Positions 1 through 32,000 of a stretch of 32,000 nt of DNA are shown in pieces. A program made the translations under genes and the position numbers. The stretch covers positions 1 through 32,000 of the forward strand of contig CAYHYM010000001.1 in NCBI GenBank assembly GCA_964360965.1, given 5' to 3'. Positions within the stretch are counted from its first letter, which is position 1; each line of letters opens with the position of its first letter. The stretch is from an uncultured Gammaproteobacteria bacterium (lineage in GTDB: Bacteria; Patescibacteriota; Microgenomatia; Daviesbacterales; UBA10151). The notes beneath the pieces are model-generated. The model saw nothing but the letters and a program-made list of their open reading frames with translations, had not been told where the DNA came from and did not search any database.

Positions 1-988
1 GATCATCTGCTTTATAAAAGCTGTTGGGGGCTGAACGGACAAATTCCATAAACACCCCGTCAAAGCAATATTCCCGTCCGGTAGTGAGCTTCCTGCAGCT
101 TGCCAGCGAGGCCTTCAAATCATTAGTTAAATAAAATGATGCAACTCCGTGTCCTATGCCGTGAATACAGCTGGCCACCGGACCGGAGAGCCCTGGGCCC
201 AATTTTGAGCAAGCATCTTCAGCCTCATTTAGTTTGCTTAAATCTTTCTTAAAAGCCTCATCCAAAAATCCGTGGAAACAACCAAAAGCAAAATCAGGGC
301 TGCAAAGCCTTATCCCTTCAAAACCGTCAATATCATAAATTAAGCCTCCAGATAAATGAGCCAGATCATGAATATTACCTGCGGAACCACTTTGTCCTTT
401 AAAAACCGATTTCACATACTCCCAGGTTTTTTCTCCGCCTGCTGAGGAAGCCATTTTTTTTAAAACATCTATTTGTTCAGCTGAAGAAAGAGCAAGGAAA
501 TTACTGATTCCCAGGACCTGTTCTGAACCAGACGGTTTGGAAAAAATACCTTTGATTTTTCTGACCAGATCGTTAAGCATCCCCTTAATTTTTTCAATTA
601 AGTTTATTTCCATCCTATCAGCCTGACTCTCCGCCCCTCTAACTTCACCATCCTCATTGTTTACAATCAAGCTACCCCTTTGGTGAGGGATAAGATGATC
701 ATGATATTTCCACTCTCCTGCTTTTTTAGGCTTAAAAGACCATGATTGACCGACTGGAATGGGCCTTCTGGGATCAAACTCAGGGTAAATTTCATGGGTG
801 GGATGGACATTTGAAGCCGGCCAACGGGGTTTTATATCCTTATTAACAAAAATTACAACTGAGTTGGTATCAACTGTCACCTGAGTAGGTTCAAATCCAT
901 TGGGAGTCATTTCAATAACCTGAGTCTGGGAATGGGCAAAGGCTAAACAAGGGAATAACAAGTAAAGTAACACCAATAAGATTATCAC
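1..988 (-). CDS. Secreted protein, C-terminal part runs off the window: signal peptide, cupredoxin-like beta-sandwich domain, then a Cys-pair repeat domain paralogous to 4155..5336
   Basis: Absent from the ORF track because the window edge truncates it; translated by hand. GTG at 988 gives (M)IILLVLLYLLFPCLAFAHSQTQ, a signal-peptide-like start. Next comes FEPTQVTVDTNSVVIFVNKD...GEWKYHDHLIPHQRGSLIV, a cupredoxin-type pattern without the Cys ligand. Then LCSPDFAFGCFHGF...SCIHGIGHGV...YCFDGVFMEF aligns with KCKDYFLYACYHGA...QCVHAAGHSI...SCHNGAFMEN of the 393-aa ORF. Confidence 0.6.
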   Translation of the reverse strand, partial: MIILLVLLYLLFPCLAFAHSQTQVIEMTPNGFEPTQVTVDTNSVVIFVNKDIKPRWPASNVHPTHEIYPEFDPRRPIPVGQSWSFKPKKAGEWKYHDHLIPHQRGSLIVNNEDGEVRGAESQADRMEINLIEKIKGMLNDLVRKIKGIFSKPSGSEQVLGISNFLALSSAEQIDVLKKMASSAGGEKTWEYVKSVFKGQSGSAGNIHDLAHLSGGLIYDIDGFEGIRLCSPDFAFGCFHGFLDEAFKKDLSKLNEAEDACSKLGPGLSGPVASCIHGIGHGVASFYLTNDLKASLASCRKLTTGREYCFDGVFMEFVRSAPNSFYKADD

Positions 989-1033
989 TAAGGTATTTTC
1001 TCACTATGTTCGAAAAATAATCAAGTAGGAGTC

Positions 1034-3826
1034 TTAAAATCCTCTAAAGAAATCCAACAGTCTTTCCAGTAAGCTTTTTGAGCCAGACACTCCATGAACC
1101 TCTCCCGGAGTTGGGTATGCATAGGCAGGTGTTCCATATGCTGGTGTGCCATATGGTTCAGGTGTACCATAGGCTGGTGTACCATATGTCTCAGAAGGTG
1201 TGCCATAGGCTGGAGTTCCATAACTTGGAGTTCCATAAGTCCCACTTGGAGTGGGGTAAGTGGGTGATGGATAGGAATAATCGGTAGGTGTGTGATAGCC
1301 TGGTGTGTAATAAGTGGCTGAGGGAGATGGATATACATAACTACTATCACCCGGAGTTGGGTAAGAGTAAGGTTGATTGGGAGTTGGATATGGATAATTA
1401 CCACTCGGACTTGGGTAAGAGTAGCTTCCATTGTCGGCGCAGCCGGCGCAGGGAGTTGGATAGGTATATCCACTGCCTGGGGTTGGATACGAATAGCTCG
1501 GACTGGGAGAAGTATAGTTACCACCTGGTGTTGGGTATGAATAAGTTGGAGTATAGTAAGTGCTGCCAACCGGTGAATAATAAGGTGAAGTGTAAGTGCC
1601 TGGGGTAGAATAATTTATGCTGGGGGATGTATAACCTGATCCTGGCGTGTAATAAGGTGATGTGTAAGTTCCCCCCGGCGTGTAGTAGCTAGGTGAATAA
1701 TAGGTAGGTGTGTGGTAATTAGGGGTTGAATAAGGAGTGTAATAGCTTGGACTGGTGTAATTTGAACCTGGTGGAGGGGTGTAATAGCTTGGGCTGGAAT
1801 AAGGAGTGTAGTAATAAGGGGTAGAATAAGGGGGAGGAGTGTAATAGGAAGGTGATGAGTATCCTATAGGTGAGTAATATGTTGGACTGGTGTAAGAATC
1901 TCCCCCTCTAGGAGTTGGGTAAGAAGGCGTCGGATAAGGAGGAGGTGAGGTATATTCTCTGGGCGTGGGATAAATCCCCGGAGTGGGATATGATGGAGTT
2001 CCATAAGGAGGTGGAGGTGTGTAATAGCTTGGGCTGGTGTAAGTTGAGCCTGGAGGAGGAGTGTAGTAATGAGGGGTGGTATAAACAGGAGGTGTGTAAT
2101 AAACAGGTGTGGTATAGCCTCCGCCATCCCAAGGAGTGAAATATTGAGGAGTAGTGTAAGGTGGAGGGGTGCTATAGGTAGGAGTGGTATAGCCTCCAAT
2201 TGGTGTGTAGTAATAAGGAGTCATATATGGTGGAGGGGTGTAATAATAAGGTGTTGTGTAGTCTGAGCCTCTGGGAGGAGTGTAGTAGGTTGGTGATGCG
2301 TAAGTAGGGGTTGGGTATTCACCTGTTGGAGTTGGATAATTACCCCAAGGTGTATAGTAATTCGGTGTTGTATAGAGACCATAGATTGGATCGTTTGGTA
2401 TGTAGTGATAGGTAGGGGTGGGATACGTACCAGGTGTATAGTATTGAGGTGTGGTATAGGTTGAACCTTCAGGTGGAGTGGGATAAATTGGTGTTGTATA
2501 GAAAAAGGTGACAGGCGGAGTTACATAGACTGTATTAGTAGGTGGAGTATAATAGGTGTATGGAATATAAACTTCTGGCGGTCTGGGGGCTCTGTCGCTA
2601 AAGCCTTCACATTTCCCAGGATTATCCTTACAATAATCATAACAACCAGCTGGAGATGTGCATCCTCCCATTGATTCAACAGGTTCATGTTTCACTTCTG
2701 AACCAGGGGTGTAGTAAAGGTAAGGGGTTATGAAATCCTTTGGTTCTAGGATCATATCACCAATTACCACAGGCGGACAAGTCGCAGGATTAGCTTTACA
2801 GTAGTCATAACATTCACCAGGTGACTTACAATTTCCCCACTCTGGCCTTGGTTCAAAATAAGCTGAGGGATTTTCTGTTGAGATCCCTGGGGGTGCTTGA
2901 TCATGACAAGCTGTACCATCCCAGAATTTATCTGCCCCCGCACAAGCAGCAGCCGTTTGAGTGTTGGCAACAGAAGTACAAGCACCACCTGGGCCATGAT
3001 ATTCATTTGCCCCGCAAGCAACAGGCACATAAACCCCGCTGGCCCCAGGAGCATAAGCTCTGCACTGCTCAGGATTTTGTTCACAGTAAGACCTACAAGA
3101 TTCCTGAGAATTACACCCTCCAGGACCTGCAAAAGTCCCCCCGGGAGCAGCTTGCTGACAAAGGGCAAAATTATTAGGATCTGAACAGTAAGATGAACAG
3201 GTCTCTGCAGTCTGACAACCTCCAGGCCCCTCAGCAGTTGTGCCTCCTAAAAGACCTACTTGATTTGCAAAAGTAGTACATTTATCAGCATTGGCAGGAT
3301 CATCACAAACATTACTACAAGATTCTGCTGAATTACAACCTAAAGTAGTTTGGGCAATTTGTAAAAATTCAGGCTTATCAGGCTGTTGGGTATATCCTCC
3401 CGGAACCTCATTTCTCTTGGACCAACCATCACAAGCAGTATGATTATCAGGGTTAGAACAATAGGTAAAACATGCTTCTTTGGAATCACAACCCAACTCA
3501 ACTTTGGCTGTCTCAATCAGCTCATTATCATATAAGGCAGGGTCATCTCTATAAAATCCGTTTTGTTTGGCAAAACTGGTGCAGCTGTTATGATTAACAG
3601 GATCCTCACAATATTTAGTACAGGAACCTATATCTGTACAATCACCCAATACTTTAATAGGAAAAACTAGACTGGTGACAGAGGTGGAACCAGGAGCAGG
3701 AGCTGGAGAACCAGCAGGGGCAGGGCTTTGGGAGAAAGCAGGATTGGTGGCGAAAAGCGCCAAAATTAAAATAACTGCACTTAAGCCTATCAGCCTTACT
3801 AAATTAAATTTTAAAATATCTATCAT
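1034..3826 (-). CDS. 930-aa secreted protein: seven 4-Cys modules plus a very long Tyr/Thr/Pro/Ser-rich low-complexity region; putative surface fibre or matrix protein
   Basis: Longest ORF in the region. The N-terminus LIGLSAVILILALFATNPAFS|QSP looks like a signal peptide. Other-frame ORFs overlapping it on either strand translate to compositional junk. Confidence 0.85.
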   Translation of the reverse strand: MIDILKFNLVRLIGLSAVILILALFATNPAFSQSPAPAGSPAPAPGSTSVTSLVFPIKVLGDCTDIGSCTKYCEDPVNHNSCTSFAKQNGFYRDDPALYDNELIETAKVELGCDSKEACFTYCSNPDNHTACDGWSKRNEVPGGYTQQPDKPEFLQIAQTTLGCNSAESCSNVCDDPANADKCTTFANQVGLLGGTTAEGPGGCQTAETCSSYCSDPNNFALCQQAAPGGTFAGPGGCNSQESCRSYCEQNPEQCRAYAPGASGVYVPVACGANEYHGPGGACTSVANTQTAAACAGADKFWDGTACHDQAPPGISTENPSAYFEPRPEWGNCKSPGECYDYCKANPATCPPVVIGDMILEPKDFITPYLYYTPGSEVKHEPVESMGGCTSPAGCYDYCKDNPGKCEGFSDRAPRPPEVYIPYTYYTPPTNTVYVTPPVTFFYTTPIYPTPPEGSTYTTPQYYTPGTYPTPTYHYIPNDPIYGLYTTPNYYTPWGNYPTPTGEYPTPTYASPTYYTPPRGSDYTTPYYYTPPPYMTPYYYTPIGGYTTPTYSTPPPYTTPQYFTPWDGGGYTTPVYYTPPVYTTPHYYTPPPGSTYTSPSYYTPPPPYGTPSYPTPGIYPTPREYTSPPPYPTPSYPTPRGGDSYTSPTYYSPIGYSSPSYYTPPPYSTPYYYTPYSSPSYYTPPPGSNYTSPSYYTPYSTPNYHTPTYYSPSYYTPGGTYTSPYYTPGSGYTSPSINYSTPGTYTSPYYSPVGSTYYTPTYSYPTPGGNYTSPSPSYSYPTPGSGYTYPTPCAGCADNGSYSYPSPSGNYPYPTPNQPYSYPTPGDSSYVYPSPSATYYTPGYHTPTDYSYPSPTYPTPSGTYGTPSYGTPAYGTPSETYGTPAYGTPEPYGTPAYGTPAYAYPTPGEVHGVSGSKSLLERLLDFFRGF
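1106..2569 (-). repeat. Degenerate low-complexity coding repeat (~488 aa) built from YYTPP / YTSPSYYTP / YPTP / YGTPA units
   Basis: Residues ~420-907 of the 930-aa ORF are almost only Y, T, P, S and G, with Tyr every 3-5 residues. Units are degenerate at DNA level, so this is not a recent perfect tandem array. One CxxC (PTPCAGCADNG) is embedded. Confidence 0.85.
2609..3640 (-). repeat. Seven copies of a module G-C-x5-C-x3-C-x(6 or 8)-C containing (D/N)P, plus a C-x11-C-x11-C-x11-C segment
   Basis: Module Cys positions are 63/69/73/82, 113/119/123/132, 164/170/174/183, 204/210/214/223, 238/244/248/255, 333/339/343/350 and 389/395/399/406. Examples are GCDSKEACFTYCSNPDNHTAC and GCTSPAGCYDYCKDNPGKC. 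Cys 271/283/295/307 are spaced exactly 12 residues apart. Confidence 0.8.
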
Positions 3827-3844
3827 TTATTTACTTATTACCAT

Positions 3845-4102
3845 TTACTTATTAACAGTAAATGGATTTTTATAAGTTTCAAACGGATTAACATACTGAG
3901 TTTCTTTCTTAAAAGGATTTTTATATTCGGTTTTAAGTTCTACCTTTGGTCCTTTTTGGCCTATTCCGGGAATAGATGGAAGTTTAATAAGGCCACGGGA
4001 AATAGCCACATAGGCGCCAATTGCCAAAGCAACTATCAAAAGAAGAGGCAACAGGTGTATGATACCTGCCTGACGGCCGGGCAGGTCTCTTTTTCTATCC
4101 AT
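3845..4102 (-). CDS. 85-aa single-pass membrane protein with three C-terminal Y-x-NPF repeats
   Basis: MDRKRDLPGRQAG is followed by the TM segment IIHLLPLLLIVALAIGAYVAI. The tail carries EYKNPFKK, QYVNPFET and TYKNPFTV. A strong promoter-like site lies directly upstream. Confidence 0.6.
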   Translation of the reverse strand: MDRKRDLPGRQAGIIHLLPLLLIVALAIGAYVAISRGLIKLPSIPGIGQKGPKVELKTEYKNPFKKETQYVNPFETYKNPFTVNK

Positions 4103-4109
4103 TAATATA

Positions 4110-4139
4110 TTATTAGAATAAGTGAAAAGTGTTTGTCAA
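4110..4139 (-). promoter_or_regulatory. Sigma70-like promoter placing the transcription start at or next to the ATG of the 85-aa gene
   Basis: Minus strand reads TTGACA (4139-4134), 18 nt, TAATAA (4115-4110), 7 nt, ATG (4102). No Shine-Dalgarno sequence lies between them. Confidence 0.5.
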
Positions 4140-4154
4140 TAGGGCAAAACAGCC

Positions 4155-5336
4155 TCAATTTAGGGAAGCAATGCCGGAAAAACACTGGTTATTAAAAGGG
4201 GGCTCAATTTTTTGGCACAACTGCTGTTTGGCATCTTTTTCAATGGGGTCTGACAAGATCTGGCTAATCACCCTCTGGTAACATTCCTGTTTTAAGTGAG
4301 GAGGCACATTTTGACAAATAAACAAAGCCTGATCTCTTCCCCCAACAGAATAAAATGAGCCGGCATTGACCACCAGACAGTTGTCATACCACTTTTCGCC
4401 TTCCTGTTTACAAAGTTCAAAAGATTTAGCCGGATCACCTTGAGTTAAAGGATGGATTTGCCTAGCCACATTATCCATACACCAAGCCTCATATTCTTCA
4501 TTTCCCACTGCTTGACAAAGCTCGGAGGTCTTCACCATATCCCCATTATTCATCTGATAAATCCTGGCTGCCTGATTTAACCAGCAACCTTTCTGGTATT
4601 TTTCCTCAAACCCGTTGCAGGGAAAATACGGGTCTTCAGATAACCAGTCCCTTTTTTGCTCTTTTCCGGTACCCCAATCATGAACTCCAAACAGATTTTC
4701 CATAAAAGCTCCATTATGACAAGAAGACAGCGCCTCGGGAAACTGAGTATCTTTTTCATAAATTTGATCACAAGTTTGCATGGCCTTGGGTAAATCATAA
4801 TTCCAGATGGCTAAAATGGAGTGGCCTGCCGCATGGACACACTGGAAATGGCGGACAGGAGAGGATTTACACTTGTCAGTCATTTTGGCAATGGCTTCAA
4901 ATCCCTGATCGGATGCCGCCTCAATGATGGCCCCATGATAACAGGCGTACAAAAAGTAATCTTTGCATTTTAGCATGGAGTCAATGCCGTATTTTTGATA
5001 AGCATAAAAACCTATTTGATGCACCACCAGATGGCCCTCACCGGTATGGGGGAGGGTGGAACGCTCCAAAATCTCCAAGGCCTGCTCCACATCTACCCGC
5101 TCCACTAATTTCCTGGCAGCTTTTAGTCTGGTATCCTGGCTCTCCGTTTGTAGGATATCTTTTAATTCTGGTACTTCACTTTCAGTATAATTTTTTATCT
5201 CTTTAACATCTTTAATTGAGGCAACCGCTGGATTATTAACCTTAGGTTTAACAGTAATTTCAAAGTGTTCTTTAAAATAAACTAAACCAACCAAAAAGCC
5301 AATAAATAAAAATATCAGTGGAGTATTCTTAAACAT
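4155..5336 (-). CDS. 393-aa N-terminally membrane-anchored protein with ~8 Cys-pair helical-type repeats; paralog of the C-terminal domain of 1..988
   Basis: TM segment TPLIFLFIGFLVGLVYF. Repeated units have the form C-x(8-20)-C-aromatic/aliphatic-(H/N/D)-(G/A), for example KCKDYFLYACYHGA, QCVHAAGHS, SCHNGAFMEN, GCWLNQAA, WCMDNVA, NCLVVNAG, ECYQRVI and QCFSGIA. I recognise no named family. Confidence 0.75.
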   Translation of the reverse strand: MFKNTPLIFLFIGFLVGLVYFKEHFEITVKPKVNNPAVASIKDVKEIKNYTESEVPELKDILQTESQDTRLKAARKLVERVDVEQALEILERSTLPHTGEGHLVVHQIGFYAYQKYGIDSMLKCKDYFLYACYHGAIIEAASDQGFEAIAKMTDKCKSSPVRHFQCVHAAGHSILAIWNYDLPKAMQTCDQIYEKDTQFPEALSSCHNGAFMENLFGVHDWGTGKEQKRDWLSEDPYFPCNGFEEKYQKGCWLNQAARIYQMNNGDMVKTSELCQAVGNEEYEAWCMDNVARQIHPLTQGDPAKSFELCKQEGEKWYDNCLVVNAGSFYSVGGRDQALFICQNVPPHLKQECYQRVISQILSDPIEKDAKQQLCQKIEPPFNNQCFSGIASLN

Positions 5337-5372
5337 AATTTAATACCACATTATCAGTTTGATAAATCATTT

Positions 5373-5801
5373 TCAAGTAAATATTTTTTTCAAGATGCTT
5401 TTGTGTTCTTTAATTGTTTTAGTTGGAAATTTATTAAAAAATTTAAATTCTCTGGCCTGGTTATTTAATTTTATTTTTCCTTTAGTTATTTTTACTAAAT
5501 GGGGAATAGAAACTGCATGTACTCCGATAACTGTTTTCCCTGGCCATTCTATAGGGGAGAATAATTTTATTACTTTTACCTCTACTCCAAGTTCTTCTTT
5601 AGCTATCCTTTTAACAGCTTGCTCCAGAGTTTCTCCAAATAGGACTGTTCCACCTGGCAAATGCCACATATTTTTCCAGGGAGGAATACTCCTTAAAGTT
5701 AAAAGTATTCCTTGAGAATTTTTTACTGCTAAATCCACGCAAAGCCTGGGGACTTTGGAATAAATGGAGTCAAATACTTTTTGGGGTAACCTCTTGACCA
5801 T
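5373..5801 (-). CDS. Nudix hydrolase
   Basis: Nudix box GGTVLFGETLEQAVKRIAKEELGV fits G-x5-E-x7-R-x3-EE-x-G-V. Length is 142 aa. Confidence 0.8.
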   Translation of the reverse strand: MVKRLPQKVFDSIYSKVPRLCVDLAVKNSQGILLTLRSIPPWKNMWHLPGGTVLFGETLEQAVKRIAKEELGVEVKVIKLFSPIEWPGKTVIGVHAVSIPHLVKITKGKIKLNNQAREFKFFNKFPTKTIKEHKSILKKIFT

Positions 5802-5808
5802 AAAATTA

Positions 5809-5837
5809 TTGTTTTATCTTACCATAACTTATATAAT
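5809..5837 (+). promoter_or_regulatory. Promoter-like site for tyrS with leaderless geometry
   Basis: TTGTTT (5809-5814), 17 nt, TATAAT (5832-5837), 6 nt, ATG (5844). No SD. Confidence 0.45.
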
Positions 5838-5843
5838 CAAATC

Positions 5844-6983
5844 ATGACTGCTGATGAAAAGTTTAGCTTAATTACCAGAAATTTAGAAGAAACTTTAACA
5901 GAAGAAGAGTTAAAAAGTCTGATTGATTCCGGTAAACCTTTAAAACATTACATAGGTTTTGAAATTTCCGGAAAAGGTCATGTAGGGTGGGTTTATACCA
6001 TGCAAAAAATTAAAGATTTACAAGATGCGGGAGTAGAAATAAATATCTTACTGGCAGATTGGCATACCTGGCTTAATAAAAAATTGGATGGGACCTTAGA
6101 GACAGCAAAAAGGATGGCCGGGGAATATTTTGAAGAGGCTCTCAAGGCTTGCGCTTTATGCGCCGGAGCAGATCCCAATAAGATTAATTTTGTTTTGGGT
6201 AGTAAGCTTTATGAAAAATTAGGGTCCGGTTATTGGGCCCTCGTTGTTAAAGTTGCTAAAGCCACCACTTTGTCAAGAATGATCAGATCAACTACCATTA
6301 TGGGTAGAAAAGAGTCTGAAATTTCAGATTCCGCCATGTTAATTTACCCTGCCATGCAATCTGCTGATATTTTTGCTTTAGGGGTTAATATTGCTCATGC
6401 AGGAACAGATCAAAGAAATGTGCATGTGGTGGCCAGGGAAGCAGCTGCCAGCCTGGATCAACAAAAACCTGTGGCCATTCACCATCATCTTTTGCAAGGA
6501 CTTCTTCAACCGGTTTTTACAACAGATGAGAATGGTAAGAAAATGCTTGATATTGAGGCAGCCAAGATGAGCAAGTCCAAACCAGATTCTGCCATTTATA
6601 TTCATGATGAACCGGAGGAAATAAAAAGAAAAATCAATGCAGCATATGCGCCTGAGGGAGTAGTGGAATTTAATCCTATATTAGATTGGACTAACCATCT
6701 TATTTTGAGGCTCCAGGGGGACGCCTTGGAGGTTCACTTGGAGGTTCAACGGGATCAGAAATGGGGAGGGGACAAAACATATACATCTTATGGGGATTTA
6801 GAAAAAGATTATACTGATAAGAATTTACATCCACAGGATTTAAAAAATGCTGTTACAGATTGGTTAATTAAAAAATTGGAACCAGCCAGAAGGTATTTTG
6901 AAGATCCAAAAAGAAAAAAGGCTTTAGAGGAGATTGAAAGGTTAACTTCTAATCCTTATCTTATATCACTATCTGCAAAATAA
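5844..6983 (+). CDS. tyrS: Tyrosyl-tRNA synthetase, archaeal/eukaryotic type
   Basis: The protein is colinear with the Methanocaldococcus jannaschii TyrRS sequence as I recall it. Matches include YIGFEISGKGHVG (HIGH region), ILLADWHTWLN, the KMSKS motif and LHPQDLKNAVTDWLIKKLEPARRYF. There is no bacterial S4-like C-terminal domain. Confidence 0.85.
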   Translation: MTADEKFSLITRNLEETLTEEELKSLIDSGKPLKHYIGFEISGKGHVGWVYTMQKIKDLQDAGVEINILLADWHTWLNKKLDGTLETAKRMAGEYFEEALKACALCAGADPNKINFVLGSKLYEKLGSGYWALVVKVAKATTLSRMIRSTTIMGRKESEISDSAMLIYPAMQSADIFALGVNIAHAGTDQRNVHVVAREAAASLDQQKPVAIHHHLLQGLLQPVFTTDENGKKMLDIEAAKMSKSKPDSAIYIHDEPEEIKRKINAAYAPEGVVEFNPILDWTNHLILRLQGDALEVHLEVQRDQKWGGDKTYTSYGDLEKDYTDKNLHPQDLKNAVTDWLIKKLEPARRYFEDPKRKKALEEIERLTSNPYLISLSAK

Positions 6984-7285
6984 TAGGCAAATGCTTCAGC
7001 AACTACCACTCCGGCTACAACTCCTGCCAAGCTTAGCCCCCAAATATACAAACCGTTCTCCCATCTATAATAAGCTGGAGCCCATAGATACAAAGAAGAC
7101 TGAACTAAGCTTGCGCCCAGTACTGCTCCCACTGGAAACAGTCTTTCTCTCCACCTATCTACTGTTTCACGAAAGCTTGGAGGAATGACAGGAGCAGGAA
7201 TTGGTTGTTCAACTATTCCTTCCTTTCCTTCCTCTTCTAAAATTTGAGCCACTTCTCTTTCTGCTAAAGTTTCAGGAAACGGCAT
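6956..7285 (-). CDS. 109-aa hypothetical protein with two TM helices
   Basis: Hydrophobic segments LFPVGAVLGASLV and IWGLSLAGVVAGVVVAEAF. GAGGTGA (complement of 7299-7305) lies 13 nt upstream of the ATG. The 3' end overlaps the tyrS end by 28 nt, convergently. Confidence 0.5.
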   Translation of the reverse strand: MPFPETLAEREVAQILEEEGKEGIVEQPIPAPVIPPSFRETVDRWRERLFPVGAVLGASLVQSSLYLWAPAYYRWENGLYIWGLSLAGVVAGVVVAEAFAYYFADSDIR

Positions 7286-7315
7286 ATTCTATAGGATATC
7301 ACCTCATCTAGTGAT

Positions 7316-7343
7316 TTGCAACTTTCTATCTTCATTGTATACT
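7316..7343 (+). promoter_or_regulatory. Possible promoter upstream of the small ORF and recG
   Basis: TTGCAA (7316-7321), 16 nt, TATACT (7338-7343), 11 nt, ATG (7355). Confidence 0.3.
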
Positions 7344-7354
7344 ATAAAGTCAAG

Positions 7355-7462
7355 ATGATGTATTCAAAAAAGTTTAGGATCTTTTGGATTATTTTATCAG
7401 TTATTGCAGGAGCAGCCATTATCATCTTTTCACTCCTACCACTTTTAACCAGCCTTCAATGA
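7355..7462 (+). CDS. Possible 35-aa single-TM micropeptide
   Basis: Hand-translated as MMYSKKFRIFWIILSVIAGAAIIIFSLLPLLTSLQ, ending in TGA. Too short for the track. Support is only the hydrophobic profile and the promoter-like site upstream. Confidence 0.3.
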   Translation: MMYSKKFRIFWIILSVIAGAAIIIFSLLPLLTSLQ

Positions 7463-7478
7463 TACTATAATCCATGGC

Positions 7479-9617
7479 ATGGAACTTAATACCCCTTTAT
7501 ACACTCTGACAGGGATAGGCTCTTCTCTAACACTCAAACTAAGCAGATTAAACCTTAATACAGTTTGGGATCTCATTTATCATTTCCCCTTCAGATATGA
7601 TGATTTTCCCAATACCTCTTCTATAAAAGATGCACAGATTGGACAAATTGTAACTTTGCAGGGGGAGATTTGGTCAATTGCAAATATTTATACTAAGTTC
7701 GGCAAAGTGTTAACCCAGGCCATTTTTAATGACGGGACTTCTCCCTTAACCCTGACCTGGTTTAATCAGCCCTATCTTACCAAACAACTCAAAACAGGGG
7801 ACAGGTTACAAATTTCCGGAAAATTAACAAAATACAAAAACAAACTAACTATTATTGTCCCAAAATGGGAAAGAACCCTGGGCTATGGGTTATCCACATC
7901 GGATGTGTCAAGTTCTATCCATACTGGGAGGCTGGTGCCGGTTTATCCAGAAACAGCAGGTTTAACCTCTAAGTGGATTAGAACTAAAATAGCTACCCTT
8001 TTACCACAAGTGTTAAATAAAATAGAAGATTCACTGCCTTCATCAATCAGAGATGGCATGTTACCTTTACATGAGGCCATCTCGTACATCCATTTGCCAG
8101 ATTCCATGAATGATGTGGAAAAAGCCAGGGAAAGGTTGGGTTTTGATGAGCTGTTTTATGTTTCTTTGGCAACTCAAAAAGCCAGGCTGGAGTGGAACAG
8201 GAAGCCTTTGGTTAAACCACTGACAGTCGCCGAAAATGATTTAAAGTCTTTTATAAAATCTTTGCCATTTAATCTGACCGGCGCACAAGAAAAAGTTTTA
8301 AAAGAAATAGTTTCTGATCTAAAGAACATCCAACCCATGAATAGACTGTTGCAAGGTGAGGTCGGATCTGGAAAAACAGTGGTGACAACCGTTGCTGCTT
8401 ATCTAGTTTACAAAAATAATCTTAGAACACTTTTAATGGCCCCCACGGAGATTTTGGCTTTCCAACATTTTGAGACTGTGTCTGGACTGTTGGAACCTTT
8501 TGGCATCAGGGTTGGCATTTATACTGGCAGTAGAAAATTTACCAAACACTCACCTGGAAGGTGGCCCGCTTCGCCCGCCTTTGGCCCAGCCTCGACTCGT
8601 CTCGGCGAGGCGGGCGTGGCTTCGCAGCGAGGCGAGCCGAATGGACTCCTGGAAAGTGAATCAGATGTTATCATCGGCACTCATGCCCTTCTTTCCCAAA
8701 AACTTAATACCCAAGATGTTGGGCTTATCATAATAGATGAACAACAACGTTTTGGGGTGGAGCAAAGGACAATCCTTCGAAACCGCGCCAAACTACCTCA
8801 TTTTTTGACTATGACCGCAACACCCATCCCCAGAACCGTAGCCCTAACTTTATATGGTGACTTGGATTTATCAATCATTGATGAGATGCCAAAAGGCAGA
8901 CCTCAAATAAAAACTTTTCTGGTCCCGGAGAAAAAAAGAGCGGACGGATACAAATTTATAGAAAAAAAGATCAAGATGGGTGATCAGGCCTACATCATCA
9001 CTCCTTTGATTGAGCCGTCGGAGACACTGACCACAGTAAAGGCAGCCAAGATAGAATTCGTGCGGCTAAAAAAGATTTTTCCTACTCTTACTTTGGGCCT
9101 TTTACATGGCAGGATGAAAGCCAAAGATAAAGAACAAGTTCTTAAAGACTTCCGATCTGGCCACATCCACATTTTAGTGTCCACCTCAGTTGTTGAGGTT
9201 GGCATGGATATCCCCAATGCCACCATTATGGTAATTGAAGGCGCTGAAAGATTTGGTTTGGCTCAACTTCATCAATTAAGAGGCAGAATTGGTAGAGGCA
9301 CAAAAACCTCTTACTGCCTAGTCTACACATCCGGGGTGTCAACTGATGATAGGCGGCGGCTAAAATATTTGGAAACCACCTTTGATGGGCTGAAATTGGC
9401 TGAGCTAGACTTAAAAATTCGCGGCTCCGGGGAAATTTTTGGCACCAGACAATCCGGCAGGTTTGAATTCAAAATTGCCTCTTTATCCAATTTGATAATG
9501 GTAGAAAAAACCAAAGCTGCTGCCCAAAAGTTACTTTCAGACAATCCTTCTCTTGACAAACATCCGCAAATAAAGAGAAAATTGGAACAACTTGCGTCAA
9601 ATGTGATGCCGGATTGA
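7479..9617 (+). CDS. recG: ATP-dependent DNA helicase RecG, carrying a GC-rich in-frame insertion
   Basis: N-terminal wedge/OB region, Walker A GEVGSGKT, PTEILAFQH, IIDEQQRFG, MTATPIPRT and QLHQLRGRIGRG. Length is 712 aa. Confidence 0.9.
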   Translation: MELNTPLYTLTGIGSSLTLKLSRLNLNTVWDLIYHFPFRYDDFPNTSSIKDAQIGQIVTLQGEIWSIANIYTKFGKVLTQAIFNDGTSPLTLTWFNQPYLTKQLKTGDRLQISGKLTKYKNKLTIIVPKWERTLGYGLSTSDVSSSIHTGRLVPVYPETAGLTSKWIRTKIATLLPQVLNKIEDSLPSSIRDGMLPLHEAISYIHLPDSMNDVEKARERLGFDELFYVSLATQKARLEWNRKPLVKPLTVAENDLKSFIKSLPFNLTGAQEKVLKEIVSDLKNIQPMNRLLQGEVGSGKTVVTTVAAYLVYKNNLRTLLMAPTEILAFQHFETVSGLLEPFGIRVGIYTGSRKFTKHSPGRWPASPAFGPASTRLGEAGVASQRGEPNGLLESESDVIIGTHALLSQKLNTQDVGLIIIDEQQRFGVEQRTILRNRAKLPHFLTMTATPIPRTVALTLYGDLDLSIIDEMPKGRPQIKTFLVPEKKRADGYKFIEKKIKMGDQAYIITPLIEPSETLTTVKAAKIEFVRLKKIFPTLTLGLLHGRMKAKDKEQVLKDFRSGHIHILVSTSVVEVGMDIPNATIMVIEGAERFGLAQLHQLRGRIGRGTKTSYCLVYTSGVSTDDRRRLKYLETTFDGLKLAELDLKIRGSGEIFGTRQSGRFEFKIASLSNLIMVEKTKAAAQKLLSDNPSLDKHPQIKRKLEQLASNVMPD
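8555..8650 (+). repeat. GC-rich palindromic element (family 1) inserted in frame in recG
   Basis: 60 of the 80 nt at 8561-8640 are G/C, against an AT-rich background. A 9-bp inverted repeat CGCCCGCCT (8572-8580) / AGGCGGGCG (8608-8616) is present. The ends CCCGCTTCG (8565-8573) and AGCGAGGCGAG (8626-8636) recur at 20194-20220. Confidence 0.75.
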
Positions 9618-9652
9618 CGCTTTGCGTCATCCCGCACTTGACAAAGGAAGCT

Positions 9653-9853
9653 ATGCCTGGAGAACCAAAAAAAAGACATTCAAAGAGTCGAAAGAGAATA
9701 AGAAGGGCTGCCATAAAACTGGTGGCAGCTTCTTTAATCGTCTGTAAAAATTGCGGCCAAAAAAGTCTGCCTCACATGGTTTGTAAAGAATGTGGATTTT
9801 ATGGTGGGAAAGCTGTTATCAAAAAAAAGATATCCGTCACTAAAGTAAAGTAA
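9653..9853 (+). CDS. rpmF: 50S ribosomal protein L32
   Basis: MPGEPKKRHSKSRKRIRRA...CKNCGQKSLPHMVCKECGFYGGK is the L32 N-terminal basic motif plus a Cys4 knuckle. AAGGAAG precedes the ATG at 9653. The TTG at 9614 in the track adds non-homologous residues. Confidence 0.85.
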   Translation: MPGEPKKRHSKSRKRIRRAAIKLVAASLIVCKNCGQKSLPHMVCKECGFYGGKAVIKKKISVTKVK

Positions 9854-10218
9854 TGAAGACAGCCAGGGATCCCAGACATCTAAAACGCATCCATCTGATA
9901 AAACAACTTTTTTCCTGGGATTTTAACCAACAGGGGGAAGCTGGAGGACAAATTAAAGATATTACCAGACACTTAAAAAAAATAGACCACCTCATTTTGG
10001 AATCAGCCCCTCAAAGACCGCTAAAACAGATCAATAAAATAGATCTGGCTATCTTGCGTCTGGCTATTTTTGAGTTAATAATTAAAAAAAATACCCCCAT
10101 AAAAGTGGTGGTGGATGAAGCGGTTGAACTGGGAAAACAATTTGGATCAGCTGCCTCCAGCTCATTTGTCAACGGGGTATTGGGAACTTTAATAGAAAAG
10201 GAAGACATAAAAACTTGA
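9853..10218 (+). CDS. nusB: Transcription antitermination factor NusB-like
   Basis: DLAILRLAIFELI...PIKVVVDEAVELGKQFGSAASSSFVNGVLGTL is the NusB C-terminal signature. Its ATG overlaps the rpmF stop (TAATG). Confidence 0.75.
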   Translation: MKTARDPRHLKRIHLIKQLFSWDFNQQGEAGGQIKDITRHLKKIDHLILESAPQRPLKQINKIDLAILRLAIFELIIKKNTPIKVVVDEAVELGKQFGSAASSSFVNGVLGTLIEKEDIKT

Positions 10219-10454
10219 ATCAAATAAACGAGGCTGAAATTATTAAAACTATAGCCGATCATCTGGGTGTGTCTTGGGAAGACATCAGCCGCAGCACCAA
10301 TCTTTCGGATGATCTAACCTTGGGACAAATAGAGCTAAATGATCTACTACTGGCTCTTTCTCAAAAATTTAACGTGGAATTTGATCCGCAAGATCTGGAA
10401 GATTTGCAGACTGTTGATGACCTGATAGTTTTGGTGGAGGATAACTTATTGTGA
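10215..10454 (+). CDS. Acyl-carrier-protein-fold protein lacking the phosphopantetheine-attachment serine
   Basis: It aligns along its length with E. coli ACP (LGV...DL....EL..AL...F..E........TV). The DSL motif is replaced by GQI, with Gln38 at 10326-10328. TTG start overlaps the nusB stop. Confidence 0.6.
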   Translation: MNQINEAEIIKTIADHLGVSWEDISRSTNLSDDLTLGQIELNDLLLALSQKFNVEFDPQDLEDLQTVDDLIVLVEDNLL

Positions 10455-11134
10455 GAAATAACAATCTGCAAAATCTGCAACAACTTTTGGGAATAAATTT
10501 TAAAAATTTATATCTTTTACAAACAGCCTTTATTCACCGCTCATTCCTCAATGAAGTTAAGAGTAATCTTTCATCAAATGAAAGAATGGAATTTTTGGGG
10601 GATGCGGTGTTATCTTTTATCATCTCATCCTATCTTTTTAAAATAAGACCCAAGGATACCGAAGGGGATTTAACAAATCTCCGCTCTTTTATTGTCAAAA
10701 CAGACTCCCTGGCCAAAGCAGCCAGTAAGCTAAACTTGGGAGAGTACCTTAAATTGTCAAAAGGAGAGGAGTCCTCAGGAGGAAGAGCAAGTATTCAACT
10801 TTTGGCCAATACTTATGAGGCCCTGCTGGGAGCAGTTTATTTGGATGGGGGCCTGGAGATGGCCCAAAAAATGGTGGAAAGAACACTGCTGCCAAATTTT
10901 AGGGATGAGCTCAAAATTGGCCCGCCCAAAGATGCCAAATCTGCCCTGCAGGAGATAACCCAGGAGCGTTTTAAAAAATCACCATACTATAAAATTTTAA
11001 AAACTTCCGGCCCTGACCATGCCAAAACTTTTATGGTGGGAGTTTATATTAATGGAAAAATGATGGGGCAGGGCCAGGGAACCTCCAAACAAGAGGGGGA
11101 GGATAAAGCAGCCCAGAAAGCTTTAAAAAATTAG
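10451..11134 (+). CDS. rnc: Ribonuclease III
   Basis: Signature ERMEFLGDAVL, then YEALLGAVYLDGG, then a C-terminal dsRBD (PKDAKSALQE...GPDHAKTF...GQGTSKQEGEDKAAQKAL). GTG start overlaps the upstream stop. Confidence 0.9.
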   Translation: MRNNNLQNLQQLLGINFKNLYLLQTAFIHRSFLNEVKSNLSSNERMEFLGDAVLSFIISSYLFKIRPKDTEGDLTNLRSFIVKTDSLAKAASKLNLGEYLKLSKGEESSGGRASIQLLANTYEALLGAVYLDGGLEMAQKMVERTLLPNFRDELKIGPPKDAKSALQEITQERFKKSPYYKILKTSGPDHAKTFMVGVYINGKMMGQGQGTSKQEGEDKAAQKALKN

Positions 11135-11152
11135 CTAAATAAATTTCCACCG

Positions 11153-11181
11153 TTGACGCATGAGTAACTTTCAGATATACT
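11153..11181 (+). promoter_or_regulatory. Near-consensus sigma70 promoter for rpsP with leaderless geometry
   Basis: TTGACG (11153-11158), 17 nt, TATACT (11176-11181), 7 nt, ATG (11189). No SD. Confidence 0.6.
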
Positions 11182-11188
11182 TAATCTC

Positions 11189-11611
11189 ATGCTTAAGATA
11201 AGACTAATGAGGATTGGAGCCAAAAAAAGGCCATTTTATAGGATAGTGGTGGTTGATTCACGGGCCAAAAGGACTGGGGGGTATATTGAGCTTTTGGGAA
11301 CTTATAATCCATTAACCGAACCCAAAGAGATCAAATTAAAACAGGATCGGATTAACCATTGGCTAAAGCAAGGAGCCCAACCCTCAGATGGATTTTTAAG
11401 AATAACCGGTAAAGCACCTCAAAGACCTCCCAGAAAGCCTAAGAAGGAGAAAAAAGAAGAGTCTTCGGCTGTCAGTCCTCAGCCATCAGATAAAACAAAG
11501 GAAAAGCCACAAGATTCGGAAGAGACGGCGAAGTCAAGTGAGTCAGAAGCAACTGGTGAAGTTGAGAGTGCTCCTGAGACAAAGGAAAAAGACAATGAAA
11601 GACCTTCTTAA
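11189..11611 (+). CDS. rpsP: 30S ribosomal protein S16 with a ~60-aa Lys/Glu/Ser-rich C-terminal extension
   Basis: [41 protein letters not shown] is the canonical S16 N-terminus. The tail is [13 protein letters not shown]...[11 protein letters not shown]. Confidence 0.9.
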
Positions 11612-11888
11612 TTATATTATTACCAATCTTGTTTCCAAACCTGAAGCTGTTGCTATTGAGGAACAAAAGGATAATGGCCAGGTTAATTTAAACCTATCAG
11701 TTGACCCCTCTGATATGGGCATGGTGATTGGCAAAGGGGGACAGACTATCAGGGCCATCCGCAAACTTTTGGCTGTCAGGGCCATAGCGGAAAATGTCAT
11801 GGTAAATCTAAAATTAAATGAGCCTGTAGGAGCCCCACAAGAGATTGCCACCCTTCGAACCGCTCAGGGTAAACTGTCCTCGCAATGA
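11595..11888 (+). CDS. KH-domain RNA-binding protein (YlqC/UPF0109-like)
   Basis: [23 protein letters not shown]...[19 protein letters not shown] contains the GxxG KH loop. The position after rpsP matches rpsP-ylqC synteny. The ATG at 11595 is preferred over the track GTG at 11538, which lies inside rpsP. The C-terminal tail [13 protein letters not shown] is encoded by a family-2 GC-rich motif. Confidence 0.75.
11853..11869 (+). repeat. Family-2 GC-rich motif copy, CTTCGAACCGCTCAGGG
   Basis: It matches CTTCGACTC...CGCTCAG at 22069-22092 and the reverse complements of 22126-22141 and 31464-31481. Confidence 0.6.
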
Positions 11889-11892
11889 CGTC

Positions 11893-12612
11893 ATGAAAAT
11901 TTCCATCATCACCCTTTTTTCAGAAGTTTTTGAGCCCATTTTAAACTCTTCCATTTTAAAACGAGCACAAAAAAAGGGCTTGGTGGAATTTGAACTTATT
12001 AACCTCCGTGACTTTGGAGAAGGAAAACACAAAGTGGTTGATGATCGACCATATGGTGGAGGAGCGGGCATGGTACTCAGAACTGACATTTTGGCTAAAG
12101 CTGTAAAATCGTTAGATCGTTTTGTCATTCATTCGTCAAACGAAAATGCGAAAAAGCGATATAAACGACAATTAATTTTAACTTCAGCATCAGGTAAACC
12201 TTATAAGCAGGAAATAGCCAGGAAACTTTCTCAACTCGATCATCTAATCATAGTCTGTGGCCATTATGAAGGAGTGGACCAAAGATTTATAGAAAAGTAC
12301 GTTGATAGGGAAATAAGTATCGGGGATTATATTTTAACAGGAGGTGAGATTCCCGCCATGGTCATTGTGGATTCCATAGTCAGACTGATCCCGGGAGTCC
12401 TGGAAAAGAAAGAAGCAACAGTTAATGAATCCTTTACAGAAAATATTCTAGAAGGACCCCAATATACAAGACCAGAAGAGTTTGAAGGATCAAAAGTCCC
12501 CAAAATCCTCCTTTCCGGGAATCATCAAGAAATAAAAAAATGGAGACAAGAACAAGCTATTAAAAAAACCAAAAAAATAAGACCGGATTTATTACGAGAT
12601 AAAAGTTCGTAG
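11893..12612 (+). CDS. trmD: tRNA (guanine37-N1)-methyltransferase TrmD
   Basis: MKISIITLFSEVFEP...DDRPYGGGAGMVL...IVCGHYEGVDQRF...GDYILTGGEIPAMVIVDSIVRLIPGVL. The ATG at 11893 matches the TrmD N-terminus; the TTG at 11845 in the track does not. Confidence 0.9.
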   Translation: MKISIITLFSEVFEPILNSSILKRAQKKGLVEFELINLRDFGEGKHKVVDDRPYGGGAGMVLRTDILAKAVKSLDRFVIHSSNENAKKRYKRQLILTSASGKPYKQEIARKLSQLDHLIIVCGHYEGVDQRFIEKYVDREISIGDYILTGGEIPAMVIVDSIVRLIPGVLEKKEATVNESFTENILEGPQYTRPEEFEGSKVPKILLSGNHQEIKKWRQEQAIKKTKKIRPDLLRDKSS

Positions 12613-12620
12613 TGGACGAT

Positions 12621-13319
12621 TTACTCAAATGGATTAACTTTGCCTTTGGAGACAAAAGATGGTTGAGCGGCCACTGCCTGAGATGGAAAATTTACTTCCA
12701 AGTTGGTCAGAAACTCTTCATCTTTTTCTGTTAATTTTGGCAAAGGAGCATCCAGATCCCCCAAAGATGAAGGCAGTGGGGCATAAAAAATATCCACACT
12801 CAAGGATACTTGAGACACCCCGGAGGCCCTGGCAGTGGTGATCTCAATCCCGGAAACCTTCATCACACGGACAGAATCCTCAATACCTGATAAAAGTTGA
12901 GGCATCAGCGCGGATGGCCCTGACAGCTCCAGTTTGGTGGTAAAATCAGGCACTGCCTGAGCTGTCTGGGGCAATATTGCTACTTGAAAAGAAACCAGCG
13001 TAAAACCGTTTTTTAAAACAATATTCTGCAGCGCGCCAATGATTTGCGGCAGTTCTTTATCAACAGGCAGTGACAATAGAGATAAACTTACTTTTTTGGA
13101 CAGCTCATCTTGGTCAAAACCTGAAAGATCTTGCGCCTTAACTTCCAAAAGGTAAGATCCTTGGGAAAGATTGAGAATTGTTTTATTATCCAAAAGATAG
13201 TTTTTAATTTGAGGGAAGATTACAAAAACTATCAAAATTACAGAAGAGAAAGCCACCAGCAGGGGGAAAACTATCAGTTTATATTTTTGATAAAAATTTA
13301 TTAAGGGCAAAATATTCAT
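12621..13319 (-). CDS. pilO: PilO-like type IV pilus alignment protein
   Basis: It sits directly after pilM-pilN. It has one N-terminal TM segment (LIVFPLLVAFSSVILIVFVIF) and is 232 aa long. It ends in KGKVNPFE. The call rests on context and architecture only. Confidence 0.55.
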   Translation of the reverse strand: MNILPLINFYQKYKLIVFPLLVAFSSVILIVFVIFPQIKNYLLDNKTILNLSQGSYLLEVKAQDLSGFDQDELSKKVSLSLLSLPVDKELPQIIGALQNIVLKNGFTLVSFQVAILPQTAQAVPDFTTKLELSGPSALMPQLLSGIEDSVRVMKVSGIEITTARASGVSQVSLSVDIFYAPLPSSLGDLDAPLPKLTEKDEEFLTNLEVNFPSQAVAAQPSFVSKGKVNPFE

Positions 13320-13321
13320 TT

Positions 13322-13861
13322 TTATTTAATTTTTAAGTTTGTCCTATATACTCCGTCCCTGCCCCGGGACAGGTTTTCTATATCAACAGCCCCAATTTTA
13401 CCTTCGTTTATCTGCGGGTCTACCAGATCTCTCAAAAATAAATCCAGGGATAAATAATCAGCAGTGATGGCGGATAAATTGACATTACCGGCCCGATCAG
13501 CCCCAAAAGAATTAACAATAATGGAGGGGGGGATAATGGCGGATATTAAATTAAAAAGCTGGGACTGTTTGGAAGGGTTAGATTTAATCTGTCTAATATT
13601 TGTAACCCTTGATTTTAAAACTTGCAGTTTTGCCTCCTGATCTTTAAGCTCAGACACTTTCCCTTGAGCTTGTTCAAATTTTTCCCTCGCCAGCGTCAGA
13701 TTTTGGCTTTGCAGAATCCTTAAAGCAAAAACTGTGGATGACAAAAAAGTTAAAATCACCATGACTGCAATAGACAAAACGCGGATTTTGTAAAACTTTT
13801 GTCCTTGTTTTTGAGCAAGGTTCACCTCCGGGGGTAATAAATTAATAGTGATTTTTTCCAT
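13322..13861 (-). CDS. pilN: PilN (fimbrial assembly protein)
   Basis: N-terminal INLLPPE motif (the PilM-binding INLLP), one TM segment, then a coiled-coil region. Confidence 0.8.
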   Translation of the reverse strand: MEKITINLLPPEVNLAQKQGQKFYKIRVLSIAVMVILTFLSSTVFALRILQSQNLTLAREKFEQAQGKVSELKDQEAKLQVLKSRVTNIRQIKSNPSKQSQLFNLISAIIPPSIIVNSFGADRAGNVNLSAITADYLSLDLFLRDLVDPQINEGKIGAVDIENLSRGRDGVYRTNLKIK

Positions 13862-14899
13862 TTATTCCTCTCTCAGCGCCAAACCAACTGCCACAGAGTA
13901 GAGCGGAGCCTCCTGGGACAGTTTAGAAACTAAAGATTTATCCTTTTGGATTAAATACCAGGGATCTGCCTCCTGCACCTCCAGCCCCAGACTGTGGGCC
14001 AGGTAAATTACCAGTCCCGGCATTTTGGCTCCTCCTCCTGAGAGCACCACTCTTTTGAGCCTGTTTTGGGGATGTTTGACCTCATAAGATTGAATTACTC
14101 TTTTGATCTCCTCCAAAATTACATCCACCACAGGTTTTAAGGCTGCAAAAACCTTACCTTCCAACTGATCCTCAACCAGTCCGTAAACCTTTTTATATTC
14201 TTCTGCTTGCAAGAGCTCAAAATTAAAATTTTTGGAAAGGGAACGGGTCAGGGCCAATCCGCCTGTAGAGATGGAACGGGTCAGCAGGATCAGCCCTTTT
14301 GATATAGCAACCAAATCAGTGGTGGTGGCGCCCATTTGAATAATTAAAGTATTAGGGGAAAAGGGATTATTGCCAACCAGGGAGCGGGCTGCCGCAATTA
14401 CCTCTGTTTCCAAAACTCTGGGAGTAAGTCCTGCCATATTAAGAACTTTAATATATTTTTGGATGACATTTTTGGGTGAGGCCACCACAAAAACGACAGT
14501 TCTCCCTTTTTTATCTTTCTCATCTGCTCGGGAGAGCATCTGCCAGTATAAATTAACCTCTGATGAGGGCATGGGAATAAATTCCTCCGAAGCAAAGCGG
14601 ATGGCAGAAGACAGTTCAGAATCGGAAAGATAGGGCAAATCATCTATCACTCTGGTAAAAACCCGCGACTCAGGAAGTGCTGCTACCACTTCTCTTTCTT
14701 CAATTCTGGCAGCCTCCATCAGCTTTTTAATAGCCACAGCCACTTGCTCAAGCTCTATATCAGAATCAGACAGCATGCCGGGCGAAGGCGCAGGAATTGC
14801 CCCCAAAGACACCAACCTAAACTGGTTATCTTTCTTGGATAAAACCACCACTTTAACTGAAGAGAACCCAATATCCAGTCCTACAGAAATTTTGGCCAT
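13862..14899 (-). CDS. pilM: PilM (actin-like ATPase-fold pilus assembly protein)
   Basis: ISVGLDIGFSSVKVVVL phosphate-1-like motif, GATTTDL and LSGGGAKMPGL. The ATG at 14899 is preferred. The track TTG at 14920 lies inside the heptamer repeat. Confidence 0.85.
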   Translation of the reverse strand: MAKISVGLDIGFSSVKVVVLSKKDNQFRLVSLGAIPAPSPGMLSDSDIELEQVAVAIKKLMEAARIEEREVVAALPESRVFTRVIDDLPYLSDSELSSAIRFASEEFIPMPSSEVNLYWQMLSRADEKDKKGRTVVFVVASPKNVIQKYIKVLNMAGLTPRVLETEVIAAARSLVGNNPFSPNTLIIQMGATTTDLVAISKGLILLTRSISTGGLALTRSLSKNFNFELLQAEEYKKVYGLVEDQLEGKVFAALKPVVDVILEEIKRVIQSYEVKHPQNRLKRVVLSGGGAKMPGLVIYLAHSLGLEVQEADPWYLIQKDKSLVSKLSQEAPLYSVAVGLALREE

Positions 14900-14904
14900 A
14901 TCTT

Positions 14905-14936
14905 CATTGTCAATTGTCAATTGTCAATTGTCAATT
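14905..14936. repeat. Tandem heptamer CAATTGT (three perfect plus two partial units)
   Basis: cattgt caattgt caattgt caattgt caatt. It fills the 35-nt gap between the stop of the 600-aa gene and the pilM ATG. On the minus strand it reads as four TTGACA hexamers at 7-nt spacing. Confidence 0.9.
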
Positions 14937-16737
14937 ATTTGACTTGGTATGTTCCTTTAACCAGAGTATAAGACCCTCCCGGACCTGATGTAAACAGGAT
15001 GGAGGATAAACCTGTTTCATAATCTATTATTGACTCATTGGTTATTTTTATTTTCCAGGCTGTTATCTCTTTAAATTGGTTATTATTACCCGGATCAATA
15101 ATTCCTTTGTCCGCATAAAATACTCCGCTATTGCCTACATTGCCAATGGTGATGGCACTATTGTTATTGGTTCTTGAATCATAAGTAGACAAAAGTACCA
15201 GTATACTGTTTCCTTCACCCGTACCCAAGAGTTTATTTTGATTACCCATGATAGCCTTTCCATTAGTTCCATCAGTCCCTAAAACTATTATCCCGGAACC
15301 AGTCCCATAAGAGGAATCTAGTATAAACCTATTCTCATTACCCATGGTAATATCTCCTGCTATCCATATCGGAGTTTTTACCTTAATGATGCACTGATTG
15401 CCCAAAGTCAGGTTGCCGCTAAATTTACCCGGGCCCCAGGCAGTTTGTGAACCGCAAACAGGTTGCGAAAGGGAGCCTGCAGCTACCGCCTCATTTTTCC
15501 ATCCTGTTATATTAGCTTCGGATATAGGGAAGGTTTTGGGAGGGGGGTCTTCCGATCCAGGATGACAGTGTGAATTGGGACAAGCACTACCTGAAACAGT
15601 TGAATTAGTAATAGTCTGATAATAAGCATCTTTATCTATAATCAATCTGTCTATTGTATTTGCATGAGCATCACCGTTAACCCTAGTATTATTTCCTGAA
15701 AGCAGGGAATTGGTAGTTCCGCCCATATAAGCCTTAAAGCTTAGGTCTCCGGAAAAGGAATTCCAGCTAGGATTAGCAGCACTCCAGTTAGGTGACCATT
15801 TAGGTTGACCATTGTTGTAGCTTTGAGCCAAGTCATTTTGCCATGACCAGTAATTATTATTATCAGAGGAAGTATCGACCATAATCCAATAAGAAATGTC
15901 TGCGGAGAGTGTGGGATTTGTGGAAAAGGTCACATCTATCCATCCGTATTCAGTTATCACCAAGCTGCTTGAAAGAGTTCCTGTAGCAAATACCTCATTT
16001 TTTTTAGGCTGTCCGCTATCGTCACCCAAAATTCTGACAGTTACATCCGGAGGATTACCGAATTTTTTTAACTTGAGAGAGACTTTTCTTATTTTATTTG
16101 TCACTTGTGGCCTAAAGCTTTGAGCAATATCCAATCTGTTTTGACTGTCAATTGTTTTCCCAAATAAATAGTCTACACAATTTGATCCTTCACAATCTGT
16201 CTGCTGATCGGCAGTCGGAGGAACACCTGCTGCCACCCATGCATCACCGGTGATAATATTACCATTACCCATAATGATACTGCCGTTTGAATAAATCGAA
16301 CCTTTAATTGTATTTTCATTACCAAGCTGTAATCCTCCTTCTCCCACCTGTATACCGTAAATAAAGGCCGCCCCAACTCCTTTGGAAGTCTCTATCCTTA
16401 AGGTCTTTTTAACCTTGGGGGAAGTTTTATTGGGGATGTATCCGGTGGAGGTGATAACTTTGGTGGCTACATCTTTAGTGGTAATAACAACAGCATATGA
16501 TCCGTCTGATAAAGCTGTCTCTGTCTCACCTGAATAACTGCCGCCGGTTTTATTAAGTGATACCAAAGCCTTATCCACTCCGGCTTCAGCCAGACCAAGG
16601 GCTTTTTCCGATCTGGTTGAGTAAACGGCATTTTGCCAATATACTTGAGCCCCTCCTATGATCACCAAGGTCAATACCAGCATCACCCCCACCACAATCA
16701 GCACTATGGGAAAAATCTGACCCCTTGAACTAATCAT
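14935..16737 (-). CDS. 600-aa PilX_N-type anchored pilus-associated protein; putative tip adhesin
   Basis: N-terminus RGQIFPIVLIVVGVMLVLTLVII followed by ALGLAEAGVDKAL, a PilX N-terminal-type motif. There is no Glu at +5. Gly/Asn-rich beta-helix-like repeats occur (GNENTIKGSIYSNGSIIMGNGNIITGD, MGNENRF, MGNQNKL). Confidence 0.6.
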   Translation of the reverse strand: MISSRGQIFPIVLIVVGVMLVLTLVIIGGAQVYWQNAVYSTRSEKALGLAEAGVDKALVSLNKTGGSYSGETETALSDGSYAVVITTKDVATKVITSTGYIPNKTSPKVKKTLRIETSKGVGAAFIYGIQVGEGGLQLGNENTIKGSIYSNGSIIMGNGNIITGDAWVAAGVPPTADQQTDCEGSNCVDYLFGKTIDSQNRLDIAQSFRPQVTNKIRKVSLKLKKFGNPPDVTVRILGDDSGQPKKNEVFATGTLSSSLVITEYGWIDVTFSTNPTLSADISYWIMVDTSSDNNNYWSWQNDLAQSYNNGQPKWSPNWSAANPSWNSFSGDLSFKAYMGGTTNSLLSGNNTRVNGDAHANTIDRLIIDKDAYYQTITNSTVSGSACPNSHCHPGSEDPPPKTFPISEANITGWKNEAVAAGSLSQPVCGSQTAWGPGKFSGNLTLGNQCIIKVKTPIWIAGDITMGNENRFILDSSYGTGSGIIVLGTDGTNGKAIMGNQNKLLGTGEGNSILVLLSTYDSRTNNNSAITIGNVGNSGVFYADKGIIDPGNNNQFKEITAWKIKITNESIIDYETGLSSILFTSGPGGSYTLVKGTYQVK

Positions 16738-17290
16738 TTCTCAAATTTGCCTCTGATGTGGCCACATTTGTCTCCTCTTCTCTGCCTGTTTTTTGTTTTA
16801 ACCTTAAGGTAATTTTGACTTTGACAGCAGAGGTGGGGGAAACTGCTATCCCCAAGGAGTCAAAATAGGCAAAATTAACACTGTCCACATTCAGTGACAA
16901 TATTTGATCCTGTGATTTTCTGCTACTTAAACTATCGGGGAAAAGCTTAAAAATTAGTTTGTCTGAATCTTTACTAAAAACCACGAAGTCAAAAGTATTT
17001 ATTAAAACATTGTCAGAAGAATCAATGGAGGGAATTTTTAAAACCACTGTTGAAGAGGAAGAGGTGTAATCAGGGGAAATCACAGGATATCCGGATGCCA
17101 CAGATTGGGCCTCCTTTAAAAACCCCCGGATTTTACTCAGAGTGTCATTGATTGATAAACCTTGAGAAACTTTTTGAGATTGATTATAGAAAACCCCGCT
17201 GCCTTGTACCAAAATCCCAAGCAGTAGCCCTCCCACTAAAACTGCCACCACTGAAGCGATGATGACCTCAGGCAGGGTAAAACCTCTCAC
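16730..17290 (-). CDS. Prepilin-type minor pilin
   Basis: MRG|FTLPEVIIASVVAVLVGGLLLG is a class III signal with Glu+5. Confidence 0.75.
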   Translation of the reverse strand: MRGFTLPEVIIASVVAVLVGGLLLGILVQGSGVFYNQSQKVSQGLSINDTLSKIRGFLKEAQSVASGYPVISPDYTSSSSTVVLKIPSIDSSDNVLINTFDFVVFSKDSDKLIFKLFPDSLSSRKSQDQILSLNVDSVNFAYFDSLGIAVSPTSAVKVKITLRLKQKTGREEETNVATSEANLRND

Positions 17291-17709
17291 AATCCTCCTT
17301 CTGAGATCAAAGTCTGCAATTTAACTTCTCTATCTTTACCTTCCTCTTTCCATTTCACAGATGCTATAACATTTTTGGCATTTTCAGAAAGGGTACAAAC
17401 ACTGGCAGGACAATTCTCCACCAGGGTTTTCCCCAAAGAAGAAGGTAGCAGATTTAACCTGGAATCTATAATATTATTTTCACCGTCTGCCAAATTAATA
17501 TAACCTGTGGTCCTTTTATCCTCCAAAGCTTTGCTGGCTATTTCCCGGGCCAAACTTTCATGTCGCGATCTTCCAATCAGGTTAACAGAGGGGGGGATAT
17601 TGGCAATCACCAGAATTAAAAAACCAACTGTGGCTATCACCAAAAGTATCTCCACCAGGGAAACACCTTTACTTTGAAATTTCTCCTGCTGAAAAAATGG
17701 CATAGTCAA
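17287..17709 (-). CDS. Prepilin-type minor pilin
   Basis: ...QSKG|VSLVEILLVIATVGFLILVI with Glu+5. Its start overlaps the end of the upstream gene. Confidence 0.7.
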   Translation of the reverse strand: MTMPFFQQEKFQSKGVSLVEILLVIATVGFLILVIANIPPSVNLIGRSRHESLAREIASKALEDKRTTGYINLADGENNIIDSRLNLLPSSLGKTLVENCPASVCTLSENAKNVIASVKWKEEGKDREVKLQTLISEGGL

Positions 17710-18550
17710 AATAAAGGGGGACTACTTTTTTTAATTCAAATATCTGAACTTTTCTTTGGACCTCACCTGAGACTCCGGTGGAGGTAAAAATCCTGGCCTG
17801 AGGAGGCAGTGAACACCCAGGATTACAGCTCCCCACAGGCGATACAGCCAAAGGTTGAGCGCTACTGTTATATAAAAATCTGGTCCTTACCAGAATTAAT
17901 TTTGGTAAACCACTGGCTGAATTTGGCAGGCTGGATAAGGTGATCTTGCATTTAAAAGGTCTGTCATTGGTACCTGCGGAAAAACTGGTGGTAATTTGGT
18001 AGTTGGTACACCCTCCACCGTAGTCCGCGGGAGCTTTAAAACCATTATCCCCTCTACCTCCAACACCTTCAACCGGGTCAATAAAAAACTTTTGAGCTTT
18101 GTAACCAAGCGCATCTTGATATACCACACTCACCTCCAGGGCTGGTTGTTCTCTGCCGGATGAGGCAGTTGTCCCCCAATAAAGATCAAGGCTGGTTTGA
18201 GTATAGTAATTTTTTAAACTATCCGGATCTGCCAGCCAAACATGAGCAATATCTTCTTTACCCAAGGGGGGATATTCTAAGGCTTGATTTTGGGCGGGAA
18301 TGGAATTTTTGACAACTTGTTCGATCTTGGACTGGTTTCCCAATTCAATGGGGGAGGTGATACCAATATCTCCTTGTAGAGCTTTTTCAATACCCGCTTC
18401 TGCCGCAGAAAAGGCCCGGGATGATTGTTCTACTTTGGTGGCGGTTGAAACATCTACCAAACTTTTTTGCACTATTGAAAGACCGATGGCTAAAGCCATA
18501 GTCATAACCAGGATGAGGGTTAGTATTAACTGACCTTTTTGGTTGTTCAT
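17669..18550 (-). CDS. PilX_N / GspK-like pilus protein lacking Glu+5
   Basis: MNNQKG|QLILTLILVMTMALAIGLSIV, then RAFSAAEAGIEKAL, a PilX N-terminal-type motif. Confidence 0.6.
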   Translation of the reverse strand: MNNQKGQLILTLILVMTMALAIGLSIVQKSLVDVSTATKVEQSSRAFSAAEAGIEKALQGDIGITSPIELGNQSKIEQVVKNSIPAQNQALEYPPLGKEDIAHVWLADPDSLKNYYTQTSLDLYWGTTASSGREQPALEVSVVYQDALGYKAQKFFIDPVEGVGGRGDNGFKAPADYGGGCTNYQITTSFSAGTNDRPFKCKITLSSLPNSASGLPKLILVRTRFLYNSSAQPLAVSPVGSCNPGCSLPPQARIFTSTGVSGEVQRKVQIFELKKVVPLYFDYAIFSAGEISK

Positions 18551-18570
18551 ATATTCACGTTATCATATGG

Positions 18571-19197
18571 TCACCGCAGTTGTATAGTTGTTTCAAATCT
18601 TACAGGATCAATCTGTCCAGCCACAGAGGGAAGAGCATTAACCGCCGGGGAAAGAGTAAAGTTAATTTTTACCCCATCCTTAAACCCGGCTGACCGCTCT
18701 CTGGCAAAACTACCATTTATGGAAACTCCGCTTTGAGGATTTGTATCAGTTAAAACTAAAGCAGCCGGCATCGGATTATCGCTTGTGCAAACTCTGTTAA
18801 CAAAAACTGTATCTGTTTCTTCTTTACCGGTGGCTGGATCTAATTGTTTGACTGGATTATCTTGTTGGATTAAACCATTGCTATTGGGAGCTGAAGGGGT
18901 AAAAGGAATAAATCTGTAGCGGGTATAGATGCCTTTACTGACTACTACCAAATTAGGGGAGGAGGCAGTGGTAGCAGGAGAAATAATCGCCGGACAAACT
19001 ATATGATCTGCATTTCTAATCACACTGGTCATACTTTCCAAAACTGATTGCCCATTTTGTTTAATGGCAATTAAAATTTGTGATTTGTTATTTCCCCGCA
19101 AACTGCCGGAGAATATAGCCAGCACTAAAACTCCCGCAATAGATAAAACCCCTATCACCACCAAAACTTCTGCTAAGGTAAAACCTCCCTTTTTCAT
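18571..19197 (-). CDS. Prepilin-type minor pilin
   Basis: MKKGG|FTLAEVLVVIGVLSIAGVLVLAIF. Confidence 0.75.
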   Translation of the reverse strand: MKKGGFTLAEVLVVIGVLSIAGVLVLAIFSGSLRGNNKSQILIAIKQNGQSVLESMTSVIRNADHIVCPAIISPATTASSPNLVVVSKGIYTRYRFIPFTPSAPNSNGLIQQDNPVKQLDPATGKEETDTVFVNRVCTSDNPMPAALVLTDTNPQSGVSINGSFARERSAGFKDGVKINFTLSPAVNALPSVAGQIDPVRFETTIQLR

Positions 19198-19682
19198 ATT
19201 TTCCTCAAGATTGTGGTTAATCTGGACTCATGAGGACCGGAAACATCTGTCCAGGTTACCACCACCGTGATTTTCTTTTGATCCACTGCTGTATCTTCAA
19301 TAAAAAACTGTCTTCTGAATCCTGCAGCAATAGTTTCTGAGTTAGCCGCAGTTGCATTTGTTAATACCCCAGATGCGTTAAAAAAGAAGTAGCAGCTACC
19401 TACAGGACAACTGGATTGGGTAGCAGGACAAGTGGGTGGAACGCTGGAACTACAGGCAGTAGAACTGGACCAAATTCCCGTTCCAGTGGTATCCCTATCT
19501 CTTAAACCTCTGACTTTCTCCAATCCCTGTTGTGCCAATTTTGTGGCCTGGGCTTGATTTTGAGAAAAGCTGGCATTTCGCAACGATGCAATAGTGGCAA
19601 AGGTTAAAGCAGCCACTACAATTATAATTACTGCAATCACCACCACCAATTCCATTAAACTCTGACCTTTTTCACTGAACAT
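19194..19682 (-). CDS. Prepilin-type minor pilin
   Basis: MFSEKG|QSLMELVVVIAVIIIVVAAL with Glu+5. Confidence 0.7.
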   Translation of the reverse strand: MFSEKGQSLMELVVVIAVIIIVVAALTFATIASLRNASFSQNQAQATKLAQQGLEKVRGLRDRDTTGTGIWSSSTACSSSVPPTCPATQSSCPVGSCYFFFNASGVLTNATAANSETIAAGFRRQFFIEDTAVDQKKITVVVTWTDVSGPHESRLTTILRKI

Positions 19683-20238
19683 CTATGGCTCCTCCTTGGG
19701 ATATTGTAAAGCATGCTTTAGCATCATTTTTCTGATTCCTTAGTACTATCATCAAGGTTGAAGCGCTGGTAATACAAGAATCCCCACCGGCAAAACCCAC
19801 ATTCCCATTCAGAGCAGTAAAGTTCACAGTTAAAGGAGGGGGGAAGGTTGAACCATCCGGAGGGCAACTTGCATTAGGAACAGGTGAACATTGGATTGAA
19901 ACTACCTCTGCACCTTCAAGAGTTTGTACTTTTTGTTCAGATTCTAGGGTTCCACAGGTTAATGATAGCTTAAGCTTATTCCCATCAAACTTAACTGACC
20001 AAGGAACACCGCCTTGATTATTACATAGGACTCCGGCCGTGGCATTGGCTTGAGCCAGCCTTAAATAGGTCTGAATTTGACCAACAGCTTTGTTTAAAAC
20101 CTGATCCTGGGTAAAATTCTTAAAGTTGGCAAAAACTACAATTCCCACCAGGGCAGTAATGGTAATCACCACCAAAAGTTCAACAAGGGTGAACCCGCTT
20201 CGACCTCGAAGCGAGGCGAGACCACGGACAGTTTGCAT
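19672..20238 (-). CDS. Prepilin-type minor pilin (GspH/FimT-like) whose leader is encoded by a GC-rich element
   Basis: MQTVRGLASLRGRSG|FTLVELLVVITITALVGIVVF. Leader codons coincide with the palindrome at 20196-20213. Confidence 0.75.
   Translation of the reverse strand: MQTVRGLASLRGRSGFTLVELLVVITITALVGIVVFANFKNFTQDQVLNKAVGQIQTYLRLAQANATAGVLCNNQGGVPWSVKFDGNKLKLSLTCGTLESEQKVQTLEGAEVVSIQCSPVPNASCPPDGSTFPPPLTVNFTALNGNVGFAGGDSCITSASTLMIVLRNQKNDAKACFTISQGGAIDVQ
20194..20220 (+). repeat. Family-1 GC-rich element, short copy
   Basis: CCCGCTTCG...AGCGAGGCGAG, the same termini as the recG element. It contains the palindrome CGCTTCGA-CC-TCGAAGCG (20196-20213). Confidence 0.7.
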
Positions 20239-20285
20239 AATTTAAACGTACCATATTTCCTGGGCAACTACCAACTGGATTACCC

Positions 20286-21050
20286 ACACCCGGTGTGTAC
20301 AAGGTAGACACATCGGGGTTATTCTGCAATAAGATGTTTTATTTGATCTAATTTCCTCTGATAATCCATCTGGTCAAATGTAAATTTTTTAAACTGATTC
20401 AATGAACGAAAATAGGCCAATAAGAACTTTTTATCCACAATGATATTCAATTTTTGTTTACCGAGGTATTCTGAAAAAGAGCACCATGGATAATTTTCCA
20501 ACTCTTCAGGCTTTTTAATGATATAAGCAGTTAGGGGATTAAGATGAATGTAACGAGCTACATGAACTAATTGCTCATCAGTCTCAATTCTAACTGCCTT
20601 AAATCTTGATTGGAAAAGTGACCCATTTCTATCATTTTTAGTATTAAAATATTTTGCATAGCTATTTTGAAAGTTTCTTGTAAAAGTGGTTATTCCGCCA
20701 CTATTTATCTCCTTAATTAAAAAATGAATGTGATTTGGCATTAAACAATAAGCTAAAACTTGTATCAATCTTTTGCCAGTTTGCTCTAAACTTTTTAAAA
20801 ACTTCGTCTTTTGGTCTTCAGCTAATCGATTAAAATGAGAGTAACGTAAAGTTAGTTTTTCAAATGTGTAAAAATAGAGTGTTTGAAGTGCTCTCTGATA
20901 ATCCCTTTCATTGATAAAGATTGGCAGACGTGCCACACTCCGGTTGAAAATATGATAGATTTCACCTTCAACAATCGGTACTTTGCGGTAGGGCATTATT
21001 CCAGATTACGCTGTACACCCCGGGGTGTCAAGCTACCACACACCCGGTGT
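20286..21050 (-). mobile_element. REP/RAYT-type unit: a Y1 (HUH) transposase gene bracketed by ~33-nt imperfect inverted repeats
   Basis: The left arm is ACACCCGGTGTGTACAAGGTAGACACATCGGGG (20286-20318). The reverse complement of the right arm (21018-21050) is ACACCGGGTGTGTGGTAGCTTGACACCCCGGGG. They match at 25 of 33 positions by hand alignment. Each arm contains sub-palindromes (ACACCCCGGGGTGT at 21015-21028). Confidence 0.7.
20319..20996 (-). CDS. REP-associated tyrosine transposase (RAYT, IS200/IS605-like Y1 HUH family)
   Basis: HUH motif in CLMPNHIHFLIKE and catalytic Tyr context ARYIHLNPL. YHIFNRSV is a typical RAYT N-terminus. The 225-aa ORF is intact. Confidence 0.8.
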   Translation of the reverse strand: MPYRKVPIVEGEIYHIFNRSVARLPIFINERDYQRALQTLYFYTFEKLTLRYSHFNRLAEDQKTKFLKSLEQTGKRLIQVLAYCLMPNHIHFLIKEINSGGITTFTRNFQNSYAKYFNTKNDRNGSLFQSRFKAVRIETDEQLVHVARYIHLNPLTAYIIKKPEELENYPWCSFSEYLGKQKLNIIVDKKFLLAYFRSLNQFKKFTFDQMDYQRKLDQIKHLIAE

Positions 21051-21056
21051 AGATAT

Positions 21057-21557
21057 CTACGGTCTGGTAAGCCCGTAGTTGAGGCGATTATCAGGGGGTG
21101 AGCTGCAGACTGGATCACTGACCTGACCGGCCCCTTTATTTTCTAATCTGGTGTACAAACAATAACAGATACAACCGGCAGGGTTAACTGCACTGCAGCT
21201 GCCACCTGGTTTACAATCTAATGTGCCAAAAGCCACGTAAGTATAATCCGGCTGGGGAACAGAATCATTAGGCACCCTGGTTAAATAGACAAACTTTTTA
21301 CCGGCTGCATTAGTATAAGACAACTCACTGTCTGGTATAACACTAAAAGGGTAAAACTTTTGGTCAGCATGGTATTGTTGCAAACCGCTTTGGATGAATT
21401 TTAAATCTGACAGTCTTTTGCTATCTCTGGAGGCCTTATAAACTGCCTGATAAGTGGAAAAACCAAGCGCAGTTAAAATGGCAATAATTGAGATGGCAAT
21501 CAACAGTTCCACCAAGGTGAAACCTTTTTTAGAATTATCTATCCGGGGATGCTTCAT
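21057..21557 (-). CDS. Type IV pilin paralog
   Basis: MKHPRIDNSKKG|FTLVELLIAISIIAILTALGF, with C-terminal Cys residues. The ATG at 21557 is preferred over 21593, which extends into the upstream gene. Confidence 0.75.
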   Translation of the reverse strand: MKHPRIDNSKKGFTLVELLIAISIIAILTALGFSTYQAVYKASRDSKRLSDLKFIQSGLQQYHADQKFYPFSVIPDSELSYTNAAGKKFVYLTRVPNDSVPQPDYTYVAFGTLDCKPGGSCSAVNPAGCICYCLYTRLENKGAGQVSDPVCSSPPDNRLNYGLTRP

Positions 21558-22164
21558 AAATTTGATTTGAATAAGAGCCTCCAAAAGCTGCACACCAAAT
21601 ATCTGAAGCAGTAGACCTTAATGATGAATTGTATTTCCAGTTTTTAAGTCCGCATCTTTCAGAATCATTGGTATTTTCCAGCTGTGCTGTCAGGTCATAA
21701 GTTTGACCATCAGCAGTAACATTTCCATAAGTATAGGAATAATTTCCACCAACCCAAGGACCATTGGCATTATTGATAGGGTCAATTGGTAGCCTGGGAG
21801 TAATACCACCATTGACTAAAGCAGGAATCCAACCCTCTCCTGTAGTACTGTAGACATAACAATTGGATCCGTAAGCACAACTACCAGCAGTGGGATACTT
21901 ACCAGCACCAGCACGATAAGCCTCCAAATAGGTATTGATTTTATTAAGATCAGCTTTTCTTTTAGCATCTCTGGCATTTTTTTGAACACCTGAGTAGGCA
22001 GCTATACCTATCACAGAAAGAATACCAAGAATGGTAATAACAACCAGCAATTCAACCAGGGTGAAACCCTTCGACTCACTATGCTCGCTCAGGGCAAGGC
22101 CACGTTTATCCTGAGCAAACCTGTACTGAGCGGAGTCGAAGTAGTCGAAGGAGGCAGATTTCAT
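21535..22164 (-). CDS. Type IV pilin paralog with an unusually long (41-aa) predicted leader built from family-2 elements
   Basis: ...FDYFDSAQYRFAQDKRGLALSEHSESKG|FTLVELLVVITILGILSVIGIAAYSGVQKNARDAKRK. The true start could be internal and non-ATG. Confidence 0.7.
   Translation of the reverse strand: MKSASFDYFDSAQYRFAQDKRGLALSEHSESKGFTLVELLVVITILGILSVIGIAAYSGVQKNARDAKRKADLNKINTYLEAYRAGAGKYPTAGSCAYGSNCYVYSTTGEGWIPALVNGGITPRLPIDPINNANGPWVGGNYSYTYGNVTADGQTYDLTAQLENTNDSERCGLKNWKYNSSLRSTASDIWCAAFGGSYSNQIYEASPDR
22069..22150. repeat. Inverted pair of family-2 GC-rich motifs
   Basis: The left arm is CTTCGACTC (22069-22077) then CGCTCAG (22086-22092). The right arm is CTGAGCGGAGTCGAAG (22126-22141), whose reverse complement is CTTCGACTCCGCTCAG. 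A duplicated TAGTCGAAGG follows (22142-22151). Confidence 0.7.
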
Positions 22165-22175
22165 ATTCTTGTTTA

Positions 22176-22184
22176 ATTATAACA
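22176..22184 (-). promoter_or_regulatory. Extended -10 element TGTTATAAT between pilin paralogs
   Basis: Minus strand reads TGTTATAAT, 11 nt, ATG (22164). No clear -35. Confidence 0.35.
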
Positions 22185-22187
22185 TAA

Positions 22188-22751
22188 TTAATCATCACTG
22201 GTAATTACATAAGCATTATCCCAGCCTGGTCCGGTTATAGCTGCCCCATTACAATCTTTGACTAATCTTAAGCCGTTACGATTAGCATCATTTTTATTTT
22301 CCAAAAGAGCCACTAAAATAAAAAATTGTCCTTTTTTCGCAGCACAAAGCGCACTATGGTAACCTCTGTAGCCATAGTAGTAGCCTGTTTCTAAATTATT
22401 CCAGACCGTACCTGGTCCGCTGTTAAGAGGGTCTGTGGGCATCCGGCTGATATAACTACTATCCAAATTTTTCTGGGTGTCTGTACAACCTGCAAAATCC
22501 TCATCAGTAATCCAACTACCACCACTGGCAGAAGATTTCCAGACATTATCACCGGGACAAGGATAGCGGTTATTTTTTTGATAATACAACTCTAGAGCCA
22601 CCTTTACAGCTCTTAAATCATCTTTTCTTTTAGCATCCCGGGCATTTTTTTGAACACCGGAGTAGGCAGTCAAACCCACCACTGATAAAATAGCCAAAAT
22701 AGTGATAACAACTAAAAGTTCAACGAGGGTGAAACCGGATCTTGGCCGCAT
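22188..22751 (-). CDS. Type IV pilin paralog
   Basis: MRPRSG|FTLVELLVVITILAILSVVGLTAYSGVQKNARDAKRK. Confidence 0.8.
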   Translation of the reverse strand: MRPRSGFTLVELLVVITILAILSVVGLTAYSGVQKNARDAKRKDDLRAVKVALELYYQKNNRYPCPGDNVWKSSASGGSWITDEDFAGCTDTQKNLDSSYISRMPTDPLNSGPGTVWNNLETGYYYGYRGYHSALCAAKKGQFFILVALLENKNDANRNGLRLVKDCNGAAITGPGWDNAYVITSDD

Positions 22752-23152
22752 TATTGTTGGTTAGACTTACAAAAAGTGCCGGTAGAACTTTCAATGGTGG
22801 CGCAAACTTTGTAAGTTGCACCTGACGCACTTTCATTAGCAGCTCCACCGCTATAATCATAAGCAACATTAGTCAGGGGATCTCTGGGGATTGACTGGTT
22901 GCTAAACCATGTTGCCTGAAGTGCCGGATAATTTGGGGTAGTTTGACTGTAATGAACTTCCCAGGCTTTAGAAATGGCATCTACATCTCCTCTTCTTTGA
23001 GCATCTCTGGCATTTTTTTGAACACCAGTGAAGATGGTAATACCAATTACTGACAAAATGGCAATGATAGTAATAACAACTAACAGCTCAACCAAAGTGA
23101 AACCAGATTTGTTTACACTAAAATTTATTGAAGTGGGCAGATACTTTTTCAC
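22751..23152 (-). CDS. Type IV pilin paralog
   Basis: GTG start; ...SVNKSG|FTLVELLVVITIIAILSVIGITIFTGVQKNARDAQRR. Confidence 0.8.
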   Translation of the reverse strand: MKKYLPTSINFSVNKSGFTLVELLVVITIIAILSVIGITIFTGVQKNARDAQRRGDVDAISKAWEVHYSQTTPNYPALQATWFSNQSIPRDPLTNVAYDYSGGAANESASGATYKVCATIESSTGTFCKSNQQ

Positions 23153-23186
23153 AATGATTTATCATTGCCATAATCTGGATTGATTG

Positions 23187-24041
23187 TCAAGGATTTAAGG
23201 TTAAATACCAATTCAAAATCAAATTTCCCCAAAAAAGAGCCACCAATGATCCTAAAACCAAAAACGGGCCAAAGGGCAGATTCTGTCCAAATTTCTTTTT
23301 ACCCAAAATTATCAAAAATATGGCCACTGCCGCTCCTGTTAAAAATGATAAGAAAGTGGCCAAAACCGCATTGGGAAAACCCAATCCCAAACCCATAAAA
23401 GCCCCCAGCTTGACATCTCCTCCTCCCATGCCTTTACCGCGGGTAATGGTAATAAGGGCCAGGTAAAATCCTGCCAAAAAAAGTGCTGTCAATATTGAGA
23501 AAAAAAACTGCTCCAGCATTATCTGGGTATGTCTTATAAAATAAGGACTGTGAGGGGGAAGCAGCAGCCTTCCCACCAAAGATTGTGAAAGATAAAAATA
23601 AAGATAGCCAATCTTATATAAAGTAAGACTGATCAGCCATATTAGTAAAGTGACCATGGCAGGCCAAATTATCCGGTCAGGGATCAGCATTTTTTTAAAA
23701 TCTGTTAAAAAAATTATGGTCAGAACTGTGATAAAGAATACTTTAAAAAAAAGCTCAAGAAGTTGAATTGGGGAGGGGAGCGAAGTCGAGGGAATGGAAG
23801 TTGAGAAAAGATAGGCTATCAAAAGACCTATCACAATCTCCATCCACAAATACTCAGTAGAAATCTTTTTATGGCAATACCTGCATTTACCATAGAGAAT
23901 TAGATAGGAAAAAATAGGAATAAGGTCATACCATCCAAGTTGATGTTTACATTTTGGACAGTACGACCTTCCCCAAAAAGACCGCTTTTGTAAACTGCGA
24001 TCAGCCAAGGCTTTAACCAGACTCCCCAGAACAGCCCCCAC
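23187..24041 (-). CDS. pilD: Prepilin peptidase / N-methyltransferase PilD (A24 family); start uncertain
   Basis: CPKCKHQLGWYDLIPIFSYLILYGKCRYCHKKIS is the Cys4 motif. The catalytic Asp motifs are MLIPDR and GGGDVKLGAFMG. The protein is polytopic. Confidence 0.85.
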   Translation of the reverse strand: MGAVLGSLVKALADRSLQKRSFWGRSYCPKCKHQLGWYDLIPIFSYLILYGKCRYCHKKISTEYLWMEIVIGLLIAYLFSTSIPSTSLPSPIQLLELFFKVFFITVLTIIFLTDFKKMLIPDRIIWPAMVTLLIWLISLTLYKIGYLYFYLSQSLVGRLLLPPHSPYFIRHTQIMLEQFFFSILTALFLAGFYLALITITRGKGMGGGDVKLGAFMGLGLGFPNAVLATFLSFLTGAAVAIFLIILGKKKFGQNLPFGPFLVLGSLVALFWGNLILNWYLTLNP

Positions 24042-24055
24042 TATAAACCCTAAAA

Positions 24056-24604
24056 TTAGTATATACAGCTTCCTACTGATGCGGCATTGAGTGTCAATCC
24101 AGAACCCACCTCAAACTTATCAGTTTCATTACCTCCATCAGTTATCATCTTGCCGGACTGTTGAACTGATTCCAAAACCGTATTTATTTCCCAACCAGTA
24201 CCATTTGAACAGTAGGTGTAATGATAAGCTGTGGAGTTGGTAGGATCAACCGGTAAAGTTGGCACTGACACACTCTGTTGTGAAGAAAGGTCAACCTTAA
24301 CCCAACCTGTTCCATTAGATGCTCTTGAACCTGTGCTTACACCACTGCAAGGGACTGTCAGATCCTTACACAAAATAGCGGCAGATGAAGACGTTGCTTC
24401 CTGAACTGCCACATTAATAGCCTGTTGCAAGTTGGCCAGATCTGTCAATCTGGCAGCATCCCGACCCCTTCTTGTTAATTCCAAAGGATTAATAATAAGT
24501 ACCACCACTGCTGCCAATATGGCAATAATGGCAATAACAACTAAAAGTTCCACCAAAGTGAAACCCTTTGATTCACTTCGTTTACTCAGGGCAGATTTAC
24601 TCAA
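24056..24604 (-). CDS. pilA: Type IV pilin, probable major pilin
   Basis: (TTG)SKSALSKRSESKG|FTLVELLVVIAIIAILAAVVV. It is the only gene here with a perfect AGGAGGTGA SD, and it sits between pilC and pilD. Confidence 0.8.
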   Translation of the reverse strand: MSKSALSKRSESKGFTLVELLVVIAIIAILAAVVVLIINPLELTRRGRDAARLTDLANLQQAINVAVQEATSSSAAILCKDLTVPCSGVSTGSRASNGTGWVKVDLSSQQSVSVPTLPVDPTNSTAYHYTYCSNGTGWEINTVLESVQQSGKMITDGGNETDKFEVGSGLTLNAASVGSCIY

Positions 24605-24610
24605 ACTCTC

Positions 24611-24619
24611 TCACCTCCT
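24611..24619 (-). promoter_or_regulatory. Shine-Dalgarno AGGAGGTGA for pilA
   Basis: The plus strand tcacctcct is the complement of AGGAGGTGA. It lies 6 nt upstream of the TTG start at 24604. Confidence 0.7.
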
Positions 24620-24649
24620 CTCAAAAATCAAAATTTTACTAACCATATT

Positions 24650-24680
24650 ATTGTATCCATAAAAAATAGTGTTAAGTCAA
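24650..24680 (-). promoter_or_regulatory. Possible pilA promoter
   Basis: Minus strand TTGACT (24680-24675), 19 nt, TACAAT (24655-24650). The spacer is long, so this is tentative. Confidence 0.3.
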
Positions 24681-24690
24681 GATGGCAAAA

Positions 24691-25890
24691 TCAGAATGAA
24701 GTTGTCAGTTTATAAATGGGCAGGATGATGGATAAGACTAAAAAGCCTACGCCAATTCCCAAAACTATTAAGATAATAGGTTCAATGGCCACAGTTAAAT
24801 TTTTCACCAGATGGTCAGATTCTGATTCAAAATACTCTGATAATTTAAAAAAAATCTCATCCACCTTTCCTGTTTCTTCACCCACCTTAACCATCTGAGA
24901 AACAATTTTGGGGAAGATGGAAAGGGAGAGTAGTGAGGAAAATGGCATGCCCCTCTCTACCCCGGCATAGGATGATTTTAAGGCATTTCTAAAAACCTGA
25001 TTTTCTGTCACCCCCCCTACAATATTGATAGCCTCAAGCAGAGGGATACCCGCTGAAACCAACAGGCCAAAAGTTCTGCTAAAGTTGGTCAGGGTGACAT
25101 TGGTTATCACCTTTCCTATGATGGGAGTTTTAAGAAGCAGTCTGTCAAAGGCCAGTCCTCCGGCAGGGGTTTTCACCCATCTTTTCAAAACTGCCACAGT
25201 AATCCCCAAAATAATAATCATCAGCCACCAGAAATTAACAAACAAATCAGAGGTGGCAATCAGAATTTTGGTGGGAAGAGGCAAATCCAAAGTTGAATCA
25301 CGATACAAAGATGTCAGCTTGGGAATCACAAATATCATCATGATGATGATAACCGCCATCATCATGGTAATAACCACTATAGGATAAATTATGGCCCCCT
25401 TTACCCGGGCCCGAAATTCCCTTTCTTTTTCCAAAGAATCTGCCATCCTAAGGAATACCTCATCTAACTTTCCCGAGGCCTCGCCACTTTTGACCAGATT
25501 GACATATAGAATAGGAAAGACCTCTGTATGGCGACTCATTGCCTCTGCCAAACTCAAACCTCCTTTAATATCATGGGAAACCTCTGCTAAAACTTGCTTT
25601 AGGCCTTTGTTTTCCTGCTGTTCTTCCAAAATATCAATGGCCTCTGACAAAACCAAACCGGCAGAAATCATGGTGGCGAGCTGCCTGGTGATGGTGACCA
25701 GTTCAGAAAAACCGACCTTATTTAAAAACTTATCCAAAAGATAGACGGATTTTTTTTTAACAGTCACATCTGTCACCACCAAACCTCTTTTTCTAAGGAT
25801 CAAAGCAGCCAAACGAACATCACCGGCCTCGATTTCCCCTTTGTGTTCCTGACCATTTAAGTCTTTTGCCTTGTATAAAAAGTTAGCCAT
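24691..25890 (-). CDS. pilC: PilC (GspF-family platform protein)
   Basis: Two T2SSF-type repeats, polytopic, 399 aa. Its position after pilB-pilT fits. Confidence 0.85.
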   Translation of the reverse strand: MANFLYKAKDLNGQEHKGEIEAGDVRLAALILRKRGLVVTDVTVKKKSVYLLDKFLNKVGFSELVTITRQLATMISAGLVLSEAIDILEEQQENKGLKQVLAEVSHDIKGGLSLAEAMSRHTEVFPILYVNLVKSGEASGKLDEVFLRMADSLEKEREFRARVKGAIIYPIVVITMMMAVIIIMMIFVIPKLTSLYRDSTLDLPLPTKILIATSDLFVNFWWLMIIILGITVAVLKRWVKTPAGGLAFDRLLLKTPIIGKVITNVTLTNFSRTFGLLVSAGIPLLEAINIVGGVTENQVFRNALKSSYAGVERGMPFSSLLSLSIFPKIVSQMVKVGEETGKVDEIFFKLSEYFESESDHLVKNLTVAIEPIILIVLGIGVGFLVLSIILPIYKLTTSF

Positions 25891-26944
25891 GGGACGTAAG
25901 TAATTTAGTCAAAAGCTCAGGTCTGATGGCAAATCGCAGGGCCACATCGGCTGAGATTTTACCAGCCTTAACCAAAGAGTTAAGCGATGTTTCCAGATTC
26001 ATCATCCCCAGTTCGGCTGATGTTTGTATTAAATTATCAATCATATGGGTTTTTGCCTCCCTAATCATTGATCTGACCGCAGCATTGGCAAAAAGAATCT
26101 CTTGAGCCAAAATCCTGCCCGGAGTCAAGGTTGGCACCAGCCGCAAGCATAAAATAGCCTCCAAAGTAGATGCCAGCTGCATCCTGATCTGTAGCTGCTG
26201 AGTTTGAGGAAAAACATCAATGATACGATCCACTGATTGGGCGGCAGAATTGGTATGTAAGGTGGCAAAAACCAGATGCCCTGTTTCTGCGATGGTCATG
26301 GCAGAGGAAATGGTTTCCAAATCCCTCATCTCGCCAATTAACACCACATCCGGATCCTCTCGCAGAGCCGCGCGAAGCGCTCCAGCCCAGGACTTGGTAT
26401 CATTGTACATCTCCCGCTGAGAAATTAGAGATTTGCCCTTTGGATAAACATATTCAATGGGGTCCTCAATAGTAATAATGTGGGCAGCCCTATTTTGATT
26501 GATGGAATTTATAAAAGAGGCCAGAGCTGTTGATTTGCCATGGCCTGTTGGGCCGGTGATTAAAATAAAACCCTGGCGCAGCTCCGTCAGTTTTTCCACC
26601 ACCTGAGGAAATCCCAATTCGGAGATGGCCGGAATTTTAAAAGGGATCAGGCGAAAAGATGCTGCCAGGTTTCCTTTTTGACGATAGATGTTAACCCGAA
26701 ATCTGCCTTTTCCTTCAAAATCTATTGAGAAGTCAAGTTCCAGGTTTTGGGAGAAAGTTTGCTTTTGGGTCTCTGACAAAATTGGGGTTAAAAAGCTGAC
26801 CATCTCAGACGGAGCGATTACCTCTTCCCCTGGTATAGGGAAAAGCTCACCATGAACCCTTAAAATAGGAGGAAAACCTACGGAAAGATGCAAATCTGAA
26901 GCTCCCCTGGCAATGGTTGTTTCCATTAGTTGTTGAATAGTCAT
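25883..26944 (-). CDS. pilT: PilT retraction ATPase
   Basis: GASDLHLSVGFPPILRVHGEL, Walker A GPTGHGKST, and GHLVFATLHTNSAAQSVDRIIDVF. Length is 353 aa. Confidence 0.9.
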   Translation of the reverse strand: MTIQQLMETTIARGASDLHLSVGFPPILRVHGELFPIPGEEVIAPSEMVSFLTPILSETQKQTFSQNLELDFSIDFEGKGRFRVNIYRQKGNLAASFRLIPFKIPAISELGFPQVVEKLTELRQGFILITGPTGHGKSTALASFINSINQNRAAHIITIEDPIEYVYPKGKSLISQREMYNDTKSWAGALRAALREDPDVVLIGEMRDLETISSAMTIAETGHLVFATLHTNSAAQSVDRIIDVFPQTQQLQIRMQLASTLEAILCLRLVPTLTPGRILAQEILFANAAVRSMIREAKTHMIDNLIQTSAELGMMNLETSLNSLVKAGKISADVALRFAIRPELLTKLLTSHG

Positions 26945-26952
26945 ATTTTTTC

Positions 26953-28665
26953 TTAATCCTGTGCGACTCTTAGCACCTCTTCCATGGTGGTAATTCCTTC
27001 CAAAACCTTTAAATATCCATCCTGTTTCATGGTGACCATGCCATCCTCAACACCCTGGCGTTCAATGTCTTGTGAGGAGGCATGCTCCAAAATTTTCCGG
27101 GAAATTTTTTCTGTTACCAGCAGCACTTCAAAAATACCGATTCTGCCCAGATATCCCATCTGAGCGCAATCTTGACAGCCTTGCGTTTTATAAAGTTTGA
27201 TCTGACCATTTTTGGGCAGCAAGTTTCCCAAAACAGCTTTGATATTTTCCCAAACCTCAGGAGGAGCATCATATAAAACTTTACATTTGGGACAAAGTTT
27301 TCTGACCACTCGTTGCCCCATCACTGCATTTAGGGCTGATGCCAAAAGAAACGGCTCCACCCCCATATCCAACAGCCTGGGAGCTGCGCCTGAAGAGGAA
27401 TTGGTATGAACTGTGGAAAAAACCTGATGGCCGGTCAAGGCTGCCTGGATGGCCAGTTCAGCAGTTTCTGTATCTCTGATCTCACCCACCATCATTATAT
27501 TGGGATCCTGACGCAAAAATGAACGCAGGGCTGAGGCAAAAGTTAAGCCTATTTGGGGATTGACCTGAACCTGATTAACTCCGGGAATTTCATACTCAAC
27601 CGGATCTTCAATGGTTAGGATATTAACTTTGGTGGTGGAAACTTTGGTCAGGATGGAGTAGAGGGTGGTGGTTTTGCCTGAACCTGTTGGTCCGCAGATT
27701 AAGATGATGCCATGAGGGCGAAGCAGCTGGGACCCTAAATTATTCAAAGACGAACCCCTCAGCCCCAGCTCCAGCAGGGTGGGGGCGCCTCCTGATTTAG
27801 GCAGTAGCCTCATCACCACTTTTTCCCCAAAAATGGTCGGCACTGTGGAGATACGTAGGTCAACTTCCTTCCCTTGATAATCAAAAGAGAACCTGCCATC
27901 CTGCGGCAGCCTTTTTTCATCAATTTTTAAAACAGCCAGAATTTTAACCCTGGAGATCAGGGCATCATGTACCCCTTTGGGCAGAATTATTTTTTCCGAC
28001 AGCACACCGTCAATTCTATAGCGGACCCGGGTTTTGTCTTCCTGTGGTTCAATATGGATGTCGGAAGCGCGGGTTTTGATGGCATATTCTAAAAGTTGAT
28101 TGATGATATTGGCCACAGGCGCCTCGCGGATCACCTCAGGCGCCTCTTGAGCTTCCTCTTGCGGTTTAACCGAGGCCACCTCTTTTAGGGCAGATGTCAC
28201 CTCGGTAGTTAAACTTTGGGCATACTGGTTGGAAATGGCCTTTAAAATATCTGAAGTTAAGCCCAAAAAAGGCCTGATCCTCATGCCTGATTTTTTCTCA
28301 ATAAATTGGATCACCTGTATATCTAAAGGGTCTGCCATGGCCACCAGCAGTTGCCCATCTTTTTGGTCAAAAGCGATCAGGATATAGCGGCGGGCCACTG
28401 CCTCAGGGATTAAATTTAGGATATTGGAAGCAATGGCCTGATCTTCCAGTAAGATATAGGGAACATTTAAAATTTGAGCTTTGGCCTGGGTTAGTTTATC
28501 AACAGGCACAAAATTATGTTCAAGAATTATTTTTTCGCTATTTTGGCCGGTGTTGATGCTTTCCAGCTTAATGGAAGAGAGTTGATCAGGAGTCAGAAGC
28601 CCCTGTTTAAATAGGATGTCCTCAATTAAAACATTATTTGATGAAGACTGGGCAGCCTGATCCAT
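26953..28665 (-). CDS. pilB: PilB/GspE-family assembly ATPase
   Basis: N-terminal T2SSE_N-type domain, Walker A GPTGSGKTTT, GHQVFSTVHTN, and the tetracysteine CPKC...CQDC. Confidence 0.9.
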   Translation of the reverse strand: MDQAAQSSSNNVLIEDILFKQGLLTPDQLSSIKLESINTGQNSEKIILEHNFVPVDKLTQAKAQILNVPYILLEDQAIASNILNLIPEAVARRYILIAFDQKDGQLLVAMADPLDIQVIQFIEKKSGMRIRPFLGLTSDILKAISNQYAQSLTTEVTSALKEVASVKPQEEAQEAPEVIREAPVANIINQLLEYAIKTRASDIHIEPQEDKTRVRYRIDGVLSEKIILPKGVHDALISRVKILAVLKIDEKRLPQDGRFSFDYQGKEVDLRISTVPTIFGEKVVMRLLPKSGGAPTLLELGLRGSSLNNLGSQLLRPHGIILICGPTGSGKTTTLYSILTKVSTTKVNILTIEDPVEYEIPGVNQVQVNPQIGLTFASALRSFLRQDPNIMMVGEIRDTETAELAIQAALTGHQVFSTVHTNSSSGAAPRLLDMGVEPFLLASALNAVMGQRVVRKLCPKCKVLYDAPPEVWENIKAVLGNLLPKNGQIKLYKTQGCQDCAQMGYLGRIGIFEVLLVTEKISRKILEHASSQDIERQGVEDGMVTMKQDGYLKVLEGITTMEEVLRVAQD

Positions 28666-28673
28666 ATATCTTT

Positions 28674-28703
28674 ATTATGGGCAAAATAACAGGGTGGTGT
28701 CAA
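28674..28703 (-). promoter_or_regulatory. Near-consensus promoter for the pilus operon with leaderless geometry
   Basis: Minus strand TTGACA (28703-28698), 18 nt, CATAAT (28679-28674), 8 nt, ATG (28665). No SD. Confidence 0.55.
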
Positions 28704-28723
28704 TCCCGATTAAATCAGGATCA

Positions 28724-29449
28724 ATGCTTCACCCGGGATATTGCTTACATCAGGTTATTTATGTTAAAAATCATCCTGTGATATCCAAGCTTTTGATATC
28801 CCCATCTATTAAGGCAATAAGGGCAGAGGTTGACACCATGCTGACTCAAGCGGGTCTTAAAAAAACCCATCCAGATGTTTTATATTTCGAACGCAGTGAG
28901 AAGTTAGGCATTGGTGAAGCCAGAAAAATCAAAAACCATTTTTCCCATAAACCATTTCAGGCCAAGGGTAAAGCCGTAGTTTTGGAAGATGCAGGCATTT
29001 TAACTCCTGAGGCCCAAAATGCCCTGTTAAAAACTTTAGAGGAACCACCTGCTGACGCCCTGATAATTTTGGCAGCTTCATCAGACGCTCAATTTTTACC
29101 CACCATTTTATCCCGCTGCCAGATAATTAATCTTGAAGGTAGAAAGTATAACAATTATAACAACTATAAAAATTATACTAAAGATCTCGAGGCTTTGTTA
29201 AAAGCAGATATCCCAGAAAGGTTTGAATATATTGAAAAACTAAAGGACAGGGGAGAATTTTTAAAATTTTTAATTCAAGCTTTCCGTCAACAACTACTAC
29301 AGTCTACGCACGCCAAGTCTGACTTGGCGAGGCTGGAAATACAGAATTTCCTGAAGGAGCTTTTGCAGGCCGAGCAGTGGGCAAAACAAAATGTCAATAT
29401 CCGGGCCATTTTGGAATATTTAATGCTGGTTATGCCCCAAAAATTGTGA
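28724..29449 (+). CDS. holB: DNA polymerase III delta-prime (HolB)-like protein with a degenerate P-loop
   Basis: HPDVLYF, NALLKTLEEPP and ILSRCQ motifs. There is no GxxGxGK. The ATG at 28724 is preferred; the alternative GTG at 28694 overlaps the pilB -35. Confidence 0.65.
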   Translation: MLHPGYCLHQVIYVKNHPVISKLLISPSIKAIRAEVDTMLTQAGLKKTHPDVLYFERSEKLGIGEARKIKNHFSHKPFQAKGKAVVLEDAGILTPEAQNALLKTLEEPPADALIILAASSDAQFLPTILSRCQIINLEGRKYNNYNNYKNYTKDLEALLKADIPERFEYIEKLKDRGEFLKFLIQAFRQQLLQSTHAKSDLARLEIQNFLKELLQAEQWAKQNVNIRAILEYLMLVMPQKL

Positions 29450-29455
29450 TAAAAT
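29447..29455 (+). promoter_or_regulatory. Extended -10 (TGATAAAAT) for gyrB with leaderless geometry
   Basis: TGATAAAAT, 8 nt, ATG (29464). No SD. Confidence 0.4.
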
Positions 29456-29457
29456 GA

Positions 29458-31443
<1,986 letters not shown>

Positions 31444-31463
31444 TGGATTTTGCTAACGCGGCA

Positions 31464-31481
31464 CTGAGCGTAGTCGAAAGG
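31464..31481 (-). repeat. Family-2 GC-rich motif copy, intergenic, inverted orientation
   Basis: CTGAGCGTAGTCGAAAGG resembles CTGAGCGGAGTCGAAG at 22126-22141. It lies 21 nt after the gyrB stop. Confidence 0.55.
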
Positions 31482-31497
31482 CAATAGAGGTTTATGT

Positions 31498-32000
31498 ATG
31501 AAAAATTATTCCCCAATTTTATTTGAGGCCTATGATAAGTTTATGCTCTCCCTGGGGGGCAAAAAGATTCCCACTCCATACAGGATAAATATTCCATATC
31601 AGAGCGATAGAAAAAAATATGGTAAATCTGATCCTGATACTTTAACAACAGATACCAGAAGGTTGGTCGTAGAGCGGAATTTTGATTTAAATAAAGCAAC
31701 TGAGCAAGAAATAAGAAGTTTCATGGAAAAAAATATGCTGGGGATTGACTGTTCCGGATTTGTCTATCATCTGCTGGATTATTTATTAAGACATACCAAC
31801 AAGGGAGGCATGGAAAATATCGGTTTTCCTCCTGCCCAAAGAACCAATGTTTGGCTGTTAACTTCCAAGGAGTTCACCATTCCTGTTGATGATCTAACCC
31901 ATGCTTTGGCAGGGGATTTGATAAAATTAAACAGTGGGCAGGATCTTTTGCACTGCCTGATTGTTTTGGATCACCAAAATAGTATGATCACCTATACTCA
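31498..32000 (+). CDS. NlpC/P60-like cysteine peptidase domain protein; 3' end off the window
   Basis: Hand-translated as MKNYSPILFEAYDKF.... GIDCSGFVYHLL is the catalytic-Cys motif and AGDLIKLNSGQDLLHCLIVLD is the GDL...H motif. GAGG lies 7 nt upstream of the ATG. It is absent from the track because it is open at the window edge. Confidence 0.55.
   Translation, partial: MKNYSPILFEAYDKFMLSLGGKKIPTPYRINIPYQSDRKKYGKSDPDTLTTDTRRLVVERNFDLNKATEQEIRSFMEKNMLGIDCSGFVYHLLDYLLRHTNKGGMENIGFPPAQRTNVWLLTSKEFTIPVDDLTHALAGDLIKLNSGQDLLHCLIVLDHQNSMITYT

What the first reader, a model, noticed from the sequence alone, without database searches (positions are those of the whole stretch)
1..5336. Co-oriented cassette of four exported Cys-rich proteins around a giant Tyr/Pro/Thr protein: candidate uncharacterised surface-fibre system
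Four tightly spaced minus-strand genes (gaps of 52, 18 and 45 nt) all carry a signal peptide or N-terminal TM anchor. They are a 393-aa anchored Cys-pair-repeat protein, an 85-aa TM protein with NPF repeats, the 930-aa protein, and a secreted cupredoxin-like protein fused to the same Cys-pair-repeat domain. Two paralogs of an unnamed domain bracketing a huge Tyr-rich substrate-like protein looks like a structural protein with its processing or anchoring partners. The cupredoxin-type domain raises the possibility of oxidative Tyr chemistry, such as dityrosine or DOPA-type cross-linking, as in extensins and mussel foot proteins. That functional idea is pure inference. I recognise no described system with this composition.
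Basis: partly seen in the sequence, partly recalled or inferred. Interest (0 to 1): 0.75.

Follow-up and report, generated by a model that had tools for sequence, protein, structure and literature searches.

The report
Conserved tyrosine-rich envelope protein cassette
Four neighbouring genes of an uncultured groundwater bacterium (Microgenomates, candidate phyla radiation) encode a giant exported tyrosine/proline/threonine-rich protein, its small membrane partner and two exported histidine-rich helical-repeat proteins; none belongs to a described family, the set stays together across related lineages, and it probably builds and matures a cell-surface fibre or stalk.

Summary
In detail: the coordinates, gaps of 52, 18 and 45 nt, export signals, A/D paralogy and the cupredoxin call all hold. 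Only B lacks cysteines.

The adjacency is not fortuitous. A-B-C-D order recurs in at least 14 of 15 sufficiently long loci from Levy-, Davies-, Chisholm-, Curtiss- and Gottesmanbacteria, in different flanks.

- **B-C is the core pair.** It also occurs with tyrosine-poor C paralogs.
- **A and D accompany only the tyrosine-rich C:** 2 of 2 against 0 of 6 in loci recruited through C.
- **The A/D domain is new.** It is a roughly 300-aa disulfide-stapled alpha-solenoid absent from Pfam, NCBIfam and PDB. It has 2765 clusters, near-invariant residues (five His plus Met-Glu-Asn) and frequent fusion to a Cys-less cupredoxin. That cupredoxin's HPxH and W.YHDH motifs resemble the trinuclear-cluster ligands of multicopper-oxidase domain 1.
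- **All C proteins end in an undescribed tail,** VQGVSTxRxLLDxIxDFxxR.
- **A GT-C-like glycosyltransferase-like gene lies in or next to the cassette** in five Tyr-rich loci.

The best reading is a surface stalk or fibre protein, possibly glycosylated, with metal-dependent maturation factors. Oxidative tyrosine chemistry is plausible but unproven.

The parts
4155..5336 (-). Gene A (393 aa): N-terminal membrane anchor (residues 5-21, nt 5274..5324) plus an exported disulfide-stapled alpha-solenoid domain (residues ~97-393, nt 4158..5048). Signature motifs: HTGEGHLVVHQIG (5010..5048), CYHG (4932..4943), CVHAAGH (4821..4841), CHNGAFMEN (4695..4721), CWLNQ (4572..4586).
   Evidence: ORF; one hydrophobic segment; 370 homologs, the top 120 at 70% identity or more, all in Microgenomates; AF2 pLDDT 90.4, all-alpha with long/short helix pairs; no PDB fold match better than generic HEAT/ARM/TPR; no Pfam or NCBIfam hit.
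3845..4102 (-). Gene B (85 aa): single-pass membrane protein (TM nt 3995..4063) with an extracellular tail carrying three (Y/x)xNPF motifs (nt 3848..3934). It is the obligate upstream partner of every C-family gene.
   Evidence: invariant Y60, N62-P63-F64, N72-P73-F74, K78, P80-F81; B homologs directly precede Tyr-poor C paralogs in L028-L032, overlapping them by 4 nt in L028-L031; no consistent Pfam hit.
1034..3826 (-). Gene C (930 aa): signal peptide (3731..3826); Cys-rich N-terminal domain with 32 Cys, seven C-x5-C-x3-C-x6-8-C units (about 2597..3664); Tyr/Pro/Thr/Ser low-complexity region built from Y-x-[TS]-P units (1112..2506); conserved C-terminal tail EVHGVSGSKSLLERLLDFFRGF (1037..1111).
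   Evidence: composition and motifs; family alignment; tail conserved in Tyr-rich and Tyr-poor members; no Pfam, NCBIfam or PDB relative.
1..988 (-). Gene D (first 329 codons; the gene runs off the window): signal peptide (935..988, predicted cleavage AFA|H); Cys-less cupredoxin-like domain (653..934) with WPASN (809..823), HPTH (794..805), HDH (695..703), IPH (683..691); linker; start of an A-type solenoid (2..406) with NIHDLAH, CFHG, CIHGIGH, CFDGVFME.
   Evidence: A full-length ortholog, P0330 (458 aa), was modelled at pLDDT 91.4, pTM 0.82. Foldseek hits are to cupredoxins only.

Best explanation
The cassette encodes a cell-envelope structure conserved across Microgenomates.

**Proposed roles**
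- C is a secreted structural protein. It has a disulfide-rich globular head, a 360-580-residue uncharged Tyr/Pro/Thr/Ser segment that probably forms an extended stalk or fibre and may be O-glycosylated, and a conserved C-terminal amphipathic tail that anchors or sorts it.
- B, a small membrane protein with three extracellular NPF motifs, is C's obligate partner. It probably acts as a membrane dock or assembly factor.
- A (membrane-anchored) and D (secreted, with a Cys-less cupredoxin-like domain) are paralogous metal-binding alpha-solenoid proteins. They were recruited specifically to the tyrosine-rich form of C.
- Their most likely job is metal-dependent, probably copper-dependent, oxidative maturation of the Tyr-rich segment, for example Tyr-Tyr or quinone-type cross-linking into an insoluble wall or fibre layer.

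**Shown:** gene order and its conservation, export signals, domain folds, conserved residue sets, and the co-occurrence of A/D with Tyr-rich C.

**Inferred:** surface location of a fibre, glycosylation, metal identity, and any oxidative chemistry.
For: **Synteny**
- A-B-C-D occurs in the same order in at least 14 of 15 loci with enough sequence, from five candidate phyla or orders.
- The flanks differ: atpC and a class A PBP in many loci, NUDIX and TyrRS here.
- The cassette was also found independently through C (L035).

**Specificity**
- Six loci with only Tyr-poor C paralogs keep B in five (the small ORF in L033 is masked).
- They have no A/D solenoid or cupredoxin domain within 7 kb.
- A positive control found both domains in 6 of 6 A-D loci.
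- The Tyr-rich loci recruited through C both have solenoid genes (L034, L035).

**Metal-site signature of the solenoid**
- H14, H18, H46, H81, H85, M120 and E121 are conserved at 96% or more, and N122 at 87%, across 169 very divergent domain copies.
- All paired Cys are also conserved.
- The superfamily has 2765 clusters at 50% identity.

**Recurrent fusion to the D-type cupredoxin**
- 31 of 67 representatives of 430 aa or more carry it.
- 7 of 10 are confirmed by Pfam, and one also carries a genuine plastocyanin/azurin-type domain.

**Cupredoxin residues**
- WPASN, HPxH, FD and HDH are kept in 111 orthologs and 32 divergent copies.
- W.YHDH aligns with YHCH and WYHSH of multicopper oxidases.
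- His follows the predicted signal-peptidase site in 92 of 111 orthologs.

**Other support**
- A GT-C-like gene lies inside or beside the cassette in L006, L012, L014, L016 and L035 (sub-threshold PMT_2, GtrII and EpsG hits for four; L035 judged from N-terminal sequence resemblance only), with GT2 genes upstream. A PMT_2 gene also lies next to the Tyr-poor C paralog in L028.
- CPR bacteria encode MdbA/VKOR-type disulfide machinery for exported proteins (bioRxiv 10.1101/335083).
- From established knowledge: Tyr-rich extracellular structural proteins such as extensins, mussel foot proteins, insect and helminth egg-shell proteins and Bacillus spore-coat proteins are typically hardened by copper or haem oxidases.
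Against: - No catalytic activity, metal content or cross-link has been observed.
- The cupredoxin domain lacks the type-1 Cys (Asp at the amicyanin Cys92 position). It is a single domain, so it cannot be a conventional laccase.
- The solenoid fold has no match to tyrosinase, haemocyanin, peroxidase or any known oxidase.
- Position 115, which is His in A, is Tyr or Trp in most of the family, so there is no six-His dicopper site.
- I could not inspect model coordinates, so I do not know whether the conserved His residues converge.
- The solenoid superfamily is far wider than Tyr-rich neighbours, reaching up to 8 tandem copies in giant proteins. Its basic function is therefore more general.
- L020 has A directly followed by D, with no B or C nearby.
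- The GT-C-like hits are below Pfam thresholds and concern only 5 of about 20 Tyr-rich loci.
- Many CPR bacteria live with little oxygen.
Confidence: 0.4

Rival explanations
1. A and D are non-catalytic binding or anchoring scaffolds. The solenoid groove, lined by the conserved His/Asn/Gln/Glu stripe, binds the extended Tyr/Pro-rich polyproline-like segment of C, as ARM, HEAT and TPR solenoids bind extended peptides. In this way A tethers the fibre to the membrane and D caps or bundles it. The conserved His residues would be structural or ligand-contacting rather than redox-active.
For: - The only fold neighbours are peptide- or RNA-binding solenoids: transportin, beta-catenin, PPR and LapB TPR.
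- A is membrane-anchored while D is secreted.
- Conserved polar residues sit at equivalent depths on successive long helices.
- A/D occur only with the Tyr-rich C.
- Tandem multi-copy architectures are typical of binding modules.
Against: - Five near-invariant His plus Met-Glu across 169 very divergent copies, and obligate Gly neighbours (HG, GHG), are more typical of a metal or cofactor site than of peptide recognition.
- The recurrent fusion to a His-rich cupredoxin-like domain is unexplained by pure binding.
- The superfamily is much broader than Tyr-rich partners.
Confidence: 0.3
2. The A/D proteins form an extracytoplasmic metal (copper or iron) handling system analogous to EfeO/EfeM, that is a cupredoxin plus helical metal-binding domain together with a helical-only paralog. 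On this reading C and B form an independent envelope module that happens to be a stable neighbour, or acts as a metal-binding matrix.
For: - The best Foldseek hit of D is EfeO (7wgu), followed by the metal-bound B. anthracis Cupredoxin_1 (4hcf, 4hcg) and FtrB (8vuk).
- EfeO exists as Cup+M75 and M75-only forms (PMC9174327), which parallels D and A.
- L020 keeps A-D without B-C.
- The superfamily occurs in many other contexts.
Against: - The helical domain is not imelysin/M75-like. It has no Pfam M75 hit, and no EfeM or imelysin appears among A's fold hits.
- No permease (EfeU/Ftr1) or peroxidase gene appears in any locus.
- The strict association with Tyr-rich but not Tyr-poor C is unexplained.
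Confidence: 0.12
3. A and D are enzymes or binding proteins for a cell-wall glycan or polysaccharide (lyase, hydrolase or lectin-like alpha/alpha repeat proteins). The locus would then be a wall-biogenesis island in which C is one glycoprotein component.
For: - The cassette commonly lies between GT2 and GT-C-like genes and a class A PBP with VanW.
- The conserved Tyr, His, Asn, Gln and Arg are of the types used by alpha/alpha polysaccharide lyases (own knowledge).
Against: - No fold or sequence match to any glycoside hydrolase or lyase family.
- Five invariant His plus Met is atypical for such enzymes.
- The Tyr-poor loci L030-L032 have the same PBP or GT2 flanks but no A or D.
Confidence: 0.1
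4. The adjacency is fortuitous, or C is not a real gene but a low-complexity ORF.
For: DNA-level tandem repeats are weak. The promoter and terminator scans are uninformative.
Against: - The same order recurs in more than 14 loci across five lineages with different flanks.
- C orthologs share 50-65% identity, the same 32-Cys head, the same composition and a conserved tail.
Confidence: 0.01

Closest known systems
EfeO / EfeM (EfeUOB iron-uptake system): cupredoxin-like domain plus helical M75 metal-binding domain, with an M75-only paralog
   Same: Both are extracytoplasmic. Both have an N-terminal non-blue cupredoxin-like domain fused to an all-helical His/Glu-bearing domain, and both have a helical-only paralog (D and A parallel EfeO-I and EfeM). 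EfeO is the top Foldseek hit of D (PMC9174327).
   Different: The helical domain here is a disulfide-stapled solenoid, not the imelysin double four-helix bundle. There is no HxxE M75 signature or Pfam hit. No EfeU or EfeB partners occur. The neighbours are a Tyr-rich structural protein and a small NPF protein.
Multicopper oxidases (laccase, CotA, Fet3p), domain 1
   Same: Both have the cupredoxin fold. HPxH and W-x-Y-H-D-H align with the HxH and WYHSH/YHCH motifs whose His residues ligate the trinuclear copper cluster. Laccase-type enzymes oxidise phenols and cross-link Tyr-rich coat proteins (own knowledge).
   Different: There is a single cupredoxin domain. There is no type-1 site (Cys replaced by Asp). 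There is no second His-motif-bearing cupredoxin domain to complete a trinuclear cluster. E-values to MCOs are weak (1.6e-3 to 0.2).
Sel1-like-repeat cysteine-rich proteins (Helicobacter Hcp family)
   Same: Both are exported alpha/alpha repeat solenoids in which each repeat of about 35 residues is stapled by a local disulfide (pattern; Hcp from own knowledge).
   Different: There is no Pfam Sel1 or TPR match above noise. The Cys spacing differs (8-17 residues). An invariant His5/Met/Glu/Asn set is present that Hcp proteins lack.
Deoxyhypusine hydroxylase (HEAT-repeat di-iron enzyme)
   Same: It sets a precedent for an alpha-solenoid that is a metalloenzyme. Its metal ligands (four His-Glu motifs) come from successive helical hairpins, and it acts on a protein substrate (PMC9117371).
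   Different: There is no sequence or fold-search relationship. DOHH is cytosolic, has no disulfides and has a different ligand set.
Tyr-rich cross-linked structural proteins with their oxidases (plant extensins with peroxidases; mussel foot proteins with tyrosinase; Bacillus spore-coat Tyr-rich proteins with CotA)
   Same: All are secreted, repetitive, rich in Pro, Ser, Thr and Tyr, nearly uncharged and extended. Here the gene also lies next to putative metal proteins and, in some genomes, GT-C-like glycosyltransferase-like genes.
   Different: There is no homology. C has no SPPPP or YxY extensin motifs and no Lys-rich decapeptides. No cross-links have been demonstrated. The accessory proteins are unrelated to peroxidases, tyrosinases or laccases.
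C-terminal protein-sorting signals (LPXTG/sortase, PEP-CTERM, GlyGly-CTERM, PGF-CTERM)
   Same: All have a short conserved motif (here VQGVST) followed by a hydrophobic or amphipathic stretch of about 15 residues and terminal basic residues at the extreme C-terminus of exported proteins.
   Different: There is no NCBIfam match. The helix contains conserved acidic residues and is too polar for a TM segment. No sortase-like enzyme is encoded nearby. So far the tail has been seen only on the C family.

Membership tests
Cupredoxin fold (Pfam PF13473 Cupredoxin_1) | Greek-key beta-sandwich recognised by the family HMM above the gathering score | tested here: met
   D scores E=6.1e-7, 29.9 bits against a cut-off of 27. 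The AF2 model of the ortholog superposes on plastocyanin, amicyanin and Cupredoxin_1 structures with TM 0.7-0.8 for the target. Profile against amicyanin gives E=2e-7.
Type-1 (blue) copper proteins | His, Cys, His, Met/Gln ligand set in the C-terminal loop (C-x(n)-H-x(n)-M) | tested here: not met
   The alignment to amicyanin places Asp at Cys92. His95 and Met98 are not matched. There is no Cys in the domain in 111 orthologs.
Multicopper oxidases | Two or more cupredoxin domains carrying four His motifs (HxHG, HxH, HxxHxH, HCHxxxHxxxxM) | tested here: not met
   Most family members carry one cupredoxin-like domain per protein (two in three of the 31 representatives that have one). Only HPxH and HDH are present, and the central Cys is absent.
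EfeO (Cup + peptidase-M75/imelysin) | C-terminal imelysin-like domain with the HxxE metal motif | tested here: not met
   There is no Pfam M75 or imelysin hit for A or D. The fold search with A returns no imelysin or EfeM.
Histidine-brace copper proteins (LPMO, CopC, PmoB CuB site) | His as residue 1 of the mature protein, coordinating Cu with a second His | tested here: inconclusive
   His follows the predicted AxA cleavage site in 92 of 111 D orthologs and in 9 of the 21 divergent members whose cupredoxin domain is N-terminal. In other members the same cupredoxin domain is C-terminal or internal. The cleavage site and geometry could not be tested.
Sel1-like / TPR repeat families | Match to the Sel1 or TPR repeat HMMs | tested here: not met
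   The only hit is TPR_19 at E=0.17, outside the repeat region. Structural resemblance is generic, with TM 0.3 or less.
Type-3 copper proteins (tyrosinase / haemocyanin) | Six His on a four-helix bundle; family HMM or fold match | tested here: not met
   There is no Pfam hit and no fold match. The sixth His (A His207) is Tyr or Trp in most of the superfamily.
Type IV pilins / pseudopilins (for B) | Class III leader G|F-x-x-x-E recognised by the N_methyl HMM | tested here: not met
   B orthologs begin nQKG-VIHL.LPLLLL, with no Glu5. None of 18 members hits N_methyl or PilX_N even at E up to 10. The window's own pilins do hit N_methyl.
Known C-terminal sorting domains (LPXTG, PEP-CTERM, GlyGly-CTERM and others in NCBIfam) | Match to a curated sorting-signal model | tested here: not met
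   NCBIfam returned no such hit for C at E up to 1.
Extensin / hydroxyproline-rich glycoproteins | Ser-Pro3-5 repeats with YxY cross-link motifs; Hyp-O-glycosylation | tested here: not met
   The dominant units are Y-x-[TS]-P (54 copies). No SPPPP blocks occur. Glycosylation is not testable here.

The most novel reading that the evidence does not exclude
A and D define a new class of extracellular metallo-oxidase. An invariant His5/Met/Glu site on a disulfide-stapled alpha-solenoid would cooperate, in cis or in trans, with a Cys-less cupredoxin domain that resembles multicopper-oxidase domain 1. The enzyme would oxidatively cross-link an extensin-like, glycosylated Tyr/Pro/Thr protein into the cell envelope of Microgenomates. 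That protein would be sorted through a previously undescribed C-terminal VQGVST signal and a dedicated NPF-motif membrane partner. Taken together, this would be a bacterial counterpart of plant extensin networks and a first molecular handle on the CPR cell surface.
Probability: 0.2. Interest if true: 0.85.

Novelty: categorically new. Interest (0 to 1): 0.68.

Why it matters
**The open question.** CPR (Patescibacteria) bacteria make up a large share of bacterial diversity, yet the composition of their cell surface is essentially unknown. That surface is what mediates attachment to hosts or minerals. Earlier surveys noted only that most Microgenomates-enriched families are exported hypothetical proteins (bioRxiv 10.1101/335083).

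**What this cassette offers**
- A concrete, conserved, testable module: a giant Tyr-rich protein with a defined head, stalk and tail, and an obligate small membrane partner.
- Two members of a very large, unnamed, probably metal-binding domain superfamily (2765 clusters at 50% identity).

**If the metal-dependent maturation idea holds,** it would add a new oxidase scaffold and a prokaryotic analogue of extensin-type or quinone-tanned matrices.

**Even if it does not,** four findings are worth curating as new families:
- the solenoid domain;
- the HPxH/HDH cupredoxin subfamily;
- the B-C pairing;
- the C-terminal tail.

Tried and rejected
- **Family searches.** Pfam and NCBIfam on all four proteins gave only Cupredoxin_1. 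Giant multi-copy family members gave no Pfam hit.
- **PDB sequence and profile searches.** Searches with A, D and the C head gave nothing except cupredoxins.
- **Six-His dicopper site in A.** I considered a tyrosinase-like site because the spacing H-x3-H-x27-H and H-x3-H-x34-H resembles arthropod haemocyanin. I rejected it as a family feature. The sixth position is Tyr or Trp in most members, and no fold match exists.
- **Haem peroxidase, LanC-like, imelysin and polysaccharide-lyase folds.** None is supported by Foldseek.
- **B as a minor pilin or PilX-like protein.** Its leader resembles that of the window's gene at 17669..18550. HMMs do not support this.
- **Obligate histidine brace in D.** This is weakened because the domain is C-terminal or internal in other family members.
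- **Exceptional conservation of A.** This needs tempering. TyrRS is equally conserved in the same genome pairs.
- **Operon signals and RNAs.** The promoter and terminator scan matches shuffled expectation. The tRNA and Rfam scans were empty.
Full report
**1. What is in the sequence**

Four minus-strand ORFs occupy 1..5336.
- A is at 4155..5336 (393 aa).
- B is at 3845..4102 (85 aa).
- C is at 1034..3826 (930 aa).
- D runs from GTG at 988 off the window start (329 codons seen).

The gaps are 52, 18 and 45 nt. Two in-frame stops lie just upstream of D's GTG, so that start is fixed.

Each product has exactly one hydrophobic segment, at its N-terminus.
- A has an anchor without a cleavage motif.
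- B has a TM after a basic N-terminus.
- C has a signal peptide ending PAFS|QS.
- D has a signal peptide ending AFA|HSQ.

A has 16 Cys as eight sequential pairs, and B has none. C has 34 Cys, 32 of them in the first 410 residues. They form seven C-x5-C-x3-C-x6-8-C units plus four more Cys.

C residues 441-905 are 23% Pro, 22% Tyr, 19% Thr, 12% Ser and 9% Gly. This segment has 106 Tyr, no Lys and only 15 charged residues. It is built from 54 Y-x-[TS]-P units (YYTP, YPTP, YTTP, YTSP, YGTP). DNA-level tandem repeats are weak, so the composition is maintained rather than recently expanded.

The strong positive GC skew at 1-3 kb coincides with this Tyr/Pro/Thr-rich coding region, and I take it to reflect that codon usage.

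**2. The organism and the wider window**

Exact or near-exact copies of A, B and C occur on groundwater metagenome contigs (Hain_H51, 0.1 µm fraction). Named homologs are all Microgenomates: Levy-, Davies-, Chisholm-, Curtiss-, Gottesman- and Roizmanbacteria.

The rest of the window holds housekeeping genes: NUDIX, TyrRS, RecG, NusB, RNase III, S16, TrmD, a DNA polymerase III delta-subunit domain protein and GyrB. It also holds a complete type IV pilus cluster at 12.6-28.7 kb. No RNA genes were found.

**3. Is the cassette real?**

A genome scan with A returned 22 loci. BLAST of all ORFs in these loci against the four window proteins shows A-B-C-D in the same order wherever the contig is long enough. 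These loci are L004, L008, L013, L014, L015, L016, L017, L018, L019, L021, L026, L027, L011 and L006.

Identities to the window proteins are:

| Protein | Identity range |
|---|---|
| A | 54-83% |
| B | 43-69% |
| C | 50-65% |
| D | 42-58% |

The flanks differ. In many genomes the cassette lies between atpC (with or without GT2 genes) and a class A PBP with VanW. In this window it follows TyrRS and NUDIX.

Several variants occur.
- D can carry a second solenoid copy (786-863 aa).
- A second B'-C' pair can follow D (L011, L018).
- Extra solenoid paralogs occur (L006, L023, L024, L034).
- A Crp-type regulator sits between A and B in five loci.
- A GT-C-like membrane protein sits between C and D in L014, L016 and L035, after C in L012 and before A in L006. 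It gives sub-threshold hits to PMT_2 (6.9e-5), GtrII (3.5e-6) and EpsG. The L035 gene was not scanned against Pfam. I assign it from the resemblance of its N-terminal sequence to the others.
- One locus (L020) has A directly followed by D, with no B or C within 8 kb.

A is about as conserved as TyrRS between the same genomes: 75% against 81% in L009, and 68-75% against 71% in L026. That is high for an exported hypothetical protein, but not extraordinary.

**4. B-C is the core; A and D go with tyrosine**

The C family found with the N-terminal domain has two parts. One is the Tyr-rich orthologs. The other is a set of Tyr-poor subfamilies with 32-60 Cys and PT-, AP- or Q-rich linkers.

All complete members end in the same tail, with consensus V-[QH]-G-[VIA]-[SA]-T-x-[RK]-x-[LIF]-[LFW]-[DEQ]-x-[IL]-[ILW]-[DN]-[FW]-[FL]-x-x-[KR].
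- 57 members match a strict pattern.
- More than 20 further members match looser variants.
- Members lacking the tail are truncated inside the repeat at contig ends.

NCBIfam has no model for this tail. In the DNA examined, it occurs only on C-family proteins.

I looked up six Tyr-poor members (L028-L033).
- In five, a B homolog with the three NPF motifs directly precedes the C-like gene, overlapping it by 4 nt in L028-L031. The small ORF in L033 is masked.
- None of the six loci contains an A/D solenoid or D-type cupredoxin within 7 kb.
- The same HMMs find both domains in all six control loci.
- L031 even has the same atpC-GT2x3 ... Crp-PBP neighbourhood as the A-D loci.

Two Tyr-rich members recruited through C alone (L034, L035) both have solenoid genes. 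L035 has the full A-B-C-(GT-C-like)-D cassette.

Ten further Tyr-rich C hits share contig lengths with D hits. This suggests the genes lie on the same contigs, but the match is indirect.

For the C-recruited sample the split is 2 of 2 against 0 of 6. By my own count, a Fisher exact test gives p of about 0.04, uncorrected for phylogeny. This is the strongest evidence that A and D act on or with the Tyr-rich segment rather than on the head or tail.

**5. The A/D domain**

An exhaustive HMMER search found 2765 clusters (at 50% identity) at E of 1e-3 or better, and 1290 at 1e-10 or better. Many have 2-8 tandem copies, in proteins up to 3580 aa.

No member tested has any Pfam domain other than cupredoxins.

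AF2 models are confident.
- The D ortholog P0330 has pLDDT 91.4 and pTM 0.82.
- A residues 51-393 have pLDDT 90.4 and pTM 0.84.

Both show an all-alpha solenoid of alternating long (15-17 residue) and short (8-10 residue) helices. Each Cys pair brackets an inter-helix loop, which suggests a local disulfide staple. CPR bacteria encode MdbA/VKOR-type machinery for this.

Foldseek against the PDB gives no hit better than E=0.012 or TM 0.3, and the hits are only generic HEAT, ARM, TPR and PPR solenoids.

Across 169 divergent domain copies, the near-invariant residues fall into five motifs:
- H-x3-H-x2-G
- G-C-Y-H-G
- C-x-H-G-x-G-H-G
- C-[YW]-x-G-V-F-M-E-N
- C-[YW]-x-x-Q

All paired Cys are also conserved. 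Five His, a Met, a Glu and an Asn, conserved at 87-100% over such divergence and flanked by Gly, point to a metal or cofactor site or an active site.

I could not examine coordinates, so convergence of these residues is untested.

**6. The cupredoxin-like domain**

D's domain passes the Pfam threshold. It superposes on plastocyanin, amicyanin, the metal-bound B. anthracis Cupredoxin_1, FtrB and the EfeO Cup domain.

The type-1 ligands are absent. Asp aligns with amicyanin Cys92.

In their place, 111 orthologs and 32 divergent copies conserve W-P-A-S-N, H-P-x-H, F-D and H-D-H. A further P-H, at 110 of 111, is conserved in the orthologs only.

In profile alignments, G.W.YHDH lines up with YHCH and WYHSH of nitrite reductase and laccases. 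H-P-T-H lines up with their HxH motif (E from 1.6e-3 to 0.2). In those enzymes, as far as I know, these are the His residues that ligate inter-domain copper centres.

His follows the predicted signal-peptidase site in 92 of 111 orthologs. This recalls a histidine brace. However, in other family members the same domain is C-terminal or internal, so the point is unresolved.

The domain accompanies the solenoid in 31 of 67 representatives of 430 aa or more. One of these also carries a genuine plastocyanin/azurin-type domain.

The D (Cup plus helical domain) and A (helical domain only) pair parallels EfeO-I and EfeM. The helical domains are nevertheless unrelated.

**7. Mechanism**

*Shown*
- A conserved cassette exists.
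- All four products are exported or anchored.
- B-C is an obligate pair.
- A/D associate with Tyr-rich C.
- A/D and the cupredoxin domain carry conserved His-rich sites.

*Inferred*
- C is an envelope stalk or fibre. Its head is outermost or binds a partner. Its neutral Y-x-T-P segment is extended and may be O-glycosylated by the GT-C-like enzyme found in some cassettes. Its tail is an amphipathic anchor or sorting signal.
- B is C's membrane dock.
- A/D are metal-dependent maturation factors, most plausibly oxidative Tyr cross-linking. This is by analogy with extensins and peroxidase, mussel proteins and tyrosinase, and spore coats and CotA.

*Confidence*
- I put about 0.75 on 'conserved envelope module centred on C'.
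- I put about 0.25-0.3 on oxidative Tyr chemistry specifically.
- I put 0.4 on the combined statement.

*Rivals*
- Non-catalytic binding or anchoring solenoids: 0.3.
- An EfeO-like metal-handling module: 0.12.
- Glycan-acting proteins: 0.1.

**8. Comparison and novelty**

Only the cupredoxin fold membership is met. Every other membership test failed or was inconclusive: type-1 copper, MCO, EfeO/M75, Sel1, type-3 copper, pilin, known CTERM signals and extensin (see the membership table).

Four elements have no described counterpart in Pfam (2025), NCBIfam 20, the PDB or the papers searched:
- the solenoid superfamily;
- the HPxH/HDH cupredoxin subfamily;
- the C head;
- the VQGVST tail together with the B partner.

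I rate the cassette as categorically new in the sense of an undescribed system built from undescribed families. Its function remains an inference.

Noticed in passing
window 12621..28665 (minus strand): A complete type IV pilus cluster of the kind found in bacteria without an outer membrane. It includes PilO-like and PilN-like genes, PilM, two PilX_N-like large proteins (600 and 293 aa), at least seven pilins with a (K/S)G|FTLVELLVV leader, prepilin peptidase (23187..24041), PilC, a PilT-like ATPase and PilB. It lies 7 kb from the cassette, and this adjacency is not conserved in other genomes.
   Followed up: partly
window 20319..20996 (minus strand): An IS200-like Y1 transposase gene (Pfam Y1_Tnp, E=2e-9) sits inside the pilin gene array. 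A Y1_Tnp gene also lies near the cassette region in L031.
   Followed up: no
L011, L013, L015, L022, L026 (between A and B); L031 14316..15005: A Crp/Fnr-type regulator (cNMP_binding plus HTH_Crp_2) is inserted between A and B in five cassettes. It also lies next to the PBP in a Tyr-poor locus. It may regulate the envelope module.
   Followed up: partly
L014 12355..13788, L016 4146..5597, L012 7505..8452, L006 6527..7954, L035 9228..10811, L028 8307..9707: A GT-C-like polytopic membrane protein lies inside or directly beside the cassette. In L014, L016, L012 and L006 the Pfam hits (PMT_2, GtrII, EpsG) are sub-threshold. In L028 the PMT_2 hit is a precomputed one. The L035 gene was assigned from the resemblance of its N-terminal sequence only. 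Three GT2 genes often lie upstream of A. Together these hint at glycosylation of C or of a wall polymer.
   Followed up: partly
L006 12340..16953: Four additional tandem solenoid paralogs (388, 378, 396 and 387 aa; 16-20 Cys each) follow C in this Microgenomates genome. This is a local expansion of the A/D family.
   Followed up: no
L028 4353..6663; L034 10933..12887: Camelysin/TasA-like (Peptidase_M73) and SipW-like signal peptidase (S26) genes lie near C-family genes in two loci. They recall the Bacillus tapA-sipW-tasA fibre operon.
   Followed up: no
L020 7810..10344: In this Levybacteria genome A is immediately followed by D, with no B or C within 8 kb downstream. A and D can therefore persist as a pair without the adjacent structural genes.
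   Followed up: partly
window 6956..7285 (minus strand): A 109-aa ORF with a hydrophobic C-terminal half and no Pfam hit lies between TyrRS and RecG. It is also called as a gene on the ENA contig L001.
   Followed up: no

Follow-up and report, generated by a model that had tools for sequence, protein, structure and literature searches.

A likely degraded copy of a dispersed hairpin-forming repeat lies in frame in recG of a groundwater Daviesbacteria bacterium

We analyzed a 32,000-nt stretch of DNA (hereafter the window) from a groundwater Daviesbacteria (CPR) bacterium, in which recG occupies positions 7479–9617 on the forward strand as a single, intact open frame of 712 aa. The product carries wedge, DEAD, Helicase_C and RecG_dom3_C domains and scored 777.7 bits against the NCBIfam RecG equivalog model, above its cut-off of 718, in agreement with an earlier note on this DNA that had described an insertion preserving the reading frame. 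As that note had also stated, the insert lies between GIYTGSRK and VIIGTHALL, in the loop between helicase motifs Ia and II. Measured from G[SAK] to [VI][VI]GTHA, the spacing is 45 aa in the window RecG, 19 aa in the E. coli (9wm0) and T. maritima (1gm5) proteins and 8 aa in Daviesbacteria RecG without an insert. This spacing therefore places the insert at +37 aa relative to its nearest relatives and +26 aa relative to E. coli, an excess that is real and smaller than the ~30 aa first suggested. In an AlphaFold2 model, residues 356–390 formed a low-confidence coil (pLDDT <50) flanked by confident strands (345–348 and 397–400), suggesting that the insertion site is a permissive surface loop that the protein would tolerate. 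Two contigs assembled independently of each other (L001 and L002) contain the identical recG with its insert, and this agreement excludes an assembly artefact.

The insert bears the strongest G+C spike in the window, with 60 of 80 bases (75%) being G or C at 8561–8640 against 41.7% for the window overall. This value and the 9-bp perfect inverted repeat at 8572–8580 and 8608–8616 (9/9 complementary) were as previously described, and a second inverted repeat was found at 8564–8575 and 8604–8615 (11/12 complementary). The element proved larger than the 8555–8650 originally proposed: homology to related copies at two other loci (L083 and L151) runs from TTTACC to GGAArGTG and delimits a composite of ~121 nt (~8538–8658, + strand) that encodes FTKHSPGRWPASPAFGPASTRLGEAGVASQRGEPNGLLES. 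Along the forward strand it comprises an outer L-arm, CACCTGGAAGGTG (8551–8563), the left half of an inner core hairpin, CCCGCTTCG (8565–8573), a nested 51-nt GC-rich block (8574–8624) that contains the 9-bp inverted repeat and is flanked by the direct repeat GCTTCG (8568–8573 and 8619–8624), the right half of the core hairpin, AGCGAGGCGAG (8626–8636), and a conserved spacer, CCGAATGGACT, with a third arm copy, CCTGGAAAGTG (together 8637–8658), that pairs with 8553–8563 as a flanking direct repeat. L083 and L151 also have the partner R-arm, which a 24-nt deletion has removed here, and the nested block is largest in the window copy (51 nt, versus 24 nt in L151 and none in L083). Compared with dinucleotide shuffles, the window copy folded with z = 0.03 on the + strand and −0.83 on the − strand. 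It is thus a decayed copy, short of one outer arm, enlarged by the nested 51-nt block and with a fold no more stable than those of shuffled sequence. "Palindromic", as the element was first called, is a weak description of this copy, although the inverted repeats are real. Rfam 15 had no match anywhere in the window at gathering score; in 8450–8750, relaxing to E ≤ 10 likewise gave none.

The two related copies reside in different contexts. L083, from another Daviesbacterium, has its element at the orthologous recG codon, and in L151, an unrelated contig, the same element is intergenic, is flanked by a prs-like ORF and one of 144 aa, is crossed by no open frame and includes 25 identical bases of GCAGCGAGGCGAGCCGAATGGACTC. 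Both of these intact copies folded with z = −3.3 (0 of 200 shuffles as good). Since homology among the window, L083 and L151 begins at TTTACCAGnCATTCACCT, the FT(K/R)HSPGR codons derive from the element. The length of this site varies generally among RecG proteins (19 aa in E. coli and T. maritima, 8 aa in many Daviesbacteria), which would be in keeping with an ordinary lineage-specific loop selected at the peptide level. However, the same DNA also occurs outside any gene, the stretch is 75% G+C within a 42% G+C genome and copies of the core at other loci are translated in several frames. We give such a loop, or an assembly artefact, virtually no credence, as both are already contradicted by the intergenic copy, the second assembly and the homologous insert of a second species.

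The element is built of nested modules. Its outer unit is laid out as arm, loop, inverted arm, CCGAATGGACT and arm; GGTGG and CCGAATGGACT enclose the GC-rich core hairpin (CCCGCTTyG…AGCGAGGCGAG), which in turn harbors further GC-rich blocks. The outer unit stands without a core at two loci (L095 and L066:1801), and L083, L151 and the window hold the core at exactly the point left empty in these two. Across the family, 26 of 85 cores sat at the tip of a larger hairpin (z ≤ −2), where ~2 were expected. A classical MITE would have terminal inverted repeats and a target-site duplication; inverted arms exist in the element, and no consistent duplication was found beyond a possible CC where the core joins and the GCTTCG on either side of the nested block. 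A 227-aa ORF in L066, bracketed by CACCTCCGAGGTG palindromes, had no Pfam match. Several features would suit a palindrome that arose locally and without transposition, a quasi-palindrome having been extended through replication slippage and template switching: the 6-nt GCTTCG direct repeat, the tandem 7-mers of which arms in related inserts consist, a 12-nt tandem duplication beside the L083 insert, and a compensated change between the L083 and L151 arms (TGGA to TCCA) that resembles a small inversion copied to the arms. De novo hairpins through template switching are known (PMC10710096). Yet the same composite lies at an unrelated intergenic locus with its 25 identical bases and the core is widely dispersed (see below), making a purely local origin quite improbable; slippage or template switching may account for internal remodeling, not dispersal.

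Parts of the element recur within the window itself. The recurrence at 20194–20220 reported in the earlier note was exact (CCCGCTTCG at 20194–20202, AGCGAGGCGAG at 20210–20220), but the recurring sequences are the halves of the inner core hairpin, not the termini of the element. Either half alone, with mismatches allowed, occurred at near-chance levels, and their ordered co-occurrence was found twice in the window and in none of 3000 block shuffles. This second core copy, GGTGaaCCCGCTTCG-acctcga-AGCGAGGCGAGaCcAcGGAC (20190–20229, − strand), lies in frame within the leader peptide (MQTVRGLASLRGRSG followed by FTLVELL) of a prepilin gene (19672–20238, − strand) whose leader is 15 aa, versus 2–8 aa in relatives. 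A hairpin census by folding z-score scan also identified an in-frame hairpin in the gyrB linker (31177–31235, + strand; z = −4.0) that begins with the same arm motif, CACCTCCGAGGTG. Another in-frame hairpin, of a different sequence family, lies in a second prepilin leader (…FDYFDSAQYRFAQDKRGLALSEHSESKG followed by FTLVELL; 22060–22150, − strand; z = −2.4). In-frame palindromic inserts are therefore present in recG, two prepilin leaders and gyrB, as counted within the 32 kb of the source genome analyzed. Other G+C-rich spots (140–201, 26332–26401, 27745–27819 and 28118–28177) resembled ordinary coding sequence with no evident palindrome.

Beyond the pilin leader, the L083 recG and the L151 intergenic locus, we found the core on at least 119 metagenome contigs, mostly low-GC, so the further copies on whose existence the earlier reading hinged do exist. 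Core gap classes were sharp among the matches listed (10 nt, n = 50; 7 nt, n = 15; 1 nt, n = 14). Also among the matches listed, 18 of 87 low-GC core copies were deep in long ORFs (157–1009 aa) with the frame kept. Of these, 10 shared the orientation of their host ORF and 8 ran against it, and the copies were read in at least 5 frames; the use of both orientations and several frames indicates no constraint at the protein level. Core length favored multiples of three on low-GC contigs (74:1:12 for remainders 0:1:2) and in clearly non-coding copies (16:0:2), a bias carried by few descent-related length classes (8 in the favored residue, 4 in the others). The corresponding ratio on high-GC contigs was 14:9:11, and core matches there are probably due to chance. 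Mismatches within cores were strand-asymmetric, with G.T on one strand and C.A on the other.

Flanking sequences provided no shared tag. TTTAC lies ahead of recG-type copies and some other hairpin classes, but its occurrence around 83 cores was at background level (0.19 per 120 nt), and we therefore rejected an IS608-style TTAC target as a family signature. GTAG or CTAC stood beside the core in 0–4 of 85 flanks per side, and CGTC or GACG lay within 15 nt of it in 1–4 of 85 copies per side (~2 expected). Two candidate paired-core loci were also rejected, as both core copies are intergenic in L161 and the second copy is far from the first in L188. An exhaustive search of 1.84 billion representatives did not find the composite peptide in other proteins; its sole match (P0121) was an unrelated high-GC helicase-associated-domain repeat protein.

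The recG site is a recurrent target. An insert was present at the same codon position in 54 of 120 Daviesbacteria RecG orthologs (~45%), and the other 66 (55%) had a minimal 23-residue segment with no insert. Relatives thus lack the loop or carry other hairpin inserts there, rather than encoding the same loop with ordinary codons. The inserts belong to unrelated hairpin families that also occur elsewhere in the same genomes and that intermingle on a neighbor-joining RecG tree, whose star-like shape leaves the number of independent gains uncertain. That hairpins remain at this codon despite complete sequence turnover, together with the compensated L083/L151 arm change and the strand-asymmetric core mismatches, would be consistent with a DNA or RNA hairpin that selection maintains in recG, for instance as a signal for processing, pausing or regulation. 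We consider a functional structure very unlikely, since the window copy lacks one arm and shows no folding beyond that of shuffled sequence, 55% of orthologs are free of any insert, the two orientations are about equally used within genes and no Rfam family matches. The compensated change and the persistence of hairpins could still reflect selection for structure instead of neutrality.

A candidate mobilizing gene lies in the window at 20319–20996. This Y1 (HUH) transposase-like ORF scored 38.1 bits against Pfam Y1_Tnp (cut-off 23), and its best NCBIfam match was the REP-associated tyrosine transposase (E = 7e-16), although the REP_Tyr_transpos score of 58.4 is below the model cut-off of 80. 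It lies ~90 nt from the pilin-leader core copy, a nearness seen in the window only, and homologs with 33–60% identity were present in 13 of the loci compared. As in REPIN-RAYT systems, hairpin repeats and a Y1 transposase-like gene share a genome, and short palindromes flank the gene on both sides (ACACCgGGTGT in the window, other sequences in other genomes). The recG element might then be a non-autonomous repeat moved by this gene as single-stranded DNA, given that Y1-class enzymes work on DNA hairpins (PMC6006769, PMC3733652). However, the flanking palindromes of the Y1 gene and 12 homologs examined were unlike the recG element, with no REPtron among them, the core has no adjoining GTAG tag and no enrichment of the IS608-like TTTAC, and 670 kb of core-bearing contigs held a single weak Y1 homolog, with no local co-occurrence with cores. 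A link between the element and the RAYT-like gene could not be shown and was rejected on these grounds, and we judge mobilization of this type unlikely; no transposition event or mobilizing enzyme was identified for the element.

Palindromic repeats lying in frame have been described in Rickettsia, in some Proteobacteria and in Opitutus (PMC10969869, PMC3733652), and we found no account of them in CPR/Patescibacteria in the literature. Rickettsia palindromic elements (RPEs) are dispersed repeats of ~100–150 bp, often in frame in unrelated housekeeping genes whose products are apparently functional, and are also found outside genes; no dedicated transposase is known for them (PMC10969869, PMC3733652), and their ends carry CGTC (PMC3733652). 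The resemblance to RPEs suggested in the earlier note held for behavior, the family being dispersed and tolerated in frame in unrelated protein-coding genes, with intact relatives (if not the window copy) forming hairpins that beat shuffles. It did not hold for membership: the recG-element family has no CGTC tag, occurs in a different phylum, is GC-rich in an AT-rich genome and consists of nested modules whose core is found in either orientation and in several reading frames. We distinguished the families by reported signature, and the phylum and base composition make sequence similarity to an RPE consensus unlikely. The recG element thus behaves like RPEs but is apparently a different, undescribed family.

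Intragenic REPs of the GTAG/CGTC superfamilies (Di Nocera et al. 2013) are short stem-loops, mostly intergenic, a minority of which lie in genes; many of the host genes act in replication and repair, and the inserts are typically 20–30 aa, or up to 43–82 aa for repeat clusters (PMC3733652). In recB of two Xanthomonas species, different REPs occupy about the same site (PMC3733652), a parallel to the recG hotspot. Unlike these REPs, the recG-element family has no GTAG/CGTC tag and no REPtron was found for it; its host phylum was outside that survey, which includes neither nesting nor multiple-of-three lengths. Nematomorpha mitochondrial genes also contain inverted repeats within expressed coding sequence, but there both arms of perfect repeats encode conserved protein regions (PMC6649704), whereas recG-type inserts are imperfect, dispersed and encode extra, non-conserved loop residues.

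Together, our results support the earlier interpretation of the recG insert overall. We think it likely that 8538–8658 holds, in degraded form, a copy of a modular hairpin-forming repeat that is dispersed in Daviesbacteria and other low-GC CPR-like genomes and is carried as a neutral or selfish passenger. The repeat would have landed in the recG segment encoding the loop between helicase motifs Ia and II, where it would now encode ~37 additional, probably disordered, residues with presumably no function of their own for RecG. It may persist because it is harmless, having no stop codon in the frame used, a frame-keeping length and a tolerated loop as its site. New copies may arise at the DNA level via a hairpin-dependent step, often aimed at the tip of an existing hairpin, and such targeting would account both for the nesting and for sites that collect inserts.

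More tentatively, and as a possibility that we hold with less than even confidence, these repeats could represent an undescribed system of Microgenomates-type CPR bacteria. Modular palindromic repeats would insert into each other's hairpin tips, vary in three-base length steps (core gaps of 1, 4, 7, 10, 13 and 16 nt) even when non-coding, and recurrently colonize identical permissive codons in housekeeping genes (two recG spots, prepilin leaders, the gyrB linker and leuS-like ORFs), forming a mobile-element lineage adapted to coding sequence and, for very small genomes, a steady source of new surface loops. If the multiple-of-three series were upheld by a proper phylogenetic test, it would be evidence for a repeat family shaped by residence in coding sequence. 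The recurrent sites and nesting offer a concrete handle on how repeats spread and proteins gain loops. For annotation, the implication is that repeat DNA, rather than a lineage-specific protein feature, may underlie odd GC-rich or low-complexity loops of CPR proteins as well as over-long pilin leaders. CPR genomes rank among the smallest known, yet even their core genes for replication and repair accommodate repeats.

One uninterrupted reading frame encodes the window's RecG (7479-9617, forward strand, 712 aa), insert included, as the earlier note had claimed. Its product carries the wedge, DEAD, Helicase_C and RecG C-terminal domains and exceeds the NCBIfam RecG equivalog cut-off; the nearest RecG proteins (60-74% identity) carry the source label Candidatus Daviesbacteria or Patescibacteria. 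The whole recG, insert and all, is identical on two independently assembled contigs (L001 and L002) from Hainich groundwater well H51, so the insert is not an assembly artefact. A recount returned the 60/80 G+C first noticed at 8561-8640, which is the top G+C spike of the window (41.7% G+C). Counting residues between G[SAK] and [VI][VI]GTHA, we found a spacing of 45 in the window protein, 19 in both E. coli RecG (9wm0) and T. maritima RecG (1gm5), and 8 in insert-free Daviesbacteria RecG. The loop is thus longer than in E. coli, as stated at first reading, but by 26 aa and not roughly 30; over the nearest relatives the excess is 37 aa. The palindrome described there was partly upheld: the 9-bp perfect inverted repeat (8572-8580/8608-8616) is present, as is another at 8564-8575/8604-8615 (11/12 matched), but dinucleotide-shuffled sequence folds as well as the window copy does (z = 0.03 and -0.83).

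The boundaries and anatomy were then corrected by comparison with two other copies. The insert of L083, another Daviesbacterium (69% RecG identity), is homologous and occupies the same codon. In L151, an unrelated contig from a metagenome, the composite reappears: it separates a prs-like ORF from a 144-aa ORF, no reading frame crosses it, and the neighbours are recR-like and dnaX-like (names from reading the translations). Homology among the three copies extends from TTTACCAGnCATTCACCT to GAGCCGAATGGACTCnTnnnAGGTG, which places the window element at ~8538-8658, makes the FTKHSPGR codons part of it, and shows the proposed bounds of 8555-8650 to be too narrow. Its parts are, in order, an L-arm (CACCTGGAAGG), a loop, an inverted R-arm, the GC-rich core hairpin (CCCGCTTyG…AGCGAGGCGAG), CCGAATGGACT and a third arm copy; AGCGAGGCGAG, formerly called a terminus, belongs to the inner core hairpin. 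Compared with the L083 and L151 copies, the window copy is decayed: a stretch of 24 nt that includes the R-arm is gone, so that the two remaining arms form a direct repeat (8553-8563/8648-8658), and a 51-nt block with GCTTCG at its flanks is nested in its core (8574-8624), where L151 has 24 nt and L083 none. This loss and the nested block account for the extreme G+C and poor fold of the window copy. The L083 and L151 copies fold at z = -3.3 (equalled by 0/200 shuffles), and their arms are distinguished by a compensated TGGA-to-TCCA change. The outer unit occurs without the core in L095 and at L066:1801 (CACCTCGGAGGTGG/CCAAATGGACTCCTCCGAGGTGG), which marks the point at which the core is nested in other copies. 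The L083 element is immediately followed by a 12-nt tandem duplication (3350-3373; CAACTCCCGATG twice, encoding ATPD ATPD).

The core is a dispersed family. Within the window, CCCGCTTCG and AGCGAGGCGAG recur exactly in another gene, as reported, at 20194-20202 and 20210-20220; with mismatches allowed each alone is near chance, and none of 3000 shuffles contained the ordered pair within 60 nt, of which the window has two. This second core copy (20190-20229) lies in a prepilin leader peptide (MQTVRGLASLRGRSG/FTLVELL; Pfam N_methyl), whereas leaders in related prepilins are 2-8 residues. Type IV prepilin leader peptides are cut off during maturation, which makes the leader another permissive place. 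Scanning metagenome contigs with CCCGCTTYGN{0,30}AGCGAGGCGAG located the core on at least 119 contigs, some from the same wells but other genomes; with the pilin-leader copy, L083 and L151, the element has further copies beyond the one in the window's recG. Among the matches listed, gap sizes are sharply clustered (10 nt, n = 50; 7 nt, n = 15; 1 nt, n = 14) and hosts are mostly 32-50% G+C; matches on high-GC contigs look like chance. In this same set, of 87 low-GC copies, 18 are deep within ORFs of 157-1009 aa (60 codons or more from either end), 10 in the orientation of the host ORF and 8 opposite, with at least five frames used, which argues against any selected peptide. Judged by eye from sequence motifs, one core-bearing ORF is GyrB-like and two are LeuRS-like; the latter share a site, after RFLNR[IA]W (L089:8110 and L112:2807), which may reflect inheritance or be one more recurrent site. 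Of the 85 cores among the matches listed, 26 occupy the tip of a larger flank-formed hairpin (z <= -2). Core lengths in that set, taken modulo three, divide 74:1:12 on low-GC contigs, 14:9:11 on high-GC contigs and 16:0:2 for copies without a covering ORF of 70 aa; the bias towards multiples of three is suggestive and unproven, since members of one length class have common descent.

The recG site itself is a hotspot for hairpin inserts. A minimal 23-residue segment is present in 66/120 aligned RecG orthologs, and the other 54 have an insert at this codon position (1-52 aa, several unrelated sequence classes). Across 36 Daviesbacteria loci the insert DNA is mostly not GC-rich (20-55% G+C), nearly all inserts are long imperfect hairpins (z -2.4 to -7.1 against mononucleotide shuffles), and tandem 7-mers often make up the arms. 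Arms of such units, among them (AAGATTA)n, (AGGGGAA)n, (AGAGTCA)n and (ACAGGGA)n with regular mismatches, were seen in L022, L047, L004, L029, L013, L014, L017, L007, L056 and L018, and a leader, TTTAC-TAAG, is common to inserts with different 7-mers. In a neighbour-joining RecG tree built with insert columns left out, insert-bearing and insert-free proteins are mixed, the window protein falls among insert-free ones, and sister proteins have different hairpin classes; the tree is star-like, and insertion events were therefore not counted. The recG hairpin families also occur elsewhere in the same genomes (between genes, in other ORFs and in a prepilin leader of L053), as well as in a Levyibacteriota genome (L079), where the recG position is unchanged. 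Across 556 kb of Daviesbacteria DNA, a scan for folding yielded 80 regions at z <= -4, eight-fold over shuffled sequence; long ORFs continue in frame across 37 of them. Several of these hairpins fall in a second variable recG spot (~residues 131-150).

That second spot, between WE[KR] and IHTGR (window ~7870-7930), is hairpin-prone, with examples at L031:10382-10470, L006:10382-10468, L005:10401-10484, L024:2225-2305, L047:527-601 and L010:3267-3279, the last a CACCTGGAAGG/CCTTCCAGGTG hairpin. Further translated hairpins occur in the window. One of a different sequence family (22060-22150, reverse strand; z = -2.4) lies in the long leader (…FDYFDSAQYRFAQDKRGLALSEHSESKG/FTLVELL) of prepilin ORF 21535-22164, and a third prepilin-leader hairpin is at L053:19614. 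Another (31177-31235, forward strand; z = -4.0) is in frame in gyrB (29464-31443), in the linker that joins the Toprim domain to the C-terminal domain, and opens with the arm motif of the recG element; this motif, CACCTSSRAGGTG, has two window sites, recG and gyrB 31177 (0.11 expected). On L151, QLTVNNSQLT…KSQMLTVS and ESDSQKVRGSDSPKIRLSDS in the dnaX-like ORF (6381-7883, reverse strand) resemble yet more translated hairpin repeats, here in a replication gene. L066 has CACCTCCGAGGTG palindromes in promoter-like context (8888-8900 and 9802-9814) on either side of a 227-aa ORF (9037-9720) without a Pfam match.

An AlphaFold2 model of RecG (58 orthologs, mean pLDDT 74.6) predicted residues 356-390 as coil (pLDDT < 50), bordered by strands 345-348 and 397-400 in confident surroundings; the one other stretch of low confidence, 130-155, matches the position of the second hotspot. 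The model fits survival of inserts where the RecG fold tolerates them. A structure selected in recG is hard to reconcile with the lost arm of the window copy and with the lack of any insert in 55% of orthologs. The insert would be an ordinary passenger for recG, probably neutral for the protein.

The recG repeat is dispersed, nested and kept in frame. It probably spreads at the DNA level through a step that depends on hairpins, often landing in the tips of existing ones. Local template switching may have contributed internal remodelling, but leaves the dispersal unexplained. A candidate mobilising enzyme is encoded between the pilin genes by a Y1 (HUH) transposase-like ORF (20319-20996, reverse strand) that passes Pfam Y1_Tnp and whose best NCBIfam match, below that model's cut-off, is REP-associated tyrosine transposase; it and the 12 homologs examined each have a short genome-specific palindrome on both sides. 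However, the recG element bears no resemblance to these palindromes, TTTAC shows no enrichment near cores, the core flanks carry neither GTAG nor CGTC tags, and core-bearing contigs rarely encode a homolog, so the link is unsupported and remains a low-probability reading. The flanks of the window gene (20285-20300 and 21015-21050) hold ACACCgGGTGT and ACACCCCGGGGTGT, and homologs in 13 fetched loci share this layout, each with a genome-specific palindrome and, upstream of it, a TTGACA-like box.

The classic case of palindromic repeats inserted in frame is that of the Rickettsia palindromic elements (RPE; PMC10969869), and Di Nocera et al. described REPs inside genes of several phyla, many of them in genes for replication and repair, with different REPs at about the same recB site in two Xanthomonas species (PMC3733652). 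The recG element behaves like both, as the earlier note proposed for RPE, but membership does not follow: it lacks their defining tags (GTAG, CGTC), which by this feature sets it apart from RPE, and the REPtron arrangement of REPIN-RAYT-type systems, in which a RAYT gene is flanked by its own repeat. No Rfam family matches it, and literature searches turned up no account of such elements in CPR/Patescibacteria, although absence from the library searched is not proof. Together, our results confirm the original observation and support its interpretation, with modular nesting, recurrent sites and step-of-three lengths as the aspects of this element worth following.
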